From: Candidatus Kuenenbacteria bacterium
GTDB taxonomy: Bacteria; Patescibacteriota; Patescibacteriia; UBA2196; GWA2-42-15
Length of the DNA: 64,000 nt
Assembly: GCA_012797775.1 (NCBI GenBank)
Contig: JAAZOM010000029.1
Location: 3,722 to 67,721, forward strand
Reading direction: 5' to 3'
In this document: positions 1-64,000 of the stretch, in pieces
Layout of the letters: every line of letters begins with the position of its first letter
Numbering within the stretch: position 1 is the first letter of the stretch
The notes under the pieces: generated by a model
Databases searched by the model: none
What the model saw: the letters and a program-made list of their open reading frames with translations, nothing else
What the model was told of the DNA's origin: nothing
Made by a program: the position numbers and the translations under genes

Positions 1-230
1 AACTAGAATATAATAGTTTGATAAAAAATTTTGGTAGTGAGTTTGATATTTTGCTTCAGGTTGATTTAAAAAAGATTGCGGAGAAAAATAATTTTGATAT
101 TGCCGAGGGGATAAGAAGAGTAAGAGTGGGCGAACTTTTTATCAAGCCGGGCTATGATGGGCAGTATGGAGAAATAAAAATTTTTGGTTCGGAGAAAGAA
201 AGAAAAAGACAAATGAATTTATTTGAGTGA
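1..230 (+). CDS. 3' end of an unidentified CDS, probably continuing from upstream of the window
   Basis: The frame is open from base 3 through the stop at 228-230. A hairpin plus T-run (244-276) follows. Confidence 0.35.
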   Translation, partial: LEYNSLIKNFGSEFDILLQVDLKKIAEKNNFDIAEGIRRVRVGELFIKPGYDGQYGEIKIFGSEKERKRQMNLFE

Positions 231-243
231 GGTTTTTTAAAAG

Positions 244-276
244 CCAAAAATTCCCTAACATTAGGGAATTTTTGGT
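244..276 (+). terminator. Rho-independent terminator
   Basis: Inverted repeat CCAAAAATTCCCTAA..TTAGGGAATTTTTGG followed by TTTTC. Confidence 0.6.
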
Positions 277-311
277 TTTCTAGAGAACCTCTAGAGGTAT
301 CTAAAATTAGA

Positions 312-386
312 CTATTTCCTCTTTTTGGTCTTTTTTGCCTTTTTCACTTTCTTAACTGTTTTTTTCACTTTCTTTTTAGCTGCCAT
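312..386 (-). CDS. 24-aa Lys-rich peptide (MAAKKKVKKTVKKVKKAKKTKKRK)
   Basis: ATG lies 6 nt after a strong SD (AGGGGGTGAT) on the minus strand. It falls below the ORF-track cutoff. Confidence 0.35.
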   Translation of the reverse strand: MAAKKKVKKTVKKVKKAKKTKKRK

Positions 387-760
387 TTTTATCACCCCCT
401 TTCTGGTAAGATGCTTTCCTCATGTTGAGCGTTGAAAAATTCAGTAGAAAATTTTTCAACAAACGACGAGCACGGGAAAGAAAATTACTTTATAAAATTT
501 ATAGAAATATTTTTCGCAAATTTTTTTTAAAATATTTTTATAAATTTTTAAAGAAAAAAGTTATCCACAAGTGAACTGATATATTAATTATAAAATTATT
601 TTAATAAAATGTAAATAGTGAAAATAAAGTTGGAGAAAATAAAATAGAAAATTATAGAAATAAAATTTTTAAAATAAAAAACATTAATTGTTGTGTTAAT
701 GTTTTTTAATAAGATAAAATAATTTTGGCTGACCGTGTGAGATACGAACTGTTTTAAAAC

Positions 761-785
761 CCTCCTGCTCGCAAAGCAGGCGCCC
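761..785 (-). pseudogene. Duplicate of the tRNA-Ala(TGC) anticodon arm (tRNA fragment)
   Basis: 23 of 24 nt identical to positions 891-914 of the adjacent tRNA-Ala, with no complete cloverleaf around it. Confidence 0.4.
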
Positions 786-865
786 CGTCTGCCATCGCCT
801 TGAACACTACCGGGCTCGAACCGTTTGAGAGTAATACCAGGCCCTCCGCCCTGCTTTCAAGAAAT

Positions 866-939
866 TGGACTGTGCGAGATTCGAACTCGCGACCTCCTGC
901 TTGCAAAGCAGGCGCTCTAACCAACTGAGCTAACAGCCC
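866..939 (-). tRNA. tRNA-Ala (anticodon TGC)
   Basis: Hand-folded cloverleaf GGGCTGT..(anticodon loop TTTGCAA)..GGTTCGAATCT..ACAGTCCA, with a G3:U70-style acceptor stem. Confidence 0.85.
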
Positions 940-947
940 AAAATATT

Positions 948-1205
948 TTAGTATGGTTGAGTAAAATTGCCACCCATGCGCCCAAAGATTGAGACTAAAA
1001 GAGATTCACCAATACCGCTGATAGCTAGTAAGGCGATTATAATAATAGTAATGCCGATTAGCTTCCACATGAGGCGCGTGCCCCCATAGGTTCCAAGATA
1101 GTGATCAGCCCACTCTGTGTGCCCAAAGTTGTCAACAATGCTATTGCTATATTTGACAATAAAAAATCCGGCGACGATGGCGAGGAAGCTAAAAAAATAC
1201 TTCAT
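948..1205 (-). CDS. Small hypothetical membrane protein
   Basis: 85-aa ORF with hydrophobic segments. Confidence 0.5.
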   Translation of the reverse strand: MKYFFSFLAIVAGFFIVKYSNSIVDNFGHTEWADHYLGTYGGTRLMWKLIGITIIIIALLAISGIGESLLVSIFGRMGGNFTQPY

Positions 1206-1229
1206 ACTTTTGTTTTTTTAAAATTATAC

Positions 1230-1306
1230 TGGTGGACGATGTAGGGTTCGAACCTACGACCTCCTCGGTGTAAACGAGGCGCTCTAACCAACTGAGCTAA
1301 TCGTCC
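1230..1306 (-). tRNA. tRNA-Val (anticodon TAC), CCA encoded
   Basis: Cloverleaf GGACGAT..loop TTTACAC..GGTTCGAACCC..ATCGTCCACCA. Confidence 0.85.
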
Positions 1307-1310
1307 TTGT

Positions 1311-1331
1311 TGGTACCGCTACGGGGGATCG
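1311..1331 (-). repeat. 21-bp direct repeat of the tRNA-Glu 3' end (att-like)
   Basis: TGGTACCGCTACGGGGGATCG is identical at 1311-1331 and 1480-1500. The copies flank a ~148-bp segment. Confidence 0.7.
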
Positions 1332-1479
1332 GGTCCGGGGCAGCGGCAAATCCTGCGCCAGCTCTGATTTGCCGTCGTCTCGCTCGCCAATTTCGGCGGG
1401 CTCACTTCTGCCCTTCGATTCCCTGAGAATCAAAAATGTTTTGCCTTAAATCAGAATAATCAAAATTTAAAATATTCGG

Positions 1480-1554
1480 TGGTACCGCTACGGGGGATCG
1501 AACCCCGATTTTCAGGATGAAAACCTGATGTCCTAACCATTAGACGATAGCGGC
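1480..1554 (-). tRNA. tRNA-Glu (anticodon TTC), CCA encoded
   Basis: Cloverleaf GCCGCTA..loop TTTTCAT..CGGGGTTCGATCCCCCG..TAGCGGTACCA. Confidence 0.85.
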
Positions 1555-1690
1555 GCAAAAAGGTAAAGGTAGATTGTATTTTTAAAAAATAACCCTTTTT
1601 TGGGGTGAATACAAAAATATGGTATCATTATCTGGACAATTTGGCAAGGTTGAGGTAATAATATCTTTGTTATTATAAAGGATAATAAAT

Positions 1691-2806
1691 ATGTTGATTT
1701 TGGGTATTGAAACATCTTGTGACGAAACAGCAGCAGCCGTTTTGGAAATAAAGAACGGCAGTTTTAGAATTTTGTCCAATTTGGTCTCTTCGTCGGTAGA
1801 ATTACAGGCACGGTATGGCGGTATTGTGCCAGAAGTGGCGGCCAGAAAACAGGTAGAATTTGTAATGCCGGTTTTAGAGCAGGTTAAAAAACTAGGAATT
1901 CCAAAAAATATTGATTATATTGCAGTAACAAGTGGTCCGGGGTTGATTACTTCACTTCGAGTGGGGGTGGAGGCGGCTAGAACATTGAGTTATATTTGGA
2001 AAAAACCCTTAATGCAGGTTAATCATTTGGAAGGACACATTTATTCAGCTTTGCTGAATAAAATTCAAAATTCAAAATTCAAAGTCCCTGCCTCGCCGGC
2101 AGGCGGGCAAAATAAACCACAAATCCAAAATAAAAATTTTCAAAGGTTGCCAAAGCTGGTATTCCCAGCGTTGGCGTTGGTGGTGTCTGGCGGGCACACG
2201 CAGTTGGTTTTGATGAGGAATTATTTAGATTACAAAATTATTGGGGAGACTCTGGACGATGCGGTGGGAGAGGCTTTTGATAAAGTGGCAAAAATTTTGG
2301 ATTTAGGTTATCCTGGCGGGCCGGTTATTGCAAAAATGGCCGAAGGGGGGGATAAAAGTAGTTTTGAATTGCCAAGGCCAATGATGAATAGCGGGGATTA
2401 TAATTTTTCTTTTGCAGGATTAAAGACGGCGGTTTTATATAAAACTTTAAATCATAAAAATGTTAAATCATTAAAACAAAAAAGAGATTTGTGTGCTAGT
2501 TTTCAGGAGGCCTGTGTAGATGTTCTCATCAATAAAACAATCAGGGCGGCAAAAGAATATAAAGTAAAGACAATATTGGTGGGTGGTGGTGTGGCGGCGA
2601 ATAAAGAATTAAGAGAAAGATTGGAGAGAGAGGCTGGCGAATTGAAGGGAGTAAAATTATTGATACCAGAAATAAAGTATACTGGTGATAATGCGGCGAT
2701 GATCGCTTTGGTAGGGTATTTTAGGACAATAAGAGCATTAAAGCGCAAAAGTATTAAAAAGGTAGACTGGGGGAAGGCAAAAGTGGATCCGAATATGGAG
2801 CTATAA
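1691..2806 (+). CDS. tsaD: tRNA N6-adenosine threonylcarbamoyltransferase TsaD (Kae1/YgjD family)
   Basis: N-terminus MLILGIETSCDETAAAVL plus conserved GPG and HLEGH motifs. It carries a ~30-aa low-complexity insertion (IQNSKFKVPASPAGGQNKPQIQNKNF) encoded by a repeat element. Confidence 0.9.
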   Translation: MLILGIETSCDETAAAVLEIKNGSFRILSNLVSSSVELQARYGGIVPEVAARKQVEFVMPVLEQVKKLGIPKNIDYIAVTSGPGLITSLRVGVEAARTLSYIWKKPLMQVNHLEGHIYSALLNKIQNSKFKVPASPAGGQNKPQIQNKNFQRLPKLVFPALALVVSGGHTQLVLMRNYLDYKIIGETLDDAVGEAFDKVAKILDLGYPGGPVIAKMAEGGDKSSFELPRPMMNSGDYNFSFAGLKTAVLYKTLNHKNVKSLKQKRDLCASFQEACVDVLINKTIRAAKEYKVKTILVGGGVAANKELRERLEREAGELKGVKLLIPEIKYTGDNAAMIALVGYFRTIRALKRKSIKKVDWGKAKVDPNMEL

Positions 2807-2861
2807 ATAAGAAGAATAATACCGTCGGTTATGTAACCGACGGTATTATTTTTTATAAAAG

Positions 2862-3425
2862 TTATATTTTATCGCGGAGTTTGAGATCGTAGATGATCGA
2901 TTCTATTTTCTTGAGATTGGTGCCGATGATTTCTAGTTTGGTCCGAGTGGAATTATTTCTAGTGATACTCAAAGGAATAATCAAATCATAGATTTTGGAG
3001 ACATAGTCGTGAATGGCTTTAACCTGTTTTTCGTTTTGATGGGCTAGCCGGACGAGTTCACCGGTCAGATCGGAGAGACCGCCGAGATAAGTGTCGGGCG
3101 TGACCTTGAGCGAGGTGGCAGTGGGCAGGGGTTTATTTTTTATATAATTGTAAAGTAGGACAGCCTCGACGTATTCTTCAAAACCGACATTGATGGCGGG
3201 GATGGCATAAAGATATGGATGGCGACCTAACTTTTTTTGAAGGACATCAAAGATTTTGTGCATTTCCGGTAAGTTTTTGACCACGGCCTCGGAATTATTT
3301 TTAATCAGAAAACTGATAGTTGATTTGGATAAAATTCGTAGCTTGTCGGAGAGATTCATGCAAGCGCTGCGTTCGCGGTTGTGCTCTTCGTAGAGCCTGT
3401 AGGGGATCTGGGGAAGTTTGGGCAT
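2862..3425 (-). CDS. Translin-family protein (putative)
   Basis: YLGGLSDLTGELVRLA resembles the translin/TRAX signature. Recognised by eye only. Confidence 0.4.
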   Translation of the reverse strand: MPKLPQIPYRLYEEHNRERSACMNLSDKLRILSKSTISFLIKNNSEAVVKNLPEMHKIFDVLQKKLGRHPYLYAIPAINVGFEEYVEAVLLYNYIKNKPLPTATSLKVTPDTYLGGLSDLTGELVRLAHQNEKQVKAIHDYVSKIYDLIIPLSITRNNSTRTKLEIIGTNLKKIESIIYDLKLRDKI

Positions 3426-3456
3426 AAAATAAATTAAAAAATAAAAGCAAGGATCC

Positions 3457-3533
3457 TGGTGGGCATGCTGGGATTTGAACCCAGGACCCCCACTTTATAA
3501 GAGTGGTGCTCTAACCAACTGAGCTACATGCCC
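3457..3533 (-). tRNA. tRNA with anticodon TAT (tRNA-Ile-UAU type), CCA encoded
   Basis: Cloverleaf GGGCATG..anticodon stem CCACT/AGTGG with loop CTTATAA..GGGTTCAAATCCCAG..CATGCCCACCA. Confidence 0.75.
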
Positions 3534-3597
3534 ATATAAATTAACCTAAAATTCAAAGCCTAAAGCTCAAAAGCAAAATAATAAAAAATATTTATTA

Positions 3598-3674
3598 TGG
3601 TGGGTCCGAGAGGAGTTGAACCTCTGACCTCTTGCGTGTCATGCAAGCGCTCTAACCAACTGAGCTACGAACCC
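3598..3674 (-). tRNA. tRNA-Val (anticodon GAC), CCA encoded
   Basis: Cloverleaf GGGTTCG..loop ATGACAC..GGTTCAACTCC..CGGACCCACCA. Confidence 0.85.
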
Positions 3675-3743
3675 AATTTATTTTATTGACAATTAAAACT
3701 AGAACTATGATTATTTAAATTATAGAGTATTATGGTTTTATTT

Positions 3744-4883
3744 TCAATGGATGGGCCGGATAAATTCCCTTAGTTGATTTATAACTGCTTGTTCCGCCAA
3801 AATCAGTCGGGTTTCTTTTAGTTGAAAACAGGCCCGATTTTTTGTACCAGTGCCCTGCCATGGACTGGCAAGATCAAGGGCGTTGTAGTTGGGTGAGGTA
3901 TAGATCTCTCCATTTATATTGCCAGTATTTGTTTCAAATAAAAGAACGGTAATTTTGATATGCGGGGAACGAGAGAGGAGTTCGTTTACTACGCCCTCTA
4001 GATCTTCAATAGAGCCACCGGATTTTTGAAAGTCAGTTTGGCTGACAAGAGACCAGGCCAGATTATAGTGGGTGTCTTGTTTGAGACGAGCCAAGATGCG
4101 GCCCCAGAGATTGAGGGTGGTGATGCTTTTGTTTTTATTGAGATTATTGATAATGTAGCTTTGATCTGCCCCGAGCTTCATAAGGTAAGAGGCATTGTGC
4201 AAACACTCCGGGGTAATAGCAGGGGTGCGGAAGTTTTCTGTTTTTAAAATAATACCGGAGAGTAGATTGGTAGCAATTTCTGAATTTATGTTTTCTGGTT
4301 GAGTGCTGTTTAAAAGATTGAAAAGCAACTCTGAGCAAGAAGAGGTGTTTAGGCTGATGTGGTTTATCTGCCCAAACCTTTCATTGGCGGGGTGATTGTC
4401 AATATTGATAATAGTAGTTTGGAAAAAAAATTCTGGCTCTTTAGAATAAAGACGCCCAAGAGATTCAAGGTCTTGGCAGCCGGCGGTAATAATTAAGTCA
4501 TATTTATAATTACTGGGTTCTATCGTAATAGATTCTTTTTTAATTTCACCAGACAGGGGGGTAATATAAATTTTTAATTGATTGTTTTTGAGGTTGTAAT
4601 TAAAATCTTTGACGGGATTTTTTTCGACATCTAGAGTTATGATTAGTTTTTTTAGTGGTTCATTGATTGTTTTAATGTTTTCTGAACCAAAGAGAAAAGA
4701 AAATTTATTTTTTAATTTTTCACTCACGACAATATCTGCTGGCTTGTTTATTTTTTGGAGAAACAATTTGAGCGCCAAGATAGAGGCGATGCCGTCGCCC
4801 GTATCGTTTTCGTTAGTAGTGAGTAGAATATGGTGTGAATTTTTGATTAATTCAGAAATTTGTTGGTTGAGGGTGAGAGACAT
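3744..4883 (-). CDS. DHH-family phosphoesterase (NrnA-like oligoribonuclease/pAp phosphatase)
   Basis: N-terminal DTGDGIASILAL motif and a DNH(P) motif, with a DHH/DHHA1-like architecture. Confidence 0.7.
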   Translation of the reverse strand: MSLTLNQQISELIKNSHHILLTTNENDTGDGIASILALKLFLQKINKPADIVVSEKLKNKFSFLFGSENIKTINEPLKKLIITLDVEKNPVKDFNYNLKNNQLKIYITPLSGEIKKESITIEPSNYKYDLIITAGCQDLESLGRLYSKEPEFFFQTTIINIDNHPANERFGQINHISLNTSSCSELLFNLLNSTQPENINSEIATNLLSGIILKTENFRTPAITPECLHNASYLMKLGADQSYIINNLNKNKSITTLNLWGRILARLKQDTHYNLAWSLVSQTDFQKSGGSIEDLEGVVNELLSRSPHIKITVLLFETNTGNINGEIYTSPNYNALDLASPWQGTGTKNRACFQLKETRLILAEQAVINQLREFIRPIH

Positions 4884-5025
4884 TGGAGGAGCAATAAATT
4901 AAAAAATATTAAGTTAATATATAGGAGCACCCGGGATGTGTCAAGGGCGTAAATTGGCAAAAGAGCCTCAAATAAGGAGAAAAGGCTTCTTTTTTATTTG
5001 ACTTTGCTTATTTTTTAACGTAAGA

Positions 5026-7035
5026 TTGAATAATATGAATGTGACAGAATTGGCGAGAAAATTAAAGATTACACCAAACAAGTTGAAGGAAATAATGCCG
5101 CAACTCGGTTTTGATATTGGGGCGAGGGCGATAAAGGTGGATCCCAAGATGGCGCAGGCAATAATAGAAAAAATGTCTGATCCAGCGGTGAGAGAGAAAT
5201 ATTTGAATGAGGGTGAGCCTATGACAAAGAGAGAGACAGCCCAAGAAGAAAAAAAACAAGAAGGGGAAGTCGGTATTATAAAAGTACCAGAGAAAATAGT
5301 GGTAAAAGAGCTAGCGAGAAGAATGAACATACCGGTGGCTAATCTAATTTTAGAATTGATGAAAAATGGAGTGATGGCACCACTGAATCAATATATTGAT
5401 TTTGAGACAGCGTCTATCATCGCTGAAGATATGGGTTTTGGGGTAGAAAAATCAGAGGAGAGTGATCTGGAAATAGATAATGAAGCGGAACAGAGGAAAC
5501 TTTTGGCGATAGATCAGGACAGTGCTAGCCCAAGGCCGCCGATAGTAGTGGTGATGGGCCATGTGGATCACGGTAAAACAAAATTGTTGGATGCTATTAG
5601 AAATACAAATATAATGGAAGGGGAGGCCGGTGGTATTACTCAACATATTGGAGCTTATCAGGTGGAAAGAGGGGGAAGACTCCTGACCTTTATTGACACT
5701 CCAGGACACGAGGCTTTTTCGGCAATGCGTTCAAGGGGGGCCAAGGTGGCTGATATTGCGATACTTCTAGTGGCGGCTGATGATGGGGTCCAGCCGCAAA
5801 CAATAGAGGCCTTGGCGCACATTAGAAAAGCCGAGCTACCATTTATTGTAGCAATAAACAAAATAGATAAACCCGGAGCCAACATAGAAAAAGTGAAGGG
5901 CGATTTGGCAAATATTGGTCTTGCACCAGAAGACTGGGGCGGAAAAACTATTTGCGTAGAAATATCGGCCAAGGAAAATATAAATATTTCTTTACTTTTA
6001 GAAAATTTATTTTTGGTGGCTGATTTAAATAAAGAAAAGATTGTAGCCAATATTTCCGTGGCGGCCGCCGGGACGATTATTGAATCACACATAGATAAGG
6101 GTGAGGGTCCAGTAGCGACTGTCTTGATCCAAAACGGGACGCTGATGGGGGGTGATTTGGTAAAGATCGGTAATGTGGTTGGCAAGATCAGAATAATGAA
6201 AAATTGGAAGGGAGAGCAAATAGAAAAAGCGACACCCTCAATGCCAGTAAGGATTTTGGGCTTAAAGGCGATACCCAGAGTGGGCGATATTTTGCAAGTA
6301 GTAGAGAATCAAAAAGAGTTGAAAAAATTGTCAAAGATAAAAATTAGCGAGCCGCAGAGGGTGGTCAGTAATACTTTTAACAGTCGGGATAAAAACAATG
6401 AGGAAGAAAATGAAAAGCCCAAAGTAAATATTATTCTCAAGTCAGATGTGTTGGGTTCGGTGGAGGCGATAATAGAGTCTTTACTAAAAATAGAAAAAGG
6501 GGGAGTCTCGGTCGCCGTGATAAAACAGGGCCTTGGTAATATAACCGAAAAGGATATAGAGCAGGCGGCGGCTCTTGGCGCGGAGGTGCTTGGGTTTAAT
6601 GTAAAAATTACACCGGAGGCTAAAAAGATGTCTACAGACAAAGGGGTTGAAGCGGTCGTGTCTGGGGTTATTTATGATCTACTTGATTTTGTAGAAAAAA
6701 AAGTAATTGACTTGGCCGGAGTAGAAATAATAGAAAAGGTGGTTGGTCGCTTGAAGGTAGTGGCAATATTTAGAACAGAAAAGAGAGAACAGATTATCGG
6801 AGGAAAAGTGGAGAGTGGACGGGCGGTTCCAGAGATACAAGCGAGGGTTTTCCGGAAAAATCAATTGGTAGGCGAAATTAAAATAAAAGAGGTTGAGGCC
6901 GGTCGGACGAAAGTAAAAGAGGTTTTGGAGGGAGAGGAATGCGGCATGAGAATAGAATCAAAGATAGAAATAGAAAAGAATGATGTTCTGGAATTATTTA
7001 CAAGAGAAGAGAAAAAGAGATATGGACAGTCATAA
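5026..7035 (+). CDS. infB: Translation initiation factor IF-2
   Basis: GHVDHGKTKLLD, DTPGHEAF and NKID G-domain motifs, with IF-2 domain order. Confidence 0.95.
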   Translation: MNNMNVTELARKLKITPNKLKEIMPQLGFDIGARAIKVDPKMAQAIIEKMSDPAVREKYLNEGEPMTKRETAQEEKKQEGEVGIIKVPEKIVVKELARRMNIPVANLILELMKNGVMAPLNQYIDFETASIIAEDMGFGVEKSEESDLEIDNEAEQRKLLAIDQDSASPRPPIVVVMGHVDHGKTKLLDAIRNTNIMEGEAGGITQHIGAYQVERGGRLLTFIDTPGHEAFSAMRSRGAKVADIAILLVAADDGVQPQTIEALAHIRKAELPFIVAINKIDKPGANIEKVKGDLANIGLAPEDWGGKTICVEISAKENINISLLLENLFLVADLNKEKIVANISVAAAGTIIESHIDKGEGPVATVLIQNGTLMGGDLVKIGNVVGKIRIMKNWKGEQIEKATPSMPVRILGLKAIPRVGDILQVVENQKELKKLSKIKISEPQRVVSNTFNSRDKNNEEENEKPKVNIILKSDVLGSVEAIIESLLKIEKGGVSVAVIKQGLGNITEKDIEQAAALGAEVLGFNVKITPEAKKMSTDKGVEAVVSGVIYDLLDFVEKKVIDLAGVEIIEKVVGRLKVVAIFRTEKREQIIGGKVESGRAVPEIQARVFRKNQLVGEIKIKEVEAGRTKVKEVLEGEECGMRIESKIEIEKNDVLELFTREEKKRYGQS

Positions 7036-7045
7036 GGGAGAAAGA

Positions 7046-7381
7046 ATGAACAATTTGATAAAAGAGGGCCTGGGGGAGATACTGCAGAATGAGGTGGAAA
7101 TTGGGGAGGGAATTTTTGTTAGTATAGGTTCGGCAGAGGTGACGCCGGATTTGTCGCTGGCCAAGATATGGATAAACGTTTGGCCTTTAGAAAAATCCAA
7201 TGAGGTATTAGAAATTTTAAAAAAGAACAATTTTAGATTGCGCCAAGAGCTGGCTGGTAAGATGGATTTGCGTCGGGTGCCAAGATTGTTTTTTCAGATA
7301 GATACGGAAGAAATAGAAGATGAGAAGCAGAGAAGGGTGGTGGATGATATTCTGGATAAAATAAGAAAAGAAGAAGGTTGA
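7046..7381 (+). CDS. rbfA: Ribosome-binding factor A
   Basis: Immediately downstream of infB. SD AGGGAG lies 7 nt upstream of ATG 7046. RbfA-like length and composition. Confidence 0.75.
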   Translation: MNNLIKEGLGEILQNEVEIGEGIFVSIGSAEVTPDLSLAKIWINVWPLEKSNEVLEILKKNNFRLRQELAGKMDLRRVPRLFFQIDTEEIEDEKQRRVVDDILDKIRKEEG

Positions 7382-7414
7382 CAGCTCTTTATCTGGCTGG
7401 TAGACTGGGATGAT

Positions 7415-8398
7415 ATGTTTAAAATAAATGAGGATAATAAAATAATTAGCCAGGCCACAATTTTGGCAGAAAAGATAGAGGGGGCTACGAATATTTTGAT
7501 TTTTACCCATAAGGATCCAGACACTGATGCGATTGGCTCCCTTATGGTGATGTCTCGTTTTTTGTCCAAGAGGGGGAAAAATCACCAGATTTTTTTATCA
7601 ATGCCTTTATTAGAAAGGTTTTTTTATTTAAAAGAGAGTGTCAGGATAATCGATGATAAGACAGAAATAAAAAGAGAAAATTTTGATCTGATTATTGGAT
7701 TGGATTGCTCAAATTTGGATTGGAGCGGCATTGAGGAAGTATTGGTCAGAAAGAAAGCAGAGGGTGTTTTTTTTGTAAATATAGATCATCATCCAAATAG
7801 TAATTTTGCTGATTTAAATATAGTAGACAAGGGAAAGGCATCAACTACTTTATTGCTTTATAATTTATTTGTTTTGTGGAAAGTAGAAATTGATGAAAGG
7901 ACGGCAACTCAAATTTTAGCTGGCTTAATAGCTGATACGAATTGTTTCACCAATACGGCTACTGGACCAGAGGCTTATTTCGCGGCGGCAGAGCTGTTGC
8001 GTCTGGGTGCACGCTATACTTATGTGGTGTCACAATTTCAAAGAAATGATCAGAGTAATTGGTTTGCCACTTGGTCAAAGATATTATCAAGATTGACAAA
8101 AAATGATAAAATTAATTTGGCTTATTCGGTGGTGTTACCAGAGGACGTTGAGGGCGGGGGCTCTGGGATATTGGATGGCGCAACCAATTTTTTGAGTAAT
8201 TTGTCGGGCATTAGGATGGCGATGATAATTAAGGAAAGCGCCAGTGGGGAAATAAAGGTAAGCATGAGGTCGCTTGATGGCAAGATAAATGTAGCAAAAT
8301 TGGCTCACGTGTTTGGCGGAGGGGGGCACGAGAAGGCGGCTGGGTTTTCGCTTCGGGGTAGAATAGAAAGGGAAAATAGATATTGGCAGATAGTATAA
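7415..8398 (+). CDS. DHH/DHHA1 phosphoesterase (second NrnA-like paralog)
   Basis: DPDTDAIGS, NIDHHPN (DHH) and GGGGH (DHHA1) motifs. Confidence 0.75.
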   Translation: MFKINEDNKIISQATILAEKIEGATNILIFTHKDPDTDAIGSLMVMSRFLSKRGKNHQIFLSMPLLERFFYLKESVRIIDDKTEIKRENFDLIIGLDCSNLDWSGIEEVLVRKKAEGVFFVNIDHHPNSNFADLNIVDKGKASTTLLLYNLFVLWKVEIDERTATQILAGLIADTNCFTNTATGPEAYFAAAELLRLGARYTYVVSQFQRNDQSNWFATWSKILSRLTKNDKINLAYSVVLPEDVEGGGSGILDGATNFLSNLSGIRMAMIIKESASGEIKVSMRSLDGKINVAKLAHVFGGGGHEKAAGFSLRGRIERENRYWQIV

Positions 8399-8428
8399 AG
8401 TAATTTTAAATTTTAAAATACTCAAATT

Positions 8429-9007
8429 ATGTTTTTGATACCAACAGTGATAGAAAAATCTCAAATGGGGGAAAGGGCTTATGATATCTATTCTCGTCTT
8501 TTGAAAGATAGGATAATTTTTTTGGGTGATATGATCAGCGATCCTTTGGCCAACACAGTCATCGCCCAGATGCTCCTTTTGGATTCGCAGAATAAGGAAA
8601 AAGACATAAAACTTTATATAAATTCCCCCGGGGGGTCGGTGACGGCAGGTTTGGCCATTTATGATACGATGCAATATATCAAATCTCCAGTGCAGACGAT
8701 CTGTATTGGCACAGCCGCCAGCATGGCAGCAGTGCTTTTGGCGGCAGGTGAAAAGGGGAAGAGGCTGTCTTTGCCCAACGCCGAGATAATGTTGCACCAG
8801 GTGATGGGCGGGGCAGAGGGGCAGGCGAGCGACGTAAAGATAAGGGCGGAACACATTTTAAAGATAAAAGACAAATTAAACAAATTAATAGCCAAGCATA
8901 CTGGGCAAGAGCTCAAAAAGATAGAAAGAGATACAGACAGGGATTATTTTATGAGTGCAGAAGAGGCTAAAGACTATGGAATTATAGATAAAATTATAAG
9001 CAACTGA
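8429..9007 (+). CDS. clpP: ATP-dependent Clp protease proteolytic subunit
   Basis: [27 protein letters not shown] (catalytic Ser), MLHQ (His). Confidence 0.95.
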
Positions 9008-9066
9008 TGGTCTTGCCAGTAGGTAAAAAAAATAGTAAGATAAGAATAAATTAATATAATAAAAAT

Positions 9067-9291
9067 ATGTCGACACCCACACAGAAACATACCAAGTCAA
9101 GAAAAAATATAAGAAGAGGAGCAATTCGCCTGAAAAAGATATCTTTGGCCAATTGTCCAAAATGTAAAAAACCCGTAAAACCACATACTGCCTGTGCTTT
9201 TTGTGGTAGTTATAAAGGTAAGGTGGTAAAAAAGGTGAGAGTGCCAAAATCCTTGCGTAAGTCCAAAAAACAGGAGAAGTCCAAAAAGTAA
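9067..9291 (+). CDS. rpmF: 50S ribosomal protein bL32 with C-terminal Lys-rich extension
   Basis: N-terminal KHTKSRKNIRRG and a CPKC..CAFCG zinc ribbon, typical of bL32. Confidence 0.8.
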   Translation: MSTPTQKHTKSRKNIRRGAIRLKKISLANCPKCKKPVKPHTACAFCGSYKGKVVKKVRVPKSLRKSKKQEKSKK

Positions 9292-9366
9292 CTAGTAACT
9301 AGCCCGCCTCGACTCGCATCGATGCGAGGCAGGTAACTGGTAATTTAAAATATTAAAAATAAAAAT

Positions 9367-9846
9367 ATGTCCAACCGTCATTTGGCGAGAACTGTGGCAA
9401 TGCAGATTTTATTTGAATGGGATTTTAATAATCGTTCACAAAAGCTGAATGAGGTTATTGATTATAACATGGCAGAGTTTGGAGTCGGGCTGGAGGAAGA
9501 TCGGGAATTTGTAGAAAAATTGGTGCGTGGGGTGGTGAAGAATATGGCAGAGATAGACAAGCTCATCGTACAATATGCGCCCGAGTGGCCAATAGAAAAA
9601 ATAACAATTATTGACAGGAGTGTTTTGCGTCTAGGTATTTATGAACTGACGTTTGGCAAAGAGGTGCCACCAAAGGTGGCCATAAATGAGTCAATAGAGG
9701 TGGCCAAAACATATGGTGGTGAATCTTCGGGGCGATTTGTAAATGGGGTTTTGGGATCTGTTTATCGCGATGTTCAGGGCGAGCAGGAGGGGATAATTAC
9801 ACCGGAGAGTTTTAAAAAACAAAATAATATAGTAACTAGTAACTAG
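9367..9846 (+). CDS. nusB: Transcription antitermination factor NusB
   Basis: RHLARTVAMQILFEW N-terminus, with NusB length. Confidence 0.85.
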   Translation: MSNRHLARTVAMQILFEWDFNNRSQKLNEVIDYNMAEFGVGLEEDREFVEKLVRGVVKNMAEIDKLIVQYAPEWPIEKITIIDRSVLRLGIYELTFGKEVPPKVAINESIEVAKTYGGESSGRFVNGVLGSVYRDVQGEQEGIITPESFKKQNNIVTSN

Positions 9847-9968
9847 GAATAGGTAATTTATTATAAATTAATAGGACCAGATAGAGGGCAGATAGACTAC
9901 AAATTTACAAATTATTTATTTGTGAGTTTGCAGTTGATTTGCGGATGTTTGGCCTTTGAAAAAATAAT

Positions 9969-10679
9969 ATGGAAAAAAGTGAGCAGATGAAAGATTTGGA
10001 AAAAAGATTGGGAGTAGAATTTAAAGATAAAAATTTGTTGAAAGAAGCATTGGTGCACCGTTCATATATCAACGAACACCCCAGTTTTGCCGTAAATCAT
10101 AATGAGAGATTGGAATTTTTGGGAGATGCGGTACTGGAGCTAATTGTGACGGAGTATTTGTTTAGAAATTATCCAAATCCGGAAGGAGAAATGACGAATT
10201 GGCGGGCAGCGCTTGTTAATGCCAAGATGCTCGCGGAAATCGGAGGATCTTTCGACCTGTATGCTTATCTTTATTTGTCGAGGGGGGAGTCAAAGGATAA
10301 TAATATTAAGGCAAAAAATTATATTATTGCCAATGCAGTAGAGGCGGTGATTGGGGCGATTTATATCGATCAGGGGTTTGAGGCAGCTAGGGTTTTTATT
10401 ACCAATAATATTTTAGCGCGTTTGAATTATGTTTTGGAACACAAGCTGTACATGGATGCCAAGTCACACTTTCAGGAGATAACACAGGAAAAAATGGGGA
10501 TTACGCCGAGCTACAAGGTGGTAGAAGAAAGCGGACCGGACCATAATAAAAAATTTGTCATCGGAGTATATTTGGGAGAGGAATTGATCGCTCGTGGCGA
10601 GGGTACGAGCAAGCAGGAAGCACAGATGGCCGCGGCGGAAAACGCGCTGATACAGTGGGAGAATGAGGGAAAGATATAG
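9969..10679 (+). CDS. rnc: Ribonuclease III
   Basis: ERLEFLGDAVLELIV catalytic signature and a C-terminal dsRBD. Confidence 0.95.
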   Translation: MEKSEQMKDLEKRLGVEFKDKNLLKEALVHRSYINEHPSFAVNHNERLEFLGDAVLELIVTEYLFRNYPNPEGEMTNWRAALVNAKMLAEIGGSFDLYAYLYLSRGESKDNNIKAKNYIIANAVEAVIGAIYIDQGFEAARVFITNNILARLNYVLEHKLYMDAKSHFQEITQEKMGITPSYKVVEESGPDHNKKFVIGVYLGEELIARGEGTSKQEAQMAAAENALIQWENEGKI

Positions 10680-10759
10680 ATTAATTTTTAATTTTATAAT
10701 TTTTAATTTTTAAACAATTTTCAATTTTATAATTTTTAAAATAAGAAAGAGTGCCATGA

Positions 10760-10830
10760 GGCGCTCTTTTTGGTTTATAAAAAATAAAAAACCTGCCAAG
10801 ACAATTTCGTCTGGCAGGTTTGCTCTGTGG
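10760..10830. terminator. Bidirectional terminator pair between rnc and the GC-rich island
   Basis: Hairpin AAGAGTGCC..GGCGCTCTT followed by T-run on the plus strand. Hairpin CCTGCCAG..CTGGCAGG followed by TTTTTTATTTTTT on the minus strand. Confidence 0.55.
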
Positions 10831-11236
10831 GGGTGCCCCGACACTTTTTTCTGCCGCGCTCGGCAGGTGCGATGCGGGATTATGCCACAAAGGCTTCACC
10901 AGGGTGTTACGCCGCGGAACCTTCCGTCATCAGGTTGAAGGTTTGGCCGCGAATTTTGGTGGTGAGCATAAGCTCCCTCCTTTTTACCAGTATCGGCCAC
11001 ATTGGACCAGGATCTTCCTCTGGTCACAGTTGACTGCTATTTCAGTTTAACCCCGGGTTGTTTTTTTGTCAAAACCTTGACTAATTTTGATAAAAGTGTT
11101 AGGGCAAAAATAGGTCTTTGTGACTTGCAAAAAACATAAAAAATTAAATAGGGGCCGTGCAAACCCCTAGGAGGAAACGCTTGCACAATAATTCACGTGG
11201 TACAGAGCAGTTCATTTCCAACTCTCGGGAGGGAGT

Positions 11237-11794
11237 ATGAAACAGCTCTTGCTTTTCTGCGCGTTTGCGCTTCTGCTGGCGGTCCTGGTGGCCGCATCGC
11301 CCCCGGTGATCCTCGGTGCGATGACCAGCGAATCCAACTTCGGCGCCATCGGCTCGATCGGAAACCCCTGCGAACAGGACAAAAATCTGCAAGGCGGCGC
11401 CGACAACAAATTCCCGGCCGGCGAATTCGCTGGCGCCAATGTCGCCAAGTTGACCTATGCCTATATGACCACCTCAGCCGCCCTGAACGGCGCCGCGACC
11501 GCGAATAAGAACTTTTCGCCGCGGCTGGCCGTCACCACCGACCTCGTGGCATCATCGAAAAACGCCCAGGTCGCTTTGAACGAAATGATCGAATCGATTC
11601 AGACCTCCGGCACGGTAGAGTCCGCCGGTATGGTCGAAAATTACAGCAGAGAATTCGCCGAGAACGGCCGGATCAGTTCGAATGTGGGTGGCGCCGATAA
11701 CAAATTCCAGCGCGCCGTCAGCACCAGCTCCACCCTGTCCGGGAAGAAGAGTGCCGTCGTGAACAAGACCGTGAACTGCGTCTACCGCGCCTAG
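11237..11794 (+). CDS. Secreted hypothetical protein with signal peptide, in a high-GC foreign island
   Basis: N-terminal hydrophobic signal MKQLLLFCAFALLLAVLVAAS. ~60% GC with GCC/GGC/CTG codon usage unlike the rest of the window. Internal repeat GGADNKF occurs twice. Strong terminator follows. Confidence 0.7.
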   Translation: MKQLLLFCAFALLLAVLVAASPPVILGAMTSESNFGAIGSIGNPCEQDKNLQGGADNKFPAGEFAGANVAKLTYAYMTTSAALNGAATANKNFSPRLAVTTDLVASSKNAQVALNEMIESIQTSGTVESAGMVENYSREFAENGRISSNVGGADNKFQRAVSTSSTLSGKKSAVVNKTVNCVYRA

Positions 11795-11845
11795 CCGAAT
11801 CTCGGCCAAGCCGGTAGTCTCCAAAAGAGACCCGTGAAGTCTCAC

Positions 11846-11880
11846 GAGGGGTGATGCTTGTCATCGCCCCTCTTTTTTAT
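11846..11880 (+). terminator. Rho-independent terminator
   Basis: GAGGGGTGATG..CATCGCCCCTC hairpin followed by TTTTTTATTTTT. Confidence 0.8.
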
Positions 11881-11882
11881 TT

Positions 11883-11916
11883 TTGACTTTGGGCAAAATT
11901 TATGCTATACTGATAT
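11883..11916 (+). promoter_or_regulatory. Sigma70-like promoter (TTGACT-17nt-TGcTATACT)
   Basis: -35 TTGACT, 17-nt spacer, extended -10 TGCTATACT. The core is identical at 18809-18841. Confidence 0.55.
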
Positions 11917-12212
11917 TAGATTAAGAACTATCAGGTGAGCAATGATAGTTTTTAATTTGGCAAAACAGAAGAGAAAACAAAAATTAACAACCAAGGAGCA
12001 GAAATATTTTTATAAGTTTTTGAAAAAATGATCGCAGGATCTGGGCGGTAGTAAAAAGTATAAAGGATATCGCCGCAAAAATATGAAGCCCAAACAATAA
12101 TTAGATTGTTAGTTTTAGAACAGAAAGAGAGAGCGGCCCAGAGGAGCACTTTGACAAATCGGGAAAGTAAAAACAAAAATCAAAAATCCCTAAGAAGGGA
12201 TTTTTTGTTTTT
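11917..12212 (+). ncRNA. Candidate sRNA or small-protein transcript (promoter to terminator, ~300 nt)
   Basis: Bounded by the promoter at 11883 and a hairpin+T-run terminator at 12183-12212 (ATCCCTTAGAAGGGAT TTTTTG). Contains only a 29-aa ORF. Confidence 0.3.
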
Positions 12213-12228
12213 AGAATAAATAATTCAA

Positions 12229-12558
12229 CTAAATTTTTTCTATGTCTAGACCATTTTCAACAAAGAACTGAGAATAATATCTTTCTGGACCATCTAGCTG
12301 CTCATTAAATTTAATAATAATTGAGTCATCTTGTCTTTCTACCATACCCTGAAATGCTTGGTCGCAATAATTTTGTGTTTCTATGTCACTTCTCTCCCCA
12401 CCAAATCCAAACTCTCCAATATCTGGCAAACTAAATAAAAATTCTTTTGAGAATCCTTGCTTTATTTTTGTCCAGTCGTCAAATTTTATAGATACTTGTT
12501 CATTTGGTTTAAAAAATTTTTGACGCATGTCTTGCTCGGTTCGTTCAGCGGCTGTCAT
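12229..12558 (-). CDS. Hypothetical protein
   Basis: 109-aa ORF with no recognisable motifs. Confidence 0.5.
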   Translation of the reverse strand: MTAAERTEQDMRQKFFKPNEQVSIKFDDWTKIKQGFSKEFLFSLPDIGEFGFGGERSDIETQNYCDQAFQGMVERQDDSIIIKFNEQLDGPERYYSQFFVENGLDIEKI

Positions 12559-12590
12559 ATTTTTATTAATTGATAATTATATAAATATTT

Positions 12591-12665
12591 TGGAGCGGGT
12601 AGGGGGAGTCGCACCCCCATCTTGTCCTTGGCAAGGACACATAATAGCTGCTATACGATACCCGC
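12591..12665 (-). tRNA. tRNA-Trp (anticodon CCA), CCA encoded
   Basis: Cloverleaf GCGGGTA..anticodon loop TGCCAAG..GGGGGTGCGACTCCCCC..TACCCGCTCCA. Confidence 0.85.
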
Positions 12666-12709
12666 ATATTTTTAGCTTATTGGTATATTAGCAAAAGTTT
12701 TTTGGGCTG

Positions 12710-12928
12710 TCAAAGTATTTCTATGATTTTTTGGCGAGAGGTTTCACCTTTAATTATGGCCAGCCGTGATTTGGGGATTTTGAGGCGAGTAGATAAAAGC
12801 TTGATGACTGCTTCGTTGGCTTTGCCTTTGTCTGGAGCGGCAGTGGTGTGAACCACAAAATGAGCGTCGTCGATTTGGGTGGCTTGGTTGAGTTTGGATT
12901 TGGGGGTTACTTTTACGTTTATAAGCAT
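12710..12928 (-). CDS. DUF167/YggU-family protein
   Basis: 72 aa. The AAPDKGKAN..IKG..SR.K pattern is typical of YggU. Confidence 0.6.
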   Translation of the reverse strand: MLINVKVTPKSKLNQATQIDDAHFVVHTTAAPDKGKANEAVIKLLSTRLKIPKSRLAIIKGETSRQKIIEIL

Positions 12929-12986
12929 ATAAATATTTTTAAGCTACTACAAATTTACAAATATTATACAAATATACAAATAGATT

Positions 12987-13772
12987 TTATTTGATTTTTT
13001 TTATTGTCTTGAGAAGTGTTGGGTGGATATTTTTATTACTAGCCAGAATGCCCTTGGATTGGATGGTCCAAGGTCGGCCGGTCATATCGGTGACAATACC
13101 GCCGGCTTCACGGACGAGAAGAGCTCCGGCGGCAACATCCCAAGGATTAACACCCGGGATAATAATGGCTTCGGTTTTGCCACGGGCGACCCAGGCGGTT
13201 TCTAGGGCGGCGGTACCGATTTGGCGCAAGTCCCTGGCCAGTGGTTTCAATTTTGAGTAAAGATGGATGGCTTGTTTGACGCTGGCTTCATTGTTGCCGT
13301 GGCAAAAAGTGAGAAAAGATTTTTTAATTTTATTTTCTTCGGAGCTGTAAATCTTTTTGCCGTTGAGGAAGGCGCCCTTGTTTTTTTCAGCCAGATATAA
13401 ATCTTTTAGAAAAGGGATATAGACTAGGGCCATAATTATCTCTTCTTTTTTCGCGAGGGCGATAGAAACCGAGAAGAGGGGATTGCCCATGGCAAAGTTG
13501 GTGGTGCCGTCGAGAGGATCAATGATCCAGAGATAATCAGATTGTTTTTTATTATCGCCAGCCTCTTCAGAAAGAATGCGGTGGCTAGGGAAGTTTTTCT
13601 TGATAGCGGAAAGAATAATACGCTCGGCGGCTAGATCAGCTGGGGTGATGATTTCGTGTTTGCTTTTTATTTTGACCAGCGAGCGGCTGATTTTATTGAA
13701 ATGTTTCATTAGCTCAGTACCGGCCTTTTGGGCGGCCAGAATGGCGATTTGTTTAGGAGAGGGATTTTTCAT
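12987..13772 (-). CDS. Inositol monophosphatase family protein (SuhB-like)
   Basis: WIIDPLDGTTNF and ILSEE motifs of the IMPase family. Confidence 0.85.
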   Translation of the reverse strand: MKNPSPKQIAILAAQKAGTELMKHFNKISRSLVKIKSKHEIITPADLAAERIILSAIKKNFPSHRILSEEAGDNKKQSDYLWIIDPLDGTTNFAMGNPLFSVSIALAKKEEIIMALVYIPFLKDLYLAEKNKGAFLNGKKIYSSEENKIKKSFLTFCHGNNEASVKQAIHLYSKLKPLARDLRQIGTAALETAWVARGKTEAIIIPGVNPWDVAAGALLVREAGGIVTDMTGRPWTIQSKGILASNKNIHPTLLKTIKKIK

Positions 13773-14329
13773 ATTTTTTCTAATTTATTTATGGCCTTTA
13801 AATATAAAGGTTTGATTATTTTTTTAACTTTTTGGTTAGTGATTCTGCTGAACATAAAGTCGAATTTGTCTTGAATTAATCTTTTACTGAAATCGGGAAA
13901 GCGATTTAGGAAGTGCTGAATGTTTTTTTCAAAAAAACTAGCAGAGTCTGCGTCTTTTAGAATATTTGATTCTTTATCTCCGCCGTATTCGTGATTTTCT
14001 ATCAGGTGTTTAACTTTGTTTATAATTTTTTGTTCGACATTATTTTGTTTTAAAAAATTTGCCATGATTTTTCCGCCGGTTGTTTGATGTTCGTGCATAT
14101 ATGATTTTCCCATAAAGCCATATTTTTTATCATGGACTTCGGTCGACTTTTTTCTGGCGGGTCGCTCGATATCATGCGAGTAAGCGGCTATTTGCAGAGC
14201 GACATCGGCATTGGGTTTAATTTTTTTAACCCATTTAAGTGTGGCGGCAAAGTGGGGGGATTTACCATTATTTATTTTGTCTACAAAATTAATAACTTTT
14301 TTCAGTAGTTGGTGTTCTTTTTCGGTCAT
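13769..14329 (-). CDS. HD-domain phosphohydrolase (putative)
   Basis: AAYSHDIER (HD) and downstream H/D residues (ENHEYGG, LKDADSAS). Confidence 0.5.
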   Translation of the reverse strand: MTEKEHQLLKKVINFVDKINNGKSPHFAATLKWVKKIKPNADVALQIAAYSHDIERPARKKSTEVHDKKYGFMGKSYMHEHQTTGGKIMANFLKQNNVEQKIINKVKHLIENHEYGGDKESNILKDADSASFFEKNIQHFLNRFPDFSKRLIQDKFDFMFSRITNQKVKKIIKPLYLKAINKLEKI

Positions 14330-14823
14330 ATTAATTCCAAAATTTTTAATTCTAGTTTATTAGTCTCAGTATTCCAGATAGCGAAAGTGGCTTTGGAAAA
14401 CATGCCGGCCAAAGTGCCAGGATTGGCAAGAGTGGTCCTGCCCACTTGCTCGATCCATGGCTTATGATTGTGGCCGTAGAAGACAAAGTCATATTTTTGG
14501 GTAGCGGCCAATTCTTTGGCGATGTCAGGATAATGAGTAAGGGCTATTTTTTTATTGTCAATTTTCAATTCAGCCAAGTCGCCATAGTGGGTGATATGCG
14601 TAAACTCTTTTACAACTTTTGGTTCGTTTTCCCGATCACAAACATTGCCAAAAACAACATGGATTTGGCTGTTAAATTTTTTTGCAATTTCTCTTAAGGT
14701 TGATGGTGCGCAAGTATCGCCACAAATAATTAATTGTTTGATGTGGTTTTCTTTGGCGAAGGCGAGAAATTTTTTCAGATTGGTGAGGTTGTCGTGAAGG
14801 TCGGAGATGATGGCGATGAACAT
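14326..14823 (-). CDS. Metallophosphoesterase (YfcE/MJ0936-like phosphodiesterase)
   Basis: ISDLHDN, GDTCAP, GNVCD and YGHNH motifs. The start was chosen at an internal Met (MFIAIISDLH). The ORF track extends to 14847. Confidence 0.8.
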   Translation of the reverse strand: MFIAIISDLHDNLTNLKKFLAFAKENHIKQLIICGDTCAPSTLREIAKKFNSQIHVVFGNVCDRENEPKVVKEFTHITHYGDLAELKIDNKKIALTHYPDIAKELAATQKYDFVFYGHNHKPWIEQVGRTTLANPGTLAGMFSKATFAIWNTETNKLELKILELI

Positions 14824-14872
14824 ATTAACATTTAAACATTTAAGCATTTAAACATATAAACATAAAACAAGT

Positions 14873-15724
14873 TTATTTTTTATCGCGGAAGGATTTGAGG
14901 AGGGCGATATCTTTTTTACGACGGGATTCAGTCGGAGTTTCAAGAATTAGATCAATATTAAGTTTTTTCTTTTGGAGATATTTAATCAGAGCGGAGAAGC
15001 CAGTAAGGCCGATTTGGCCAGAACCCAGGTCTTCATGGCGGTCAGCGTGCGAGCCGAGAGAGACTTTGGAATCATTGAGGTGGATGAGTTTTAATCTTTT
15101 CAAACCAATAGTTTTATCAAATTGGTTAAAAGTTTTTTGGATAGCTTGGGCGTCGCGGAGATCATAGCCGGAGGCAAAGGCATGGGCGGTGTCAAAGCAA
15201 ACCCCGAGTTTTTTTTGAATTATGAGTTTAGAATTATGAATTATGGAGGCCACCTCTTCAAGGGTGTCGCCGATGATGGCGCCAGAACCAGCAGACATTT
15301 CGATCAGAAATTGAGTGGCGCCTTTATAGTCAGTAAGAATTTTTTCCAGGCCGGTGACGACTTTTTTGAGTGATTCTTTTTCGCCCAGATCTTTGGCTGA
15401 ACCAAGGTGGGTCATGAGATATTTGACACCGAGCAGAGAGCCGCGTTCCAGTTCTTCCCGCAAAACAGAAATAGAGCCATGATAAATGCGATTATTGCTT
15501 GAAGCGAGATTGATAAAATAGGGGGCGTGAATATAAAAATTTGTAAACCCAAATTTTTGATTGGCGAGTTGGAATTTTTTTATATCTTCGGAGGTGATTT
15601 TTCTAGCCGGACCACCTTGGGGTGGACGCGAAAAGAATTGGTAGCATTCACAACCTTGATTCTTGGCGTTGGCTGGGGCATTTTCTAGGCCGCCAGCGGC
15701 AGAGATATGGGCGCCGATGAACAT
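14873..15724 (-). CDS. nfo: Endonuclease IV (AP endonuclease family 2)
   Basis: MFIGAHIS N-terminus and a TIM-barrel Nfo signature (HAPYFINL, ETP). Confidence 0.85.
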   Translation of the reverse strand: MFIGAHISAAGGLENAPANAKNQGCECYQFFSRPPQGGPARKITSEDIKKFQLANQKFGFTNFYIHAPYFINLASSNNRIYHGSISVLREELERGSLLGVKYLMTHLGSAKDLGEKESLKKVVTGLEKILTDYKGATQFLIEMSAGSGAIIGDTLEEVASIIHNSKLIIQKKLGVCFDTAHAFASGYDLRDAQAIQKTFNQFDKTIGLKRLKLIHLNDSKVSLGSHADRHEDLGSGQIGLTGFSALIKYLQKKKLNIDLILETPTESRRKKDIALLKSFRDKK

Positions 15725-15769
15725 AATAGTATTTAGTATTAAGTATTTAGTATAATAATTTTAACAGGA

Positions 15770-15803
15770 AAAGAGAGGAAAGTAAAAACCGCCTTTTGGG
15801 CGG
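15770..15803 (-). terminator. Terminator downstream of tig (bidirectional hairpin)
   Basis: AAAACCGCC TTTT GGGCGGTTTT hairpin with T/A runs on both strands. Confidence 0.6.
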
Positions 15804-15813
15804 TTTTAAAAAG

Positions 15814-17097
15814 TTATTTGACAATTTTTTCTTTTAGCCAGGCGATGACTTTTTGGCTGGTTAGGGATTGGGATAGGTAGTCGCGGTAGGCCGGAGAGTT
15901 TATTTGTTCTAGATTTTCTTGGTTGTCTTGATAAAGGCCTGTAATTTTTTGTATTTCCTCATCTATTTCTTTTTTGTCGGTGGTAATGTTTTCTTTTTGT
16001 GCAATGTCTCTAATAATCAAAATGCTTTTAACTCTTAGTTCTGCCCCGGGTCGCAGATCTTTTTCGAAGGCTTCCTCTGTTTTGTTCATGTTGGAGAGCC
16101 AGGTGTGGAGATCCAGCCCGCGCACAGCCAAATCATCTTCAAGCTCATGAGACATGAGGTGAATTTCGTTGGCGATGAGTTTTTCTGGGATTATTTCAAA
16201 GGAAGTTTTTTCAATAATATTTTTCAGAAGGTCGTTTTCCAGTTGGCGGTTAACTTCATTTTCTTTTTCATTTTGTAGGTTTTCTCGGATCTGTTTTTCG
16301 AGCTCCCCAAGGTTGTGAAAATGGCCTAGACTTTTTGCAAACTCGTCATTTAGTTCCGGGATTTCTAATTTGTAGACACCATTAATGGAGACGGAAAACT
16401 CGCACTCTTTGCCGGCGAAATGTTTTTGAAAATAATCTTTAGGAAAAGTAATATTAAATTTTTTATGATCACCGGCAGAAAGGCCAATAATTTGTTCTTC
16501 GAATCCGGGGACCATATGGTGTTCCCCCAGAAAGACAGAGGAATTTTTTTGGGTAGCATTTTCTTGGGGAACGCCGGCGACAGAAATTTGATAATCAAGT
16601 TTGACCAGATCGTTTTCGTTGGCTGGCCTGTTTTCCAGAATTTCAACAGCTCGTGATTTGGCTAGGCCGAGTAAAAGTTTTTTTATTTCATCGTCTTTAA
16701 TATTGATAGTTGGTCGGGAGATTTTGATGGTGGATAGGTCTGGCAGGGTGACTTTGGGTAGTATGGATATTTTGGCTTCGTAGATGAGAGAGTCACCGGG
16801 AGCCATTTTTTTGATAGTGATTTCTGGCGAGCCAACGGTTTCCAGCTTTTCCTCTGTGACAACCTTAACAAAAGTATGGGTGATTATTTCCGAGAGAGCT
16901 TCTTCTAGGATAGCGGCTTCGCCGAATTTTTGTTTGATAATATCATAGGGAGCAAGGCCGGGGCGAAAGCCGGAGACTTGGTTTTTTTCGGATATCTTTT
17001 TGGCGGCCGGAGCGAGGAACCCCTGGTACTCATCAGGAGATAATTCCAAGGTTATTTGGGTTTCGCCCCCGGGTAGGGTTTTTATGTCTTTTTGCAT
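15814..17097 (-). CDS. tig: Trigger factor
   Basis: N-terminal ribosome-binding region (GFRPG), central PPIase-like and C-terminal domains, 427 aa. Confidence 0.9.
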   Translation of the reverse strand: MQKDIKTLPGGETQITLELSPDEYQGFLAPAAKKISEKNQVSGFRPGLAPYDIIKQKFGEAAILEEALSEIITHTFVKVVTEEKLETVGSPEITIKKMAPGDSLIYEAKISILPKVTLPDLSTIKISRPTINIKDDEIKKLLLGLAKSRAVEILENRPANENDLVKLDYQISVAGVPQENATQKNSSVFLGEHHMVPGFEEQIIGLSAGDHKKFNITFPKDYFQKHFAGKECEFSVSINGVYKLEIPELNDEFAKSLGHFHNLGELEKQIRENLQNEKENEVNRQLENDLLKNIIEKTSFEIIPEKLIANEIHLMSHELEDDLAVRGLDLHTWLSNMNKTEEAFEKDLRPGAELRVKSILIIRDIAQKENITTDKKEIDEEIQKITGLYQDNQENLEQINSPAYRDYLSQSLTSQKVIAWLKEKIVK

Positions 17098-17214
17098 ATA
17101 AAACGATCAATTGATTAAATATAATATTAGCATTTATGGGATAATAGGCAAGGAGTATAAAGGGAATTGACCAGAGTTGTGTTTATTTGTTAATATCAAA
17201 ACAAGGACTTTTTT

Positions 17215-18657
17215 ATGAAACAACACTGGTTAAAAATTTATATTTTGATTGTGGGGTCTGCTATTTTTGTTTTAGTTGGTGTTCTTTGGTTTGGTATAAG
17301 CAACTACACAAGAGCTGGAAAGTTGTGGCAGTATGCGCCGCGGGAGACAGATTTTTTCGTAGAGATAAATTTGGCAGACAAAAATTTGGTTGATTTTTTA
17401 CAGCAAAATAGAACAGCAAAAGATATGTTGGAAAAATTTTTATTAGACAATGATTTACCTGCGGAATTGTGGAAATCCGAAAACGAATTGATTGAGGTGG
17501 GCATGTTTATTATTAAAGCAGATAAAGAGGGTGAAAAAAATAAGAGTGGTTGGATAATAAGAACAAGGGGAGACGCCGGGCAGCTTGGTGTTTATTTGGG
17601 GGGTTATTATTATACAACAGCAAAAGCAAACATAGCAGTTATTTCCAGAGAGAAAGAACCAATAAGGGAAATTGAGAATAAAAATTTTTTTAACAAGATG
17701 AGTAGAGATCAAGAGAAAAGGATGAAGGGGTCTTTGGCTGGTGGCTTTTGGGATTTAGATTTTTGGCCTGGCAATTTAGATGTCGCTTGGCCTTTGAAAA
17801 ATATCGTAAAGGCAAATTTTAAAATAACTAGAGAGGCGGTTTTCTGGCAGATAACAAAACGCGAAGAGTCTTTTGATTTGTTTTTAGAATGGCCAGCTGG
17901 AGTAGAAAAACAAAAGATAGAGGCGGTTAAGACCAACAAAGATGTTTATTTTATAGAGGGCGCTATGGTTTTAAATATTTGGGAGCTGGGTGATATATGG
18001 GAGAAGATAGCGGCCGGAAACATAGACCAGTATTTGGACAGAGCGGCAATAGAAGAATATTTAAATAATAAATATAAAATTCGCGTGGATAGATTGTATA
18101 CAATTTTTGAACAGCCATTCTTTTTGGTTGTACAGCCTACCCAAAAGAGCGACGGCCTTTATAAAAATTATCAGAGCGGAATAAACCATTATGTTTTAGA
18201 TGCCAGCGTGCCTAGTGGTCAAGACGGAGGAGTAATAATTAGTGAGCTGGAGTCTTTTATGAGAAACTATATGGCTTATAAGTTTCCCGAGAAGCGCTTA
18301 AAAGTTTTGCCAGACAAAACAAGCGGTTATGAAGTGGTGGCCAATTCCGATAAATTTTTATTGGCAACAGAAAAATATGGTGAGGGAGATTTGAGGTATA
18401 TCAGAAAGGATAATTTTGAGGCGGGTTATTATTTGAGTGATAAAAAATTGATGATCTTTGACTCCGTAGAATTGGCGAAGAGTGTTTTGGATAACAAAAA
18501 TAGAGAAGTGCCGTGGTTGGTTGATAGAAATAGCGAGTGTTTACTGGACCCAAATATTTTTGGTTGGCAGATAGCTGATTTTATAAGGGCGGTAGGAATG
18601 GATTTTGAGTGGGGGGTGGAGAGTTTTAATGTTCGAGCAACTCTATATAATAAATAG
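17215..18657 (+). CDS. Hypothetical membrane-anchored protein
   Basis: 480-aa ORF with an N-terminal TM helix. No recognisable catalytic motifs. Confidence 0.55.
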   Translation: MKQHWLKIYILIVGSAIFVLVGVLWFGISNYTRAGKLWQYAPRETDFFVEINLADKNLVDFLQQNRTAKDMLEKFLLDNDLPAELWKSENELIEVGMFIIKADKEGEKNKSGWIIRTRGDAGQLGVYLGGYYYTTAKANIAVISREKEPIREIENKNFFNKMSRDQEKRMKGSLAGGFWDLDFWPGNLDVAWPLKNIVKANFKITREAVFWQITKREESFDLFLEWPAGVEKQKIEAVKTNKDVYFIEGAMVLNIWELGDIWEKIAAGNIDQYLDRAAIEEYLNNKYKIRVDRLYTIFEQPFFLVVQPTQKSDGLYKNYQSGINHYVLDASVPSGQDGGVIISELESFMRNYMAYKFPEKRLKVLPDKTSGYEVVANSDKFLLATEKYGEGDLRYIRKDNFEAGYYLSDKKLMIFDSVELAKSVLDNKNREVPWLVDRNSECLLDPNIFGWQIADFIRAVGMDFEWGVESFNVRATLYNK

Positions 18658-18808
18658 GGGGCAAGAAGCTCCCGGTAGATTTGATGAGTGGTGGCGCTGT
18701 CTAAAATTATAGATGTTGGAGCCAAAAAGGTTTTAATCTTGTGGATAAGTGTTGTTAAAAAAACAAGTTAGGAAAAAATATTACAAAATTGTGGTTTTTT
18801 TGACTTTG

Positions 18809-18841
18809 ACCTCTTTTAAAAAATGTGCTATACTTATAGTG
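18809..18841 (+). promoter_or_regulatory. Sigma70-like promoter (TTGACC-17nt-TGcTATACT)
   Basis: Same TTGACTTTGAC..ATGTGCTATACT architecture as 11883-11916. Confidence 0.5.
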
Positions 18842-19241
18842 TAAGTGTTTTTTGGACTTTTATTCACAGTAGAGGATAATTGTCCCAAATGAAAACAAAA
18901 AGCAAAAATCAAAATTTGGTACAGTTATTCTTTACTGTTCGTAATAGGTTCCTGGAGGCGCGAGAACCTGTTTCTCAAAAAATATAAAACAAAAATAAAA
19001 AGGTAACTTTTTATCCCATAAAGATAGAGAGATTACCAGAAGAACGGTAGAGAATAAAAGCTTTTTGACAAATCGGCCCAAAAAGCACTTTGTCCCTAAT
19101 ACGGGAAAATCTTGGCCGCGCACCACCATCTGAATTTTTTTAAAAAAAGAATTTAGGTGCCGGTGCGCTCCAAGTCCCACTAGGGATTTGGAGGCGTGTG
19201 ACCTCATTAATCAATTTTAATTGGAGGCTCACCGCCTCCTT
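18842..19241 (+). ncRNA. Candidate ~400-nt noncoding transcript
   Basis: Lies between the promoter and the terminator GGAGGCTCACCGCCTCC TTTTTTG (19222-19246). Shares TTGACAAATCGG and AGCACTTT blocks with the 11.9-kb locus. No convincing ORF. Confidence 0.3.
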
Positions 19242-19285
19242 TTTTGTTACTTGAAAAAAGGCGTATAAAAGGTTACGATAAAGAT

Positions 19286-20836
19286 ATGAAAAAGGAAAAT
19301 CTCAAAAAGACAATTATGCAGTTGAAGGAGGAGGGCTTTTTTGATTGGCAAAAAGAGATAGAAAAAAATAAGGGCGAGGTTTTTTTGGTGGGCGGAGCAG
19401 TGAGAGATGCCCTGCTTGGGGACAAAGAAATAAAGGATTATGATTTTGTGGTGAGAGGAATAGAGATAGAGGAGCTTGGTAAAATTTTAAAGAGCTTGGG
19501 TAGGGTGGAACTCGTTGGTAAGAGTTTCGGTGTATACAAATTTGTACCGGCTGGTAAGAAAATGAAAATAGCTTTTGATATTGCATTGCCCCGAACAGAG
19601 ATTGCTCTGGCAACTGGTGGGTATAAAGATTTTAAAGTGAGGTATAATCACAAATTAAAAATAGAAGATGATTTGGGTCGTAGAGATTTTACAATTAATG
19701 CCTTGGCTTGGGATTTAAAGAAGGAAAAATTAATTGATGAGTTTGGAGGTTTGGAAGACTTAGAAAACAAATTGATCAGGACTGTGGGCAATGCTCAAGA
19801 GAGGTTTCGGGAAGATTATTCTAGGATGCTTCGAGGAGTGCGTTTTGCTTGTCAGCTGAATTTTCAAATAGAAAAAAGTACCAGGGTGGCTTTGCAGAAA
19901 TTGATAAAAAATATAAATGATGAGCGCGGCGGAGAAAGGGTGGTGCCGTATGAAATTTTGGGCGAGGAGATTTTGAAAGCTTTTGTTTATAATCCCATGG
20001 AGGCTTTTGATCTGATGGATAAATCTGGAGCGATGAGAGAGACAATGCCAGAGCTTTTAAAAATGAAAGGGTGTCCACAGCCAAGGAATTGGCATAGTGA
20101 GGGCGATGTCTGGACGCACACAAGATTGTGTTTGAAAAATTTAAATAGCGAGGCTTTTCGGGAAAGATTTGGAGACCCAATTATTTTTGATGATAAAATC
20201 AAAAACCAAAACTCAGAATTCAAAAGCAAGGTTAGATTATTAAATGCGGAATTAGTGATGGCCGTTTTGTGGCATGACGTGGGAAAGCCGGTAACAATTA
20301 TGACACCAGAAAAAAATGGCTCTGATAGAATTCGTTTTAATAATCATGATGAGTTGGGCGCCAAGATGGCAGAAGAGATTTTTAGAAAAATGAAATTTTC
20401 AGCCGCACCGGATTTTGATTTTGAGCCAGAGCGAGCTGCTTGGCTGATAAGAAAGCATCATTTATTTGATAAAAAAAGGATAAAAGAAATGAAGGCGGCA
20501 ACAATTGAAAAGTATTTTTTTTGTGAGAGATATAGTGGCGAGGATTTATTAAAACTCGGTTTTATTGATGGGCTGAGCTCAATACCGGAGGACGAGGAAG
20601 AACAGTTGGCGAGTTTTAATTTGATGATTGGCAGAATAGAGGGGTTAAAGAAGTTGGGTAAGGATAGAAAATTGCCAAAGCCATTACTTGATGGCAACGA
20701 GATAATGAAGATTTTGAAGATAAGGCCGGGCAAGAAAGTGGGTAAGATTTTGGAAGGGTTGAGAGAAAAACAGTTGGCGGGGAAGATAAAAAATAGAAAA
20801 GAGGCGGAGAAAGAGATCGGGAAGGTGGGGAAGTAG
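19286..20836 (+). CDS. cca: CCA-adding enzyme / tRNA nucleotidyltransferase with C-terminal HD domain
   Basis: GGAVRDALLG, RRDFTINA and HD-domain WHDVGKP motifs. Start placed at ATG 19286. The ORF track begins at TTG 19244. Confidence 0.8.
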   Translation: MKKENLKKTIMQLKEEGFFDWQKEIEKNKGEVFLVGGAVRDALLGDKEIKDYDFVVRGIEIEELGKILKSLGRVELVGKSFGVYKFVPAGKKMKIAFDIALPRTEIALATGGYKDFKVRYNHKLKIEDDLGRRDFTINALAWDLKKEKLIDEFGGLEDLENKLIRTVGNAQERFREDYSRMLRGVRFACQLNFQIEKSTRVALQKLIKNINDERGGERVVPYEILGEEILKAFVYNPMEAFDLMDKSGAMRETMPELLKMKGCPQPRNWHSEGDVWTHTRLCLKNLNSEAFRERFGDPIIFDDKIKNQNSEFKSKVRLLNAELVMAVLWHDVGKPVTIMTPEKNGSDRIRFNNHDELGAKMAEEIFRKMKFSAAPDFDFEPERAAWLIRKHHLFDKKRIKEMKAATIEKYFFCERYSGEDLLKLGFIDGLSSIPEDEEEQLASFNLMIGRIEGLKKLGKDRKLPKPLLDGNEIMKILKIRPGKKVGKILEGLREKQLAGKIKNRKEAEKEIGKVGK

Positions 20837-20910
20837 GGAGGTAGGTAAGTCGGGTAAACTGTAGTGTTTCATTGTTATGTTGTTGAATTATTAAATTGTT
20901 AAGTTATTAT

Positions 20911-21852
20911 ATGACAAAATTTTTAGTCGAATTAGGAGATGGGGGCAAAAGATTGGACCAATTTTTACAAGGAAAGCTGGGGGAGCTGTCGCGTTCACAG
21001 ATACAGAAAATGATTAAGGCCGGAGAAATAACCGTTGACGGAAAAGAGGTGGCAGTACATTATTTTTTAAAACCGGGGAATGAAATTAAAGTCAAAAGTC
21101 AATCCGCCAGCCGGCGGACAAAAGTCAATCCGCCAGCCGGCGGGCAAAAGTCAAAATTGGCGGGAATAAAAGTTATAAAAGAGGATAAGGATTATATTGT
21201 AGTAAATAAGCCAGCGGGGATGGTGGTGCACCCAGATACTATATACAAAGATAACGCTTTGGTTGATTGGCTAGTAAAGAAATATCCAGAGGTAAAAAAA
21301 GTGGGTGACGATCAAAAGCGACCGGGGATAGTACATCGTTTGGACAAAGATGTTTCTGGTCTTATGGTGGTAGCACGGACGCAAAAAATGTTTGATTATT
21401 TAAAAAAACAATTTCAAGATAGAAAAGTGGAGAAAGAATATCTGGCCTTGGTTCATGGTGTGGTAGTAAAAGATGAGGGCCTGATTGATAGGCCGATTGG
21501 CAGGACAGTTGGTGGGGTGATGGGTGTGGGATCAAAAAATAAAAAAAGTCGAGAAGCGGGAACACAGTATAGGGTGGTGGAAAGATTTAAAAATTTTACT
21601 TTATTAAAAATAAAGATTTTTACTGGGCGGACACACCAAATCAGGGCGCACATGAAATCGATTGGGCACGGCTTGATTGGCGACAATCTTTATGTGACGC
21701 GTGATATAAAAAGGAAAAAGAAACAAGAGGATTTGGGGCGAGTGTGGTTGTATGCTTGTCGGCTGGGTTTTAAAGATCTGGATGAGAAATGGCAGGAGTT
21801 TGAGGTGGCAATGCCAGAAGAATTAAAGTTGTTTTTGGGGAAGATAAAATAA
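20911..21852 (+). CDS. RluA-family 23S rRNA pseudouridine synthase (RluD-like) with S4 domain
   Basis: S4-like N-terminus and HRLDKDVSGLMVVART catalytic motif. Contains an in-frame tandem 26-bp repeat insertion (21093-21154). Confidence 0.85.
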   Translation: MTKFLVELGDGGKRLDQFLQGKLGELSRSQIQKMIKAGEITVDGKEVAVHYFLKPGNEIKVKSQSASRRTKVNPPAGGQKSKLAGIKVIKEDKDYIVVNKPAGMVVHPDTIYKDNALVDWLVKKYPEVKKVGDDQKRPGIVHRLDKDVSGLMVVARTQKMFDYLKKQFQDRKVEKEYLALVHGVVVKDEGLIDRPIGRTVGGVMGVGSKNKKSREAGTQYRVVERFKNFTLLKIKIFTGRTHQIRAHMKSIGHGLIGDNLYVTRDIKRKKKQEDLGRVWLYACRLGFKDLDEKWQEFEVAMPEELKLFLGKIK

Positions 21853-21886
21853 ATCAAGTAACTAGCAATTAGTAATTTTTGGGTTT

Positions 21887-22456
21887 ATGAAAACAAAAGG
21901 GAAAATATTTATAATTTTTGGAGTATCTGGTTCGGGCCAAGACGCGGTTATCAAGGGTTTATTTAAAAAAGGACTAAGGGCAATCCGAATGATAACTACA
22001 GTGACAAGGGGCAAGCGGCCGGGTGAGAGAAATGGCCGACCCTATTATTTTATTTCTGAAGGGCGATTTAGGGAGATGATTAAAAAAAATAAATTTATAG
22101 AATGGGATGAGCACTACGGTGCTTATTATGGGTGTACTTATAATGAACTGGAGCGAGTAAAGAAAACCGGCAAGATAATTTTATGGAAAACGGAAATGAG
22201 GGGGGCCCTAGCCATTAAGAGAAAATTCCCAAATGTGATAGTAATTATGATAAAGCCGCCATCAATAAAAGTAGCCCTAGAGAGATTAAAGAAGAGGGGT
22301 GATGGTGGTCAAGTGGTGGGTAGAAGGTTGGTGGAGATAAAGAGCTATATGCGGGCGGCTAAGAATAAAAAATTTGATTTTGTGGTGACCAATAAAGAGG
22401 GCGGGTTGGACGAGACCGTAGAAAGGGTAAAAAAAATTATAGAAAAAAATATCTAA
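21887..22456 (+). CDS. gmk: Guanylate kinase (divergent)
   Basis: P-loop GVSGSGQ and TTRGKRPGERNGRPYYFIS pattern. Confidence 0.65.
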   Translation: MKTKGKIFIIFGVSGSGQDAVIKGLFKKGLRAIRMITTVTRGKRPGERNGRPYYFISEGRFREMIKKNKFIEWDEHYGAYYGCTYNELERVKKTGKIILWKTEMRGALAIKRKFPNVIVIMIKPPSIKVALERLKKRGDGGQVVGRRLVEIKSYMRAAKNKKFDFVVTNKEGGLDETVERVKKIIEKNI

Positions 22457-22461
22457 TAATT

Positions 22462-22492
22462 ATATTTAAAAACACCTTGATGAGCAGGTGTT
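22462..22492 (+). terminator. Rho-independent terminator after gmk
   Basis: AACACCTTGATGAGCAGGTGTT hairpin followed by TTTAAATTT. Confidence 0.55.
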
Positions 22493-22540
22493 TTTAAATT
22501 TATATTTTTTTGTTATAATAAAGAATATTAAGATTGATTT

Positions 22541-24268
22541 ATGAAAAAACAAATTGCCATAAAGATTGGTGGTGAGGCGGGGCAAGGAATTAAGGTTTCC
22601 GGCTTGATTTTGGGGCGGGCGTTTTTTGGTGCCGGGGCCTATATTTTTGGTTATAGCGAATACCCGTCACTTATTCGCGGCGGGCATAATACTTATCAAC
22701 TGAATATTTCAGAACAGCCAATATGCTCAGCGACAAAGAAGGTAGACGTGCTTTTGGCCCTAGACAAAAAGACAGCAGAGTTGCACCAGAGCGAGATAAA
22801 AGAAGGAGGTTTTGTAATTTTTGATGGATTGAATTTGGATAGTAAAAGTTGGGTTGGTATAAATTTGATAGATTTACCTTTGGCAAAATTGGCAGAAGAA
22901 AATGGCGGAGTGATTATGCGCAACACCGTGGCTCTCGGAGCCCTGGCTGGCGTGGTTGACTTTGATATTAAAGCGATAGAATCAGAGATAGAAAAAAATT
23001 TTAAAAATAAAGGGGAAGGCGTGGTGGGTGCTAATAAAAAGGCCGCACGGGCAGGGTATGATTATTTGGCAAATAATTATAAAAACAAAAAAGTAATCAA
23101 TGGCTGGTCTTTCGAGAAGAGAAAAAATGAAGGGAATTTATTGACTGGTAATGAGGCAATAGCCATGGGCATGCTCCAGGCCGGTTGTGATTTTTATACT
23201 GCTTATCCAATGACGCCAGCGACATCTATTTTACATATTTTAATAGATAAACAAAAAACTGAAAAGATTGTAGTTCATCAGGCCGAGGATGAGATATCGG
23301 CGATCGGAGTAGCCATTGGAGCCTCTTTGGCCGGGGCCAGGGCGGCAACGGGAACATCGGGCGGCGGCTTTTCTTTGATGACGGAAAGTCTGGGGCTCTC
23401 AGCAATAACAGAGACACCAATAGTGGTAATAAATTCACAAAGGCCAGCGCCAGCGACTGGCTTGCCGACCTGGACAGAGCAGGGGGATTTGAATTTTGTT
23501 TTAAATGCTTCGCATGGGGAATTCCCAAGAGTGGTCTTGGCGCCGGGCGATGCTGAAGAATCATTTTACGCTATTCAGGAAGCTTTTAATTTGGCGGAGA
23601 AATGGCAGTTGCCAGTAATAGTTTTGTTGGATAAATTATTATCAGAATCTGATTTTACCTTGGATAGTTTGGATAAGGATAAAATAAAGATAAAAAGAGA
23701 GGGTTTATTGAGTGAGGATGATTTGCAAAGAATAGAGAAATATAAAAGATATGAGATAACCCCCAACGGGGTTTCAAATAGGGCTTTGCCGGGGCAGGCG
23801 GGGGGTGTGCATCTGTCTAATTCTGACGAACATGATGAATATGGTTTTTCCAGTGAAGAAGCAGAGGATAGAAAAAGAATGATGGACAAAAGATTTGCCA
23901 AGGTAAAAGTATTGGGGGGTGAGATGCAAGAGCCAGTATTGTATGGCAAGGAAGAGGCCGATCTGACTGTTGTTGGCTGGGGAGCGGTAAAGGGAGTCGT
24001 TTTGGATGCGTTAAAAAATGTCGATGAGAGTAAAAAGATCAATTTTTTACACTTAAAGACATTGTGGCCATTCCCAGAAAGAAGAGTGAGAGCGGTTTTG
24101 GAAAAAAGCAAAAACATTTTGTTGATAGAAAATAATAAAACAGGGCAATTGGGTGATTTGATAAAAAAGGAGACAGGAGTGCAGATAAAAAATAGGTTTT
24201 TGAAATATGATGGCAGGCCATTTTTTAGGGAAGAAGTGGTCGATAAGATTAATGAATTAACGCATTAA
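22541..24268 (+). CDS. korA: 2-oxoacid:ferredoxin oxidoreductase alpha subunit
   Basis: IKIGGEAGQGI N-terminus and the PFOR alpha/gamma domain pattern. Confidence 0.85.
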   Translation: MKKQIAIKIGGEAGQGIKVSGLILGRAFFGAGAYIFGYSEYPSLIRGGHNTYQLNISEQPICSATKKVDVLLALDKKTAELHQSEIKEGGFVIFDGLNLDSKSWVGINLIDLPLAKLAEENGGVIMRNTVALGALAGVVDFDIKAIESEIEKNFKNKGEGVVGANKKAARAGYDYLANNYKNKKVINGWSFEKRKNEGNLLTGNEAIAMGMLQAGCDFYTAYPMTPATSILHILIDKQKTEKIVVHQAEDEISAIGVAIGASLAGARAATGTSGGGFSLMTESLGLSAITETPIVVINSQRPAPATGLPTWTEQGDLNFVLNASHGEFPRVVLAPGDAEESFYAIQEAFNLAEKWQLPVIVLLDKLLSESDFTLDSLDKDKIKIKREGLLSEDDLQRIEKYKRYEITPNGVSNRALPGQAGGVHLSNSDEHDEYGFSSEEAEDRKRMMDKRFAKVKVLGGEMQEPVLYGKEEADLTVVGWGAVKGVVLDALKNVDESKKINFLHLKTLWPFPERRVRAVLEKSKNILLIENNKTGQLGDLIKKETGVQIKNRFLKYDGRPFFREEVVDKINELTH

Positions 24269-24282
24269 TAAATTAAATAATT

Positions 24283-25095
24283 ATGCAGCAAGGACAGGAA
24301 AAATTTAATACAAAGGTAATGCCAACTTGGTGTCCGGGGTGTGGTAATTTTGGCATTTGGGCCGCTTTAAAAAAAGCTTTATTGGACTTGGGGCTGGAAC
24401 CACATCAGGTTTTGATGACTTATGATATTGGTTGCTTTGGTAACGGGGCAAATTTTTTCAAGACTTATGGTTTTCATTCACTCCATGGTAGAGCGTTGCC
24501 ACCGGCAGTGGGGGCCAAAATTTTTAATAGAAAATTGACAGTCATGGCCCTGGCCGGTGACGGCGGGGCATATGGAGAAGGATTGCAACATTTTATACAT
24601 GCGGCTAGGTATAATGTTGACGTGACCTTTTTGGTAGCCAATAACCAAAGATTTAGCCTGACAACTGGCCAGGCATCACCGACAACAAAAAAAGGAATAA
24701 TAACCAAGACAACTCCTTGGGGGGAAATAAAGACACCGTTGAATCCCTTGGCTTTGGCAATTGAAAGCGGGGCAGGTTTGGTGGCTAGGGGTTTTGCTGG
24801 AGATATAGTACATCTGACTGAAATAATAAAGGTGGCAATAGAGCACAAGGGTTTTTCTCACGTGGATATTTTGCAGCCGTGCGTATCTTTCAACCCAGAG
24901 CAGAGTTATGAGTGGTATAGGGGTGTGATTTATAAATTGGAAGAGCACAAATATATACCTGATGATAAAAGAAGGGCACTGGAGAAGGCGTGGGAGTTTG
25001 AGGAGAGTGGCAAAATGCCCACAGGCATTTTTTATAAGGAAGAAAAGGAGAGCTACGAGGAAGGGCTGCAAAAAGTAAAGAACAAAGAAGAATAA
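24283..25095 (+). CDS. korB: 2-oxoacid:ferredoxin oxidoreductase beta subunit (TPP-binding)
   Basis: WCPGCGNFGI and GDGG TPP-binding motifs. Confidence 0.85.
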   Translation: MQQGQEKFNTKVMPTWCPGCGNFGIWAALKKALLDLGLEPHQVLMTYDIGCFGNGANFFKTYGFHSLHGRALPPAVGAKIFNRKLTVMALAGDGGAYGEGLQHFIHAARYNVDVTFLVANNQRFSLTTGQASPTTKKGIITKTTPWGEIKTPLNPLALAIESGAGLVARGFAGDIVHLTEIIKVAIEHKGFSHVDILQPCVSFNPEQSYEWYRGVIYKLEEHKYIPDDKRRALEKAWEFEESGKMPTGIFYKEEKESYEEGLQKVKNKEE

Positions 25096-25102
25096 AAAAG
25101 AA

Positions 25103-25135
25103 AATCAAAAAATCCCGATAAGATCGGGATTTTTT
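25103..25135 (+). terminator. Rho-independent terminator after korB
   Basis: AAAAATCCCGAT AA GATCGGGATTTTTTG. Confidence 0.75.
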
Positions 25136-25138
25136 GAA

Positions 25139-25223
25139 TGGTGCCCAGGGCGGGAATCGAACCCGCATGACCGAAGCCGCAGGATTTTAAGTCCTGTGCG
25201 TCTACCAGTTCCGCCACCTGGGC
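25139..25223 (-). tRNA. tRNA-Leu (anticodon TAA), CCA encoded
   Basis: Cloverleaf with long variable arm. Anticodon loop CTTAAAA. Confidence 0.85.
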
Positions 25224-25224
25224 G

Positions 25225-25299
<75 letters not shown>

Positions 25300-25400
25300 G
25301 TAAATTAATTTTAAATTTTCAATCCCCAAACAATTTTAATTAATAAATTATTAAAGCTATAAAAGTATCCTAACAGAAACAGTTTGGTTGGTAAAGATAT

Positions 25401-25482
25401 TGCTGGAGGGGAGACTCGAACTCCCAAGCCTTGCGGCACATGCTCCTAAGGCATGCGCGTATACCAATTCCGCCACTCCAGC
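25401..25482 (-). tRNA. tRNA-Leu (anticodon TAG)
   Basis: Cloverleaf GCTGGAG..loop CTTAGGA..long variable arm..GGGAGTTCGAGTCTCCC..CTCCAGCA. Confidence 0.8.
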
Positions 25483-25603
25483 CAATTTTATGTGGGCTGA
25501 ATTTATCTTAGCTTATGGAGGGAATAATTTCAAGATTTTGATTTTGGCGATAGTCTTTTTGATGATATAATAAAGGCCAAGGGAGGAATATCCTATAAAG
25601 GCT

Positions 25604-28453
25604 ATGGCAAAAATGTTGAATCAAAAAATAAATTATTGGTTGGTTTTGGCGCTTGTTTTTTTGAGCGTTTTTTTGTTTATAAAAATAGCCGGGGCAGTAG
25701 CACCGGGGGAGGTGGTTATTAATGAAATAGCTTGGATGGGTACAGCTAGCTCTTCGGCTGACGAGTGGATCGAAATTTATAATAAAAGTGCTTCGGCGGT
25801 GGATTTGACTGGCTGGCAAATGAAGGCCAAAGACGGGACGCCAAGCATAGATTTGGCGGGGCAGATAGAGCCGGGTGGATATTTTTTATTAGAAAGGACC
25901 GATGATAATAGCGCGCCAGGAGTAGCGGCTGACCAGATATATAGTGGGGATTTGAGTAATAGTGGGGAAGAATTGCGACTCTTAGACAGTAACCAGGTCG
26001 TAATTGACGAAGTATTGGCTGGTAGTGGTTGGTCGGCCGGGGATAATACTACAAAGTTGACTATGGAGAGAAAGATAGATTTGAGCTGGGGGAACAGTTT
26101 GATGGCCGGTGGAACTCCCAAGGCACTAAACGGCAGTCCTGGGGATCAGCAAGATAAAGAAGAACCAACAACATATTCAACAGATTCGGTGATTAATGAG
26201 CTGATGCCCAATCCGAGTGAGAGTGACGACTATGAGTGGATAGAATTATATAATAATGGAGCCACAGTAGTGGATTTAGCCAATTGGCAGATAGCTGATA
26301 ATAGCAAGGTATTTATAATTAATGCGACTGGTACTTTTACAACGATTATAGAAGCACGGGGTTTTTTGGTGATCCCCAAGGTGGTTTCAGGAATTAGCCT
26401 GAATAATACTGGGGGCGAGGGCGTGACCCTGAAAAATCCTGATGGCGTGATGGTCAGCCAGACGAGCTATAGCGAGAGCGCTCTTGATGATTATGTTTGG
26501 GCGAGAGAGGAGGGAGGCGACTATAAATGGAGTACAACGGCAACCGAGGGGCAGAAAAATATTATTACTGCGCCAGTGGAAAATATAGGAGGGAGTAGCG
26601 GTGGCGGTGGTAGTGGTGGCACAAGTCAGACCGAGGAAAAGAAAAGTGCGGGCTCTAGTTTTAAGGATAAAATAATAATTACAGAAATAATGCCCAACCC
26701 TTTTGGTATTGATGGGGGCAAAAATGAGTGGATTGAAATTTATAATACCTCGACGGAACCGGTGATATTGGATGATTGGAAAATAAAAGATAATTTTAGT
26801 TTTTATATTTTTAAAAACAAAAGGGTGGAGCCAAAGAATTTTTTGGTTTTAGGAAGAGAGGAGACTGGGTTGGTTTTGAATAATGAGGGCGGAGAAGCAC
26901 TCGAGCTAATAGATAAAAATGGGGGTTTGGTGGCCAAGGCGAGCTATAAAGTAAAGGCGCCAGAAGGCTTGAGTTTCGGCTGGTGCGGTCGGAGCTTTGA
27001 ATGGCTGGACACTCCGACAGAAGGAGCAGAAAATAAATGCCCAGTAGAAAATGATAAGCCGGCGGCATACTTTGAAGTAAATAAATATCAGGTCGTTTTG
27101 GGTGAAATGATAATGATGGACGCAGAGGAAAGCTATGATACTGATGGGAAAATAATAAAATATATTTGGGAGTTTTCCGACGAAGTGATGGCGAGCCAAG
27201 AAAAGAATAAGATTTTTGAAACCAATGCGCCGATTATTGGAATCAGGTTTTTAAAAACAGGGATTAATAAAGTCACTTTGAAGGTGGTGGATGATTTGGG
27301 CGGAGAGGATATTTTTAAACAAGAGATAGAAGTACAGCCAGATAAAAACAAGCCAGATTATGAAAATATTTTTATTAATGAGCTTATGCCCAACCCCAAA
27401 GGGCTTGATAGCGGTAATGAATGGATAGAATTGTATAATAACGGCAGCGGGGAGGTGGACTTGATTGGGTGTAGTTTGGCGATGAATAAAGGTAAAACAT
27501 ACAAGATAACAAATTTAGTTTTACCGGCCAAGGGTTATGCTGTTTTGAGTGACAAGATAACAAAGATAGTCTTGTTGAACAGTGAAGGCGATTTAAAATT
27601 GATTGATCCAGAAGGAAAGACAATAAGGGAAATAAATTATAGTAAAGTATTAGAGGGTTGGAGCTACGCGCGGGATGAAGAAAAAGGTAATAGCTGGGAA
27701 TGGACCAACAAACCGACGCTGAAAGAAAAAAATATTATTGCTGGGCAAGTAGTGGGGAGTAAGGCGGTTCGCACTAGTAGCGCGGGTGATGGGCAGGCAA
27801 TAAGAATTGTAGGTAAGGTAATAGTTGAGCCGGGGCTTTTGGGAAAAAATATATTTTATATACAGGAAGAAGGCGGTAGAGGAGCGCAGATTTATTCTTA
27901 TTATAAAGATTTTCCAAATTTGGCAATGGGTGATAAGGTAGAGGTAGTGGGGGTAGTTGGTGATTATCAGGGAGAGAGGAGAATAAAGACAAAAAGCAGG
28001 AACGATATTAAAGTTTTGAGCAATGGAGAAATGGTGGCCCCGACAGAGGTGCAAGTTGAGGATGTGGGGGAGGATAATGAGGGAGCCATGGTAAAAATAA
28101 CAGGCCAATTAACAGAGATAAAAGGTGCTAGTTGGTGGTTGGACGATGGGACGGGTGAGTTGAAGGTTTATCTCAAGCAAAATGCCAATATTAATAAGGG
28201 GCAGATAGAAGTGGGGGATACCCTGGAAGTCAGTGGTGTTGTTTCTCAATATCAGGATGAATATCGTTTACTGCCTCGTTACCCGGAAGACATAAAGGTG
28301 GTTGGCAAGGTGTTGGGGGCAGAGACCGAGGGTGATAAAACAGAAAAAGAGAATAGTGATATTTTAAAATATTTATTAGCGGTGGCAGTGGCAGTGATAT
28401 TGGTTTTAATAACTTATATAAAAAAAAACAGTGGTAGTAAGAAAAATTTTTAA
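25604..28453 (+). CDS. Large surface protein with four lamin-tail-domain (LTD) repeats and a C-terminal OB-fold region, TM-anchored at both ends
   Basis: Four repeats of the pattern (V/I)INE(I/L)(M/A)..(D/N)EWIE(I/L)YN. C-terminal part resembles OB-fold nucleic-acid-binding domains. Signal/TM at N- and C-termini. Confidence 0.7.
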   Translation: MAKMLNQKINYWLVLALVFLSVFLFIKIAGAVAPGEVVINEIAWMGTASSSADEWIEIYNKSASAVDLTGWQMKAKDGTPSIDLAGQIEPGGYFLLERTDDNSAPGVAADQIYSGDLSNSGEELRLLDSNQVVIDEVLAGSGWSAGDNTTKLTMERKIDLSWGNSLMAGGTPKALNGSPGDQQDKEEPTTYSTDSVINELMPNPSESDDYEWIELYNNGATVVDLANWQIADNSKVFIINATGTFTTIIEARGFLVIPKVVSGISLNNTGGEGVTLKNPDGVMVSQTSYSESALDDYVWAREEGGDYKWSTTATEGQKNIITAPVENIGGSSGGGGSGGTSQTEEKKSAGSSFKDKIIITEIMPNPFGIDGGKNEWIEIYNTSTEPVILDDWKIKDNFSFYIFKNKRVEPKNFLVLGREETGLVLNNEGGEALELIDKNGGLVAKASYKVKAPEGLSFGWCGRSFEWLDTPTEGAENKCPVENDKPAAYFEVNKYQVVLGEMIMMDAEESYDTDGKIIKYIWEFSDEVMASQEKNKIFETNAPIIGIRFLKTGINKVTLKVVDDLGGEDIFKQEIEVQPDKNKPDYENIFINELMPNPKGLDSGNEWIELYNNGSGEVDLIGCSLAMNKGKTYKITNLVLPAKGYAVLSDKITKIVLLNSEGDLKLIDPEGKTIREINYSKVLEGWSYARDEEKGNSWEWTNKPTLKEKNIIAGQVVGSKAVRTSSAGDGQAIRIVGKVIVEPGLLGKNIFYIQEEGGRGAQIYSYYKDFPNLAMGDKVEVVGVVGDYQGERRIKTKSRNDIKVLSNGEMVAPTEVQVEDVGEDNEGAMVKITGQLTEIKGASWWLDDGTGELKVYLKQNANINKGQIEVGDTLEVSGVVSQYQDEYRLLPRYPEDIKVVGKVLGAETEGDKTEKENSDILKYLLAVAVAVILVLITYIKKNSGSKKNF

Positions 28454-28470
28454 TAACTCATTTATATATT

Positions 28471-29403
28471 ATGATTAAAAAAAATAGGTTAATTTGGTCA
28501 GAAGTTAGAGAAGATAAAATTCATGATCGATTTGTGATTATCGCGCCAGGGAGAAGCAAGCGGCCACATAGCGGGAAGAAGCAAAAAGATACTTGCGTAT
28601 TTTGTTCTAAAGAAGTTCAATTTAAAGTGCTGGCGCTTTATCAGGTGGGTAAGGGTAAGGATTGGTTGGTAAAAGTGATAAAAAATATTTATCCGGTGGT
28701 TGATGTGGGCAATCCCAAGGCCTATGGTTATCACGAAGTGGTAATAGAAACTAGGGAGCACAAAAAAGAAATGGGCGATTTGCCGATAGACCACTTGATT
28801 GCGATTATGGAGGCCTATATTGCCAGGACAAAAGAATTGGCCAAAGACAAAAAGATAAAATATATTTTGATTTTCAAAAATCAGGGCGGTAGCGCTGGGG
28901 CGTCTTTGGCGCATGCACATTCACAAATTTTTGCTTCCAGTTTTGTACCGCCGCATATTATTGATAAACTGACCAAGGCACAGGAATATAGGATTGAGCA
29001 TGGGAATTGTTATTATTGTGATTTATTAAAAAAAGAAGAAAAGGGCCCAAGATTTATTATGAGTGATGAGTATGCCCTGGCTTTTACACCTTATGCCTCT
29101 ATTTATGCTTATGAAGCGTGGATTATGCCCAAAAAACACGTAGATAATATTACTGTTTTGGATAGAGATGAGATAGCTTCAATGGCTGTGATGATTAAGC
29201 AACTAACAGAAAAATTGAATAAAGAGGGGATTCCTTATAATATGTTTTTGCACCAATCGATCACAGACAAAGATGAACATTTTTATATTCGTATTTGCCC
29301 TAGGCGCGATATCTGGGCCGGACTAGAGACAGGGTCGAGGCTGATTGTCAATCCAGTCAGTCCAGAAGAAGCGGCCAAGTTTTATAGAAAAAGGCATAAA
29401 TAA
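28471..29403 (+). CDS. GalT-family nucleotidyltransferase (HIT-like, galactose-1-phosphate uridylyltransferase family)
   Basis: CVFCS zinc-knuckle-like motif and HAHSQ (HxHxQ) active-site motif. Confidence 0.55.
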   Translation: MIKKNRLIWSEVREDKIHDRFVIIAPGRSKRPHSGKKQKDTCVFCSKEVQFKVLALYQVGKGKDWLVKVIKNIYPVVDVGNPKAYGYHEVVIETREHKKEMGDLPIDHLIAIMEAYIARTKELAKDKKIKYILIFKNQGGSAGASLAHAHSQIFASSFVPPHIIDKLTKAQEYRIEHGNCYYCDLLKKEEKGPRFIMSDEYALAFTPYASIYAYEAWIMPKKHVDNITVLDRDEIASMAVMIKQLTEKLNKEGIPYNMFLHQSITDKDEHFYIRICPRRDIWAGLETGSRLIVNPVSPEEAAKFYRKRHK

Positions 29404-29410
29404 AGTCAAT

Positions 29411-29980
29411 ATGAAGCAAAAATGGTTGAGGTTAATAAGAACAACAATATTATTTTGTTTGGCGGTGGTGATACTCGTGCCGGTTTTGGCCAAAGAAATT
29501 GACGAAAAGAAATATAAGACCGAAGATTACACTGAAATAATAAATGTTTTGCCGTTGAGTGAAGATTTTTCTTGGACGGAAAATTTACCAGAAAACGAGG
29601 AGAGGGAAAAGGTAAAAAGAATTGAGATAGATTTGTCAGAACAGAAAATGCGTTTATTGGAAAATGATAAAATAATAAGAGAGATGTCGGTTTCTAGTGG
29701 CAAGCCAGGGATGGAGACGCCAGTGGGGCAATTTCAGATACATAATAAAAATCCAAGGTCGTGGTCTAGTTATGGCTTGTGGATGCCCTATTGGATGTTA
29801 ATAGAGCCGAGGCGTGGAATTGGTATTCATGAGTTGCCGGAATGGCCAAATGGTTATAAAGAAGGAGAGAATCATCTTGGCACACCAGTATCGCATGGAT
29901 GTATTCGTCTAGGGGTGGGAGATGCAAAGTTTGTGTATGACTGGGCGGAGATAGGGACGCCGGTGGAGATAATTTATTAA
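29411..29980 (+). CDS. L,D-transpeptidase (YkuD domain)
   Basis: HGCIRL catalytic motif and an N-terminal TM. Start chosen at internal Met (MKQKWLRLI). Confidence 0.8.
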   Translation: MKQKWLRLIRTTILFCLAVVILVPVLAKEIDEKKYKTEDYTEIINVLPLSEDFSWTENLPENEEREKVKRIEIDLSEQKMRLLENDKIIREMSVSSGKPGMETPVGQFQIHNKNPRSWSSYGLWMPYWMLIEPRRGIGIHELPEWPNGYKEGENHLGTPVSHGCIRLGVGDAKFVYDWAEIGTPVEIIY

Positions 29981-30011
29981 TTTTCAATTTACAATTTTCA
30001 ATAAATTTTCA

Positions 30012-30668
30012 ATGACACAATTTTTAAACATAAAAAATAAGAAAGTGGTGGGAGTTGCTGTTGAGGTGTTAAATTCTGGTGGTGTTTTGGTATTTCCGAC
30101 AGAGACGGCTTATGGGCTGGCGGCGGACGCTGGGAGCAAAAAGGCGATTGAAAAGATTTATAAAATTAAAGGCAGGATGGCTAGTAAGTTTTTGCCATTA
30201 ATTGTAGGAAGCTTGAAGCAGATGCAGGAATTTTTTGAATTGGGCGAAAAAGAATTAGAGTTGGCAAAGAAGCATAAGGGGTTGACAATTATATTGAAAA
30301 TCAAAAATCCCCGGCCTCGACAAGCGAAGCGGGGCGGGCAAAAATCAAAAATAAGGAAGATTTATTTATTAAAAGGGCAGAATGATTGTGCGGTGAGAAT
30401 TTCTAAATATAAATTGGCGAGAGAGCTGGCCCTAAAATTGGGTCGGCCAATCACAGCCACCAGCGCCAATGTAAGTGGTGGAGAGAATTGTTATGGCTTA
30501 GAAGAAGTCACCGGCCAATTAAAAAATATAAAAACTCAGCCAGACTTGATTATTGATGGGGGTAGATTAAAAAAAAGAAAACCCTCAACTATTGTGAGGG
30601 TTGAGGGCGGAAAGGTGGAAGTGGTGAGACGGGGGGAGATAAAAATAAACTCAAAAGTTAAAACTTAA
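30012..30668 (+). CDS. tsaC: L-threonylcarbamoyladenylate synthase TsaC/YrdC (Sua5/YciO/YrdC family)
   Basis: VFPTETAYGLAADA motif. Contains an in-frame repeat-element insertion (30296-30355). Confidence 0.8.
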   Translation: MTQFLNIKNKKVVGVAVEVLNSGGVLVFPTETAYGLAADAGSKKAIEKIYKIKGRMASKFLPLIVGSLKQMQEFFELGEKELELAKKHKGLTIILKIKNPRPRQAKRGGQKSKIRKIYLLKGQNDCAVRISKYKLARELALKLGRPITATSANVSGGENCYGLEEVTGQLKNIKTQPDLIIDGGRLKKRKPSTIVRVEGGKVEVVRRGEIKINSKVKT

Positions 30669-30687
30669 AAGTCAAAACCAAGGAAGA

Positions 30688-31743
30688 TTATTTATTAAAA
30701 TGGAAATAGACTGTGTCGCCGTCTTGCATGATATAGTCTTTGCCTTCGAGATGCATGAGTCCTTTTTCTTTGACTTTGGCTTCGGAGCCACAGGTGAGGA
30801 GATCTTGCCAATTGATGATTTCGGCGCGGATGAAGCCAGCTTCAAAATCGGTGTGAATCTCACCGGCAGCTTGGGGCGCCTTAGTCCCTTTTTTAATGGG
30901 CCAAGCATGGGCTTCTTTGGGGCCGGCGGTAAAGAAGGTGATCAGATCTAAGAGTTTATAACTGGCAGTGATTAGTTGCTCCAGGCCAGTTTGGGGCAAG
31001 CCAAGTTCGGCTAAATATTTTTTGGCCTCAGCGTCATCTAATTCAGCCAGCTCGGATTCTAGTTTGGCGCAGATGGGGATGGAATTTGGGATAGAGGGAG
31101 TAAAATTTTTGAGATGGTCTTCATCAATATTTTCAATATATAATTCGGGTTTGAGAGTGAGAAGACTGAAATTTTTTATTAGCTTTAAATCGTCAGAAGA
31201 AAATTCCGAGATATCTGGTTTCTGGCCTTGGTCCAGAAAAGTTTTTATATGAGTTAGTATTTGTTCCGTTTTGATAGCCTCTTTGTCGCCGGCCTTGGTT
31301 TTTTCTTTGAGGCGATGGAGGGCATTTTCAACAGCAGTTAGATCAGCCATAGCCAGTTCTGTAGCAATGGTGGATAGATCTTCAGCTGGATCGACACGGC
31401 CTTCGACATGAATGATATTGCTATCTTCAAAATTTCTAATAACATGAGCAATAGCATCGACCTCTCTAATATGAGAGAGAAATTTATTGCCGAGTCCTTG
31501 GCCTTGGTGGGCGTCTTTGACTAGGCCGGCAATATCCACAAACTCAATTGTGGCTGGGACGAATTTTTCCGAATTGAATAGTTCATTTAGGGCATCAAGT
31601 CTTTTGTCAGGAACAGCAACCACACCAACGTTGGGATCGATGGTACAAAAAGGGTAATTGGCGGCGTCAACTTGTTTTTTGGTCAAGGCTTTAAAAAGAG
31701 TTGATTTGCCAACATTGGGGAGACCCACTATGCCTATTTGCAT
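30688..31743 (-). CDS. ychF: Ribosome-binding ATPase YchF
   Basis: GIVGLPNVGKSTLF P-loop, an Obg-like G domain and a C-terminal TGS-like tail. Confidence 0.9.
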   Translation of the reverse strand: MQIGIVGLPNVGKSTLFKALTKKQVDAANYPFCTIDPNVGVVAVPDKRLDALNELFNSEKFVPATIEFVDIAGLVKDAHQGQGLGNKFLSHIREVDAIAHVIRNFEDSNIIHVEGRVDPAEDLSTIATELAMADLTAVENALHRLKEKTKAGDKEAIKTEQILTHIKTFLDQGQKPDISEFSSDDLKLIKNFSLLTLKPELYIENIDEDHLKNFTPSIPNSIPICAKLESELAELDDAEAKKYLAELGLPQTGLEQLITASYKLLDLITFFTAGPKEAHAWPIKKGTKAPQAAGEIHTDFEAGFIRAEIINWQDLLTCGSEAKVKEKGLMHLEGKDYIMQDGDTVYFHFNK

Positions 31744-31872
31744 AAATCTACAAATTTACGAATTAGTTACAAATTTACAAATAATAAAATGGTGTATTGA
31801 TTGATTTCAGATTATCATCTATACTATAGTAAATCAAGTTAATTAAGTAAAATTTAAGAAATTTATAGGGTT

Positions 31873-32328
31873 ATGAAAATTGTAGTAGATACCAATATTT
31901 TGATGGATGCTTGGAGTGATAATTTTAGCTATGCTCGGAAAATTGTTGATGCGGTGATCCGGGGAGATATTGCGGCCGTGGCTTCACATAAAATTTGGAG
32001 GGAATACCAGTTGATTTTGGACAGGCTGGTGAATGATGAAGAACACTATAATTTGGCCAATAGTTTTTTTGCTGCAGTGGAGATGGTCGAGGTACGAAGG
32101 CGAGTAAACGTGGTTAAGTATGATCGGGATGATAATAAGTTTTTTGCCTGTGCAGAAGAAGCAGGAGCAGAATATATTGTGTCCAATGATATGCACTTAA
32201 TTGAAGTGGGAGAATATAAAGGAATTCGAGCGATGAAGCCAAAAGATTTTTGGTTGGGATATGAGGCAGGGGGTAAAGATGACGGTGCGGATTGGAAGAA
32301 TTGGATGAAGGGGATATTGGGAAAGTAG
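31873..32328 (+). CDS. PIN-domain protein (VapC-like nuclease fold), apparently orphan
   Basis: KIVVDTNIL start plus acidic residues spaced as in PIN domains (D..E..SND). No adjacent antitoxin-like ORF. Confidence 0.5.
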   Translation: MKIVVDTNILMDAWSDNFSYARKIVDAVIRGDIAAVASHKIWREYQLILDRLVNDEEHYNLANSFFAAVEMVEVRRRVNVVKYDRDDNKFFACAEEAGAEYIVSNDMHLIEVGEYKGIRAMKPKDFWLGYEAGGKDDGADWKNWMKGILGK

Positions 32329-32415
32329 GGAAGTAGGGTAAAATTAAAAAATCAAAATGTAAAATCATGGTAATTAAAATAACTCCGCCGAGGCGGAGTT
32401 ATTTTAATTGTTTTT

Positions 32416-34185
32416 TTATTTCAATTCGCCAATGGCTTGGAGACGGAGAAGATCAGTGTAGATACCATTTTTGTTTTTTAATAATTCTTCATGGGAGCCA
32501 GCCTCGGCGATGCGGCCATCTTTGACTACAAATATTTTGTCGGCATTGATAACAGTGGAAAGGCGGTGGGCAATAATAACCATGGTTTGTTTTCTGGATA
32601 TTTTTTCAATTGATTTTTGGATTAATTTTTCTGAATGAGTATCTAAATTACTAGTAGCCTCATCAAAGATAAGAATTTTGGGATTGGAGAGAATTGCCCT
32701 AGCAATGCCAACCCTTTGTTTTTGTCCGCCAGAGAGTTTTATGCCTCTTTCTCCCACCAGCGTGTCATAACCATTTTCGAGAGAATTAATAAAATCGATG
32801 TTGGCAATTTTGGCAGCCTCTTCTATTTCTGTCTGAGTGGCCTCTGGTCGGCCATAGGCAATATTTTCTCGAAGAGAGGTATTAAATATTTCCACATCTT
32901 GAGGTACGATAGCCAACTGTGAACGGTAATTATAGATATCGTAGTCTTTGATGTTTTGTCCGTCGATTAATATTTTTCCGGTAGTGACATCATAGTGGCG
33001 ATAAACCAGCTTGACAATGGTGGACTTTCCTCCGCCAGAGGGCCCGACCAAGGCCACTGTTTCACCGGGACTGATTTTTAGATTTATATTTTCTAAAGCT
33101 CTAAAGCGACTTTCTTTATGATAGGCGAAAGAGACGTTATCAAAAATTATTTCTCCTTTTATGGTTATATTTTGGGCGTTTTGTTTGTTTGTTAAAGAAG
33201 ATTTTTCTGATAAGAGGCTGGTGATGCGTTCGACGCCAGTAGAATTTTCAATCAGGCGGTCGTAGGTGCGGGAGAGGCGGAAAAGTGCGTGGTAGGCGGT
33301 TTCGGAAAGAGTGATAAAGAAAACTAGACTGCCGACGGTAATGGTTTTTTGCCAGGCAAAATAAGCACTCAAAAGTATAACACTCACGCGGCCCAAATCA
33401 ACAACGATGCTACGCAAAAGGTTGTAATTTAAAACGACTGGCCACTCGGTGTTTTCCATGATAGCTATTTTGTTTCGGATATCTTGGTATTTTTTGGTTT
33501 CGTTTTTTTCCTGGACAAATGACTGGACAGTATAGATATTGATTATTGATTGGCCGAGAATGCCGGCAGCGTTTTCATATTCTTCGTGTCGGCGGGTGCG
33601 TAGAGGGTTGGTGATTTTATTCATTTTAAGGGTGATAACAATAAAAATCGGCACGAAGGCGATAAAGACCAAAGAGACCTGCCAGCTAAAATAAAGCATG
33701 GAGAAAAAAGTAAAAAGTATTTGGGTGATAGTGGGGAAAAATTCCCAGGAGGCATTGGCCAGGAGTTCAGTTAGGCGGTCAATCCCGCGTTGAACTTTCA
33801 TGATTTTGTTGCCGGTGTTTTCACGTTCGTGATAGCCGAGTGAAAGGGAAACTAATTTTTTTTGGAGATCGATCGGCAAGCTGTATTCAATAAGGATGAG
33901 GAAATCAAAGATTTTTTTGTCCTTAAAATAATGAATTAGGGTGACAAAAACGTCGGTGGCGAGCATCAAACAAACAAAGGAAATAAGTTTTAAAAATTCA
34001 ATATCTTTTTGGCCGGTCAGAAGGTCAATGATCAGCTTCATGAAATAGGGATTAATGAGTTTGAGTAATTCAAAAATACTGATCATGGTGAAGAGCCAGA
34101 TCATTTTTTTCTGGAATGGCTGAAGGATAGACCAAAGTTTTTGCCAAAATTCTTTGGTGATGACGTTTTTATTTTTAATATCCAT
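32416..34185 (-). CDS. ABC transporter permease/ATPase fusion (MsbA-like exporter)
   Basis: Six-TM N-terminal region. Walker A GPSGGGKST, signature LSGGQKQR and Walker B ILIFDEATS. Confidence 0.9.
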   Translation of the reverse strand: MDIKNKNVITKEFWQKLWSILQPFQKKMIWLFTMISIFELLKLINPYFMKLIIDLLTGQKDIEFLKLISFVCLMLATDVFVTLIHYFKDKKIFDFLILIEYSLPIDLQKKLVSLSLGYHERENTGNKIMKVQRGIDRLTELLANASWEFFPTITQILFTFFSMLYFSWQVSLVFIAFVPIFIVITLKMNKITNPLRTRRHEEYENAAGILGQSIINIYTVQSFVQEKNETKKYQDIRNKIAIMENTEWPVVLNYNLLRSIVVDLGRVSVILLSAYFAWQKTITVGSLVFFITLSETAYHALFRLSRTYDRLIENSTGVERITSLLSEKSSLTNKQNAQNITIKGEIIFDNVSFAYHKESRFRALENINLKISPGETVALVGPSGGGKSTIVKLVYRHYDVTTGKILIDGQNIKDYDIYNYRSQLAIVPQDVEIFNTSLRENIAYGRPEATQTEIEEAAKIANIDFINSLENGYDTLVGERGIKLSGGQKQRVGIARAILSNPKILIFDEATSNLDTHSEKLIQKSIEKISRKQTMVIIAHRLSTVINADKIFVVKDGRIAEAGSHEELLKNKNGIYTDLLRLQAIGELK

Positions 34186-34186
34186 A

Positions 34187-35017
34187 TTATTTGGAAAATT
34201 TTAGAGTGTTTTTGAGTAAGATGGCGACCGTGATGGGGCCGACGCCGCCGGGCACAGGAGTAATGGCAGAACAGATATTTTTTACATTGAAATCAACATC
34301 ACCGACGGTTTTGTTTTGCAGTTTATTGATGCCAATATCAATGACGATGGCGCCGGGTTTGATATATTTTTTGGTGATAAATCGTGGTTGGCCGATGGCG
34401 ACAATTAATAAATCTGCTTTTCGGGTTTTAGCGGCTAGGTTTTTGGTAGTGTGATCATAGGCAGCAACCTGGCGGCATTTATTTTTTAGATGATAGTAAA
34501 TAGGTAGGCCAGCGATTTGGCTTTTGCCAATGACGGCGGTTGATTTGTTTTTTAAATTTATTTTGAGTGAATCTAAAATAGCGGCAACAGCGCCGGCAGT
34601 GGCGGGCAGGACAGACGTTTTTTGGCCAGCGGCTAATGTTTTTAGATTTTTAGGATGAATACCGTCGGCGTCTTTGGTCGGGTTAATGGCAGAAATAATT
34701 TTGTCAGTATCAAGTTTTTTGGGCAGTGGCAGTTGGACTAAAATAGCGGAAATAGAAGCGTCTTGGTTGAGTTTTTGGATTAGTTCTAAAATTTTTGGTT
34801 GGCTGGTTGAGGCAGGGAAGAGATATTTTTTAAATTTTATACCAACATCTCTAGCACGTTTTTCTTTGAGAGAGACATAGAGATGGGAGGCAGGATTTTT
34901 GCCGATCAAAATTACGGCCAAACAAGGCTTCTGTTTTTGAGGGAGCTTGGAAATTTGTTTTTTGAGCCGTGATAAAAGAGTAGCGGCTATTTTTTGGCCA
35001 TTAATGATTTTCGTCAT
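34187..35017 (-). CDS. folD: Bifunctional methylenetetrahydrofolate dehydrogenase/cyclohydrolase
   Basis: MTKIINGQKIA start, YVSLKEKRARDVGI and PVPGGVGPITVAILL motifs. The ORF track extends further 5' to 35113. Confidence 0.9.
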   Translation of the reverse strand: MTKIINGQKIAATLLSRLKKQISKLPQKQKPCLAVILIGKNPASHLYVSLKEKRARDVGIKFKKYLFPASTSQPKILELIQKLNQDASISAILVQLPLPKKLDTDKIISAINPTKDADGIHPKNLKTLAAGQKTSVLPATAGAVAAILDSLKINLKNKSTAVIGKSQIAGLPIYYHLKNKCRQVAAYDHTTKNLAAKTRKADLLIVAIGQPRFITKKYIKPGAIVIDIGINKLQNKTVGDVDFNVKNICSAITPVPGGVGPITVAILLKNTLKFSK

Positions 35018-35230
35018 AGGATTGATTATAGCCAATTTTTGCGAAAAAATCAAGGAAAGAAGCAGTAAGCGAGGTAGGCGAGATAAGTGAGTTAAGTAAA
35101 TCAAGAAAGACAATAGTTATAGGGGGCTTGACTTTTTTGAGGGGGGGGGTAGAATGAGGGGAAAATAAAAGTACCAAACAAACCATATTTACAAAATTAG
35201 TTGTTGGTCTTTAAAAGTAGGAGGTGAGCT

Positions 35231-35797
35231 ATGTTTTTTCTGTGGCTAGCTGTAGCGTTCGTCGTGTCTGGGCTTCTCTCTTTTTGGCGTTTTAAACTAT
35301 TAGAAAAAAGAGAATACTATGATCGTAATTATGAAGAGCCCACATGGGAGACGTCAGGGATTATATTTTTTGTTGTTGCGGCTTTTTTGGTTGTATTGGG
35401 TTTGTTTATCAGCCTTATTTCCAATTCCAACCAAAGAGGCGATTTTGAGGATTTGCATATGCTTAAAGAGACCCAGGTAATATATCAGGAAAAAGCCGAG
35501 GCTCTAACCCAGCAGTTCGCCAAGTATTTGGCAGAACAATATCCAGATCAAGAGCGCTTCATTTTTGACAAAATCGATCCGGATAAGGTGGCTTTGTATC
35601 TGGTCAAATATCCGGAGATTAAATCGTCCGAGACCCTGATGGCATTAGTGGTGGAGATAGGCAAGTTGCAGGCTCAGGTTTACGATCAAAGGATTAAGCG
35701 CGCTCAAATTAAAAGAGACATCAGGTTTCGGCTGGTGAATCCTTGGCGGTTGAATTTTTTAATTAGTGAACCGCCCGCTGAACTGATGGGCGATTAA
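35231..35797 (+). CDS. Hypothetical membrane protein
   Basis: Two TM helices. No recognisable motifs. Confidence 0.5.
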   Translation: MFFLWLAVAFVVSGLLSFWRFKLLEKREYYDRNYEEPTWETSGIIFFVVAAFLVVLGLFISLISNSNQRGDFEDLHMLKETQVIYQEKAEALTQQFAKYLAEQYPDQERFIFDKIDPDKVALYLVKYPEIKSSETLMALVVEIGKLQAQVYDQRIKRAQIKRDIRFRLVNPWRLNFLISEPPAELMGD

Positions 35798-35811
35798 ATA
35801 AAGTGTTGGCG

Positions 35812-35850
35812 TGTGGACGGAGATCAGAAGTTTGGTCTCCGTTTTTTTTA
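35812..35850 (+). terminator. Rho-independent terminator
   Basis: CGGAGATCAGAAGTTTGGTCTCCG hairpin followed by TTTTTTTTATTTTTT. Confidence 0.7.
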
Positions 35851-35980
35851 TTTTTTAAAACAGGCGTCAGACCATAGGTTGAGTTCCGCATAATTAAAAG
35901 ACGGCATTAGAATGTCGTCTTTATAAGTTAGTTGGGATTAATCATCGGGCTCCAAGTTAAACTTGGAGCCAACGTGCAGA

Positions 35981-37246
35981 TTAAATTCCCGGTACTGGGA
36001 ATTGCGAGCACGTGGCTTCGACTTCGGATTTTATTTCATTAAGTTTGGAGTCGTTGGTGTGGTTTTGGAGTGCGGCGATAATCCAGTGGGCGATTTTTTG
36101 CATTTCGGTTTCTTTCATCCCTCGGGTGGTAGCGGCGGGCGTGCCAAGGCGAATACCGGAGGGGCGGAGTGGGGGATTGGGATCATCAGGAATAATTTGC
36201 TTATTAACAGTGATAGAAATTTTGTCCAGAGTTTTTTCGGCCGAGGTGCCGTCTAGATTAAAACTTTCAACAGTATTAATAACCAGCATATGATTATCAG
36301 TGCCATTAGTGATGAGTTTTATGTTGTTGTCCAAAAAGATCTGGGCTAGAGTTTTGGCGTTAATTAAAATTTGTTTCGCGTATTCTTTAAATTCTGGTTG
36401 GAGTGCTTTGCCGAGAGCTACGGCGATGGCGGCAATGGTGTGCATGTGCGGGCCGCCCTGAAGACCGGGAAAAACAGATTTGTCAATTTGTTTGGCGTAT
36501 TTTTCTTTGCAGAGGATCAGGCCAGCACGCGGGCCACGGAGGGATTTGTGGGTGGTGGTAGTCATAATATCAAAACCAAAATCTAGAGGGTTTTTCATGA
36601 CATCGCCGGCAATGAGCCCACCGATGTGCGACGTGTCTGCCATAGTAAGGGCACCAACCTCATCGGCAATTTTTTTAAATGCCGCATAATCTAGATCGCG
36701 AGGGTAGGAAGTATAACCGCAGAGAATAATTTTGGGCTTGGCTTCTAGGGCGACACGACGGAGCTCTTCAAAGTCAATGCGACCATTTTCTTCGGGGATG
36801 GTTTTGTAGCGAATAAAATTAAAAATTTGGCCCATGTGAGAAACTGGAGCGCCATGAGTCAGGTGACCGCCGTGAGAAAGGTCCATACCAAGAATCGTGT
36901 CACCGGGTTGGCAAAAAGTCAGATAAACTGCCTGATTCATGGGTGAGCCGGAAAGTGCCTGGACATTGGCATGTTCGGCGCGAAAGAGTTTTTTGGCGCG
37001 CTCGATAGCTAGCGTTTCTACGACATCGGTAAATTTTTGTCCGCCATAATAGCGTCGGCCAGGATACCCTTCCGAATATTTATTGGTGAGAATTGAGCCA
37101 TTAGCGGCAAAGACCTCCGGCCAAGTATAGTTTTCCGAAGGGATAAGCTCGATGCCTTTTTGTTCACGTTTTTCTTCACCAAGGATGGCGGCGTAAATTT
37201 CGGGGTCATTATTTTTTAATTGTTCAAGATTGGCAGAAGTATTCAT
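35981..37246 (-). CDS. glyA: Serine hydroxymethyltransferase
   Basis: TTTHKSLRGPR PLP-lysine region and SHMT-wide conservation. Confidence 0.95.
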   Translation of the reverse strand: MNTSANLEQLKNNDPEIYAAILGEEKREQKGIELIPSENYTWPEVFAANGSILTNKYSEGYPGRRYYGGQKFTDVVETLAIERAKKLFRAEHANVQALSGSPMNQAVYLTFCQPGDTILGMDLSHGGHLTHGAPVSHMGQIFNFIRYKTIPEENGRIDFEELRRVALEAKPKIILCGYTSYPRDLDYAAFKKIADEVGALTMADTSHIGGLIAGDVMKNPLDFGFDIMTTTTHKSLRGPRAGLILCKEKYAKQIDKSVFPGLQGGPHMHTIAAIAVALGKALQPEFKEYAKQILINAKTLAQIFLDNNIKLITNGTDNHMLVINTVESFNLDGTSAEKTLDKISITVNKQIIPDDPNPPLRPSGIRLGTPAATTRGMKETEMQKIAHWIIAALQNHTNDSKLNEIKSEVEATCSQFPVPGI

Positions 37247-37247
37247 G

Positions 37248-37652
37248 TTATTTTTTTATAAAACAATTAAAGTCTGGTAGCTGGAGGAAATTTATTTTAA
37301 AAAGTAAGAAGATAATCAGAGTATAGAGCGTGGCAATTATAAAATGTTTGAAAAATCTTTTTTTTGAATGTTCGTGTTCTTTGCCAAGTGCCTTTATGGC
37401 ACCGTAATGAACAAGCATTAGCCCAACCACGTTTGTTAGCCAGTAACCGAAAATCATAGCGGGTAGAAATATTTTTTGTGAGATCAGACCAAAGGGCAAA
37501 GAAAAGAAATAAGCAATAGGGATATTGAGGATAAGATCATTCCACCAGGAAAAAGGAGAAAGGAGATAACCGATAAGCACTAAAATACCGCCATGAATTT
37601 TTTGGGGTGGTTTTTTAATTATTAATTCAGGATTTTCTTTTTGGTTTTCCAC
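37248..37652 (-). CDS. Small hypothetical membrane protein
   Basis: 134 aa with three or four TM helices. Confidence 0.5.
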   Translation of the reverse strand: MENQKENPELIIKKPPQKIHGGILVLIGYLLSPFSWWNDLILNIPIAYFFSLPFGLISQKIFLPAMIFGYWLTNVVGLMLVHYGAIKALGKEHEHSKKRFFKHFIIATLYTLIIFLLFKINFLQLPDFNCFIKK

Positions 37653-38136
37653 CGGCGTAAATTTTTTGATATGCCTTGATGGTTGGCTTGATATTTGGAG
37701 AACAATTTTTGGGAAGATTATTTATATCAAACCATTGTATAGCTAGAATGTCTTTTCCCTGTTTGGGGCGTTCTTTTGTTGCCGCTAAGTAATGAATAAG
37801 GATAATCAGTTCAGGTTGTTTTTGGCCAGTTTCTGGTTTTTCTTGCCAGAGGGCCATTACAGGCAGGTCACCGATTATTTTTATTTTAACTCCGATTTCT
37901 TCTTTGGCTTCACGGATGGCATTTTCTTTTAGATCCCAACCTTTGAGCAGTTTGCCGCCGCAAAATTTCCATTTGAGTTTTTTGAGGGGCTTGTCGCCAT
38001 GTTTCACAAGTAGTGTTTGTAGTTTACCTTCTTTTTTTTGAATAATAACCGGGCCAGAGGCAATCATGGTTTTGAAGATGCCAATTTTTCCAGTTTTTGT
38101 TGCGTTTATATTTTTTGGGGTTTTAAGTTTATTCAT
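37627..38136 (-). CDS. NUDIX hydrolase
   Basis: Nudix box GGKLLKGWDLKENAIREAKEEIGV. Confidence 0.8.
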   Translation of the reverse strand: MNKLKTPKNINATKTGKIGIFKTMIASGPVIIQKKEGKLQTLLVKHGDKPLKKLKWKFCGGKLLKGWDLKENAIREAKEEIGVKIKIIGDLPVMALWQEKPETGQKQPELIILIHYLAATKERPKQGKDILAIQWFDINNLPKNCSPNIKPTIKAYQKIYAGGKPKRKS

Positions 38137-38154
38137 ATGGTTATAGTAGCAGAT

Positions 38155-39777
38155 TTACAAACTTTTTACCATGTAGGTATTTTCTAGTTTATAGCCCAGT
38201 TTTTTATAATAACCGCGGACGCCGATGCCGGAGATAATCGAGAGTTTTTGATAATGATTTTGGTGCGTGATTTTTTCGGCTTGGGTGAGGAGTTTTTTGC
38301 CAAGGCCAGTATGCTGAACGGCACCTTTTTGATTAAGGGGGACCATTTCGCCATAAGTGTGGAGCTCGCGAAGGAGGGCGGTAGGTTGGTAGGGAGGTAG
38401 GTTGGTAGGGAGGTAGGTTGGTAAGAAGAGGCGGCAGAAGGCATAGAGAATTTTTTGGTCCGGCGATTCATAGCTCAAAAAATATTCGGTGCCGTTGGAT
38501 ACTGGATAGGTTCTAATAAATAATTTAGGATTTAGGACTTTGGATTTATTTGGAAATTGGAAATTGGAAATTGGAAATTGATTTTGGTGCCCGGCTTCAC
38601 GGCAACGGATACATTGGCAAGTGAGATTTTGTTTAGTCATGGAAAATTTTATTTCCTGGCGGAGGTTGGTGATTTTGTTGCCAGCAATAATGGATTCTTC
38701 CGGAATGTCTCTGATAATTCTAATCAGGCGTACCCAGGGTGGAGTGATGGTTTTTATTTTAATAATTAAATTGGTCAGGGCTTTGTCTGAATAGGCATGC
38801 CATTTACCTTTTTGCCACCATTGATAGAGAAGAGAATTTCGGGCGACAACGCAGGGATAAATTTTAATTTGGTCAGGCTGAAAGTGCGGGTCGGAATAAA
38901 TACGCTTGAACATCGTTAAGTCTTTGGCTGGGGTAGAGCCGGGTAGATTAAGCATCAGATGGTAAGTAATTTTAAAACCAAATTGACGGAGTAGGGCAGT
39001 AGCTTTGATAGTTTGAGCAACGAGGTGGCCGCGTTTGTTGAGTTTGAGAATTTGATCATCAAGATGCTGGACGCCGATTTCCACGCGCGTACAACCAAGG
39101 AGACGCATAGTTTGTAATTCTTTTTCATTGATATAGTCGGGCCGAGTTTCTAGGGTAAGACCAATGATACGATTGGTGGCAGATTCGTTTTTTTTCTGCT
39201 CGTGCAAGAGTTGTTTTTGCAGGAGTTGGGTATTTAACGCTTTGTTAGCTTTTTTATTTTTGGGAAAGTCATTGGCGGCACGAAAACATTCTTTAATAAA
39301 CCAGAATTGATATTTTTTTGGATAATAGGACCAGGTGCCACCGAGGACAATTAATTCTAATTTATCAGTAGCGTGCCCGTTGTTTTGGAGAGCGCGGAGG
39401 CGCATCTGGACTTGTTTATAAGGATCAAATTTGCAAAGCACGGCGCGCATAACGGCTGGTTCATTTTTGAGATAGCTGACGGGCATTTTTTTCTGATGTG
39501 GACAATAGGCACAGGTGCCGGGGCAGGGATGGGGCTTGGCCAAAACGGTGACGGCGGCAATACCAGAAAGAGTGCGGACTTTGCGCTTGCGTAAAAATTT
39601 TAAAAGATGTGAATGGGGCTCATGTGTCTTTTTTAATTCTAGTAAAAGTTCAGAGTTGGTCGGCGGTTCAGCCATTTTAAATTTTTTGGCAAAGAGACGT
39701 TTGGCCACGGATAATTCTTCCTCGGCTTGAGGAGGATTTTTTTGGAGATATTTGATTAGCTCAGAAGAGATGGACAT
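38155..39777 (-). CDS. Elp3-like radical SAM + GNAT acetyltransferase (tRNA wobble-uridine modification family)
   Basis: Radical-SAM cysteine cluster CPGTCAYCP and a C-terminal GNAT motif (HTGLGKKLL). Carries two in-frame short tandem repeat insertions (38381-38428, 38553-38582). Confidence 0.7.
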   Translation of the reverse strand: MSISSELIKYLQKNPPQAEEELSVAKRLFAKKFKMAEPPTNSELLLELKKTHEPHSHLLKFLRKRKVRTLSGIAAVTVLAKPHPCPGTCAYCPHQKKMPVSYLKNEPAVMRAVLCKFDPYKQVQMRLRALQNNGHATDKLELIVLGGTWSYYPKKYQFWFIKECFRAANDFPKNKKANKALNTQLLQKQLLHEQKKNESATNRIIGLTLETRPDYINEKELQTMRLLGCTRVEIGVQHLDDQILKLNKRGHLVAQTIKATALLRQFGFKITYHLMLNLPGSTPAKDLTMFKRIYSDPHFQPDQIKIYPCVVARNSLLYQWWQKGKWHAYSDKALTNLIIKIKTITPPWVRLIRIIRDIPEESIIAGNKITNLRQEIKFSMTKQNLTCQCIRCREAGHQNQFPISNFQFPNKSKVLNPKLFIRTYPVSNGTEYFLSYESPDQKILYAFCRLFLPTYLPTNLPPYQPTALLRELHTYGEMVPLNQKGAVQHTGLGKKLLTQAEKITHQNHYQKLSIISGIGVRGYYKKLGYKLENTYMVKSL

Positions 39778-39914
39778 AGTGAGGTTATTATATAAGTAGG
39801 GGGGAGATAGTCAAGGAATCTACGAATATACAAATCAGTTATGAATATACGAATAAATACCATAATTCATAATACATTATTCATAATTCATTTTTTGTGT
39901 TAGATTGAGGATAT

Positions 39915-40727
39915 ATGAATAATGAACAAGCAAAAAGAATAATGGAAATTAGCAAAAAGACCTACGAGATGATTGCGGCGGATTTTTCAGCGACGAGAAA
40001 TAGGGTGTGGCCCGAGATGGAGATATTGGTCAAAAAGTATGTAAAGCCGGGGATGAAGGTGTTGGATTTGGGGTGTGGGAATGGGAGACTTTTGGAGGTT
40101 TTACCGGAGGTGGAATATTGGGGAGTGGACGTGTCAGAAGGATTGGTGGGAGAGGCAGAAGATAAACTCAAAACTCAAAACTCAAAACTCAAAACAGTTT
40201 TTAGGGTGTTGGATATGTTGGAGCTGGAAAAACTGGGAGAGAAAAATTTTGATGTGGTATTTATGTTTGCGAGTTTGAACCATATTGCGGGAGAAGAAAA
40301 TAGATTGAAAGTTTTGGAAGAGATAAAAAAAATATTAAAGCCGGGCGGAGTGGTGGTGATGACGAATTGGAATATGTGGCAGGTGGGGGCGGGGAAGAAC
40401 ATGTGGAGATATAAATTACAATTTTCAAGATACAAGATACAAGATACAAATAAATCCCAAATTTCAAATTCCAAATCCAAAATAAATCCCAAATTTCAAA
40501 TTCCAAAATTTGGTTTAGGATTTAGGGATGCGATGACGAGATGGCAGAGTGGAGACAAAAAAAGGGTCGGGGAGCTTTATTACCGAGCGTTTAATTTGGT
40601 GGAGTTGAGAAAATTGATGCGGGAGGCGGAGTTTGAGGTGGTGGAGAATTATTATTCTTTGGATGGGAAGAGGGCGTGTTGGTGGAATGGAAGGAATATT
40701 GTGAGTGTGGGAAAATTTAATGGATAA
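39915..40727 (+). CDS. Class I SAM-dependent methyltransferase
   Basis: VLDLGCGNGRL motif I. Contains in-frame heptamer repeat insertions. Confidence 0.75.
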   Translation: MNNEQAKRIMEISKKTYEMIAADFSATRNRVWPEMEILVKKYVKPGMKVLDLGCGNGRLLEVLPEVEYWGVDVSEGLVGEAEDKLKTQNSKLKTVFRVLDMLELEKLGEKNFDVVFMFASLNHIAGEENRLKVLEEIKKILKPGGVVVMTNWNMWQVGAGKNMWRYKLQFSRYKIQDTNKSQISNSKSKINPKFQIPKFGLGFRDAMTRWQSGDKKRVGELYYRAFNLVELRKLMREAEFEVVENYYSLDGKRACWWNGRNIVSVGKFNG

Positions 40728-40756
40728 TTGTTGGTTTAAATGATAGAATATATTAT

Positions 40757-43615
40757 ATGAAAAAGGAAAAAATAGCTATAATTGATGCCAATGCAATAGT
40801 CCATCGGGCGTTTCATGCCCTGCCGCCTTTGATGACCAAGGACGGGGTTCTGGTCAATGCGGTCTATGGTTTTGCCAATATTTTATTGAAAGTTTTGAAA
40901 GACATAAAGCCGGAATATGTGGCGGTGTGTTTTGACGTATCGAAAGAAACTTTTCGCTTGGAAATGTATAAAGAGTATAAGGCGCAAAGGGAAAAGCAGC
41001 CTGATGAATTGTATAGCCAAATTGATTTGGTGAAAGAGATGATTGGGGCGTTTAATATGTCGATTTTTGCCGTAAAGGGGTTTGAAGCCGATGATTTGAT
41101 AGGGACTATTGTAAAAAAAATCCAAAATTTTAATGTCAAACAAAATCCAAAATCCAAAATCCAAAAAGGGAACGAAATTGAGAGTGTGGTTGTGACGGGG
41201 GATATGGATACTTTGCAGCTGATAGGTGATAATACCAAAGTTTACACTCTAAAAAAAGGCATTGCAGATACAATTATTTATGATGAGACGGCGGTCAGAG
41301 CGCGGTATGGATTTGGCCCGGAGGCAATGGTTGATTACAAGGCGCTTAGAGGCGATCCGTCGGATAATATACCGGGAGTGAAAGGTATAGGGGAGAAGAC
41401 GGCAACGGAATTGATAAAAGAATTTGGGACGCTGGAAAAAGTGTATGAGTATGTTGAACAAACCCAAAATCCAAAATCCAAATTTCTAATCAAATCCAAA
41501 ATCCAAAATCAAAAAGATTTAAAAATAAAAGGAGCGGTATTAGAGAAATTGATGGAGCATAAAAAAGAAGCGTTTTTGTCCAAGGAGTTGGCGACGATTA
41601 AGACAGATGTGCCAATGAAATTTGACTTGGAAGGGTGCCGAGTGAGACCATTTGACGCACCAAAAATTGTAGAATTATTTCAGGCGTGGAATTTTAAATC
41701 ATTGATCGCCCGAATTCCCGCAGCGGAAAAAGAGCTGACAAGGGGGCAGGGGAGTTTGTTTGCTAAAAGAGAGGAGACTAGAGAAGAAAGAAAGGTTGAT
41801 TTTGAAATAGGAAAAGGATATATATTGGTTGATAGCCAAGAGAAAGTAGAAAGGTTTTTGGTGGAACTCGGAAAACAAAAAATATTTGCCATTGATACAG
41901 AGACAAATGGGCTGGATCCGTTTCAGGCTGATTTGATTGGAATTAGTTTTAGTTTTGAAGAGGGGAAAGGGTATTACCTGCCTGTCGGAAGAAATTTTCA
42001 ATTTTCAATTTTCAATTTTCAATTATTATTAAATAAATTAAAACAGATTTTGGCGGATGGGGGTATTAAGAAGGTGGGGCATAATATTAAATTTGATATG
42101 GAGACTTTGGCTGGGGCGGGATTGGAACTGAAAGGAGTGGAATTTGATACCATGGTGGCGTCTTATCTTTTGAACCCGGGGACAAGACAGCACAATCTTG
42201 ATGCGGTGGTATTCACTGAATTTGGTTATGAGATGACACCGATAGAGAGTCTGATAGGTAAGGGGAAAGACCAGATTACAATGGATAAAGTAGAATTAAA
42301 CAGGGTGGCGGATTATGCGATTGAGGATGCTGACTATACTTGGCGGTTGTATAAAAGATTGGACAAACAATTGATAAAAAACAAATTGCGAGAATTGATG
42401 GATAAAATTGAGACGCCATTAATTTCAGTTTTGGCTGAAATTGAGAAAAATGGGGTTTTGGTTGATGTAAAATTTCTTGGCAAGATGAGTCGTGAAGCAG
42501 GGGAAAGAATAAAAGAATTGGAGAAAAAGATTTATAAAATGGCAGGGCGGGAATTTAATGTGCGTTCGCCAATACAACTTAAAGAGGTTTTGTTTGATGA
42601 GATGGGGATTTCAAGGTTGGGGTTGGCAAAAACCAAAACGGGAACCTCAACAGCCGCAGCAGAGCTGGACAAACTGCAGGGCGTTCATCCGATTATTGAT
42701 TTGATTTTGGAGCATCGGGAATTGTCAAAATTGAAGAGCACCTATACAGATGCTTTGCCGGAGTTGATAAACCCAAAGACCGGCCGGATCCATGCTTCAT
42801 TTAATCAGACAGTAACAGCGACCGGGAGGCTGTCATCTTCAGAGCCAAACTTACAAAATATTCCTATCAGAACAGAATTGGGCAAAAAAATTAGGCAGGC
42901 ATTTGTGGCACCCAAGGGTTTTAAGATAGTAACGATAGATTATTCGCAGATAGAGCTCAGGATTGCGGCTTCAATGTCGGGTGATAAGAAAATGTTGCAA
43001 GCTTTTAAAAATAGTGAGGATATCCATCGGCGAACGGCGGCAGAGGTTTTTGGTGTAAAACCAGAAGCGGTGACACCAGAAATGAGGCGCAAGGCCAAAG
43101 AAGTAAACTTTGGGGTTTTGTATGGGCTGGGGGCTAGGGGCTTGGCGCAGAGAACCGGGACGAGTTATGAAGAGGCAATGCTTTTTATTGAAAAATATTT
43201 TGAGATATTTGGTGATTTGAAAAATTATTTGGAGGAAACCATTGAGCAGGCACATGAAAATGAATATGTGGAGACGCTTTTTGGCCGGAAACGTTATTTG
43301 CCAGAGATCAATGCTGAACACCAACAGCTAAGGGCGGCAGCAGAGAGAATGGCGGTCAATCAACCAATCCAAGGTACGGCGGCTGACCTGATGAAGCTGG
43401 CGATGATAAAAATAGATGAGATGCTTAAAAAAGATAAGCTTGGGGAGATAAAAATGGTTTTGCAGGTGCATGATGAGTTGGTATTCGAAGCTCCAGACAA
43501 TATGGCAGAGGTGATTGGCAAAAAAATGAAAGAAACGATGGAAAGTGTTTATAAATTTAAGTGTCCAATAGTGGCAGAGATGTCTATTGGTAATAATTGG
43601 GGAGAATGTAAATAA
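40757..43615 (+). CDS. polA: DNA polymerase I
   Basis: 5'-3' exonuclease N-terminus, 3'-5' exonuclease-like middle, pol A motifs (DYSQIELR, QVHDELVFE). Three in-frame repeat insertions. Confidence 0.95.
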   Translation: MKKEKIAIIDANAIVHRAFHALPPLMTKDGVLVNAVYGFANILLKVLKDIKPEYVAVCFDVSKETFRLEMYKEYKAQREKQPDELYSQIDLVKEMIGAFNMSIFAVKGFEADDLIGTIVKKIQNFNVKQNPKSKIQKGNEIESVVVTGDMDTLQLIGDNTKVYTLKKGIADTIIYDETAVRARYGFGPEAMVDYKALRGDPSDNIPGVKGIGEKTATELIKEFGTLEKVYEYVEQTQNPKSKFLIKSKIQNQKDLKIKGAVLEKLMEHKKEAFLSKELATIKTDVPMKFDLEGCRVRPFDAPKIVELFQAWNFKSLIARIPAAEKELTRGQGSLFAKREETREERKVDFEIGKGYILVDSQEKVERFLVELGKQKIFAIDTETNGLDPFQADLIGISFSFEEGKGYYLPVGRNFQFSIFNFQLLLNKLKQILADGGIKKVGHNIKFDMETLAGAGLELKGVEFDTMVASYLLNPGTRQHNLDAVVFTEFGYEMTPIESLIGKGKDQITMDKVELNRVADYAIEDADYTWRLYKRLDKQLIKNKLRELMDKIETPLISVLAEIEKNGVLVDVKFLGKMSREAGERIKELEKKIYKMAGREFNVRSPIQLKEVLFDEMGISRLGLAKTKTGTSTAAAELDKLQGVHPIIDLILEHRELSKLKSTYTDALPELINPKTGRIHASFNQTVTATGRLSSSEPNLQNIPIRTELGKKIRQAFVAPKGFKIVTIDYSQIELRIAASMSGDKKMLQAFKNSEDIHRRTAAEVFGVKPEAVTPEMRRKAKEVNFGVLYGLGARGLAQRTGTSYEEAMLFIEKYFEIFGDLKNYLEETIEQAHENEYVETLFGRKRYLPEINAEHQQLRAAAERMAVNQPIQGTAADLMKLAMIKIDEMLKKDKLGEIKMVLQVHDELVFEAPDNMAEVIGKKMKETMESVYKFKCPIVAEMSIGNNWGECK

Positions 43616-43809
43616 AATGTAAAATTTAAAACTCAAATTTAAATTTATATATGGTATTTGCATAGTTTTTTGAAAAATGCCATAATTACTATATAAATCT
43701 AATTTTTCCAGATATTTTGGCTGTAGGCCAGAGCGATCTGGAAGATAGATCTATGGCCCTTTTATCTCGCCAAAGGCGGGGTAAAGTTATAAACTAAATG
43801 TAGAAAAAT

Positions 43810-44091
43810 ATGGCCAAAATGACGAAATCAGCCTTGTTACAAGCTTTGGCAGACAAGACTGGTATGACCAAAAAAGACGTTGCTTCTTTTTTGGAAAAAA
43901 TGGTCGAATTAGCTTATTCTGAAGTAAAGAAGAATGGCGAATTCGTAGTGCCTGGTATGGGTAAAATGGTAAAGGTTATGCGCAAAGCTAGAGAGGGTAG
44001 AAACCCGGCAACTGGCGAGACTATCAAGATCCCGGCCAAAACAGTAGTAAAATTTAGAGTAGCCAAGGCCGCAAAAGAAGCAGTATTATAA
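43810..44091 (+). CDS. hup: DNA-binding protein HU
   Basis: 93 aa with KKDVASFLE..GMGKM..RNPATGE..IPAK HU signature. Confidence 0.9.
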   Translation: MAKMTKSALLQALADKTGMTKKDVASFLEKMVELAYSEVKKNGEFVVPGMGKMVKVMRKAREGRNPATGETIKIPAKTVVKFRVAKAAKEAVL

Positions 44092-44106
44092 GAAAAAGAA
44101 TTTATA

Positions 44107-44140
44107 AGAACAAAAAATCCTTCCGCATACACGGAGGGAT
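44107..44140 (+). terminator. Rho-independent terminator after hup
   Basis: TCCTTCCGCATACACGGAGGGA hairpin followed by TTTTTTAG. Confidence 0.7.
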
Positions 44141-44210
44141 TTTTTAGCCCCTAATTTTTATAGTGTGCTTTTAAGTCCGCGGCTATTGGTGGTTTTTAAA
44201 TTATGATCAA

Positions 44211-45257
44211 TTATTCATTAAACACAGAGCCATCAATCGCGTATTTTTTGGCAATTTCCTTGGTGATTAGTTTTTCCTTGATAAGTTGTTGTAGGTATTG
44301 GTCCATACTGATCATGCCATCGTCTGAGGAGGTTTGGATAACGGTTTTTATCTGGGCAATTTTGTTTTCTCTGATGAGGTTGGCGACAGCTGGGGTGTTG
44401 ATCATGATTTCTCTGGCCACGACGCGGCTTTGTCCGTCTGGAGCGGGGAGGAGTTGTTGGGCGATAACACCAATAAGACACATAGACAACTGCATACGTA
44501 TCTGATCTTGCTGGTGAGGTGGGAAGATGTCAATAATTCTGTCTATTGTTTGAGAGGCATTGGGTGTGTGGAGGGTGGTCAAAACAAGGTGCCCGGTTTC
44601 TGCTAGGGTGATAGTAGACGAGATTGTTTCTAGGTCGCGCATTTCGCCAACCATAATGACGTTGGGGTCTTGTCTTAATACATGTTTTAGGGCTTCGGGG
44701 AAAGAAACAAAATCAAAACCATATTGGCGCTGGCGGATAATGCTTTTTTGCGGCTGAAAGACGAATTCAATCGGATCTTCCATGGTTATGATATTGGCAG
44801 CACGGGAGTTATTTATATAGTTGATAATGGCGGCGAGTGAGGTGGACTTACCGCAGCCGGTTGGGCCAGTAAGAATAATCAGGCCTTGATTGAGCTCGGC
44901 TAGCCGATAGACAATTTGGGGCATATTAGTTGATTCCATGGTTGGCGGTTCGGTGTTGATAATGCGGGCGACCAGTCCGGGATTACCTTTTTCAAAATGA
45001 AGATTGACACGAAAACGTTCTCCGGAGCTAAGTTCATGGGAGACATCCATTTCTCGAGTATTGATAAAATCTTCTTTTTGTTTGGGCGTTAGGATGGTAT
45101 ATATTAATTCTTCAACTTTCTTTTTGTTGATAATACCAAAATCATCAAGACGATAAAGAACACCATTGATTCTGATAATTGGTGGTTCATTGACGACGAG
45201 GTGGACGTCAGAGGCGCCTTTGTCGACGCCGATTTTAAAGATTTGATCCAAGAGCAT
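44211..45257 (-). CDS. pilT: Type IV pilus retraction ATPase PilT (twitching motility)
   Basis: Walker A LTGPTGCGKSTSLAAII. Asp box, His box and PilT-family length. Confidence 0.9.
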   Translation of the reverse strand: MLLDQIFKIGVDKGASDVHLVVNEPPIIRINGVLYRLDDFGIINKKKVEELIYTILTPKQKEDFINTREMDVSHELSSGERFRVNLHFEKGNPGLVARIINTEPPTMESTNMPQIVYRLAELNQGLIILTGPTGCGKSTSLAAIINYINNSRAANIITMEDPIEFVFQPQKSIIRQRQYGFDFVSFPEALKHVLRQDPNVIMVGEMRDLETISSTITLAETGHLVLTTLHTPNASQTIDRIIDIFPPHQQDQIRMQLSMCLIGVIAQQLLPAPDGQSRVVAREIMINTPAVANLIRENKIAQIKTVIQTSSDDGMISMDQYLQQLIKEKLITKEIAKKYAIDGSVFNE

Positions 45258-45419
45258 AGTAGTTGGTTAATTTTTATATGGTTATTATACCACAATTGTC
45301 TCACTGGTGGTAATTTTTTGGGTGTAATTTTTTTTGACTTTTGGCGGCGTTTATGGTTAGATTGTTTAAATACTAGAAAACAAAAATTGACATATCAATA
45401 TAAGGTTTGGGAGGACAAG

Positions 45420-47708
45420 ATGAATCAAGAACTATGTTATCAGAAAGTGGTTTTGGTGGCTAAGGGCGAAAATTTTTTTAGCCAGCAATTCCATGAACGT
45501 GAAGTGCCGTTCACTCTAGCTGATGAGAATGGTCTGGAAAGTTTAGATTTCGAGCCTGACTTGATTCTTGCAGTAAATCAGGGATTGAGGCGAGCAGAGG
45601 CATTTAAGGCAAAGTTTGCCTCGGCGACGGTAGTGGTCTGTCAAGGCGGCGCAAAGCACTTCTCTCCACTTTTGACAGTGGTTTGGGGGCAGGGTGTGAA
45701 TGAACACGATTACCACCATTTTGCCAGCTGGGATGCTTTTTTCAGCCTGCTTAGTACACCATTCTTGAAGCAGGAGAAAATATTGCAACAAGTCGATGAC
45801 GGTGTTTTTAACATCGATAGCGACTTGGCAAAAAAGACGGTGCCCCTAATGGATGGCGACGAAACCATGAGCAAGAGAACCCATGGTTTTAACAGCATGT
45901 ATTATACGGGGGAGAGATATTTAGGCTGGTATCTTGATTGGTTGGCAGAAGTAGAAAAAAAAAGGTTTCCGTGCCACTTCACCATGCGAACTGACGGCTC
46001 GGCTGGTAAAAAAAAGGTCTCCATAGTCTCGGTAAGATATTTCCCCGAAGTCCATGTCCACAAAGGGGTGGGAGTATTTAATTTGGAAGATTGGGCCATG
46101 TTTAGGGACAGTGACGGCAGAAAGTATCCGGCTTCGGTGGTGGGGGTAGATACAGGTGATCGCCAGATTATTACTTTTAAATTTGGCGTTCCATTGACTC
46201 GAAAAAAAGTATCAAGACTTACATGCTTTCAAAAAATAGTTAATAAGGCGATGCACAATAGGTATCTAGAGATGGTTCATAATTTGGAGGTGAATGAAGG
46301 AACATTGCCATTGAGAGTCTTGGCTGGCTCGGCGAATAATTCAGCGACCAAGTTTCCGGATGAAGTAAAAATTGATCCGAGAGGCCGCAAAATTTTGTGT
46401 GATCAGTGGCAATGTGAAGCTCTAGCGGCGACGATGAGCAATCAGCCAGTCACCTGCATAGAGGGTATTGGCGGATCTGGCAAGACAACACTCCAAGCTA
46501 TGGCGGCTAAAAATTTTTATCAACAGGGCAAGATTATCTTTTTGGTTTCTCATAGCAATAAAGGCTTGGATGTTTTACTCAATGAGGTTGTGCTTAATTT
46601 GGGTAAAGAACAATATCCATTTATCTTTCGTCTAGGAAATGGTAGACAAATGATAGAGAAAGTCAATCTACCATTTCACCGCCTAAATAGATTTGAAGCT
46701 GGAAAAGCCAGTGAATTGGAGCTGGCTGAAATTCAGAAAGCGATTAATAGTGGGAAGGGAGTTATTATCGCTTGTACTTTAAATGGTCTCATAGTTGATG
46801 AGACTATTAAAAAGATGCTGGAGGCTGGAATTTATCCAGATGTATCTTTTCTGGATGAGGCTAGCCGTGGCCATGTCTATGAAGTAGTTTTTCTTTATAG
46901 CATAACTAGGGAAAAAGTGATAAATACCCTCGACCGGCAGCAGCTTTCGAATATTCCTTTGTCAAGAGAAGCGCGCTCGGAGCTGCAGGAAAGCGGCTCA
47001 AGATTTGAAGAGATTGACGATTTTGACGCCGGGCTTTTAAAAACTTTTCTCAAAAAGGGTTTGTTGACCAGTATTTTTTTGAGGATTTGCCGACGATCAC
47101 TACCCAAAATTATTGAGGTGTTTAATGTTTTTTATGGTGGGCAGGTGATCCCTGGACGCTTTGAAGATGGCAATCAGGGGCAAGTAATTGTCTATGATTT
47201 CTGTAAGGCGCAGGATAGATGGGATGAGCCGAGCGGCAACTCTCTCATCAATAGGCGTGAGGCAAAGCTACTCGCGCAAGTTTTCAAACGCTATTGGAAA
47301 CAATCACCGGATCCTGATTTGGTTGGCATTATCACTTTTTATCAGGGGCAAGTTCGGGAAGTAAGAAAGAAACTCCGAGCGCCATTGATTTTTGCCCTTA
47401 GAGTTGAGCAAGAAGAATTTGATGCCAATATACCGGAGATTGTAAACACGGTGGATGCCTTTCAGGGCTCTCAGCGGCGGAGAATTTTGCTCTCCATGGT
47501 TAACTCGAATATGCTTTTTAACATAGGATTTAATCACCACGAAGAGAGGGTCGTGGTGGCTCTGACAAGAGCCCAGGATTGTTTGGTTATTTTTGTAAAT
47601 TCAGATACATATTTACAAAGTGATCAGGCATCCTCCAATACCAAGGGGGCTATCCAAAAGGCGATCGAAATTGCTAAGATGGATGGCGTGTATTTCTTGG
47701 TGAAATAA
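45420..47708 (+). CDS. Upf1/Dna2-like SF1B helicase with ~390-aa uncharacterised N-terminal domain (horizontally acquired, candidate defence gene)
   Basis: Q-motif LCDQWQCEALA, Walker A GIGGSGKTT, Walker B SFLDEAS, VDAFQGSQ and VALTRAQDCLVI motifs. GC and codon usage are higher than in neighbouring genes. SD GGGAGG precedes ATG 45420. Confidence 0.7.
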   Translation: MNQELCYQKVVLVAKGENFFSQQFHEREVPFTLADENGLESLDFEPDLILAVNQGLRRAEAFKAKFASATVVVCQGGAKHFSPLLTVVWGQGVNEHDYHHFASWDAFFSLLSTPFLKQEKILQQVDDGVFNIDSDLAKKTVPLMDGDETMSKRTHGFNSMYYTGERYLGWYLDWLAEVEKKRFPCHFTMRTDGSAGKKKVSIVSVRYFPEVHVHKGVGVFNLEDWAMFRDSDGRKYPASVVGVDTGDRQIITFKFGVPLTRKKVSRLTCFQKIVNKAMHNRYLEMVHNLEVNEGTLPLRVLAGSANNSATKFPDEVKIDPRGRKILCDQWQCEALAATMSNQPVTCIEGIGGSGKTTLQAMAAKNFYQQGKIIFLVSHSNKGLDVLLNEVVLNLGKEQYPFIFRLGNGRQMIEKVNLPFHRLNRFEAGKASELELAEIQKAINSGKGVIIACTLNGLIVDETIKKMLEAGIYPDVSFLDEASRGHVYEVVFLYSITREKVINTLDRQQLSNIPLSREARSELQESGSRFEEIDDFDAGLLKTFLKKGLLTSIFLRICRRSLPKIIEVFNVFYGGQVIPGRFEDGNQGQVIVYDFCKAQDRWDEPSGNSLINRREAKLLAQVFKRYWKQSPDPDLVGIITFYQGQVREVRKKLRAPLIFALRVEQEEFDANIPEIVNTVDAFQGSQRRRILLSMVNSNMLFNIGFNHHEERVVVALTRAQDCLVIFVNSDTYLQSDQASSNTKGAIQKAIEIAKMDGVYFLVK

Positions 47709-47737
47709 TAAAAAAGGCAAAAAAAGAACGGCGATCT

Positions 47738-47772
47738 GCAAAATGCACAGAACGCCGTTTTTATTTGGGCGA
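47738..47772 (+). terminator. Rho-independent terminator after the helicase gene
   Basis: GAACGGCG..CGCCGTT hairpin followed by TTTATTT. Confidence 0.55.
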
Positions 47773-47804
47773 GATGCCACCGCATTGGGCATGAATCCTT
47801 TTGC

Positions 47805-48020
47805 TCAATATAATTGTTGATGGTATTGAGACAGACACCTCGCCTGGAGTGCCAAGCCCAAAATGATGTGGGCGGCTTTCCATGTCCTCGACCTCATCTT
47901 TTTTTTGGGCATTCGGGTGGCCGGCTCGCAGTGAGCAGCCACCCATTGAGGTACAGTTGGGCACAAAAACCTAACTGCCACCTGGGCACTCCAATTTAGG
48001 AGTTGCGATACGAAGAACAT
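47805..48020 (-). CDS. Possible 71-aa protein in a GC-rich spacer
   Basis: Strong SD AAAGGAGGA lies 5 nt before the ATG. ~55% GC. It competes with a possible ncRNA interpretation. Confidence 0.25.
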   Translation of the reverse strand: MFFVSQLLNWSAQVAVRFLCPTVPQWVAAHCEPATRMPKKKMRSRTWKAAHIILGLALQARCLSQYHQQLY

Positions 48021-48141
48021 ATCCGTCCTCCTTTGTTGGAATGTTCAGTTTTTACTCTAACAAAAGAGAAAAATAAGTCAAGAGTTTATTTAAAAACAAA
48101 AACATCAATCTGATAGATTGATGTTTTTGAAAAAAGATACT

Positions 48142-48153
48142 CGGGGGTGACTA
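48142..48153. repeat. Direct repeat of the tRNA-His 3' end plus flank (CGGGGGTGACTA), second copy at 48295-48306
   Basis: 12-bp identical copies ~150 bp apart bracketing a GC-rich segment. Confidence 0.5.
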
Positions 48154-48296
48154 CTCGCCTCGCTGGACCCGCCTAGACTCGTTAGGCGAGGCTGGCGCAA
48201 GTCGAAGCGGGCTGGGATTTGTCCCGAGATAAACTCGGGATAAAAACCCAGACTAGCGGGACCATCCCCCACCAAAATTTGGAGGAAGGGTGTCCG

Positions 48297-48372
48297 GGGG
48301 TGACTAGAGGGAATTGAACCCTCGCTAGCGGGACCACAACCCGCTGTTCTACCATTAAACTATAGTCACCCC
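48297..48372 (-). tRNA. tRNA-His (anticodon GTG) with encoded G-1
   Basis: G-1 + GGGTGAC acceptor, anticodon loop TTGTGGT, T arm GAGGGTTCAATTCCCTC. No CCA. Confidence 0.85.
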
Positions 48373-48409
48373 CCAACATCCTTGTCTGCTTGGGGGTTTT
48401 GGTGGGGGA

Positions 48410-48438
48410 CTGTTCTACTACTAAACTATAGTCACCCC
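48410..48438 (-). pseudogene. Partial duplicate of the tRNA-His 5' half (acceptor + D arm)
   Basis: GGGGTGACTATAGTTTAGTAGTAGAACAG mirrors the tRNA-His 5' half but lacks anticodon and T arms. Confidence 0.5.
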
Positions 48439-48458
48439 TAAATATCTTTTTGTTGAGC

Positions 48459-48533
48459 TGGTACCCCCGAGAGGAATCGAACCCCTATAACCAGCTTAGA
48501 AGGCTGGTGTTCTATCCATTGAACTACGGGGGC
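48459..48533 (-). tRNA. tRNA-Arg (anticodon TCT), CCA encoded
   Basis: Cloverleaf GCCCCCG..loop CTTCTAA..GGGGTTCGATTCCTCT..CGGGGGTACCA. Confidence 0.85.
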
Positions 48534-48952
48534 ATAAAATAATTAAAAAACTTTCAGTCTTAATTTCCGAATAATAATTAATTTTTATAATTTTTAAAGA
48601 AAATTTGCGGAATTGGGGACACTGGGGTAAAAAATTAGCTTTTGGGCTAGAAAACAATAAAAAAGCTAAAGTTGAAGCTTACTTAGATAAACATACACTA
48701 AAATGCTTTTTTTTTCAAGTTTTGGCCAAATATTTGACAGAACTTGTGGTTGGTGATATTGTAAAGGAAGACAATATTTTATTTATCCACACCTGCCTTT
48801 AGGATGATATTACCCAAAATATTAATGATTTTAAGGCAGTTTATCAAATCAAATAAAAATATCCTTTAATACACAAATTTCGGCCGGCTGCAAGGTGGTT
48901 GCCGAGTTATTTTTTTGTGTACATTTTTGTTATTCGTAAACTATTTTAAAAA

Positions 48953-51900
48953 ATGTCTAATACGAACAGGAAAAATGAGAGATTTTATTTCGGGCGCAAA
49001 CATGATGTTCATGATTTGCCTGATTTAATAGAGAGCCAAAAGAATTCTTATAAGTGGTTTGTAGATGAGGGGTTAAGAGAATTGTTTGAAGAGATCAATC
49101 CAATAAGAGATTATATTGGGAGAGATTTGGAATTATATTTTTCCGATTATTTTTTGGATGAACCAAGGTTTGACGAAGTGGTGGCTCGTAAGAGAAATAC
49201 AACCTATGAAGCGGCACTTCGTGTAAAGACAAAACTGGTGAATAAAAGAACTGGTGAAGTAAAGGAACAGGAGGTTTATTTGGCTGATTTTCCTTTGATG
49301 ACCGACAGGGGAACCTTTATCATTAACGGGATTGAAAGGGTGATAGTTTCTCAACTTATAAGATCGGCGGGAGTATTTTTTACTTCAGAATATATAATGG
49401 GTAAGAGATATTATGGAGCAAAAATTATTCCAAATAGGGGAGCTTGGTTGGAAATAGAGACAGGAGCCAATGGGGTGATCACGGTGAAGATAGATAGAAA
49501 AAGAAAAGTGCCGATAACTTCACTTATGCGGGCTTTTGGTTATACAACCGATGAGGAGATAAAGGAAATCTTTAGGGATGTCGACATATTGCCTGATTTT
49601 AAATATATAAATATCACCTTGGAAAAGGATCCAGCTAAAACAGAAGCTGATGGCTTGAGAGAAGTTTATAAAAGAATAAGACCGGGAGATTTGGCAACAA
49701 CCGACAACGCTAGGACCTTGATACATTCAATGTTTTTTAATTTTGATAGATATGATTTTGGCAAGGTGGGACGTTATAAGCTCAACCAGCGTTTTGGGGA
49801 AAATTCACCTTTGGATAGAGAAAACAGGGTTTTTAAGAAGAGCGATTTGGAAAATATTTTAAAAGAAATAATTAAACTTAATATCAGCCAAAGAGAGGCA
49901 GACGATATAGACCATCTTGGTAATAGAAGGATCAGGGCGGTGGGCGAATTGATACAAAATAGATTTCGTTTGGGGATGGCCAGAATGGAGAGAGCAATAG
50001 TGGACAAGATGAGCACGGTGGACATAGCTAGCGTTAATCCAGCACAGCTTATTAATGCCAGACCAATTATGGGAGCAGTGAAGGAGTTTTTTATGTCTTC
50101 ACAGCTTTCCCAATTCATGGATCAGACAAATCTTTTGGCTGAGTTGGAACATAAGCGCAGAATTTCTGCCATGGGCCCGGGGGGGCTTTCGCGCGAGAGA
50201 GCAGGCTTTGAAGTGAGAGATGTACATCGTACTCATTATGGCAGGATTTGTCCAATTGCTACGCCAGAGGGTCCAAATATCGGGCTAGTCGGCCATTTGT
50301 CTTCTTATGCCCGGGTGAATAATTATGGTTTTATAGAAACACCCTATAGAAAAGTAATAAAAAGCGAGAGCAATAAACCAAGGGTGACAAAGGAAATAGT
50401 TTATTTGGATGCTTTTGCTGAGGAAAAATCAACAACTACGGCAGCAACGACTCCGATTGATGATCAGGGTAATTTTTTACAAGAAAAAGCAGCTATTAGA
50501 AAAGAGGGCGAGCCAGTTTTGGGATCAGTAGAAGAGATTGATTATATGGATGTGGCGCCAAATCAGATAGTTTCAGTGGGGACATCTTTGATACCATTTT
50601 TGGAGCATGATGACGCCGTGAGGGCCCTTATGGGTACAAACATGCAAAGACAGGCAGTGCCAGTAATAAAGCCAGGGGCTCCGCTCGTGGCAACAGGCAT
50701 TGAGAGATCAGCGGCGATTGGTTCGGGGCAGGTTTTGGCGGCAGAAAATGATGGCACGGTTTTGAATGTTCAAGCGGACAAAATAGAAATTTTGGAAGAA
50801 GATGGCAACATAAGAACTCATAATTTGGTAAAATTTGTTAGATCCAATGCTTCAACGTGTTTAAATCAGCGAGTAATAATAGAAAAAGGAGACAAGGTGA
50901 AGAAGGGGGATGTTTTGGCTGATAGTGCTGCTTGCGATCAAGGGGAGTTGGCTTTGGGACAAAATTTATTGGTGGCTTTTATGCCTTGGGAAGGCGGTAA
51001 TTATGAAGATGCTATATTACTTTCCGAAAAATTGGTTCACAACGACAAGTATACTTCTATTCATATTGAGGATTATATTATTGATGTACGCGAGACAAAG
51101 TTGGGGCCAGAGGTCGTGACTAGAGACATACCAAATATTGGAGAAGAAAAACTCAAAAATCTGGATGAAGACGGCGTGGTAAGAATTGGAGCTGAAGTTT
51201 CCTCAGGTGATATCTTGGTGGGGAAAATAACACCAAAAGGAGAAACAGAGTTGACGGCTGAAGAGAGATTGCTTCGGGCAATTTTTGGTGAAAAGGCCAA
51301 AGAAGTTAGAGATACCTCTTTATATTTGGAGCATGGTGAACACGGAAAAGTTGTGGATATAAAATTATTTACTAGAGCAGCGGGTGATAAGTTGCCAGCT
51401 GGGGTAATAAAACAGATCCAAGTTTCCGTGGCTCATATGAGAAAAATACAAGTGGGGGACAAGATGGCTGGGCGTCATGGCAATAAGGGTGTAGTCTCAA
51501 GAATCGTGGCGGTAGAAGATATGCCCAGACTACCAGATGGTACGCCAGTAGATATTATTTTGAATCCTTTGGGCGTGGCATCGAGAATGAACTTGGGGCA
51601 AATATTGGAAACCCATTTGGGGCTGGTAGCTCACGATAGAGGGTTGAAGGTGGTGACGCCGCCCTTGGACGGAGTGCCAGAAGAAACAATAAAAAAAGAA
51701 CTTGAGGAACTTGGTTATTCAAAGACAGGCAAGATGGTTTTGATTGATGGCAGAACTGGTGAGCCATTTAAAAATCCTAGTACGGTTGGTTATATCTATA
51801 TGTTAAAGTTGGTGCATATGGTGGAGGATAAAATCCACCAGAGGTCAATTGGTCCATATTCTTTGGTAACACAACAACCACTTGGCGGTAAGGCTCAATT

Positions 51901-52246
51901 CGGCGGGCAGAGATTTGGGGAAATGGAGGTCTGGGCGCTTGAGGCTTATGGTGCGGCTTATACATTGCAGGAAATTTTGACCATAAAATCAGATGATGTG
52001 CCGGGCAGGTCAAAAGCCTATGAATCGATAATCAAGGGTGAGGCAATTAGCAAGCTAAATATCCCAGAATCTTTTAATGTTTTGATAAGAGAGCTCAAGG
52101 GGCTATGCCTGGATGTGGAACTAATGAAAGAGGGCGGGGTGGTGAACAAAGATGGAGAGTTTAAGATAGTGGACGGCATGACAAAGAAAGAGATAAAGGA
52201 AAAAGCTACAGAAGAGGCAGCAGGAGAAGATGGAGAGGAATCCTAA
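48953..52246 (+). CDS. rpoB: DNA-directed RNA polymerase subunit beta
   Basis: 1097 aa with conserved beta-subunit blocks (e.g. [18 protein letters not shown]). Confidence 0.97.
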
Positions 52247-52266
52247 TTATATATAAATAATGATTT

Positions 52267-55200
52267 ATGTTTAATGAATTCCAACAACCAGTATTAGATT
52301 TTGATAGCATTCGTCTCAAAGTGGCCTCACCTGAGGCAATACACAAGTGGTCACATGGGGAGGTTTTAAAGCCGGAGACTATTAATTACCGCACACAGAA
52401 GCCAGAAAAAGATGGTTTATTTTGCGAGCGCATTTTTGGCCCGACTAAAGATTGGGAGTGTTATTGTGGCAAGTATAAAAGAATACGCTATAAGGGAATC
52501 GTGTGTGATAAGTGCGGAGTGGAGGTGACCAGGTCGATAGTTCGAAGAGAGAGGATGGGGCATATTGATCTCGTAGTGCCAGTCTCACATATCTGGTTTT
52601 TGCGCGGCATTCCTTCAAAATTGGGATTGGTTTTGGATATTTCCCCACAGGCATTGGAGAGAGTGATATATTTTGCTGATTATATCATTTTAAAAGTTGA
52701 CGAAGAGTTGAAACAACAAACAGTAGAACAGATACAAGATGAATATAAATCTAGGAAGAAACAGATAGAGGGTGATTTTAATAATAGAATAAAGCAAGCC
52801 GGTGGCAGTGATCCAGCCAAAAAAGAGGCCCTGATTAATCAACTTAACAATGCCAAAAAAGAGGCATTGGATGAGCTAGCTGCGGCTTTGGACAAAGCTA
52901 AAAAAGAATTGTCAGAATTAAAACCATTAAAAATTATTTCCGAGAGTTCTTATCAGGATTTATCATTAAAATATGGACATGTTTTTGATGCAGGTATTGG
53001 AGCAGAAGCAGTTCATCGTATACTTCAGGATTTGAATTTGCAGGCGACAATAGATCAGATAGAGGCAGAAATGAAAAAAACTACTGGTGGGGCAAAAAAG
53101 AAGATGGCCAAAAGATTGAAATTGTTTAATGCCTTGATAAAAAATCAGATAAAGCCTGAATGGATGATTATCACAAGTTTGCCGGTAATCCCGCCGGATC
53201 TGCGGCCGATGGTCCAGCTCGACGGGGGGAGATTTGCGGCTAGTGATTTGAACGATTTGTATCGTCGGGTGATAAATCGCAATAACCGTTTGAAAAAATT
53301 GATAGAGCTGGAAGCCCCAGAGGTTATTTGTCGTAACGAAAAAAGAATGCTTCAGGAGGCAGTGGACGCCCTGATTGATAATTCGGCCAGGCATGGCAAG
53401 ACGGTGACTGCGTCAACCGGACAAAAAAGAATGCTTAAATCTTTGGCGGATATTTTGAAAGGCAAGCAGGGTCGTTTTCGTCAGAATTTGCTCGGTAAAA
53501 GAGTAGACTATTCGGGCAGAAGCGTAATAGTAGTCGGACCATATTTAAAAATAAATGAATGTGGTTTGCCAAAGAGAATGGCTTTGGAATTGTTCAAGCC
53601 GTTTATTATTGCGGAGCTCATAAAGAAGGAGTATGTACATAATGTTAGAAGTGCCAATAGATTTATAGAATCTGACAGAAGTGAAGTTTGGGATATTTTG
53701 GAAAAGATAACCAAAAAGGCGCATGTACTTTTGAATCGTGCGCCAACGCTGCATCGTTTGGGTATTCAAGCTTTTAAACCGATATTAATAGAAGGTAAGG
53801 CGGTACAGCTCCATCCTTTGGTTTGTCCACCTTTCAATGCAGATTTTGACGGAGACCAGATGGCAGTGCATGTGCCTTTGACCGAAGAGGCAAAACAAGA
53901 AGCGGCTGAGATAATTTTATCTAGTAAAAATATTTTGAAACCAGCAACTGGTGATCCTTCAATCACGCCATCGCAGGATTTTGTATTGGGTTGTTATATT
54001 TTGACCAGTATAAAAGAGAAAGAAGGTGAAAAGACAAAAATCTTTTCTAGCGAAACAGAAGCCACACAGGCTTATGAAGCCAACGTGATCGGGCTTCAAG
54101 ATAAGATAAAAGTGCGTTTGAAAAAAGAAGGATTGGTGGAGACAAGCATCGGCCGTCTTATTTTTAATAGAATCGTGCCAGAGAGTATGGGTTTTGTGAA
54201 TAAACAAATGGATAAGGGCGCCCTAAAAAATTTAGTTAGAAATGTACTAGAGAGTGATGGCACAGAGAGTGCAGTGGAATTTTTGGATAGCATAAAAGAT
54301 CTTTCTATAAAATATGTGACTTTGTCAGGGATTTCTTGGGGTATGGATGATTTGCCTGATTTGCCTGAGAAGCACGCCATTTTTGAGGAAGCGGAAAAAG
54401 AAGTAGAGGAAGTAGAAAATCAATATAATCTTGGTTTTCTCACCAACGATGAACGGCACGTGAAGATCGTAGAAATTTGGGCTGGAGTAAAAGATAAGGT
54501 GGCTGATTTGTGTAAAGAAAAGCTGGACAAGGGCGGATCGGTATTTGCGATGATGAATTCTGGTGCCAGAGGATCATGGGGGCAGACGACTCAGATGATG
54601 GGCATGAGAGGACTTATGGCCAATCCGAGTGGCGATACGATTGAGTTACCAGTGAAAGCATCGTTGAAAGAGGGAATGCAAGTGCTTGAATATTTCATTA
54701 CAACTCATGGTGCTAGAAAGGGACTTTCAGATACGGCTTTGCGTACCGCTAATGCAGGATATTTGACTAGAAGATTAATAGATGTGGCTCAGGATGTAAT
54801 TATTTCTGAGGAAGATTGTGGTGATGAAGAGGGTGTCGCGATAACTAAAAAAGAATCACAGGCGATGAACGAGACGGTGGTGAAAAGAATAAAAGGCAGA
54901 GTGCTCTCAGAGGATATCCTAGATGCCAAGGGAAAAGTAGTGGCCAAGGCAGGCGAAGTTGTTGATGAGGATTTGGCCAAAAAAATAGAGGCTTTGGATC
55001 CAGAGGAAATAAAAATTAGATCGGTTTTGTCATGTAAATCAAAGAGAGGAGCTTGTGCCAAATGTTATGGCTGGGATCTTGGCTATAATCATCTGGTTAG
55101 AAATGGTGTAGCTGTTGGTATTATTGCCGCTCAGAGTATTGGTGAGCCGGGTACCCAGTTGACCATGAGAACTTTTCATACTGGTGGTGTGGCCGGAAGC

Positions 55201-56166
55201 GGGGATATCACCCAAGGTTTGCCAAGGGTAGAAGAGATTTTCGAGGCCCGGCCGGTAAAGAAGCCGGCAATTATTGCGCCGGTGTCTGGCACGGTAGAGA
55301 TAGTTAATAATGAGATCACTAGGGAAAAATTGATTAAGATTGCTGGTGTAGAGACAGAAGAAGAGAAGTTTTTTGTGCAAGGTAAAAACCAGGAAAAGGT
55401 AGCAGTTAAAAATAATGCCAAGGTAAAAAAGGGAGATATTTTAGTGGAGGGGCAGAAAAAAATCAGAGCGCCATTTGACGGCAAGGTGGTGATAGAAGAA
55501 GAAAACGAGAGCCGGACAATACTCAAGGTGGTCAAAGAAGAAGAAGTGGTCAAAGAGATGGAGATAGGTCGTGGAGTGACGATACTCGTCAATAATGGAG
55601 ATTGGGTAGAAAAGGGAGATCAGCTGACCAGTGGCTCGATAGATCTTTTTGAGCTTTATAAACTCAAAGGCCAGAGGGCAGTAGAAAATTATGTGATTAA
55701 AGAAATACAATATGTTTATTCTTCACAGGGTCAGCCGCTTAATGATAAACATATTGAAGTTATTGTGAAAAAGATGTTCTCCAAGGTTTTGATTGAAGAC
55801 GCAGGCGATACACTGTTTTCACCCGGAGAAGTTATAGAGAAAGTCGACTTGGATGAGGAAAATGAAAAGATGGATAAGGAGAAAAAACAAAAGGCCATTG
55901 CCAATACAATACTACTTGGTATTACTAAATCATCTTTAGCTACACAGTCATTTTTGTCAGCGGCTTCTTTCCAGGAAACAACAAGAGTCCTTATTGACGC
56001 GGCTATTACCGGAAAGGTTGATCATTTGAGAGGGCTTAAAGAGAATGTGATTATAGGCAAGCTCATACCCTGTGGTAGCGGCTATGATAAAGAGGCATAT
56101 CTGCCGAAAAGAGAAGTGGAAGTAGAGGAAAGCGAGGAGGCGGTAGGGCTGGCAGAGGAAGCTTAG
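52267..56166 (+). CDS. rpoC: DNA-directed RNA polymerase subunit beta'
   Basis: 1299 aa with a zinc ribbon ([14 protein letters not shown]) and the [12 protein letters not shown] catalytic motif. Confidence 0.97.
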
Positions 56167-56180
56167 GAAATATTTAAAAC

Positions 56181-56220
56181 ATCCCTAGTGAGAACTGGGG
56201 ATGTTTTATTTTTGTAATTT
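56181..56220 (+). terminator. Rho-independent terminator after rpoC
   Basis: ACATCCCTAGTGAGAACTGGGGATGT hairpin followed by TTTATTTTTG. Confidence 0.7.
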
Positions 56221-56253
56221 TTTAACAAGGGGCTTTGCTTTAGGTGGGCTAAA

Positions 56254-56706
56254 TTAAGCTTTGTTTTTTAGTAGCTTGATGGCTTCCAAAGAAAGTGCTT
56301 TTGTATTTTTGGGGGCGCCCCCAAGAGTTTTTATTTCCTTGGCAGTAAACCATTTTAGGTTGGTGGTCTCTCCATTTTGCGGATTAATTTTATTAGATTT
56401 AGCTGAAGCATAATAGATAAAGTCTATATGTTGGTGGAATTGATTGATATTTTCCAGCAAGATGTGCATGGGGCGAAATAATTGCTTGGCATCTCCCATT
56501 TTTATTTGTTTATCAGGATTATACATTGTTATTTCTAGGCCAGATTCTTCTTTTATTTCGCGCAAGGCGGCTTCCTGCGGCAATTCATCGCGGTCGATAT
56601 GGCCTCCAACAGGAATCCAAATACCGAGCTTTTTGTGCAAATGTAAAAGCACTTTATTTTTGTGTACTATTATGGTTGTAGCGGTAAAGTGTCTTGTTAT
56701 TTCCAT
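56254..56706 (-). CDS. NUDIX hydrolase
   Basis: Nudix box GGHIDRDELPQEAALREIKEESGL. Confidence 0.8.
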   Translation of the reverse strand: MEITRHFTATTIIVHKNKVLLHLHKKLGIWIPVGGHIDRDELPQEAALREIKEESGLEITMYNPDKQIKMGDAKQLFRPMHILLENINQFHQHIDFIYYASAKSNKINPQNGETTNLKWFTAKEIKTLGGAPKNTKALSLEAIKLLKNKA

Positions 56707-56734
56707 ATGGAAAATAGCGAAGCGAGTGATGTCC

Positions 56735-56955
56735 GCATAACGTACGCGTGTATGTGATGTCCGCCGTTAGGCGGATATGGGCGAAGGTTCACCGATAGGG
56801 GAACCGTAGCCACATACACGCTGTTATATGATGTACGCTTTTTCTTTTAACCCAATAGGGTCGTTTTTCTGTTATAGATCAAATTGATTTTTCATTTGGC
56901 GGGGGCGCAAGAGGGAAAATCAAAAAGGGTGAATTGCGCCCCCCGCCAACACAAT
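56735..56955 (-). ncRNA. Structured noncoding leader element, copy 1 (upstream of the NUDIX gene)
   Basis: An 11-bp outer stem GCGTGTATGTG/CACATACACGC encloses two hairpins. Conserved single-stranded TGATGT, ATATGGG.G.AGG and GTTATATGATGT blocks. A second hairpin has the conserved loop GAGGGAAAAT.AAAGGGTGAA. It is homologous to 59372-59660 with compensatory stem changes. Confidence 0.45.
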
Positions 56956-56963
56956 CGTATTAA

Positions 56964-58457
56964 TTATAGTGCTCCACCTAGTCGTATATACCCGTCGTAA
57001 GGGGCCGGTGCTTTTTCTCCTGTGATACCTTGGTCAAGGTCGAAACCAATTGATCTATCGGCAAGTCCCTCATCTTTTCCTATTGCGGAAAATAATACTG
57101 AATTTGCGCTGGTGTCTGGCACTTTTTCTTCCCGACGAAAAAAAGATAATTCTGCGTCTGAATCGCACTCACGATCTAAATTTATGGATGACGCTCTAAT
57201 ATCCGTTTCGTCAAGTAGGTCAGCAACATTTTGTCTGCCTTCCATGCTGTCGCGCGCAACATGTGCGTTGCCTAAAATCGCTAACATTTTTCCGCCACCT
57301 TCAACAACTTCGCGAATTTTTTGCATCATGAAGATATCTCGTTGTTTTTCCAGTTCCGCCTCTTTTGCCTTTAAAGTCTCCATTGTCACGCCATTGCGTC
57401 CAAGTGATTCCATACCCCGATCAAGTTCCTGGTTTGTGCCATAAGTCGCATTTGCGTCTATACAAGATGGACGCAAGCCAGACTGGCGTATTGCTTCTAA
57501 CAAACGGTAATTTTTGTCCAAATGGTTTTTGAATAAAAAGTTTTTTTTAAACATTTTTTGTTGTTCAAAAGCGAACATTTCATCAGTTACGCCCTCTCGT
57601 TTGATAGCACGGTATTGTCCTCCTTCATCTCGTTGAAAATCAAATAATGGTTGATTTTTAGGGTCAACACCAGCAGTAAGCTGTTCTCGAAATAATTGGT
57701 GATATTCATCTACTCGCTCGTAGTCGGTCGGGTCGTCTGCGTCGTCAAATTTGCCGGTAGTCATATAATGATCAACTGCCTCTTGATAATACGCTGGTAT
57801 TTCTAAACCTATATGCGTTGTGCCAGCGGCCTTGGCTTGTTCAAGAAATCTTGCTGTTGCTCTTTTTTCAACAGTTTCGTGGGTGTGTATTTCGCCAAGT
57901 AAAACAACATCGTTGCCACGTATTTTATCCGATAAGTATTCGCCCGCATTTTTTGCTCGCTCTCTCACTTGACCCATATCTACTTGTGATTCTAATCTGC
58001 TACGTTCTTTTGAACCTATCCCTAGCTGTTTTTCGCCAACGTAAAATCCAGTAAAAAATTTATTCTTCTCTTTTGGTTTATTTCTCCCTCTCTCAAATAA
58101 ACCTCCTGTTAAAAAATTAGCGACGGACAAAAATCGCTCCTTCATTCGACCAAGAGATAAGTCCAGCCGGCGTAATTTATCCGCTGTTTCTTTTTGAATT
58201 TCGGCAAATTGCGCATTTAGTTCGGGCGGAAATTCGGCACTTGTTTGTTCCTTGCTTTGCAAAGCTGAGAGTGTATCATGTCCGGCTTTCAGCCCTGCGT
58301 CTGTTTCTGTATCAATTTCTCTCTGGATTTTAGAAATATCCGGCAGGCGTTCACGCTCCGGAGTTTCTGGCGGTTTTTCCGCGGTCGCTTCCCGCTGGGC
58401 TAATTTTTCAATTTCCGGATTGGTCATACTGATTGATTTGTTTTTTAACATGCTCAA
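56964..58457 (-). CDS. Hypothetical protein with C-terminal Tiki/TraB/ChaN-superfamily-like domain (two GxxH motifs)
   Basis: VVLLGEIHTHE and AILGNAHVA resemble the paired GxxH motifs of ChaN/TraB/Tiki. N-terminal coiled-coil region. Higher GC than surrounding genes. Confidence 0.4.
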   Translation of the reverse strand: MSMLKNKSISMTNPEIEKLAQREATAEKPPETPERERLPDISKIQREIDTETDAGLKAGHDTLSALQSKEQTSAEFPPELNAQFAEIQKETADKLRRLDLSLGRMKERFLSVANFLTGGLFERGRNKPKEKNKFFTGFYVGEKQLGIGSKERSRLESQVDMGQVRERAKNAGEYLSDKIRGNDVVLLGEIHTHETVEKRATARFLEQAKAAGTTHIGLEIPAYYQEAVDHYMTTGKFDDADDPTDYERVDEYHQLFREQLTAGVDPKNQPLFDFQRDEGGQYRAIKREGVTDEMFAFEQQKMFKKNFLFKNHLDKNYRLLEAIRQSGLRPSCIDANATYGTNQELDRGMESLGRNGVTMETLKAKEAELEKQRDIFMMQKIREVVEGGGKMLAILGNAHVARDSMEGRQNVADLLDETDIRASSINLDRECDSDAELSFFRREEKVPDTSANSVLFSAIGKDEGLADRSIGFDLDQGITGEKAPAPYDGYIRLGGAL

Positions 58458-58584
58458 TTTTCAGCGCGTCAATTTTTGCTTGTGCTTCTTTTACGATTTT
58501 ATTTTTTTCATGCGCAATATCTTGCACACTAGCCTGGTAGTGAGAGAGCAATTTCATGAGCAATTTTGTGATGTTTGTATTCAT
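58408..58584 (-). CDS. Possible 58-aa coupled small ORF
   Basis: Its ATG overlaps the stop of the upstream gene (ATGA), and its 3' end overlaps the annotated start of the downstream gene. Confidence 0.3.
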   Translation of the reverse strand: MNTNITKLLMKLLSHYQASVQDIAHEKNKIVKEAQAKIDALKIEHVKKQINQYDQSGN

Positions 58585-59183
58585 ACGGCTTTTTGTTTTG
58601 AACGTTCTTGTGAGTAGATAAATACTAGTTTTGAATTGCCTTTTTCAGCTTTGATACCAATATCACCAATTTGATTTACATCATATCCAAAATTTTGAAG
58701 ATGTGGCTGTAATTTTTCCGCCTCACCTTTGGGAATGAGCAAGTGCAAACCCTCGCGCGGAATTGATGGATCATTAATTGTTTCAGTGTCAACAAACAAA
58801 ATGATATTTTGTTTTTGTTCCAATAATTCTACCAGCTTACCGACATCTTTTGCCTCAAGACCGCTGGCCTCAATCGTTCGTTTAGCCAAATCGCCGACTT
58901 CTGTGATATCTTTTCCTTTCATTGCCGATAGTGTATTTTCTTCGGCTTGTTCAATCGCGGCTCTTTCAGTGTCTAGCACCGAACTCCTGTCAAAAGAACG
59001 GATGCCGACCTGTTCGCCGTATGCTGTGTTGGCGACAAGTTTTTCTTGGCCAGGTAATCCCACGTAGTATGTTTCAATCGCGTGCGGTTTTTGAGGTTTG
59101 TCTTTTGTTTCTGGAGCGGGTTGTTTAAGTCTGGATTCTTTTGCGATTTGTTCTTGATTGATTTCTCGTGATCTGTTAGGCAT
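58581..59183 (-). CDS. Hypothetical protein (200 aa), part of the foreign cassette
   Basis: ORF with elevated GC and no recognisable motifs. Confidence 0.5.
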   Translation of the reverse strand: MPNRSREINQEQIAKESRLKQPAPETKDKPQKPHAIETYYVGLPGQEKLVANTAYGEQVGIRSFDRSSVLDTERAAIEQAEENTLSAMKGKDITEVGDLAKRTIEASGLEAKDVGKLVELLEQKQNIILFVDTETINDPSIPREGLHLLIPKGEAEKLQPHLQNFGYDVNQIGDIGIKAEKGNSKLVFIYSQERSKQKAV

Positions 59184-59371
59184 ATGTTTTAAAAATATAT
59201 ATTAAATTGTATTCGCTTGCGAGGGATGGAGCAAGCGAATACACCTTGTTTTTCCCTCATAAAATAATTCGTTTCCGCAGCGATAGCGGAGGAAACACCA
59301 TATTAAATGAAAAATCAATTTGATCGTTATAGAAAAACGGGCGACTGCAGGAGCCAAAAGAAAAAGCGTAT

Positions 59372-59660
59372 TTCATACAACGTTTCGGCATATCTGATGT
59401 TTGCCGTAGCGTAGCGGAGGCAAATATGGGTGGAGGCTTTTGTATAAAAGCCGTAACCAGATATGCCGTGTTATGTGATGTGCATGTTTTACTTTAATCC
59501 CGATAGCAATCGGGCTTGCTCTAAAAAAGAATTTTAATTTTGTTTTTTTGTTTTGGATTTTGGGCAGAGGGGTTAGGGGTGAATGCCCAAAATCCAAAAC
59601 TCCTTATTTTGTTTGAGGGAGGGGCAAGAGGGGAAATAAAGGGGTGAATTGCCCCAACCG
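59372..59660 (-). ncRNA. Structured noncoding leader element, copy 2 (upstream of the cassette)
   Basis: Same architecture as 56735-56955, with outer stem CGGCATATCTG/CAGATATGCCG (compensatory). Includes an extra inverted repeat TTTTGGATTTTGGGCA..TGCCCAAAATCCAAAA. Confidence 0.45.
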
Positions 59661-59668
59661 AAAACGCT

Positions 59669-60715
59669 CTATTTCTTTTTTGTATAATATTTATCAAATT
59701 TTTTCACAATATTCGGGCTATAAAAATCTTTTCTGGAACTTTTTGTATTATCAGGATCAAGATAGCGTGTTCTGCTCAAATTTTTGTCTTTCATTAATTC
59801 TTTACGAAGTTTGTGAAATTTACCGTTCGTCTTAAAATCACCAAATCGTTTATTTAATTCTTTTACTAAACCGCGATAATCAAGCGGATATTTTTTCTTT
59901 AAAATTTCTTCCTCTTCAAGCCTCATGGCTGGCGCATTTGGATCATCTGTTATTTGAACGCCTAAACCGTTTTTACTTTTTCCTGCAACTATTGAAACTG
60001 GTTTGACATCTCCAATAAGTCTTAATACTGGCTTTCCTTTTTCTTGAAAATTACCCTGATTTATAAATTTTAATTTTGGAATCAGTTTTTTATCTATGAC
60101 AAGCGTTCCACCTTTCCCAGTTATTTCTCCGCCGATAGTATCCATAATTGCCGCGTTTGTTGGACCAATTTTTGATATTTTTTCAAAATGCTCCAGCCAG
60201 CCTTTTCTTTCCTCTTCTTTAACAAAATCAAACATCGCTATTATTTCCGGATATTTTATCCTTTCACTTCTTGCATTGTAGCGATAATAAATATCTGCCT
60301 CTTTTAATTCGCCATCATTTTTTAGACACACAATCGGTTTTGTCTTTGCTTGTTGCGTATACAATAATCCAATTTTTTTGGTATTTACGGTTATTTCAAA
60401 TTTTTCAAAAATTATTTCTGGGGCAAAGACACTGTTTAGGTACGCGGTAATTTTAGCTTCGTCCACCTCTTCAAAATTATTGCTTTGAAGTCCAACAAGA
60501 TCACGCGGTTTATCTTTTATCCCGAAAACAATATATCCGCCCTTATTGTTTGCAAAAGCAACCATGCTTTTTGCGTATTTGTCTTTTGAATTCCAGTTGA
60601 AAGATTCTTTAAATTCAAGCCACCCACTTTCACGCGAGATTATTCTATCTGCGATTGTTTCGTGGAACAAAAAAATCTTGTTGTATTCATCGTTATTTTT
60701 AAAATCATTGCTCAT
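59669..60715 (-). CDS. AlbA_2 (Schlafen-like) domain protein
   Basis: ESGWLEFKESF and VAFANNKGGYIVFGIKDK match the AlbA_2/divergent-AAA DNA-binding domain signature. Its start is 2 nt after the res stop. Confidence 0.6.
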   Translation of the reverse strand: MSNDFKNNDEYNKIFLFHETIADRIISRESGWLEFKESFNWNSKDKYAKSMVAFANNKGGYIVFGIKDKPRDLVGLQSNNFEEVDEAKITAYLNSVFAPEIIFEKFEITVNTKKIGLLYTQQAKTKPIVCLKNDGELKEADIYYRYNARSERIKYPEIIAMFDFVKEEERKGWLEHFEKISKIGPTNAAIMDTIGGEITGKGGTLVIDKKLIPKLKFINQGNFQEKGKPVLRLIGDVKPVSIVAGKSKNGLGVQITDDPNAPAMRLEEEEILKKKYPLDYRGLVKELNKRFGDFKTNGKFHKLRKELMKDKNLSRTRYLDPDNTKSSRKDFYSPNIVKKFDKYYTKKK

Positions 60716-60717
60716 AT

Positions 60718-63006
60718 TTATTTTAGATCAAAAACTTCCCACCCTTTCATTGATGAATCAAAAGAATACTTTGCGTTGCGGTTAATTTTCCAGCCATTCG
60801 GGCCGTCTTGGACGGCTATACCGCCGTCAAAATCTTTTCTGCCTTTCAGCCACGCTTGCAAGGCCTCCGCTTTATATTTTGTATCGTTACTCTCGGCGGT
60901 AATACCAGCTTTTGTATCAATAATTATAACGCCCTTTTTAGTCTTAATGATCCAGTCAGGATAAAATAGTTTTTCTTTGTTCTCATCGGGGTTATAGTAG
61001 GAAATTGAAAAATGCTCACTTCCATTGTCGCCGTTTTTATGCCACCAAATTACGCTTTTATTTTGAGGCGATTCGAGAAACTTGATAAAGTTTTTCTCAT
61101 TATCGTTTCCGCCGAAAAGCCCTGCTTGAGTTTTTTCAAACCAAAAAGGTTCCATTGCTGATTTTTTGACCGCCAATTCCTCGTATTGATCGGTAAAAAA
61201 TAATGCTTCGCGCGGTATTTCAATATGCTCCACGCGCTTCGCGCGTGCCGCTTTTTTATTTACTTCTTGCTCACGGACAGGGCGATATGCTAAAAGTGCA
61301 TCACCGATTACTGGCGCGAGTGCGCCAGCTTCACCAACTAAATCGTTCACAATAACTTTGTAAACGTCCGCGCGTGAAAGTTTTAACTTCTCCATTAGAT
61401 AAATATTGAGTGCGGTTTTGAGCTTGCCCCATGAACGTTCTGGCGCAAATTTACGGTTTTCGTCGGTTTGTTTGGCGACAATTTTGAAACACAATAGATT
61501 ATATAATCGTTCAAGATCATGGCGAGACATTTCTTCATCATAACTCCCGCCTTCTTCAAAAAGCTCCTTTGTAAAATTGTCATAATCGTCAATTTCCACA
61601 CCGACAATTAAGCCGTTTGTAACCTTGGGCTTTAGGTTTAGCTTTTTTGTATCCAGTTTTTTATCCGCTACTTGCTTGAAAGTATTTTGGAATGAATCAC
61701 CCAAGTCGTTATAGTCCGCACGTGTCATAAAGACGGATTCCAGTTTGATCGGTTCAACATTTTTCTTGCGATAACTGCCGTTGATTGCGGGACGGTTTTC
61801 GGTTTTGGATTTTGCGTATTCCGCCAAAACTTCGTTGCGCTTATAGTTAGTGTAAAGATAACCAAGATTAAGTTCGGGGTTGGCAAAGTGGGTGCCAAAT
61901 GGCATACGTAAAATACGCCCGACGGTCTGTATTGCAAAAGTCGGATTCTTTATCTCGCGGAACATCACCAACACGCTCGCGCGCGGACAATCCCAGCCAG
62001 TCGCGACGGCTTGTTTGAACAAGAGAAACGAAACAGGCGAGTTGTGTTTTTCTAAATCTTCCAAATTTTCTTTTTCCTTGGAGAGCCAAACGGCAATTTC
62101 ATCGTTTTTTACACCTTTGCGTTTTAGATACTCCAATACAATCGTCTGTTTAGTTGTGTCACTCGTTTCTTTGCTTGCTTGATCGTCATTTGGAAGTTGA
62201 ATTAAAACAAGTGGATTAACTTCAACGCCGATCTTTTTGTACAAATCAATCAATTCTTTCCGTTTGGAATACGCTAATTCCAAAAGCATTTCGTCTTGGT
62301 CAAGTTTTTTGACGGCTTTCTGTTTTAAATCTTCTTCTGTCTGAAAAACAATTTTTTCTTTGATTAACCCTGCTTCAACGACATCACTTCGCTTTGCTTC
62401 AACATATCCCGCAGTTTCGGCGCGAGTAGGAATATATTTCGGCGTAGCCGACACGCGAAGCGTGATTTTTGGTTTGATAAGTCCATCCACCACTTCCATA
62501 GCAAGATCGGTGTCGCTTCCGATATGTTCCTCATCAATAATTACAACAATTTTGCGTCCTGCGTCGTGGGTTTCGTTGATAAAATTATCAAAAGTCAACC
62601 CTTGCTCATTTTCACGGCGTAATTTACGACTATCCTTGCTTTTGCCTTTTATTTTCTGCCAGTTTATAAAAAAGACATCATTTTGATGAAGTTTCTCGCG
62701 CGAAAGGTCGTTTAAGTCAATTAAATCAAGCTCACTTGCTCCGCCATAATAATCAAAAAGTTTCTTTTTGCTCTGTTCGTAAGAATCCTCGCTGAAAGAA
62801 AACCACACAAAAGCTACATCATTGCCCTGAAATCGGGGATCGCTGACAATATCGCGCAAAAATTGTGCCAACATTATCGTTTTACCGCTTCCAGTCGGCG
62901 ATTTAAAAACAAGCGGTATATTTTGATTTGGCAATTTCCACAAATTCAAAAACTGATCTTTGAGTTGTGATATTGCTGTTTCTTGAAATGGTTTTAAAGC
63001 AAACAT
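60718..63006 (-). CDS. res: Type III restriction enzyme Res subunit (helicase-like)
   Basis: Walker A SPTGSGKT and DEAH-like IIDEEH, with SF2 helicase motifs. 762 aa. Confidence 0.85.
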   Translation of the reverse strand: MFALKPFQETAISQLKDQFLNLWKLPNQNIPLVFKSPTGSGKTIMLAQFLRDIVSDPRFQGNDVAFVWFSFSEDSYEQSKKKLFDYYGGASELDLIDLNDLSREKLHQNDVFFINWQKIKGKSKDSRKLRRENEQGLTFDNFINETHDAGRKIVVIIDEEHIGSDTDLAMEVVDGLIKPKITLRVSATPKYIPTRAETAGYVEAKRSDVVEAGLIKEKIVFQTEEDLKQKAVKKLDQDEMLLELAYSKRKELIDLYKKIGVEVNPLVLIQLPNDDQASKETSDTTKQTIVLEYLKRKGVKNDEIAVWLSKEKENLEDLEKHNSPVSFLLFKQAVATGWDCPRASVLVMFREIKNPTFAIQTVGRILRMPFGTHFANPELNLGYLYTNYKRNEVLAEYAKSKTENRPAINGSYRKKNVEPIKLESVFMTRADYNDLGDSFQNTFKQVADKKLDTKKLNLKPKVTNGLIVGVEIDDYDNFTKELFEEGGSYDEEMSRHDLERLYNLLCFKIVAKQTDENRKFAPERSWGKLKTALNIYLMEKLKLSRADVYKVIVNDLVGEAGALAPVIGDALLAYRPVREQEVNKKAARAKRVEHIEIPREALFFTDQYEELAVKKSAMEPFWFEKTQAGLFGGNDNEKNFIKFLESPQNKSVIWWHKNGDNGSEHFSISYYNPDENKEKLFYPDWIIKTKKGVIIIDTKAGITAESNDTKYKAEALQAWLKGRKDFDGGIAVQDGPNGWKINRNAKYSFDSSMKGWEVFDLK

Positions 63007-63008
63007 AA

Positions 63009-64000
63009 TTATATCCTGTTAATTTCTTTGTAAACTTCAATAATCGGCTCTGGAATATCTTCGACTCTGATATTCGCGGACGAATACTCGCCTTTGTATT
63101 CGTTTTTACCCCAGCTGAAAATATATAAAGCCGTCGGTAAATTTTTCTTTTCCAATTTGGCTATTAACTCGCCGAGCTTTGTCTTGTCTTCCTTAAAATA
63201 AATTGCGGTTAATTTTCCATTACCTTCAAAAATTTGCCACCAATCATTTTTCTCAATTTCATTGAGCGTATCTTCTCGCACCCCGATCATTTCGCCTGCT
63301 TCGTAGGTTATGCGGATTTTCGCTTCGTCCGGCACTTTGTGGATTTGCTCAATGTCCACGAGGTCGGTTTGGTAATAAAAAAGATTACTTGGAATACCAG
63401 CGACTCTCTCATTTTTTTTGTTCTTGTAGCCGTTAATAACTGCCTTAATACGCGGATAGCAAACTGATTCAGCAATTCCGCCGTTTCCACCGTTGTTGTT
63501 TTCGTTGTTGGTGCAAAGAATAAATTTACGATTGCCACCGTCAATCTTGTTCATTTCTAAAACAGCGTGTCCAGTTGTCCCAGATCCAGCGAAAAAATCC
63601 AAAACATTTGCATTTGGACGCGATCCTACAACGGCAAAGAGACAATCGTAAACAGTATAGAGTGACTTAGGAAAGTCAAAATCACACTTTGGTAATATCT
63701 CACGCAAAAGTTTTGTTCCGTATTCACTTGCGTCGTATTTTTTGTCAGTCCAAACAGTTTTATAAGTGCCGTAATCTTTCGCAATCATTATTTGAACAAT
63801 GCCACCGCGTGATTCTTTAATTTGGAGGATGTCTTTTATTTCTTCAACGCTTTGTCGTGCGTATCGCCATTTTCGCTCGACACCTTTTTCGTCAATCGGC
63901 CAAATATAAATACTACCGTCTTTTTGTTTTTCGTTTGCCGATTTTGGATGAAATTCGTTTGACGCAACATCACCAAAACCAATAATCTTTCCACCTTTTA
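63009..64000 (-). CDS. mod: Type III N6-adenine DNA methyltransferase Mod subunit (5' end outside window)
   Basis: DFFAGSGTTGHA (FxGxG motif I) in the C-terminal part. The frame stays open to the window edge. Confidence 0.8.
   Translation of the reverse strand, partial: KGGKIIGFGDVASNEFHPKSANEKQKDGSIYIWPIDEKGVERKWRYARQSVEEIKDILQIKESRGGIVQIMIAKDYGTYKTVWTDKKYDASEYGTKLLREILPKCDFDFPKSLYTVYDCLFAVVGSRPNANVLDFFAGSGTTGHAVLEMNKIDGGNRKFILCTNNENNNGGNGGIAESVCYPRIKAVINGYKNKKNERVAGIPSNLFYYQTDLVDIEQIHKVPDEAKIRITYEAGEMIGVREDTLNEIEKNDWWQIFEGNGKLTAIYFKEDKTKLGELIAKLEKKNLPTALYIFSWGKNEYKGEYSSANIRVEDIPEPIIEVYKEINRI

Follow-up and report, generated by a model that had tools for sequence, protein, structure and literature searches.

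The analysed DNA, a stretch of 64,000 nt from Candidatus Kuenenbacteria bacterium (GCA_012797775.1 JAAZOM010000029.1:3722-67721; hereafter the window), carries short heptanucleotide tandem arrays inside intact housekeeping genes, and we think these are probably translated microsatellites that are born by slippage and retained only in permissive loops of the encoded proteins. Six perfect tandem arrays of at least three units were found with a period of 7, each with 3.4–4.6 units, and none with a period of 5, 6 or 8–16. Lag-7 match runs of at least 10 numbered 10 in the window, against a shuffle mean of 0.0 and 0–1 runs for other periods; this period-7 excess is far above chance expectation. Eight of the 12 strongest arrays lie within ORFs, and most of the window's arrays sit in intact tsaD, Elp3-like, methyltransferase and polA genes. 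The first-pass annotation had reported such 7-bp arrays in housekeeping ORFs, and we confirmed this, with each listed array in place or a few bases off; the peptides it quoted (KSKIQN, QNPKSK, LKTQNSKLKT, NFQFSIFNFQ) were correct on translation. An assembly artefact is unlikely as the source, since the 24–32 bp arrays are shorter than one sequencing read, and since an identical TsaD protein is found in three sources (NCBI, Logan and ENA) and an identical PolA protein in NCBI and ENA; the finding of one relative's PolA on 14 contigs also argues against it.

The clearest view of these segments comes from polA, which holds three of them on the + strand. Loop 1 (41118–41170) lies in the 5′-nuclease domain and contains CAAAATC x3.7, perfect at 41141–41166, loop 2 (41458–41520) is made up of two CCAAAAT sub-arrays with an imperfect array at 41460–41515, and loop 3 (41993–42024), in the 3′-5′ exonuclease domain, is a perfect AATTTTC x4.6 array encoding NFQFSIFNFQ. 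Relative to the Taq structure, loops 1 and 2 are insertions of 12 and 21 aa, respectively. In the AlphaFold model of PolA the pLDDT is below 50 at residues 130–138 and 239–252 (loops 1 and 2), while residues 411–420 in loop 3 have a mean pLDDT of 57 and no secondary structure; the model predicts all of these segments as low-confidence, unstructured loops. The five related genomes compared at loop 1 have five different arrays, with CAAAATC in the window, a 16-mer in L001, AAAAGGC in L003, AAATTCA in L125 and the 8-mer GAAAACAA in L126, and turnover at this loop is therefore fast and local. At loop 3 the unit is CAATTTT (= AATTTTC) in the window, CAATTTC in L001 and CAAAATT in L003.

A similar picture is seen in the neighbouring genes. 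The gene for an Elp3-like radical SAM enzyme, on the − strand, carries a 16-bp unit x3.1 (38375–38423; coding strand CTCCCTACCAACCTAC, peptide LPTYLPTNLPPYQPT), and at this spot L003 has an AGTTACT heptamer array. The 16-bp unit exists as previously described, but it is not a net insertion, because solved Elp3 structures have an equally long segment in its place. Heptamer arrays follow at 38523–38580, reading ATTTAGG x3.7 and TTGGAAA x4.4 on the + strand; the latter is perfect at 38550–38580 and gives CAATTTC on the coding strand and the peptide QFPISNFQFPN. These arrays are also found in L003 and are missing from L001. The methyltransferase gene (+ strand) has a perfect AAACTCA x4.6 array at site 1 (40164–40195; KLKTQNSKLKT), where L001 has another, imperfect 7-mer and L003 an 8-mer (GAAATAAA). 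Site 2 (40426–40507) consists of CAAGATA x3.4, perfect at 40426–40449, and then degenerate CAAATTC-type heptamers that form an imperfect array at 40452–40507; it is 19 aa longer than in L001, and its tail pairs weakly with the downstream TTTGGTTTAGGATTTAGGG. For the CCA-adding enzyme gene (20205–20240, + strand) the reported heptamer-like stretch is present, though only in degenerate form (AAAATCA/AAAACCA/AAACTCA/GAATTCA) and not called by TRF, and the product exceeds its L004 orthologue by ~5 aa.

When 11 syntenic genes were compared with relatives, internal indels of at least 3 aa were confined to Elp3, the methyltransferase and polA, where they clustered at the repeat-bearing loops, and none were found in YchF, PIN, ABC, FolD, SHMT, NUDIX, HU or PilT. 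Related genomes have arrays at the same loops with unlike units, some relatives have no arrays, and period 7 is likewise dominant in L001, L003 and L004. Gaps against solved homologues of PolA, TsaD and Sua5 bear out the proposal that the arrays are lineage-variable segments in conserved proteins, and these structural gaps together with the low-pLDDT PolA loops agree with tolerance of the arrays as loops. Arrays survive only where a loop or linker of the host protein is structurally permissive.

A second filter acts on the sequence of the unit. Since 7 is not divisible by 3, successive units within a gene fall into all three reading frames and encode a 7-residue peptide repeat, and the coding-strand unit has to be stop-free in each of these frames. 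Stop-bearing heptamers (TAGTAAC, TAGTATT) occur in the window only in intergenic DNA or at stop codons, and all coding units seen are stop-free bar AGTTACT; the AGTTACT array of L003 stays in frame only because a T-to-A change in one unit removes TAG. The frame is always preserved, as the first-pass annotation held, but this is the work of a selection filter and is not intrinsic to the repeats. AT-rich stop-free necklaces in which an A-run follows a T-run require a C separator, and it is largely for this reason that the units (CAAAATT, CAAAATC, CAATTTT etc.) look alike. AT-rich units are thus forced into the form A-run, T-run, C (CAAAATT, CAAAATC, CAATTTT, CAATTTC, CAAATTC), giving the appearance of one family. 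CAAAATC is stop-free on both strands, and inside ORFs of other phyla it was found 21 times in sense and 5 times in antisense, a bias that would count for a filter on the peptide.

Arrays of this kind are not restricted to this lineage. In 120 loci from other phyla we counted 225 period-7 arrays, 25 period-4 arrays and at most 10 for each other period in the range 5–12; 65 further unit types are represented among those of period 7, and the share of arrays located in ORFs of 200 aa or more ranges from 19 to 46% between units. CAAAATY units are frequent in Nostocales and further phyla. Among the long simple repeats of most bacterial genomes, those with heptanucleotide units are reported to be the most abundant, and polymerase slippage is their proposed cause (PMC4679880 and PMC4692102, both citing Mrazek 2007). 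We compared our arrays with such repeats, including the cyanobacterial STRR, GGGNATC of Xanthomonas and Nostoc, and TAACTGA of Beggiatoaceae. They share perfect head-to-tail 7-nt arrays, usually of 3–5 copies (at least three here), a strong preference for period 7 over adjacent periods, many unit types per genome, and a preferred size of ~4 units (PMC4692102). Known heptanucleotide repeats are, however, mainly intergenic and reportedly under-represented in coding regions (PMC4692102, PMC4679880), whereas here the 8 of 12 strongest arrays noted above are in intact housekeeping genes and predicted to be translated. Our literature search found no description of such arrays in intact housekeeping genes for Patescibacteria. 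Both in many bacteria and in the Patescibacteria lineage studied here, period-7 tandem duplications may be unusually frequent, and would most likely arise by replication slippage between short microhomologies, a mechanism that gives no reason for the period of 7.

Some of our observations count against slippage. No copy-number change was seen among 13 strain-level PolA variants (98–100% identical, all 952 aa) or among 8 near-identical members of a second cluster (100%, single length), in which only one full-length protein is shorter, a member of 92% identity from which 9 aa at loop 1 are missing. There were no frameshifted or truncated alleles among the PolA proteins retrieved for both clusters. 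The arrays had been proposed as a source of phase or length variation; length differences between species-level relatives are real, but copy-number change or frameshift between strains was not seen. The sole strain-level difference found, between the ~99% identical L125 and L126, is a whole-cassette replacement within a tract of clustered substitutions, a pattern that resembles recombination more than slippage. The length distribution of perfect CAAAATY arrays in other phyla is non-monotonic, with peaks at 25 and 32 nt and few arrays above 35 nt, which simple slippage does not predict. Furthermore, the order CAAGATA then CAAATTC-type recurs in the window methyltransferase and in L004 polA, and in metagenomes the uncommon unit CAAGATA is found with CAAATTC-type units in 10 or more different housekeeping genes, a count made without a bacterial baseline; this recurrence also counts against slippage.

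Alternatively, existing arrays might seed new ones elsewhere without any transposase, units being copied from one locus into another A-rich loop by template switching or gene conversion, which would also homogenise the arrays within a genome. The common order of CAAGATA and CAAATTC in two genes of two genomes and the cassette-like dimorphism of the ~99% identical strains fit this explanation, as does the presence of CAAAATC at several loci of one genome (polA sites 1 and 2, and a hairpin at 59550–59600). Heptamer peptides also recur in different housekeeping genes of other genomes, and NFQFSIF and QNSKFK were found again in unrelated proteins. However, the flanks of 106 CAAGATA arrays are not conserved past one unit, a large variety of units coexists, and the recurrence is without a baseline. 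Permuted heptamers are about equally common in viral contigs, where CAAAATC x3 was found at 37 loci and its permutations at 14 and 40, and CAAGATA x3 at 7 loci and its permutations at 44 and 4. We therefore regard such spreading as rather unlikely. That unrelated phyla and viruses share the units, about as often as permuted controls, and that their likeness comes largely from the stop-free requirement also speak against the first-pass idea of a proliferating repeat family.

Rickettsia palindromic elements are palindromic units of ~100–150 bp with a family consensus, found as lineage-specific in-frame insertions at tolerated surface positions. A miniature mobile element of this type, proliferating by in-frame gene insertion, would account for in-frame insertions in several essential genes, and lineage-specific in-frame insertion into conserved genes at tolerated positions is indeed shared. 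Further points in its favour come from GC-rich hairpin modules, of which four copies were seen (tsaD, rluD twice, sua5) with shared borders AAAGTC ... GGGCAAAA. The tsaD insertion (2058–2152, + strand) is 30 aa long (residues 125–154), corresponds to a gap in solved TsaD, and runs from AAAATTC x3.4 (perfect, 2060–2083) through the GC-rich hairpin CCTGCCTCGCCGGCAGG and GGGCAAAA to degenerate heptamers; the sua5/tsaC insertion (30300–30355, + strand; 12 aa against solved homologues) has AAAATCA heptamers on both sides of a GC-rich hairpin and GGGCAAAA. To the same module family belongs a 26-bp unit x2.4 (CAAAAGTCAATCCGCCAGCCGGCGGA; 21088–21160, + strand) in the linker that joins the S4 domain of a RluD-like pseudouridine synthase to its catalytic domain. 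GSGGRCAAAA occurs 9 times against 1.39 expected. On folding, the GC-rich modules and methyltransferase site 2 form hairpins, which pure heptamer arrays do not, and the modules of tsaD, rluD and sua5 are a small set separate from the heptamer arrays. The likeness to palindromic elements is confined to these four copies; the heptamer arrays are tandem repeats of 21–60 bp without consensus ends, inverted termini or fixed length. GGCGGRCAAAA was found in 0 of 126 loci searched, which included six Kuenenbacteria relatives with the tsaD and sua5 orthologues not covered, and neither the rluD nor the Elp3 segment adds net length. A mobile origin of the arrays is thus improbable, and the earlier claim of a proliferating mobile repeat family is not supported, given that ends and flanks are not conserved, inverted termini are lacking and the unit is unlike at orthologous sites of close relatives.

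Arrays also occur outside genes, including in hairpins. An AT-rich intergenic array at 10681–10740 (TTAATTT type, 75% matches) can be read with a period of 7, 15 or 26, and AATTTTC x3.4 (29979–30013) fills the 31-bp spacer from the stop codon at 29980 to the sua5 start at 30012. At 59541–59600, where a further array had been annotated, we found no tandem array but a perfect 17-nt inverted repeat (59550–59600; GTTTTGGATTTTGGGCA / TGCCCAAAATCCAAAAC) that forms a hairpin of −26 kcal/mol and has CCAAAAT units in its arms. These intergenic hairpins, the sense-strand bias and a favoured size of ~4.5 units are what might be expected if arrays were selected for a function of their own, as sites for DNA- or RNA-binding proteins, uptake-signal-like sequences or disordered peptide linkers, but unit types are highly diverse, orthologous sites do not conserve the unit sequence and in some relatives the arrays are missing altogether, making selection of this kind very improbable. 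It is scarcely credible that the arrays are contingency loci at which one unit gained or lost toggles a gene on or off, for although a short unit whose length is not divisible by 3 shifts the frame at ±1 unit, and 7-bp repeats in hmw promoters control phase variation of the H. influenzae HMW adhesin (PMC8262952), the repeat tracts of such loci are long and polymorphic and are placed in the promoter or at the 5′ end of a surface or restriction gene, while the tracts here are short (3–4.6 units), lie in loops of essential enzymes (polA, tsaD, Elp3-like gene, methyltransferase) rather than in surface, restriction or dispensable genes, and showed no length variant or frameshift in the 13 and 8 members of the two PolA clusters.

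Low-complexity insertions are also known from housekeeping proteins of Plasmodium falciparum, where they are mostly codon-periodic Asn and Lys runs. As in that organism, AT-rich slippage-prone DNA would here give rise to lineage-specific low-complexity loops with quick turnover (compare PMC3140889), but with a period of 7 nt, so that all three frames contribute to a 7-residue peptide repeat. We predict that the translated microsatellites of this lineage have no function of their own. At permissive loops they are born, homogenised, mutated and replaced rapidly, with a net length change that is always a multiple of 3, and unlike units therefore occupy the same site in related genomes.

The 7-bp repeats that the first-pass annotation had listed inside conserved genes and between genes were recovered with Tandem Repeats Finder and an exact scan, with corrections at two of these sites: the heptamer stretch in cca is present but degenerate, and 59550–59600 holds an inverted repeat rather than a tandem one. 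With a threshold of at least three units, the exact scan gave perfect arrays of AAAATTC (2060–2083), TTGGAAA (38550–38580), AAACTCA (40164–40195), CAAGATA (40426–40449), CAAAATC (41141–41166) and AATTTTC (41993–42024), with lengths of 24–32 nt. Period 7 was the sole period with such arrays in the window, none being found at periods 5, 6 or 8–16, and lag-7 matches formed 10 runs of 10 or more in a row, against 0.0 such runs in dinucleotide-type shuffles and 0–1 at other periods. The ORFs hosting repeats encode TsaD, CCA-adding enzyme, an Elp3-like radical SAM protein, a class I methyltransferase and DNA polymerase I, and translation of the arrays predicts junction peptides such as KQNPKSKIQK and GRNFQFSIFNFQ. 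PolA and TsaD of the window match database proteins assigned to Candidatus Kuenenbacteria (Patescibacteria), its source lineage, at 100% identity.

Because a period-7 array passes through all three reading frames, a stop triplet anywhere in its cyclic unit would be lethal within an ORF. Enumeration of the 146 necklaces with six or more A/T leaves 46 that are stop-free, and stop-free necklaces with an A-run after a T-run require a separator, which must be C because TGA excludes G. The shared look of the units, CAA[A/T][A/T][T/C][T/C], is exactly the form that this three-frame stop-free rule would lead one to expect. The frame is indeed kept inside ORFs, as had been claimed, but the stop-containing units TAGTAAC and TAGTATT exist too, solely outside ORFs or on a stop codon. 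These arrays (TAGTAAC x2.3 and TAGTATT x3.9, at 9287–9302, 9830–9846 and 15727–15753) have stops in all frames, the one at 9830–9846 overlaps the nusB stop codon, and they resemble the TAACTGA direct repeats of Beggiatoaceae and cyanobacteria (PMC4679880). The single stop-containing unit seen inside a gene was AGTTACT in the related locus L003, where one T-to-A change deletes TAG and the array finishes before the next stop. CAAAATC is stop-free on both strands, and among the listed matches from other phyla it lay inside ORFs 21 times in sense and 5 times in antisense, a bias in keeping with selection that prefers QNPKSKI, which is hydrophilic, to the hydrophobic peptide of the antisense strand. 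The explanation we lean towards is that these are heptanucleotide microsatellites that slippage would give rise to, that units stop-free in three frames would then persist inside ORFs, and that loops of the host proteins would tolerate them.

The main rival is templated spread between arrays. Searching 185,579 species genomes for CAAAATY x3 gave at least 120 loci, and the matches listed came from Nostocales and other cyanobacteria, Chloroflexota, Acidobacteriota, Bacteroidota, Verrucomicrobiota, Gammaproteobacteria, Planctomycetes and a few Patescibacteria. Among these listed loci there were 225 period-7 arrays against 25 of period 4 and at most 10 for each other period from 5 to 12, at least 65 other unit types stood beside CAAAATY, and 42 of 132 arrays lay in sense ORFs of at least 200 aa. 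The length distribution of perfect CAAAATY arrays in these phyla has peaks at 25 and 32 nt (7n+4), and few arrays are longer than 35 nt; the lengths of other units' arrays at the same loci run out in a long tail that reaches 88 nt. In metagenomes, scanning for CAAGATA x3 found at least 120 arrays, 28 of 120 among the matches listed being inside ORFs of at least 200 aa, and ten ORFs that were checked encode CCA-adding enzyme, RsmA (twice, at the same site), DnaG, TsaE, GyrA, MnmA, PolA, a Mur ligase and PriA. A CAAGATA array followed by a CAAATTC array was found in two different genes of two genomes. It is possible, though we think it improbable, that a dedicated or templated process, with a preferred size of about 25 or 32 nt, rather than plain slippage produces or copies the arrays, and that a limited unit set has spread into A-rich loops of housekeeping genes in Patescibacteria and other phyla. 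If true, protein loops in these reduced genomes would owe much of their evolution to such array making, a major driver so far unrecognised. Neither target duplications nor conserved flanks were found around the arrays, and 106 of the listed CAAGATA metagenome arrays share no flank beyond one degenerate unit. A special status for the window's units was rejected, as viral contigs show no consistent enrichment over permuted stop-free controls (CAAAATC 37 vs 14 and 40; CAAGATA 7 vs 44 and 4). The proposal of a mobile family like the Rickettsia palindromic elements therefore did not stand, since the arrays have neither defined ends nor conserved flanks, their units vary between sites and none of the units is special. 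The pattern points to heptamer microsatellites as a general phenomenon, not to an element that transposes. By eye, several CAAGATA arrays in the metagenome contigs (e.g. L130, L133, L144, L159, L168 and L170) appear to form one arm of a long hairpin, laid out as array, loop (often GC-rich) and complementary TATCTTG-type or T-rich heptamers.

Placement in loops, also part of the original claim, agreed with the comparison to solved homologues. PolA residues 124–135 and 235–255 are pure insertions relative to Taq polymerase, TsaD residues 125–154 form a 30-aa insertion relative to 8iey, and Sua5 carries an insertion of 12 aa; the 16-bp x3 stretch in the Elp3-like gene is present but is matched by a segment of equal length in solved Elp3. 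In an AlphaFold model, PolA reaches a mean pLDDT of 82.7, with just four segments below 50, two of which are the first and second repeat sites (residues 130–138 and 239–252), and the third site (residues 411–420) has a mean pLDDT of 57 and is without secondary structure. With these gaps and low-pLDDT segments, the reading of the repeat segments as loop insertions holds.

Three syntenic or related loci (L001, L003 and L004) bear period-7 arrays essentially exclusively. In a comparison of 11 syntenic genes, indels of 3 aa or more inside the protein are confined to Elp3, methyltransferase and polA, where they concentrate at the loops with repeats. Length variation between species is real. The loops bearing arrays are common to the window and its relatives, whereas the units differ. 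At polA loop 1 (41118–41170) the window has CAAAATC, L001 a 16-mer, L003 AAAAGGC, and the related Kuenenbacteria polA loci L125 and L126 AAATTCA and the 8-mer GAAAACAA, respectively; at loop 3 (41993–42024) the units are CAATTTT, CAATTTC (L001) and CAAAATT (L003). Methyltransferase site 1 holds AAACTCA in the window, a different 7-mer in L001 and an 8-mer in L003, and one Elp3 loop holds a 16-mer in the window and AGTTACT in L003. The TsaD loop is a comparable hot spot in 32 relatives; it bears heptamer peptides such as NFQFSIFNFQ, KIQNSKFK and NPKSQI, and the proteins are 330–420 aa long. Nine of the window's coding arrays cluster in three adjacent genes at 38.4–42.0 kb, which a regional effect could explain; protein tolerance is the likelier cause, since the relatives' arrays occupy the same three genes.

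The suggestion of phase variation was not upheld at strain level, with no copy-number change in 13 variants of one PolA cluster and 8 near-identical members of another. L125 and L126 are ~99% identical and their polA genes differ at 59 of 2859 nt; because 36 of these differences fall within nt 353–425, loop 1 appears as a swapped cassette, AAATTCA x3 against the octamer x3.5 at equal total length. Substitutions outside loop 1 are also clustered, in a mosaic pattern that suggests recombination tracts. Both loci carry a diversity-generating retroelement (bAvd accessory protein and reverse transcriptase) between polA and HU (L125 5296–6690, L126 5351–6745), and a link to the arrays was dropped because the window has no such element at this position. 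Programmed-frameshift 'slippery heptamers' were also set aside, as the arrays lie inside single continuous ORFs with same-frame homology on both sides, and assembly artefact was rejected since a sequencing read is longer than these arrays and more than one public source lists the very same TsaD and PolA proteins.

The only parts resembling a small palindromic element are four GC-rich hairpin modules, in tsaD (2084–2112), rluD (21093–21154, a 26-bp unit x2.4 with two copies read in different frames) and sua5 (30305–30345), which have common borders, AAAGTC ... GGGCAAAA, and are set between A-rich heptamers. GSGGRCAAAA occurs 9 times against 1.39 expected, and the border motif GGCGGRCAAAA had no match in the related loci, which do not extend to the tsaD or sua5 orthologues; the modules may represent a small family of palindromic elements in its own right. 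On the + strand, 8- and 16-mers rich in G, of the AGGTAGGG / AAGTAGGG type, lie at 20823–20854, 32323–32338 and 38375–38423: cca and PIN have them at their 3′ ends, and in the Elp3-like gene they make up the 16-bp x3 repeat. Intergenic hairpins at 240–279, 12175–12212, 25105–25137 and 32372–32409 have A-rich left and T-rich right arms (e.g. AAAGCCAAAAATTCCCTAA / TTAGGGAATTTTTGGTTTT), share CAAAAAT-type words with the coding arrays and look like bidirectional terminators. GC skew is strongly positive (0.1–0.4) from 1 to ~56 kb and negative after ~56–60 kb, with a cumulative maximum at ~58 kb, and the long ORFs at 56254–63788 are all on the − strand; the turn may mark a replication terminus or origin, or a gene-orientation switch. 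Known RNA families in the window are tRNAs and nothing else, including a tRNA-Ile with anticodon UAU (ARAGORN, 3457–3533, − strand); in most bacteria AUA is read by a tRNA whose CAU anticodon carries lysidine rather than by a UAU tRNA.

PMC4679880 and PMC4692102 report that, among long simple repeats, those with 7-nt units are the most abundant class in most bacteria and that polymerase slippage has been proposed for them; they favour about four units and are described as mainly intergenic. Our literature search found nothing on heptanucleotide or simple repeats in Patescibacteria or the candidate phyla radiation. The A-rich arrays of the window and of the CAAAATY loci share the preference for ~4 units, which the published account attributes to G-quadruplex formation, an account that fails here because such units cannot form G-quadruplexes. 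The long-noted excess of 7-nt repeats in bacteria is now extended into coding sequence. The three-frame stop-free rule explains the likeness of unrelated insertions and is useful for annotation, for trimming phylogenomic alignments of candidate phyla and for avoiding false 'mobile element' calls, and in the essential proteins of an ultra-small bacterium, non-triplet microsatellites can be a main source of changes in length.

Follow-up and report, generated by a model that had tools for sequence, protein, structure and literature searches.

The locus, in a genome of the Kuenenbacteria (candidate phyla radiation), poses the question of how an intact tRNA-His gene comes to lie among partial copies of itself, and of whether these copies are, as the original prediction had it, traces of tRNA-targeting elements that have repeatedly integrated and been excised. 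The repeats themselves are real. CGGGGGTGACTA is found at 48142-48153 and again at 48295-48306, exactly twice in the window (the whole 64-kb stretch of DNA that was analysed), and gave 0 matches in 100 dinucleotide shuffles; the copy of the 5′ half is likewise present, 48410-48449 matching 48344-48383 at 85% over 40 nt. Two features, and the order of the pieces that results, had been overlooked. The first is a third repeat, 48245-48264 against 48317-48336 (85% over 20 nt), which spans the 3′ strand of the anticodon stem, the variable loop and the 5′ strand of the T-stem. The second is a perfect 13-bp inverted repeat, TCCCCCACCAAAA (48409-48397) and TTTTGGTGGGGGA (48277-48265), placed exactly at both points where the tRNA homology stops.

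Read along the minus strand, the order is the 5′ half of an outer tRNA-His (48438-48410), a 145-nt insert, I1 (48409-48265), and the outer 3′ part (48264-48142), within which lie two further hairpin inserts, I2 and I3. I1 begins and ends with an arm, the second being the first inverted, and between them is a whole tRNA-His(GTG) whose leader and trailer pair with each other. In other words, the tRNA-His gene (48296-48370) and its repeats are as had been described, but the layout is nested and not flanking. Nor is the supposed GC-rich insert of 150 bp one element, since it combines the trailer of the inner gene and the right arm of I1 (48295-48265) with three pieces of the outer tRNA-His 3′ part (48264-48245, 48221-48212 and 48153-48142) and with I2 and I3. 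The features of the unit are as follows, the boundaries of I1 having been set by comparison with the uninterrupted tRNA-His of the relative L001.

48571-48598, minus strand: promoter-like site TTTAAA-16-TATTAT upstream of tRNA-Arg, a consensus match only; predicted start of the Arg-His unit
48459-48533, minus strand: tRNA-Arg(TCT), uninterrupted, first gene in the unit
48439-48451, minus strand: leader of the outer tRNA-His, pairing with the outer trailer at 48129-48141 (23-nt arms, 87% complementary)
48410-48438, minus strand: outer tRNA-His 5′ half, G-1 to G27, its D-loop without the conserved GG; orthologous to the tRNA-His of L001 and L089
48265-48409, minus strand: I1, a 145-nt cassette of what we call type B, in place of host positions 28-34 (CGGGTTG)
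48397-48409, minus strand: I1 left arm, TCCCCCACCAAAA
48371-48383, minus strand: leader of the inner tRNA-His, AAGGATGTTGGGG, pairing with the inner trailer (24-nt arms, 83% complementary)
48296-48370, minus strand: inner intact tRNA-His(GTG), with G-1 encoded and CCA not encoded (ARAGORN, Rfam)
48286-48298, minus strand: trailer of the inner tRNA-His, CCCGGACACCCTT
48265-48277, minus strand: I1 right arm, TTTTGGTGGGGGA, the perfect complement of the left arm, with a homologous right junction in L081 and L088
48245-48264, minus strand: outer tRNA-His 3′ part, running from T35 to where the T-loop begins, TGGTCCCGCTAGTCTGGGTT, with no difference from L001
48222-48244, minus strand: I2, a 23-nt hairpin insert in the outer T-loop, TTTATCCCGAGTTTATCTCGGGA, with a 7-bp stem (−11.6 kcal/mol); absent in L001 and L089
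48212-48221, minus strand: remaining outer T-loop and 3′ strand of the T-stem, CAAATCCCAG
48154-48211, minus strand: I3, a 58-nt structured GC-rich insert at the boundary of the outer T-stem and acceptor 3′ strand (−25.0 kcal/mol); absent in L001 and L089
48129-48153, minus strand: outer acceptor 3′ strand, CCCCG and trailer, TAGTCACCCCCGAGTATCTTTTTTC, the trailer as in L001 and L089
48097-48128, minus strand: hairpin with a T run, resembling an intrinsic terminator; the unit is predicted to end here

At its junctions, the outer gene thus reads …AACAG, then I1, then TGGTCCCGC. The minimum free energy fold of 48445-48135 (ΔG −146.7 kcal/mol, z = −8.45) places the outer acceptor stem and the 13-bp stem around an intact cloverleaf. 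As the nested array lies between a single promoter-like site and a single terminator, it is probably transcribed as one precursor.

The inner copy is presumably the functional gene. It is called by ARAGORN and scores 68.5 bits with Rfam, and it has what a working tRNA-His needs: the cloverleaf, the GUG anticodon, an encoded G-1 opposite C73, the D-loop GG and the T-loop. Its sequence runs GGTGACTA...TAGTCACC, including AATGGTA and TTCAATT, and a gene for a CCA-adding enzyme lies in the window at 19244-20833. In the T arm and variable region the inner copy differs from the outer by five compensated substitutions, in which it resembles the allele of L093, and so it is not a recent copy of its host. 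The outer copy, once I1 to I3 are removed, agrees at 75 of 80 aligned positions with the plain tRNA-His of L001 and L089, where the gene is uninterrupted, and it shares the leader and trailer of L001; it is the orthologue of these plain genes. The seven nucleotides that it lacks include the first anticodon base, and the outer copy is for this reason dead.

Further relatives, collected through RpoB homologues, show that the arrangement is not one common to all of them as a single RNA, L001 and L089 being the plain cases. When synteny was followed via rpoB in 80 GTDB genomes, the tRNAs were still upstream in the closest relative only, and the region from pilT to the tRNAs is different in every relative. 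In L081 and L088 the tRNA-His is of a different allele, and after it come a homologous right arm, TTTCAGCGGGGGAT, which is a degenerate type B arm, and a more decayed remnant of the resident 3′ part with the same junction as in the window. Type B arms are seen only in the window and, in this degenerate form, in L081 and L088. In L089, TCCCACCAAAA could be a type B element in tRNA-Arg or, equally, a tRNA 3′ end (..CCCACCA) followed by A's.

On the face of it, the simplest account would be that classical integrases came and went at tRNA-His, leaving 3′ and 5′ tRNA fragments and stubs of elements behind. tRNA genes are the classic attachment sites, and the locus in the relatives is a true integration hot spot: among relatives with identical RpoB, L082-L085 have the gene of a large serine recombinase directly next to tRNA-Arg, and L081 has a defence island (NYN/HEPN/methylase) beside the tRNAs. 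The changing pilT-tRNA region would also suit this account. In the window, moreover, the phenomenon recurs at tRNA-Glu and tRNA-Ala, and a perfect, att-like 21-nt copy of the 3′ end of tRNA-Glu lies 149 nt after that gene. At tRNA-His, however, the insert carries a complete tRNA in place of a partial one, the junctions have no direct-repeat core, seven nucleotides of target are gone, and two independent events, one replacing the 3′ and the other the 5′ part, would not leave a perfect 13-bp inverted repeat at both junctions. The 46 ORFs of the 64-kb window that reach 110 aa or more yielded no transposase, integrase or recombinase. The prediction was hence right that an element had targeted a tRNA gene, but what it left are nested copies with inverted ends, not 3′-end duplications of the attL/attR type. 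Taken with the family of similar inserts described below (41 cases of one nested plan, with conserved arms), this makes integrase scars an unlikely origin. Models of the arms as serine- or tyrosine-recombinase att sites were rejected, as no dinucleotide or core is shared by the two junctions; integron attC and dif-like sites were rejected on inspection, since their defining boxes are lacking.

Larger tRNA-attB integrative elements (phages, genomic islands, ICEs) do resemble the cassette in targeting a tRNA, in supplying replacement tRNA sequence for viability and in displacing fragments of the resident gene. They are nevertheless kilobases in length, encode a recombinase, end in direct repeats and carry only the part of the tRNA past the crossover, whereas the window cassette has 145 nt (ca 110 nt in the type A cassettes below), inverted ends, a whole tRNA, a nested position and no protein.

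A purely local origin has also to be considered, in which tRNA-His was triplicated in tandem and then underwent two internal deletions, or the template was switched at the cloverleaf during replication, with no mobile element involved. Leader-trailer pairing is general in the tRNA-His genes of the clade (L001, L089, L093, L109, L156), such that complementary flanks could simply be inherited, and in L089 tRNA-Arg seems to occur as a tandem copy, its trailer repeated along with it. We nonetheless hold this account to be very improbable: it requires two symmetric deletions that end precisely at a perfect inverted repeat, it sits badly with the five compensated substitutions and the L093-like allele of the inner copy, and it leaves unexplained the nearly identical type A arms that enclose Arg, Thr, Ala and Pro tRNAs on contigs unrelated to one another.

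These arms define the type A cassettes. In L001, L109, L156 and L190, the D-loop of one tRNA-Arg(TCT) is interrupted at 21/22 by another, complete tRNA-Arg(TCT), which is flanked by CCTGCCCGCCATAGCCT and AGGCGATGGCAGGCGGG. The same host gene is uninterrupted in L081, an empty site, and the filled L109 differs from it by the insert only, with no target duplication. L093 has the reciprocal combination of Arg alleles relative to L001 and L109. In viral contigs, the GC-rich arm motifs AGGCGATGGCAGRCGGGG and CCTGCCCGCCAT..GGCAGGCGGG gave only chance matches, in high-GC phage contigs; given that GC-rich motifs alone are thus unusable as probes, metagenomes were scanned with a pattern of two arms at tRNA-sized spacing. 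The scan returned 41 cassettes with ARAGORN-verified passengers between conserved 17-nt arms, CCTGCCCGCCATRGCCT and AGGCGATGGCAGGCGGG, the inserts being of ca 110 nt and the carriers some forty other low-GC metagenome contigs. The passengers are Arg (TCT, CCT, GCG, TCG, CCG), Thr (CGT, TGT, GGT), Ala (CGC) and Pro (TGG, CGG) tRNAs; at least 11 different anticodons are represented, on many contigs, and the only hosts seen are tRNA genes. Of the 41 rows of a loosely filtered set, to which GC-rich contigs contribute some chance matches, 28 have the left arm at its full 17 nt, with CCTGCCC, and 27 have the modal right arm ending in GCGGG. Although the search pattern did not extend to the outermost 7 and 5 nt of these arms, they too are conserved, and the arm helix contains a conserved U·G wobble and a conserved C×A mismatch, from which it follows that it pairs better on the tRNA-sense strand. 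A probe of one type A contig matched a DNA methyltransferase and gave no taxonomic information.

Host and passenger correspond wherever they can be compared. Conceptual excision rebuilds a host tRNA of the same anticodon in 17 of the 41 cassettes, most others sit among host fragments that by eye belong to the same isoacceptor, and a few are uncallable because the host is too decayed or is cut by the end of the contig; where the flanks of the 41 are readable, no mismatch of anticodon was seen. Insertions are in loops only (including 37/38), always co-oriented and base-precise. Hosts range from fully intact, in several cases, to decayed: a nearly identical passenger occurs in different hosts in L140, L149, L126 and L133/L184, whose defects are an acceptor mismatch together with a lost D-loop G, a deletion within the gene, a truncated 5′ end and a U33-to-C change, and in L119 the anticodon stem of the host is one nucleotide short through deletion. 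‘Empty’ hairpin copies are present in L089 and L093, and mini-hairpins of the form CCTGCC..GGCAGG in L129, L134 and L148. Together, these observations point to an undescribed family of small tRNA-carrying insertion cassettes with inverted arms; the literature searched yielded no description of a tRNA nested in a tRNA in bacteria. Since type B arms are unlike those of type A, the His cassette is linked to the family by shared architecture, not by sequence.

The recurrence of this architecture bears on whether the window locus could be an artefact, an assembler having joined strain variants of the tRNA. It is true that contigs of many relatives end inside the locus (L002, L090, L095, L190-L192, L197) and that both assemblies with the window arrangement derive from one read set. 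The junctions, however, hold non-tRNA sequence, namely arms and leaders, that no mixture of strains would create, and unrelated samples assembled by NCBI, JGI, ENA and Logan sources show this architecture as well, so that artefact is hardly credible as an explanation.

A further question is whether the system acts at the level of RNA, with the nested gene as a functional composite precursor, either because the cassette is a tRNA-encoding intron or because the arm helix keeps the outer halves together as a tRNA-like RNA in two pieces. Several features would suit such a system: the whole array falls in one predicted transcription unit and folds far better than its shuffles, 17 type A hosts are intact on conceptual excision, the precise, co-oriented loop insertions take in the canonical intron site at 37/38, the hosts of L157 and L183 differ by compensatory pairs, and the arm helix favours the tRNA-sense strand. 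Set against these, the window host has lost its D-loop GG, the first base of its anticodon and some of the anticodon stem, and its T-loop is disrupted; many type A hosts are visibly decayed around intact passengers; and an intron gives no reason for the passenger always to share the anticodon of its host. The bulge-helix-bulge motif is absent from the junctions on inspection of the folds, where the arm helix starts at the junction itself and lacks the two 3-nt bulges around a 4-bp helix, and a splicing endonuclease and RNA ligase were not found in the 64-kb window, which is part of the genome only. Overall, we consider an RNA-level system decidedly unlikely for this locus.

There is nevertheless a likeness to the disrupted tRNA genes of archaea, which have multiple or non-canonical introns or are split. 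There too, inserts occupy D-, anticodon- and T-loops and GC-rich helices join the halves. Archaeal introns are, however, cut at the bulge-helix-bulge by the splicing endonuclease, after which the exons are joined, and neither motif nor enzyme was found here; the organism is, moreover, a bacterium, and the outer gene in the window cannot yield a decoding tRNA. Indeed, removal of the insert does not restore it, as it has no positions 28-34 and its T arm is broken up by I2 and I3. To our knowledge, no archaeal intron containing a complete tRNA of the same kind has been reported. For the archaeal genes, Sugahara et al. (2012; PMC3293823) offer a mobile-element model, in which integration of such an element leaves a tRNA 5′ fragment upstream of a newer copy, a further likeness to the window. 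Group I introns in the anticodon loops of bacterial tRNAs are sporadic among relatives (bioRxiv 10.1101/2020.01.27.920355) and so share with the cassettes insertion into an anticodon loop, a bacterial tRNA host and a sporadic distribution; the insert here differs in being mostly tRNA, in having deleted host bases and in lacking a catalytic core, for which Rfam gave no match in 47700-48700 (E up to 10) or window-wide at the gathering threshold. These same searches returned only tRNAs and chance matches, and no known RNA family matches the GC-rich segment that the original prediction singled out. Intervening sequences and processing stems of bacterial rRNA resemble the array in their helix-closed loop inserts and in the long leader-trailer stem around the mature RNA, and a gene for RNase III is present in the window at 9969-10676; rRNA fragments, in contrast, stay functional, and their inserts carry no second copy of the gene. 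We know of nothing comparable described for tRNA.

MITEs and mobile insertion cassettes, some of which bear passenger genes, are similar in being small and transposase-free, with terminal inverted repeats and many copies whose ends are conserved and whose interiors vary or are deleted, as in the ‘empty’ hairpins and mini-hairpins above. The terminal inverted repeats are there (13 of 13 in I1, and the 17-nt arms of the 41 type A cassettes); type A was seen in tRNA genes only, on many contigs, and type B at one locus. Target-site duplication is not seen, given that the His host lost 7 nt and that L109 and L081 differ by the insert only. The cassettes are further distinguished from MITEs by being seen only inside tRNA genes, co-oriented and with a passenger of the host's anticodon, and we know of no matching autonomous element. 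There is no evidence for carriage by phages, as searches of viral contigs with the pattern of the type A passenger and with the arms of type B gave only chance matches. BLAST of I2 and I3, the Glu and Ala inserts, the GC-rich 47720-48095 and the helicase gene against all fetched loci gave no matches.

What emerges as the probable explanation is that the window holds a tRNA gene replacement by a small non-autonomous cassette, frozen in mid-decay. The ancestral tRNA-His would have followed tRNA-Arg directly and preceded rpoB, the order seen in L001, L089 and L092, until a 145-bp cassette split it in the anticodon arm. The cargo would have been a complete foreign tRNA-His allele with its base-pairing leader and trailer, between inverted 13-bp arms, and the insertion, taken to have occurred in DNA, would have removed the seven host bases and so killed the outer gene. 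With the outer gene dead, we propose that the inner copy is what the cell now relies on. The disabled gene may afterwards have lost its D-loop GG and gained the hairpin inserts I2 and I3. From the presumed precursor, RNase P and 3′ processing would release the inner tRNA, leaving the arms and outer halves to fold back on themselves. In the family at large, cassettes of inverted arms and a whole tRNA would insert into the loops of tRNA genes and persist only where the passenger has the anticodon of the gene destroyed, through either selection against the others or specific targeting. Their mobility is suggested by their distribution; no moving enzyme, autonomous copy or excision product was identified in this analysis. 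As counterpoints, the intact hosts and the compensatory pairs in L157 and L183 would fit hosts that stay functional, and insertion that is confined to loops, always co-oriented and free of target duplication is atypical of inverted-repeat (DDE) transposons.

A bolder reading, which we regard as possible but entertain only tentatively, is that the cassettes are a new class of selfish element, homing into cognate tRNA loops and thereby making the cell dependent on the passenger. Insertion or spread might then proceed through RNA: the inner tRNA would be released from the nested precursor by RNase P and RNase Z, the outer halves would be kept together by the arm helix or ligated with its help, and the ‘empty’ hairpins in tRNA loops would be religated products copied back into DNA. 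If this were true, the cassette would be a tRNA-encoding, protein-free, intron-like element in bacteria, of which the window tRNA-His would be an old, decayed example.

The replacement of a tRNA gene by a cassette, as favoured above, would have consequences for the organism. In genomes this small, a tRNA gene is presumably essential and present only once, and an element that survives inside an essential tRNA gene by bringing a spare copy would represent a minimal form of genetic addiction. Cassettes of this kind would offer a route for the horizontal replacement of core translation genes, and they would explain the movement of tRNA alleles between lineages (such as the reciprocal Arg alleles of L001/L109 and L093), the breaks in assemblies at tRNA loci of the candidate phyla radiation and the odd fragments or missed genes in the output of tRNA finders. 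The conserved 17-nt arms imply a sequence-specific enzyme acting on DNA or RNA, which may be of practical interest. Finally, the nested cloverleaf bears on the origin of disrupted and split tRNA genes, for which the family would provide bacterial intermediates, with hosts that run from intact to decayed and can be aligned with one another.

The tRNA-His(GTG) gene of the window, predicted by both ARAGORN and Rfam as is the tRNA-Arg(TCT) just upstream, lies within a second tRNA-His that is broken by three inserts, I1 to I3. The interrupted gene is hereafter the outer copy or host, and the complete gene carried by the insert the inner copy or passenger.

Elements of the tRNA-His array in the window
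48533-48459, minus: tRNA-Arg(TCT)
48451-48439, minus: outer leader
48438-48410, minus: outer tRNA-His 5' half, G-1 to G27
48409-48265, minus: insert I1, 145 nt
48370-48296, minus: inner tRNA-His(GTG), within I1
48264-48245, minus: outer tRNA-His 3' part
48244-48222, minus: I2, hairpin insert of 23 nt within the T-loop
48221-48212, minus: remainder of the outer T arm
48211-48154, minus: I3, 58-nt insert at the T stem/acceptor strand boundary
48153-48129, minus: outer acceptor 3' strand and trailer
48128-48097, minus: terminator hairpin

Two repeats described in the original prediction are borne out: the 12-mer CGGGGGTGACTA of the tRNA-His 3' end is found in the window at the two predicted sites and nowhere else (with matches in 0 of 100 shuffles), and the upstream copy of the acceptor/D-arm has 85% identity across 40 nt. 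Overlooked there were a third repeat (48245-48264), which duplicates the tRNA-His segment made up of the 3' strand of the anticodon stem, the variable loop and the 5' strand of the T stem, and a perfect 13-bp inverted repeat, TCCCCCACCAAAA / TTTTGGTGGGGGA, whose arms (type B) are placed exactly at both end points of the tRNA homology. Between its left and right arms, I1 has 13 nt, the leader of the inner gene, the whole tRNA-His, its trailer and 8 nt, in that order. In the minimum-energy fold of 48445-48135 the outer acceptor strands pair, as do the arms, enclosing an intact inner cloverleaf, with an energy of -146.7 kcal/mol as against -101 ± 5.4 in shuffles (z = -8.45). The whole array is bracketed by a promoter-like site upstream of tRNA-Arg and by the terminator, both consensus matches only, such that the Arg-His array is probably a single transcript. 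As a separate feature, the acceptor stem of tRNA-His is lengthened by 10-14 bp of pairing between leader and trailer in both window copies and in the comparison loci L001, L089, L093, L109, L156 and L081; this longer stem has GGGG/CCCC beside G-1:C73, often with a T run next, and may also act as a signal for processing or termination.

The window belongs to a Candidatus Kuenenbacteria contig, and its RpoB is 100% identical to P0001. The tRNA-Arg and tRNA-His genes are kept upstream of rpoB in relatives with RpoB identities of 80-89%. The tRNA-His of L001 and L089 is uninterrupted and agrees with the outer copy of the window, not the inner, its leader and trailer included. With I1-I3 removed, the outer copy is identical to this gene at 75 of 80 aligned bases; two of the differences are compensating acceptor-stem changes, two destroy the D-loop GG and one is in the T-loop, while seven bases (CGGGTTG, positions 28-34) are absent at the I1 site. 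This match, together with the missing bases, argues that the outer copy is the resident gene, now dead, and the inner copy a newcomer. The T arm and variable region of the latter have compensated substitutions relative to the outer copy and are similar to the L093 allele. L081 and L088 represent a further stage, in which the resident 5' half is absent: another tRNA-His allele comes first, then, at the corresponding junction, a recognisably homologous right arm (TTTCAGCGGGGGAT), and then a resident 3' remnant more mutated than that of the window. The window locus is best read as a tRNA gene that a hairpin-armed cassette has replaced and that has since decayed.

In most Kuenenbacteria relatives, the tRNA-Arg(TCT) upstream of rpoB is itself nested or hairpin-littered (L001 1276-1460; also L109, L156, L190, L093, L089, L090 and L094). 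In L001 a complete second tRNA-Arg(TCT) sits within the D-loop of the neighbouring tRNA-Arg(TCT), flanked by mutually complementary arms, CCTGCCCGCCATAGCCT and AGGCGATGGCAGGCGGG, and the fold is a cloverleaf within a cloverleaf; cassettes with these conserved 17-nt arms are termed type A. Three tandem type A units, two of them 'empty' hairpins, occupy the D-loop of a decayed tRNA-Arg in L093, which has further inserts in its anticodon loop and T stem. L089 has one empty unit, L190 and L090 additional variants, and L094 and L090 small D-arm hairpins (TCCGC..GCGGA, TCTCCC..GGGAGA). The host sequences of L109 (filled) and L081 (empty) are the same except for one D-loop base, with no target duplication, and therefore the insertion is clean.

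A metagenome collection was scanned for the inner parts of both type A arms, 68-98 nt apart. This yielded 84 loci, about half of them chance matches in GC-rich contigs, and in 41 instances, among loci L106-L185, an ARAGORN-verified tRNA lies between the arms, on contigs nearly all of 34-48% G+C and, by record names, in several cases from groundwater samples. The 41 passengers are Arg (TCT, CCT, GCG, TCG, CCG), Thr (CGT, TGT, GGT), Ala (CGC) and Pro (TGG, CGG). Almost all cassettes are visibly within a second tRNA: upon conceptual excision ARAGORN recovered a same-anticodon host in 17, most of the remainder show, on inspection, pieces of a host of that isoacceptor, and in a few the host is illegible owing to decay or a contig end. 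Wherever the host is readable among the 41, none was seen with an anticodon unlike that of its passenger. The outermost arm bases (7 nt left, 5 nt right) lay outside the search pattern and are conserved all the same: in a separately filtered set of 41 rows, some of them chance matches, the left arm is complete, with CCTGCCC, in 28, and the right arm has its modal form, with the ending GCGGG, in 27; a U.G wobble and a C x A mismatch are kept in the arm helix of most copies. The insertion points are in loops in every case.

Type A insertion points by host
21/22: Arg TCT, CCT and CCG; Thr
33/34: Arg TCG
35/36: Pro TGG
36/37: Pro CGG; Arg GCG
37/38: Ala CGC

The arrangement can be recursive, L167 having a tRNA-Thr within an identical tRNA-Thr, with another left arm before the latter. 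Elsewhere in the same hosts (L116, L129, L134, L148) there are mini-hairpins with only the outermost arm bases (CCTGCC-loop-GGCAGG), which may be internally deleted cassettes or footprints.

In L140, L149, L126 and L133/L184 the passenger is almost identical while the hosts are not alike: one combines an acceptor mismatch with loss of a D-loop G, two have an internal deletion from anticodon loop to T arm, and two a truncated 5' part with U33 changed to C. The L119 host has lost 1 nt of its anticodon stem. This pattern points to a functional, conserved passenger in a dispensable host. Against this, some hosts are perfectly intact and those of L157 and L183 differ by compensatory pairs, which need either independent site-specific insertions or still-functional hosts.

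Triplication of tRNA-His plus two deletions would explain neither the divergent inner allele of the window nor the type A family, and is very improbable. An assembly artefact at the window locus is also unlikely, given that the junction sequences are non-tRNA and the architecture recurs across assemblers, even though both assemblies of the exact locus were built on shared reads. Contigs do end within or just before tRNA-Arg/His in L002, L090, L095, L190, L191, L192 and L197 (first 330-510 nt), as in the Logan assembly of the sample from which the window comes, which fits breakage by repeats or strain heterogeneity.

The cassettes, then, are short, have inverted arms, carry a whole tRNA, insert cleanly in a tRNA loop and share orientation and anticodon with the host. 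The most economical reading would be a non-autonomous cassette mobile at the DNA level. Selection would keep it, since the passenger would replace the gene destroyed, and only a matching passenger would make good the loss of a tRNA that is essential and presumably single-copy, which explains why passenger and host must agree. Ordinary inverted-repeat transposons differ from the cassettes, which show no target duplication, a loop preference and strict orientation. These same three properties leave room for an RNA-level route, which is a possible if less favoured account of the family; against it, an outer RNA that still works is unlikely at the window locus. Neither integrase, transposase, reverse transcriptase nor RNA ligase was found within the 64-kb window, which does encode RNase III and a CCA-adding enzyme, the latter fitting an inner tRNA-His without encoded CCA. 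Palindromes outside tRNA genes hint faintly at a DNA-level process. Two in tandem, GC-rich (TCCGCCAGCCGGCGGA; 21103-21146, plus strand), lie in frame in ORF 20896-21852, within the linker between S4 and pseudouridine synthase domains, in the style of tRNA-pseudogene hairpins of L094 and L123; tiny GC-rich palindromes of related style also occur in an intergenic spacer of L029, a Nealsonbacteria contig.

Similar remains lie at two other tRNA genes of the window. After tRNA-Ala(TGC) (730-940, minus) come about 65 nt with a decayed T-arm/acceptor remnant, the type A right arm AGGCGATGGCAGACGGGG (800-783, minus) and a degenerate tRNA-Ala copy that begins at the D-stem 3' strand and comprises the 3' two-thirds of the gene; judged from these remains, a former tRNA-Ala took an old type A insertion where its D-loop meets the 3' strand of the D-stem. 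tRNA-Glu(TTC) (1311-1554, minus) is followed by a 149-nt, partly GC-rich insert with no recognised arms and then, immediately before tRNA-Val, by an exact 21-nt repeat of the tRNA-Glu 3' end (GATCCCCCGTAGCGGTACCA, 1331-1311), a layout like that of L081 tRNA-His, with a new gene and a displaced resident 3' remnant. Adjoining the tRNA-Ile(TAT)/tRNA-Val cluster, a gene at 2862-3422 (minus) encodes a Translin-family protein (Pfam E = 1.4e-17). This family is unusual among bacteria, Translin/TRAX nucleases have tRNA precursors as substrates in eukaryotes, and tRNA-Ile with a TAT anticodon is uncommon.

The gene content from pilT to the tRNA genes differs in every relative (serine recombinase; NYN/HEPN_AbiU2/Methylase_S; metabolic genes), and the stretch is therefore a variable island. 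In L082-L085 (about 130-1700) a large serine recombinase gene (Recombinase and Zn_ribbon_recom domains, with Resolvase also in L082, L083 and L085) ends inside or against the tRNA-Arg 3' end, and tRNA-His is not seen; as the RpoB of these strains is identical to that of L081, the difference is population-level presence or absence of an integrated element. L086 and L087 have a truncated unannotated ORF at this position. The 600-nt tRNA-Arg/tRNA-His spacer of L091 (4035-4635, minus) holds an ORF with, by eye, zinc-finger-like cysteines and an HNH-like C-terminus (…HHKDRNRQNN…LCHNCHHLVH), which may be a free-standing homing endonuclease between two tRNA genes. In the window, 45201-47708 (plus) encodes an 835-aa SF1 helicase (AAA_11/AAA_12), with a 400-aa N-terminal half without domain assignment and a C-terminal helicase part matched by PADLOC to the Mokosh defence proteins MkoA/MkoC. 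Within 47730-48081 (minus), about 300 nt of GC-rich sequence follow a promoter-like site (TTGACT-16-TAGAGT with TG, 48081-48054) and end at a terminator-like hairpin near 47760-47720. This segment has a strong Shine-Dalgarno and a 71-aa ORF of odd composition (48020-47805); neither Rfam nor Pfam matched it, the fetched loci contain no homologue, and it could be a novel small protein or non-coding RNA.

The original prediction of integration and excision by tRNA-targeting elements is partly supported for the region, insofar as the serine recombinase element and defence islands of relatives would explain its hot-spot character and the 21-nt tRNA-Glu repeat is att-like. As an account of the window's tRNA-His, integrase scars leave a complete inner gene between perfect inverted ends unexplained, and are doubtful.

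tRNA-targeting integrative elements, MITEs and mobile insertion cassettes, archaeal disrupted tRNA genes, group I tRNA introns and rRNA intervening sequences each have one or two features in common with the cassettes, and each is set apart by at least one defining feature. Among the archaeal genes, PMC3293823 gives a mobile-element model for a Caldiarchaeum tRNA-Thr fragment. In the full-text literature searched, no bacterial tRNA nested inside another tRNA was described, an absence that is not proof of novelty. The finding is real, and of more interest than originally held: tracing the window's tRNA-His led to a conserved and apparently undescribed cassette family, filed as a passenger-carrying non-autonomous insertion element with tRNA-gene targeting, and there is a substantial chance that its mechanism is of a new kind.

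Follow-up and report, generated by a model that had tools for sequence, protein, structure and literature searches.

Introduction

Integrons recombine the bottom strand of their attC sites, that is, the strand antisense to the cassette genes. The crossover lies within the outer box of the site, so that a cassette begins with bases complementary to the far box of the attC that it carries. Integron integrases are defined by an IntI-specific domain that contacts extrahelical bases, and Messier and Roy are said to have described this additional domain around patch III in 2001. The VCRs of Vibrio are the near-identical attC sites of sedentary chromosomal integrons, and clusters of attC sites that lack an integrase are known as CALINs. 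The IntI-specific domain is also the feature by which IntegronFinder defines integron integrases (PMC9668308). Archaeal IntIs keep the domain, and their attCs, which have the canonical fold, were found with IntegronFinder (Ghaly et al. 2022, PMC9668308).

Here we analyse two structured elements in a 64,000-nucleotide stretch of a Kuenenbacteria (CPR) genome, hereafter the window. An exact RpoC match assigns the window to a Candidatus Kuenenbacteria MAG. Judged from sequence comparison, both elements are very probably attC-like recombination sites that bound mobile cassettes in an integron-like platform. Openly accessible literature was searched for integrons and for arrays of cassettes in CPR, Patescibacteria, Parcubacteria and Saccharibacteria; it yielded no description of such a system and no report of integrons in CPR phyla.

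Architecture of the two sites and their cassettes

An initial annotation of the window had described two copies of an element with a shared architecture, and both are present. The core of site 1, the distal-most site of its array, occupies positions 56737..56834 of the plus strand and matches the covariance model with 104 bits (E=2.7e-23); the core of site 2, at 59379..59481 of the same strand, does so with 120 bits (E=3e-27). The model used for this test was built from the copies of other genomes, and it gave no further match in the 64 kb. Site 1 starts with ATAAC, its AAC lying at 56739-56741, and continues through the spacer GTAC into the outer stem P1. This stem, for which 11 bp had been proposed, was found with that length in both copies, GCGTGTATGTG (56746-56756) pairing with CACATACACGC (56811-56821) in site 1 and CGGCATATCTG (59386-59396) with CAGATATGCCG (59458-59468) in site 2. 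The two inner hairpins expected at matching positions correspond to P2 and P3. In site 1, P2 (56757-56778) reads ATGT, CCGCC-GTTA-GGCGG and ATAT, and P3 (56780-56811) consists of GGC, the GAA side of an internal loop, a hairpin, GTA and GCC; the helices ATGT/ATAT and GGY/RCC are additional to those of the initial annotation. Site 1 ends in T-GTTATATGATGT, with its tail at 56823-56834. In site 2 the AAC (59379-59381) is followed by the spacer GTTT and by P1, with P2 and P3 arranged as in site 1, and the site ends in T-GTTATGTGATGT, with its tail at 59470-59481. The blocks TGATGT, ATATGGG.G.AGG and GTTAT.TGATGT, noted before as conserved, are present in copy 1 and in copy 2. Copy 1 and copy 2 share 72% identity, and where their stems differ the changes are compensated.

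Downstream of site 1, on the plus strand, the linker of cassette 1 (56835..56899) contains a small hairpin at 56850-56861 and leads to a conserved-loop hairpin, hairpin A (56896..56949), with a 14-bp stem, one bulged C and the loop AGAGGGAAAATCAAAAAGGGTGAAT, which in this copy reads AGAGGG followed by GGGTGAAT. Hairpin A is located between site 1 and the stop codon of a 497-aa ORF. The coding part of the cassette (56964..59183) lies on the minus strand and comprises three ORFs, not the two genes assigned to it originally: the 497-aa ORF (56964-58457), which has a weak ChaN/Tiki-like match, a 58-aa ORF (58408-58584) and a 200-aa ORF (58581-59183). The integrase-proximal end of cassette 1 (59296..59378, plus strand) extends to the last base ahead of the AAC of site 2. 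Its sequence repeats the linker of site 1 in inverted orientation and ends in ATTTCATAC directly before that AAC; this half-site would rejoin site 1 in a circular cassette.

The linker of cassette 2, of the type here called B (59482..59607, plus strand), carries a small hairpin (59499-59514) and a conserved-loop hairpin, hairpin B (59555-59595), and ends in CTCCTTAT (59600-59607), where similarity to other loci usually stops. A second, partly decayed copy of the loop module, hairpin C, follows at 59621..59655 of the plus strand, just past the AlbA_2 stop codon. The conserved-loop hairpin of the initial annotation is thus found in both copies, its number being two and not one in copy 2. The coding part of cassette 2 (59669..63788, minus strand) holds defence genes: a Schlafen/AlbA_2 protein of 348 aa, a type III restriction Res protein of 762 aa and a type III methylase. 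The ORF of the methylase occupies 63009-63788 in the window; the gene called on contig L357 encodes 572 aa and extends past 64000. L357, from the same sample, overlaps the window from 59505 to 64000 and continues with four more sites up to ATTTCGTCTAAC; the array thus has at least six cassettes, and the window covers its two distal sites. The end of cassette 2, outside the window, is ATTTCACATAAC, complementary to the GTTATGTGAT of site 2.

A NUDIX gene (56254..56706, minus strand) borders the array on its distal side. It is followed by no site but by a terminator hairpin shared with rpoC. Since it lacks a site, the NUDIX gene is not a complete cassette and lies outside the array.

A widespread family with a covarying three-way junction

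A covariance-model search for further instances, as advised in the initial annotation, was run together with an nhmmer profile and returned 460 matches in 215 loci, that is, more than 450 copies in about 215 CPR (Patescibacteria) loci. In the genome collection, a 22-base pattern derived from the conserved blocks identified 105 loci, nearly all of them in CPR MAGs, and a related pattern found at least 120 loci in metagenomes. The hosts include Uhr-, Moran-, Magasanik-, Kuenen-, Peregrini-, Gracili- and Saccharibacteria, WWE3 and others, with a few short contigs labelled otherwise. A looser three-block pattern gave false positives in coding sequence (L122-124, L128 and others), which were removed by requiring the P1 complement; the loop motif alone was discarded as a search key, the matches listed for it in the viral collection (L001-L120) being only chance ones. 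A near-identical copy of the element lies at the end of a phage contig (L121), upstream of a 560-aa gene and of genes for portal and capsid. The initial annotation had set against a functional element the possibility of a recent local duplication followed by random drift. Many covarying homologues exist elsewhere, and the two copies in the window are therefore not a drifting local duplication.

From a 46-sequence alignment, which also served to make the covariance model, the consensus is a P1 of 10-11 bp, an unpaired G, a P2 extended by ATGT/ATAT, a second unpaired G, the helix GGY/RCC, a 3x3 internal loop GRA/GUA and the P3 hairpin. The combination of covarying stems and conserved unpaired blocks, recognized at first in two copies, holds over 149 distinct sequences, where 96.6% of the cells form standard pairs, as against 75% in shuffles and 32-46% with slid partners; as this alignment was fitted to the model, the pairing counts lean towards the modelled structure. 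An independent MAFFT alignment agrees with the fitted one on covariation. Compensatory changes on both sides occur in 23 of the 27 pairs. P1 is a continuous helix of 10-11 bp (96% of cells paired), and the only conserved irregularities of the structure are a G.T wobble, single unpaired G residues and the purine-rich 3x3 internal loop. At the two ends of the site, AAC and GTT show little or no variation. Many left flanks have the sequence GCCTAAC, in accordance with RYYYAAC, and the outer boxes pair over 5-9 bp.

Conservation starts sharply at the G that follows TAAC, runs through the junction, the linker and the conserved-loop hairpin, and stops within CTCCTTAT, before the last T, which is the stop-codon region of the preceding gene on the gene strand. 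In 139 of the 215 loci the motif of the conserved-loop hairpin follows the site at a distance of 77-84 nt, nearly always on the same strand. Two types of unit are found, each joined to about 50 different left flanks. Units found in more than 40 other contexts match site 2 with 92-100% identity, and the homology starts at the AAC of the site, at 59379.

Searches of Rfam at the gathering threshold and at E<=10 gave nothing relevant in the region, in agreement with the failure of the initial annotation to match a known riboswitch class, and tRNA/tmRNA prediction found none there. A hammerhead-like core was considered for the CUGAUGU that follows the first stem and was rejected, the GAAA/UH elements and an Rfam match being absent. 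A small protein was likewise considered, as a stop-free frame exists on the gene strand in some copies and ORFs overlap 29 of 174 copies; the length differences of P2 and P3 are not multiples of three, and this reading was rejected for that reason. Intrinsic terminators were discarded as well, the big hairpins having no following T-run on the gene strand.

Orientation of the arrays and computed folding of the antisense strand

Two or more copies are present in 124 loci, with a median spacing of 900 bp, and a single strand is kept in 122 of them. Of 234 inter-site segments, 211 have their longest ORF antisense to the site. Each cassette consists of a site followed by one to three genes on the opposite strand; some contain three genes or an entire restriction-modification system. 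The cargo is accessory and mixed, with many defence genes, and includes radical SAM enzymes, methyltransferases, NUDIX, restriction-modification, Fic, GmrSD and HAD hydrolases. The categories of the genes downstream of further copies had been thought worth determining; they form no coherent set, the 148 inter-copy ORFs matching 149 Pfam families with no shared theme.

The two strands of the site differ in computed stability when folded as single-stranded DNA: in 286 of 295 distinct sites the strand opposite to that of the cassette genes comes out the more stable, by 3.5 kcal/mol on average. For site 1 the values are -29.0 kcal/mol for the plus strand vs -23.4 for the minus strand, and for site 2 they are -22.5 vs -19.0 kcal/mol. 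One G.T wobble is kept in 144 of 146 sequences. The other G.T pairs stand to A.C mismatches as 65 to 30, a ratio to which the scoring of the covariance model may contribute.

These observations bear on whether the element is a cis-regulatory RNA of the gene strand, that is, a riboswitch-like leader or a protein-binding 5′ UTR that controls the downstream unit, as the initial annotation suggested. The strong covariation accompanied by conserved unpaired nucleotides is what such an RNA would display, and on the gene strand the element is placed 30-200 nt upstream of a start codon. However, it belongs to no Rfam family and the downstream genes have no common function. As conservation extends to the stop of the preceding gene, the element is the 3′ end of that gene and not the leader of the next one; both copies in the window, first taken as leaders, sit at the 3′ end of the preceding cassette, and the distal-most site of an array follows a gene and precedes none. 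The gene strand is moreover the one that folds less well, and it would have an A.C mismatch at the place where the other strand has the invariant G.T. Regulation in cis also leaves unexplained the complementarity of cassette ends over about 1 kb, the linkage to a recombinase and an attI-like site and the insertions at AAC, all described below. We consider a cis-regulatory RNA extremely unlikely as an explanation. The companion guess of a protein-binding element pointed in the right direction, its RNA-leader part being unsupported. The transcribed element could still have a role at the RNA level.

A divergent tyrosine recombinase and an attI-like site

When all ORFs of the loci were clustered, the sole recurrent enzyme was a tyrosine recombinase of about 270 aa, present in 28 loci. 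In 26 of them its gene shares the strand of the site and so diverges from the cassette genes; it is found past one and the same end of the array, at a distance of 0.2-2.8 kb and typically of 500-800 bp. Four homologues of the recombinase on long contigs have sites only upstream and on their own strand (4/4). In these recombinase-anchored loci the cargo encoded upstream on the opposite strand comprises ApaLI restriction-modification, CBASS SMODS/AGS_C, HicA, SET, GmrSD, CYTH and DUF488, and the core genes lepA, divIC and clpB are found downstream. As a control, 195 kb around distant viral recombinases yielded 3 weak matches only. A tyrosine recombinase gene was searched for in the 64-kb window and is absent from it, and none was recovered for the genome of the window.

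At 95-115 nt upstream of the recombinase start codon there is a motif, ATTTCnnnTAAC joined to TCGTTTATATRCGAAC, in at least 20 of 24 loci and in five of five recombinase-anchored loci. Its left half is similar to the sequence that flanks each site on the left, and its right half is peculiar to this position, which is the appearance expected of an attI. An imperfect 14-bp palindrome, TCGTTTATATACGA, can be read within it from the sequences. Arrays thus end at an attI-like site beside a divergent tyrosine recombinase of about 270 aa. A phage attachment site was also considered for the element and rejected: the recombinase clade is absent from viral contigs, where the best match has 41% identity, and no match was found in the phage database.

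The catalytic residues R133, K158, H222, R225, H248 and Y257 are conserved in the recombinase (A7/A8). Among solved structures, VchIntIA in complex with attC (2A3V) is its closest relative by sequence, on a par with XerA (4A8E), and when predicted folds are compared (pLDDT 78) VchIntIA comes narrowly ahead of XerA. The alignment to VchIntIA splits into two pieces, residues 9-184 with 8-186 and residues 196-272 with 241-317, so that about 54 residues of VchIntIA (~187-240) stand against 11 in the CPR protein. This break indicates that the IntI-specific domain is missing from the CPR recombinase, and in the predicted model there is no extra helix at its residues 180-198. The match to TIGR02249 (integron integrase) is likewise in two pieces, with ~206 bits vs a cutoff of 265, and that to NF040815 (XerA family) reaches 216-231 bits vs a cutoff of 220. 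More than 7,500 relatives are found in databases, the closest ones being CPR proteins named XerD or 'site-specific tyrosine recombinase/integron integrase'.

A score at the threshold of the XerA family means that the enzyme could be of Xer type and have another primary job. The cassettes might then be modules that exploit a chromosome-dimer resolvase, as IMEX do at dif and the pdif modules do on Acinetobacter plasmids, with sites recombined as double-stranded DNA. The recombinase matches XerA about as well as IntI and has no IntI domain, and its gene holds a conserved core-genome position beside lepA. In a single-recombinase Xer system, moreover, the site can adjoin the gene, as in XerS/difSL. 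The sites themselves speak against such modules, being imperfect palindromes of 100-260 nt with a covarying three-way junction and not dif-like cores of 28-34 bp, and the marked strand asymmetry of their folding has no role in double-strand Xer recombination. Locus L314, in addition, carries a longer, XerD-like recombinase besides the one described here. The core genes on both sides of the arrays are co-oriented, which argues against a location at the replication terminus, and on that ground a reading of the region as dif was rejected. Exploitation of a Xer resolvase is, in our estimation, very improbable.

Cassette boundaries at the AAC triplet

If the sites behave as those of integrons, the end of a cassette should fit its own site, about 1 kb away, better than the adjacent one. 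The 9 nt before the AAC of a given site are complementary to the GTT extension of the preceding site of the array, some 1 kb off. Among 116 informative adjacent pairs the cassette end fits its own site in 86 cases and the adjacent site in 18, with 12 ties (Wilcoxon p=5e-12), so that 18 of the 116 break the rule. In the window the relation takes the form of an inverted repeat of about 77 nt, 56823-56899 with 59296-59381, whose core (56823-56848 with 59356-59381) is 88% complementary, and the right flank of copy 2 itself is of a type different from that of copy 1. Along L357 four of five consecutive cassette ends match perfectly, the pair of GTTATGTGAT with ATTTCACATAAC among them, and a single mismatch is present in the fifth.

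Natural variants are distinguished by entire cassettes, whose points of insertion fall exactly at AAC. Most shared cassettes are one genome seen twice, and the informative pairs are limited to L167/L218 and L353/L354. L167 has one cassette more than L218, with breakpoints directly after TAAC and half-sites swapped as expected. L353 and L354 encode an identical recombinase protein, and L353 contains a cassette of 889 bp at the attI-like site, inserted between CACATAAC and TCGTTTATATG; the two loci are 100% identical up to ATTTCACATAAC and again from TCGTTTATATG on. The 889-bp unit begins with a site and ends in ATTTCGCCTAAC. Cassette boundaries thus lie at the conserved AAC, and the left half-site of each site belongs to the neighbouring cassette and is complementary to that cassette's own GTT arm.

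These breakpoints weigh on a further explanation, namely that the element belongs to the intergenic repeats, selfish or passive, of the REP/BIME, BOX or MITE kind, or marks a hotspot of homologous recombination, and has no dedicated site-specific recombinase. In the second form it would resemble the PeSL, the promoter-stem-loop cassettes of T4-type phages. The element is indeed multi-copy and 92-100% similar across many genomes, and one copy is on a phage contig; units of 230 nt that are so alike account for the breaking of CPR assemblies at the sites. Homologous exchange would spread its breakpoints over the homologous 230 nt, whereas those observed fall at one nucleotide position, AAC, and neighbours swap half-sites as in site-specific exchange. 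The orientation is strictly uniform, both within arrays and relative to the genes (122 of 124 multi-copy loci). REP sequences associate with a RAYT transposase, and MITEs have terminal inverted repeats and a target duplication; here neither terminal inverted repeats nor target duplications were seen, and the only recurrent enzyme is a tyrosine recombinase, the arrays consistently adjoining one recombinase clade and the attI-like site. The window, finally, has just two copies, both in one array. A repeat of this sort is very unlikely to be the explanation.

A proposed model for cassette exchange

Taking into account the fold of the antisense strand, the cassette-end complementarity and the linkage to a recombinase, we propose an integron-like model for the two elements. 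In the model, the plus strand of the window, antisense to the cassette genes, would, when single-stranded, adopt a fold in which AAC/GTT close the stem and are joined by an 11-bp helix and the conserved three-way junction. The recombinase would bind the folded site and exchange strands at AAC. Exchange with the attI-like site would produce insertion of a cassette, and exchange with another site its excision as a circle. The conserved nucleotides of the junction, the invariant G.T and the GRA/GUA loop may take the place of the extrahelical bases and of the IntI-specific domain in recognizing the strand and the site.

A wider proposition, to which we give an even chance, is that the CPR carry a widespread and undescribed class of integron, formed by a minimal IntI/XerA-like recombinase that lacks the IntI domain and by a single-stranded DNA site with a three-way junction. 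In these reduced genomes it would be the principal reservoir of genes for defence and accessory functions, and it might be a separate solution or an early form on the way from Xer to integrons. As the definition of integrons joins the IntI-specific domain to the canonical attC fold, searches built on both would miss the CPR system. If the proposition is true, gene capture of the integron type spans a large radiation of ultra-small, host-dependent bacteria, and the restriction-modification, CBASS, GmrSD, HicA, Fic and Schlafen/AlbA genes of CPR are exchangeable cassettes. The system would also be a natural experiment in the recognition of DNA by its structure and not by its sequence, a task that the tyrosine recombinase seems to accomplish here through another protein surface and on another DNA fold, and would bear on the origin of integron integrases from Xer-like ancestors.

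Comparison with known systems

The element has in common with riboswitches and structured cis-regulatory RNAs a multi-stem junction, covarying stems and conserved junction nucleotides. It differs from them in that no family is matched, no coherent regulon follows, the wrong strand folds best and its behaviour is that of DNA, with arrays and a crossover point. With Xer/dif systems, in particular archaeal XerA, it shares a recombinase that is XerA-like in length and profile score and modules with recombinase sites at their borders; a Xer site is a short double-stranded core that needs no particular fold, in contrast to the CPR arrays with their swapped half-sites and strand asymmetry. The window by itself resembles a CALIN, consisting of sites without an integrase. 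Like archaeal integrons, the CPR arrays extend the principle beyond the classical bacterial hosts and were found in MAGs, although the CPR recombinase, unlike the archaeal IntIs, would fail the integrase definition of IntegronFinder.

The differences from integrons concern both protein and DNA. The CPR recombinase is about 50 residues shorter and has no IntI-specific domain. In contrast to integron attC sites, the CPR site lacks extrahelical bases in its main helix and has spacers of unequal length (4 nt and 1 nt), and where attC has a variable terminal structure the CPR tip is a conserved three-way junction with invariant unpaired nucleotides. An extra module, the conserved-loop hairpin, is inserted between site and ORF. 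On the other side stand the likenesses to integrons, especially to the sedentary chromosomal ones with the VCRs of Vibrio: a divergent tyrosine recombinase, an insertion site, co-oriented and mostly single-gene cassettes, and a cargo of accessory, defence and toxin genes. In both, cassettes end in an imperfect palindrome closed by AAC and GTT, the crossover falls at the AAC/GTT triplet, with the outer half-site belonging to the next cassette. The strand that integrons recombine in folded form corresponds to the one that, by computed energy, folds better in the CPR sites. Among solved proteins the nearest is an integron integrase, VchIntIA, in complex with attC.

The conserved-loop hairpin and the limits of the array

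Besides the probable attC-like recombination site that bounds each cassette, the array contains a second conserved module, a hairpin whose stem covaries and whose G-rich loop is conserved as AGAGGG(G)-N-(G)GGGTGAAT. The hairpin is placed 77-84 nt past the site, directly after the stop codon of the preceding gene, and is present in 139 of the 215 loci with sites, nearly always on the same strand as the site. In the window its copies are located at 56896-56949, 59555-59595 and 59621-59655, and no T-run follows it on the gene strand. A hairpin of another kind, CATCCC...GGGATG followed by TTTTATTTTT, is found at 56181-56215, where the rpoC and NUDIX genes converge. This hairpin is probably an intrinsic terminator common to both genes, and the array has its distal limit here. 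The eleven tRNA genes of the window form small clusters (865-3674, 12591-12665, 25139-25482 and 48296-48533), every one of them on the minus strand, and bear no relation to the sites.

Assemblies of the source sample break within or at sites (in the contigs L125, L126 and L357, and at window position 59505 and past 64000). Contig k127_229842 ends at window position 59505, within the second copy, and contig k127_2490 ends exactly at ...ATTTCGTCTAAC. The near-identical 230-nt units probably lead to fragmentation of CPR assemblies in general.

Variant sites and viral contigs

In a Saccharibacteria array (L318, 2087-2176, 3235-3324, 4064-4153 and 5068-5157), each site is preceded by another, different structured repeat of about 150 nt, with an outer stem AATGAGCTGCGA.../...TCGCAGCTCATT and including CTGTTAGACGATGT. 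This repeat has the appearance of a tandem partner of the site that has diverged. A subfamily of sites (L248, L257, L272, L288, L290, L300 and L311) has a long arm in P2, one of the two inner hairpins, and its stem always holds (T)GTATAATA, an extended -10-like box, which may act as a promoter within the site or have a structural role.

One phage contig (L121, IMGVR_UViG_3300001336_000172) has at its end, at 10690-10795 and upstream of genes for a 560-aa protein, a portal and a capsid, a near-identical copy of the core of site 2, the second site of the window. The contig is without recombinase, and the copy may reflect phages carrying cassettes or a prophage/host junction. On a viral-labelled contig (L367), two weak matches to the covariance model of the site (25-26 bits, 1649-2222) lie upstream of the gene for a distantly related recombinase (35% identity), on the same strand; matches and recombinase may together be a remote relative of the cassette system.

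Cassette cargo and orientation

The cassette that starts at site 2 is a defence cassette, its coding part (window 59669-63788) comprising a Schlafen/AlbA_2 gene and a type III restriction-modification pair. The C-terminus of the Schlafen/AlbA_2 protein matches the PADLOC candidate PDC-S19. The Res/Mod pair occurs also in another locus (L309) with 93% identity, the AlbA_2 gene being replaced there by different DNA. In L353 a cassette is inserted (9001-9889) at the attI-like site, the conserved motif upstream of the recombinase gene at the array end; its 179-aa ORF lies on the strand of the recombinase, an orientation opposite to that usual for cassettes.

Follow-up and report, generated by a model that had tools for sequence, protein, structure and literature searches.

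The window, by which we mean the whole stretch of 64,000 nucleotides analysed here, comes from the genome of a Candidatus Kuenenbacteria bacterium, a member of the CPR. Three open reading frames lie where an earlier sequence-only reading had placed them, all on the minus strand, on which they are read in the order 200 aa, 58 aa and 487 aa. Around them, PADLOC assigns the NUDIX gene to PDC-S07, the AlbA_2 gene to PDC-S19, and Res and Mod to Type III models. The features of the region are listed here in the direction of the minus strand.

59373..59478, minus strand: site A (attC-like), with 5' box TCACATAAC at 59478..59470 and 3' box GTTGTATGA at 59381..59373
56741..59380, minus strand: complete gene cassette of 2640 bp; it opens with the TT in the GTT box of site A and closes with the G in that of site B
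59305..59381, minus strand: 5' cassette arm, which matches the 3' arm as its reverse complement
59184..59304, minus strand: 5' UTR of the 200-aa gene; contains two hairpins, one of them at 59207-59243
58581..59183, minus strand: 200-aa accessory gene, present only in some versions of the cassette
58408..58584, minus strand: gene for the 58-aa helical protein, core gene 1, with translational coupling on both sides
56964..58427, minus strand: gene for the 487-aa protein, with a C-terminal TIKI/ChaN/RRSP-like hydrolase domain
56896..56949, minus strand: G+C-rich hairpin, located after the stop codon and ahead of the 3' arm, with conserved loop GCAATTCACCC...CCCTCTTGC
56823..56897, minus strand: 3' cassette arm, which pairs in sequence with the 5' arm
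56733..56831, minus strand: site B (attC-like), with 5' box TCATATAAC at 56831..56823 and 3' box GTTATGCGG at 56741..56733
56254..56706, minus strand: NUDIX hydrolase gene (next cassette; Pfam NUDIX, E=1e-14)

The tight coupling that had been claimed for these genes is borne out: the stop codon of the 200-aa gene and the start codon of the 58-aa ORF share the sequence ATGA, and the end of this ORF overlaps the large gene by 20 nt, given a start at ATG 58427. That start is the most likely one, because gene callers choose it and 14 of 14 homologues open with MT.PE.EK. The large gene thus keeps the place and strand first assigned to it, but its predicted product shortens from 497 aa (from TTG 58457) to 487 aa. 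The higher GC content claimed for the cassette did not hold up. The GC of the three genes is 0.427, 0.345 and 0.410, against 0.404 for the window and 0.407 (sd 0.040) as the mean over genes, which corresponds to z-scores of +0.49, -1.57 and +0.05. Their GC3 is under average (z about -1.2), and with such unremarkable values we rejected compositional foreignness. A sigma-70 promoter scan of 56100-59800 found no promoter on the minus strand; this carries little weight, since the promoters of CPR bacteria may be different.

Sites A and B and the arms of the cassette

The sequence-only reading had described the cassette as bracketed by a duplicated structured leader. Related structured copies are indeed found on either side, at 59492..59365 and 56845..56725, but they behave as DNA recombination sites of an integron-like system and not as leaders. 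Site A (106 nt; covariance model match 59365-59492, 145.6 bits) folds at -36.9 kcal/mol (z -4.1), and site B (99 nt; match 56725-56845, 145.4 bits) at -46.8 kcal/mol (z -4.9); both contain the helices P1-P3 of a three-way junction. The two are mutually 66-77% identical, and site B differs from site A by twelve two-sided compensatory changes; the pair is therefore neither a recent duplication nor the target-site duplication for which a check had been suggested. By the integron rule, site A would be part of the upstream cassette, on the AlbA_2 side, and site B would be the window cassette's own site.

A covariance model seeded from the two window copies recovered 64 copies at E<1e-5 in 50 loci and 86 copies at E<0.01 in 31 loci (individual loci carry L numbers below). 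The elements are palindromes of ~100-150 nt on CPR metagenome contigs. They share a layout consisting of a 9-nt box TC-NNNN-AAC, an asymmetric internal loop of 1 nt by 4 nt, an 11-bp stem with conserved bases, the three-way junction and an inverse box GTT-NNNN-GA. AAC is present in 84/86 elements and GTT in 75/86, with ATT in 8. In the alignment, 94.6% of cells are paired and both sides change in 23 of the 26 pairs, giving a covariation score of 0.604; shuffles scored 0.153 and slid controls about 0.05. Most copies have an unbroken main stem P1 of 11 bp; the 1 x 4-nt loop, which lies between the box and P1, could take the role of extrahelical bases in strand choice. As a specificity control, only 1 of 80 viral contigs with the same loose pattern held a real element.

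Inside the sites, the two ends of the cassette are complementary to each other over ~80 nt (75-80), including a perfect stretch of 21/21 at 59305-59325. The cassette of locus L009 has equivalent arms with its own matching variants, and a four-way alignment with them reveals arm-specific covariation, GATC/GATC versus GACC/GACC. In an excised circular or single-stranded cassette, both ends would pair into one long branched hairpin. Two further structured segments lie between the arms and the genes. Within the 5' UTR of the 200-aa gene, 59195-59260 folds at -19.5 kcal/mol (z -3.9), and this UTR is kept in L009 along with the motif GATGAGGGAAAAACA. The G+C-rich hairpin (-26.9 kcal/mol, z -3.7) has a second copy at 59610-59655, 3' of AlbA_2, and its motif also occurs ~80-150 nt upstream of sites in L009, L155, L181, L202 and L203.

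Arrays, crossover position and recombinase

In eight loci (L017, L109, L127, L135, L156, L161, L163 and L202) the elements form arrays of 3-6 co-oriented copies spaced 0.5-1.5 kb apart, and the ORFs between the copies share one strand. Loci L009 and L010 are 99.95% identical over 3749 nt and diverge directly after ...ACGTT. Of 55 consecutive pairs of sites, 26 show perfect complementarity between the tetranucleotide that follows GTT and the box of the next site downstream, compared with 7 of 52 within the same site and 5.9% of random pairs (binomial P=8e-18). Comparison of the loci shows that strand exchange occurs at the conserved GTT, as in the G|TT crossover signature of integrons, so that the bases 3' of GTT belong to the next cassette. 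The same comparison shows each cassette to carry its own site at its 3' end. From the L009/L010 crossover position and the cross-cassette tetranucleotide rule we infer the boundaries of the window cassette. A DDE transposase gene follows the L010 breakpoint; it is a single case and could reflect an IS insertion into the site.

The loci had been retrieved by the DNA pattern alone, and 12 of them carry homologues of one tyrosine recombinase of 270-280 aa. In 11 of these 12 it is divergently oriented at the head of the array, in most loci 0.2-0.9 kb from the first site. The protein matches Pfam Phage_integrase and SAM_4. One of two copies tested passed NCBIfam NF040815 (XerA; 240.6 bits, cutoff 220), and scores against TIGR02249 'integron integrase' were 208-228 bits, under the cutoff of 265. 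The best PDB match is VchIntIA / IntI4 (2A3V, E=2e-44). For the recombinases of L156 and L161 (275-278 aa) this alignment falls into two stretches that skip IntI4 residues 182-244, and the enzyme aligns end to end with the XerA structures 4A8E and 5HXY. Judged from these alignments, the array-head recombinase is without the IntI-specific insertion, which has been reported to be essential to integron recombination (PMC8138268, PMC9668308). It resembles the 'Cand' subgroup, described as simple Xer-type tyrosine recombinases of candidate phyla (Smyshlyaev et al. 2021, PMC8138268). A longer IntI was found in none of the loci examined.

We propose that at these related loci the divergent recombinase would move cassettes bounded by the sites. 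The window itself has no recombinase gene anywhere and only two sites, 2640 nt apart, with none further in 44-64 kb or the whole window, and no upstream partner of site A within it. What the window contains is therefore a remnant or cluster without an integrase, inserted after rpoC; that recombination has taken place here is something we infer from the other loci. The NUDIX cassette in the window has no 3' site and abuts the rpoC terminator. In L017 and L018 its homologues are flanked by a site on each side; the window sequence diverges from them right after TAATTTA..CAC.TAA. The suggested comparison with empty sites, made through 67 loci of NUDIX relatives, yielded no true empty site, as none of these relatives adjoins the cassette or rpoC. 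The comparison shows that the NUDIX gene is itself mobile.

The cargo proteins

The 487-aa protein has a disordered N-terminus, a helical hairpin at 31-106 and a C-terminal domain at about 140-487. Residues 177-403 match Pfam PF04187 (Cofac_haem_bdg / ChaN; E=1.2e-5), and although the 25.9 bits are under the gathering cutoff of 27.7, the match spans positions 3-206 of the 213 in the profile. The ChaN/Tiki-like GxxH pair recognized by the sequence-only reading is thereby confirmed, as GEIH181 and GNAH389. Across 15 sequences E179, H181 and E209 are invariant, and R363 and H389 are at least 90% conserved. An AlphaFold model (pLDDT 74.9, above 85 in the domain core) predicts an alpha/beta TIKI fold with a parallel beta-sheet core. 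Foldseek matched this model (probability 1.0, E 7e-5 to 5e-4) to BcR135 (top), RRSP, ChaN and HopBA1; for the last two, the target-normalised TM-scores (TMt) were 0.51-0.53.

In a PDB profile search only RRSP was matched (E=1.2e-5), with GEIH/GLE/DAN aligned; GEIH and GLE fall on GEVH and GLEH of RRSP. The catalytic 2His/2Glu residues of RRSP are E3900, H3902, E3930 and H4030 (PMC6254334). In the 487-aa protein the motif appears intact, H389 being assigned through the second GxxH motif. We therefore describe the C-terminal domain as a predicted TIKI-superfamily hydrolase, closest by sequence to the Ras/Rap1-specific endopeptidase RRSP, which is DUF5 of MARTX toxins. The likeness comprises the fold, the motifs GE-x-H, GLE, DAN, R and G-x-x-H, the 2His/2Glu set with the substrate-contact Arg, and an N-terminal helical extension. 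The two proteins differ in that identity is only about 15-18%, the N-terminal region is unrelated to the membrane-localisation domain of RRSP, and the CPR protein is stand-alone and cytoplasmic, and its gene has a small, obligatory partner. In NCBI the product is called 'ChaN family lipoprotein', but the N-terminal sequence holds no signal peptide or lipobox, so the lipoprotein annotation is unsupported.

The 58-aa protein belongs to a family of 28 members of 35-62 aa, whose conservation falls to about 20% identity when distant loci are compared. Its gene lies directly upstream of the TIKI-like gene in every context examined, with an overlap of 4-32 nt elsewhere, except in L210 and L211, where an IS30-like transposase follows it instead. 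The 200-aa protein has five homologues with 57-84% identity; no family was found for it in Pfam, NCBIfam, PADLOC or PHROGs, and its AlphaFold model is unusable (pLDDT 38, 6 sequences). PADLOC (PADLOC-DB 2.0), PHROGs and NCBIfam recognise none of the three products. PDB profile searches with the 58-aa and 200-aa families returned only noise, and a viral fold search in BFVD gave no informative match. Pfam held nothing for the accessory genes of other loci (133, 156 and 177 aa), the L210 ORFs or a high-GC ORF.

The module of the 58-aa and TIKI-like genes is rare: of 1.84 billion representatives, about 11 clusters match at E<1e-30. Its core recurs in many unrelated contexts, in agreement with the earlier view of a discrete, horizontally mobile multi-gene cassette in a defence-rich neighbourhood. 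It lies beside PemK and Fic in L009, Panacea/Fic in L016, AbiEii in L207, GmrSD/PDDEXK in L204 and L208, and genes for a transposase or integrase in L005 and L010. Many copies of the module (L005, L012, L015, L016 and L204-206) have no recombination sites of the type of A and B nearby. We propose that the hydrolase would be a toxic or defensive peptidase and the 58-aa protein its cognate inhibitor or regulator, and that the pair would form an addiction or defence module of the kind often carried by integron cassettes. Defence systems encoded by integron cassettes have been reported (bioRxiv 10.1101/2024.07.02.601686).

Comparison with known systems and alternative explanations

Integrons are the textbook gene-capture platform, and their definition rests on an IntI-specific additional domain, around patch III, that reads folded attC sites. 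Classically, intI lies divergently ahead of the co-oriented cassettes, together with attI and Pc. Classical attC sites measure about 57-141 nt and are imperfect palindromes whose inverse cores are AAC and GTT; extrahelical bases and an unpaired central spacer determine which strand is used. The system described here resembles integrons in its co-oriented arrays with mostly one to few genes per cassette and an imperfect palindromic site after each, in its AAC...GTT inverse cores with crossover at GTT and the distal part of the 3' box belonging to the next cassette, in the divergent tyrosine recombinase at the array head (at the related loci, not in the window), and in a cargo of accessory, toxin-antitoxin and defence-type genes. 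It differs from them in the recombinase, which has no counterpart of IntI4 residues 182-244; in sites with a conserved three-way junction and conserved unpaired nucleotides, and with a 1 x 4 nt internal loop in place of the usual spacer with extrahelical bases; in outer arms of ~80 nt, complementary to each other and placed one at either end of a cassette; and in its hosts, which are CPR bacteria. With a recombinase that lacks the insertion and no clear extrahelical bases in the main stem, it does not look like a canonical integron, and its activity is putative.

The role of Xer proteins is the resolution of chromosome dimers, for which they use one dif site. The recombinases here share with archaeal XerA and the 'Cand' subgroup a length of about 275 aa and the same domain layout, but unlike Xer they adjoin arrays of structured sites and cassettes. 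Taking this evidence together, we read 59380..56741 as one cassette of an integron-like CPR system, carrying a two-gene core and an accessory gene, with a probability of roughly 0.7. To the wider claim, that a widespread integron-like capture in the CPR combines a simple Xer/XerA-like (putative 'Cand'-type) enzyme that lacks the IntI insertion, three-way-junction sites, split arms and, in the window's cassette, a new two-gene peptidase-based toxin or defence cargo, we give even odds.

CALINs are attC clusters that lack an integrase: two or more such sites lie within about 4 kb, and no integrase is in the vicinity. The two window sites, 2.6 kb apart without an integrase, would conform to this definition if the elements are taken to be attC-type sites. 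The window could then be an ordinary integron remnant with normal attC sites, a canonical IntI elsewhere in the genomes, and short recombinases that are unrelated or degenerate. The inverse cores, the lengths of 99-106 nt, the co-oriented arrays with a G|TT signature, the missing recombinase in the window, and the presence of TIGR02249 and IntI4 among the best matches of the array recombinases all agree with such a remnant. We consider it improbable, as the same short recombinase type occurs in 12 independent loci, 11 times in the classic divergent position, without any longer IntI, and as the shared three-way junction and 80-nt outer arms are foreign to canonical attC. Our literature search also found no relevant publication on integrons in CPR/Patescibacteria. 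That the flanking elements are instead transcribed cis-regulatory or processing RNAs, such as a duplicated leader or riboswitch, seems very unlikely. Variation in the stems is almost all Watson-Crick, with G-U pairs in about 2% of P1-P3 cells (23 of about 1258), a scarcity that fits a DNA hairpin better than RNA; no Rfam family was found, at the gathering threshold or at E<5; and copies occur directly after stop codons as well as before starts, beside unrelated genes. An RNA would account for the stable fold, the strong covariation, the conserved unpaired junction nucleotides and the end of site B 19 nt upstream of the NUDIX start codon, but it leaves unexplained the cross-cassette tetranucleotide complementarity and the L009/L010 breakpoint at GTT, and a dedicated recombinase heads the arrays. 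The perfect 21-bp inverted repeat around the three genes (59305-59325 / 56877-56897; ~7e-6 expected in 5.5 kb by our own estimate) could be read as the termini of a non-autonomous MITE- or IS-like transposon. We hold this reading to be scarcely tenable and rejected terminal inverted repeats: the 21 bp make up only the inner portion of conserved 75-80-nt arms that adjoin the GTT and AAC boxes, in L009 likewise, and both a flanking direct duplication and a transposase are absent. The cassette reading accounts for the arms as halves of one long palindrome split by integration.

The function of the cargo is a separate matter, and a toxin-antidote or defence role is plausible. Such a role is compatible with the gene order, the neighbours at other loci and the predicted RRSP-like hydrolase domain. 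As in type II toxin-antitoxin systems carried as integron cassettes, the pair is conserved and consists of a small gene that overlaps a larger one downstream, it is carried in a cassette array, and neighbours elsewhere are toxin-antitoxin or abortive-infection genes. In type II systems the toxin arrests growth, and the antitoxin, which has a DNA-binding domain, neutralises it by binding. Here no DNA-binding family was detected in the small protein, and 487 aa is an atypical size for a toxin; the TIKI-like family is not known in toxin-antitoxin systems. The cargo might otherwise be an erythromycin-esterase-type resistance enzyme, a haem-binding ChaN-type protein, or a host-directed effector of an episymbiont with the 58-aa protein as chaperone. 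The Ere-like BcR135 as top Foldseek match, the match to ChaN and the NCBI product name speak for the former two, and RRSP and HopBA1 are delivered effectors (PMC6254334). Taken together, these functions seem somewhat unlikely to us in view of the N-terminus without a signal peptide or lipobox and the peptidase RRSP as the only PDB profile match. The obligatory overlapping small partner also sets the gene apart from Ere and ChaN genes, for which no such partner is known. The results fit the effector reading and the toxin-antidote reading alike.

CPR bacteria are ultra-small and host-dependent, and they show here the genetic signature of integrons together with a shorter recombinase and sites of a different build. 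If the integron-like reading is true, cassette capture would be broader and mechanistically more flexible than assumed, either as an independent invention or as an ancestral form of integron recombination, and the 'Xer-like' recombinases of candidate phyla would be recast as cassette integrases. Part of the accessory-gene flux in CPR genomes would be explained, and the covariance model together with the boundary rule would offer a handle for mining thousands of CPR cassettes. The 58-aa protein and its RRSP-like TIKI hydrolase are a candidate for a new protease-based toxin or defence pair.

The cassette and its genes

The cassette carries three genes, read here on the minus strand, and is bracketed by two structured elements, site A and site B. 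Retrieved loci and contigs that we compared with the window are denoted by L-numbers.

Features of the cassette region (window coordinates)
59478..59373, minus strand: site A, part of the preceding unit on the AlbA_2 side
59380..56741, minus strand: cassette, 2640 bp
59183..58581, minus strand: 200-aa ORF
58584..58408, minus strand: 58-aa ORF
58427 (start ATG)..56964, minus strand: large ORF, 487 aa
56831..56733, minus strand: site B, the cassette's own site

The cassette is real, with three coupled genes between bracketing repeats, and the tight coupling proposed from the sequence is borne out by an ATGA overlap shared by the stop of the 200-aa gene and the start of the 58-aa gene. The large gene had been placed correctly, while its proposed start at 58457 (a TTG) gives way to the ATG at 58427, which is favored by two independent gene calls and by all homologs, which start MT.PE.EK. 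With this start, the 58-aa gene and the large gene overlap by 20 nt. The suggestion that the genes have a higher GC than the genome did not hold: their GC is 0.410, 0.345 and 0.427 against 0.404 for the window, where genes average 0.407 (sd 0.040), and their GC3 falls slightly short of the average. The source name of an identical protein places the window in a Candidatus Kuenenbacteria (CPR) bacterium.

The 5' untranslated region of the 200-aa gene (59184-59304, minus strand) contains two conserved hairpins and the motif GATGAGGGAAAAACA, all of which are also present in locus L009 (140-320). The motif occurs again at the start of another L009 cassette (3864-3878) and in the IMG/VR contig L236. 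These features may represent a real regulatory leader, or a promoter or ribosome-binding element of these cassettes.

Three observations concern other parts of the window. A 185-aa ORF (11237-11794, plus strand) has 59% GC (z=+4.6) and a GC3 of 0.79, far above all other genes in the window; it has no match in Pfam and none in Rfam at the gathering threshold. This ORF may be of foreign origin, or a spurious one that overlies a non-coding RNA rich in G+C. At just 259 aa, the ORF for the Type III methyltransferase (63009-63788, minus strand, up to 64000) matches only the C-terminal portion of the N6_N4_Mtase profile (positions 139-204 of 221). The gene for Mod looks truncated or split; if it is, Res would have no intact partner subunit. 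Finally, plus-strand GC skew is strongly positive to ~56 kb and negative from ~57 kb, with a cumulative peak at 56-57 kb. This turn coincides with the change from plus-strand genes, of which rpoC is the last, to minus-strand genes; a transcription-strand bias or a replication landmark may lie behind it.

The TIKI-like protein and its small partner

The 58-aa and 487-aa genes form the conserved core of the cargo. They overlap in every examined context except L210 and L211 and are kept together as far as the distant relatives L015, L204/L208 and L207, while the accessory gene upstream varies (200 aa, 131-133 aa, a metallophosphatase or Fic). We counted 28 members of the 58-aa family. The family of the large protein is rare: at E<1e-30, a set of 1.84 billion representatives yielded 11 clusters. 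Family searches, a profile search and an AlphaFold model assigned no family or function to the 200-aa product.

Two further arrangements were observed. An IS30-like transposase (HTH_38 and rve) follows the 58-aa gene in place of the TIKI-like gene in L210 (7001-8198) and L211 (760-1957); in neither locus was any trace of the TIKI-like gene detectable, so the 58-aa gene is orphaned there. L015 (156-2907) holds a tandem of small and large genes, encoding 55 aa and a 437-aa TIKI-like protein, then 61 aa and a 354-aa coiled-coil protein. The second small protein is similar to the first small family; its large partner has the shared N-terminus MRSPESQ and lacks a TIKI domain.

In the AlphaFold model of the 487-aa protein (pLDDT 74.9), the N-terminus is disordered and is followed by a helical hairpin and a confidently modeled alpha/beta domain, which matches BcR135, RRSP, ChaN and HopBA1. 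In sequence-profile searches, RRSP chains are the only solved relatives (E=1.2e-5), and the alignment places GEIH, GLE and DAN opposite E3900-x-H3902, E3930 and DAN of RRSP. Active TIKI enzymes are defined by a 2His/2Glu set (PMC6254334), and the corresponding E179, H181, E209 and H389, together with R363, are all conserved in the family. On this basis the protein probably acts as a hydrolase, with a peptidase as the likeliest kind.

In other loci, the module lies near PemK, Fic, a Panacea-domain antitoxin, AbiEii, GmrSD, PDDEXK and transposases, and a bioRxiv preprint reports defense systems in integron cassettes (10.1101/2024.07.02.601686). We tentatively consider the cargo a toxin-antidote or defense module, in which a TIKI peptidase would be the effector and the 58-aa protein its inhibitor or regulator, and give this reading roughly one chance in three. 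Three rival readings are a small-molecule esterase, a heme binder, and a delivered effector accompanied by a chaperone.

The flanking elements as probable recombination sites

A G+C-rich hairpin (GCAATTCACCC...CCCTCTTGC) occurs in both intergenic regions, as does a ~120-nt segment whose predicted fold arranges an outer helix, an 11-bp stem and two hairpins about a three-way junction; 12 two-sided compensatory changes separate the two window copies. No Rfam family was found for these elements, even at permissive thresholds. A covariance model derived from these copies and run on the loci of relatives detected four copies in the Kuenenbacteria contig L017, flanking a NUDIX homolog on both sides, and further copies in L018, L009-L011, L004 and L024. 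A loose DNA pattern yielded 120 stretches from metagenome contigs, and the majority of those searched were confirmed by the model. Often they form arrays of 3-6 co-oriented copies spaced by 0.5-1.5 kb, with same-strand ORFs between them. As a control, 80 viral contigs carrying the same pattern gave one real element (L236, 10679-10806, 125 bits, at the contig end).

Across 64 copies, 94.6% of cells are paired, two-sided changes occur in 23 of the 26 pairs, and the covariation score is 0.604, compared with 0.153 for shuffles and ~0.05 when partners are slid. Almost all variation is from one Watson-Crick pair to another, with G-U in ~2% of cells in the three inner helices. By the usual behavior of RNA families, such near-exclusive Watson-Crick variation points to a DNA hairpin rather than to a functional RNA.

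The elements end in inverse boxes, TC-NNNN-AAC and GTT-NNNN-GA, which are similar to attC's core sites R'' and R'. Contigs L009 and L010, from different samples, are 99.95% identical over 3749 nt, including a five-gene version of the window cassette, and diverge exactly after the site's ...ACGTT. The integron rule assigns whatever lies beyond G|TT to the next cassette. In 26 of 55 consecutive site pairs (11/21 in a first pass), the four nucleotides that follow GTT are an exact complement of the downstream site's box, against 7/52 within the same site and 5.9% for random pairs across loci (binomial P 8e-18); in the window cassette the match is 3/4 (ATAC versus ATAT). Moreover, in both the window and the L009 cassette, the ~80 nt that follow GTT at the 5' end read as the reverse complement of the ~80 nt ahead of the core at the cassette's own 3' end, and the arm variants are cassette-specific and matched within each (GATC/GATC and GACC/GACC, respectively). 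These arms account for the perfect 21/21 inverted repeat (59305-59325/56877-56897), which we had considered, and rejected, as a transposon end.

At the point of divergence, L010 has a DDE_Tnp_1 transposase gene (3755-4250) directly after the site's GTT. By analogy, it may belong to an insertion sequence targeting these sites, as IS1111-attC elements target integron sites.

The array recombinase and the status of the window

Loci L156 and L161 carry a divergent 275-278-aa tyrosine recombinase at the head of the array. A tblastn search found homologs (39-71% identity) in 12 loci, all retrieved through the DNA pattern alone; the gene is divergent in 11 of them and lies mostly 0.2-0.9 kb from the first site, and one locus (L202) combines it with six sites. 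Among solved structures, the recombinase comes closest to IntI4, the integron integrase of Vibrio (E=2e-44). That alignment passes over IntI4 residues 182-244, which form the IntI-specific insertion that the array recombinase lacks; archaeal XerA aligns end to end. The recombinase passes, or nearly passes, the NCBIfam XerA model and does not reach the integron-integrase cutoff. The insertion is reported to define integron function and to be essential to it (PMC9668308, PMC8138268), and 'Xer-related' recombinases of candidate phyla have been presumed to be Xer substitutes (PMC8138268).

The bracketing repeats noted in the sequence-only reading exist; their identification as a leader was a misreading.

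In the window we found only two sites and no recombinase, which points to a CALIN-like remnant or cluster (attC sites lacking an integrase). The next cassette is the NUDIX gene, whose homologs in L017 and L018 have sites on both sides; the window copy has lost its own site and abuts the rpoC terminator. Relatives of its 150-aa product, 50-84% identical (L017-L077), occur in MAGs of CPR, Chloroflexota, Marinimicrobia and others; the product matches PADLOC's candidate system PDC-S07, and the gene looks like a widely exchanged cassette gene. In L204/L208, a distinct NUDIX gene immediately precedes the distant TIKI module. Across the 67 NUDIX relatives compared, none lies beside rpoC, and no true empty site was found among them; everything that follows rpoC here is clearly accessory. 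Two independent assemblies of run ERR1876141, from ENA and Logan, end 13 nt and 63 nt past the 5' edge of site A (L001/L003 at 59505, L002 at 59555), while the window's own assembly runs on into the AlbA_2 and Type III R-M genes, which fits either a repeat-induced break or strain or population variation in the upstream cassette at the boundary.

Our literature search, limited in reach, found no description of such a system in CPR bacteria. The chief interest of the locus is its bracket, which probably represents an integron-like recombination system of CPR bacteria with atypical sites and a recombinase without the IntI insertion.
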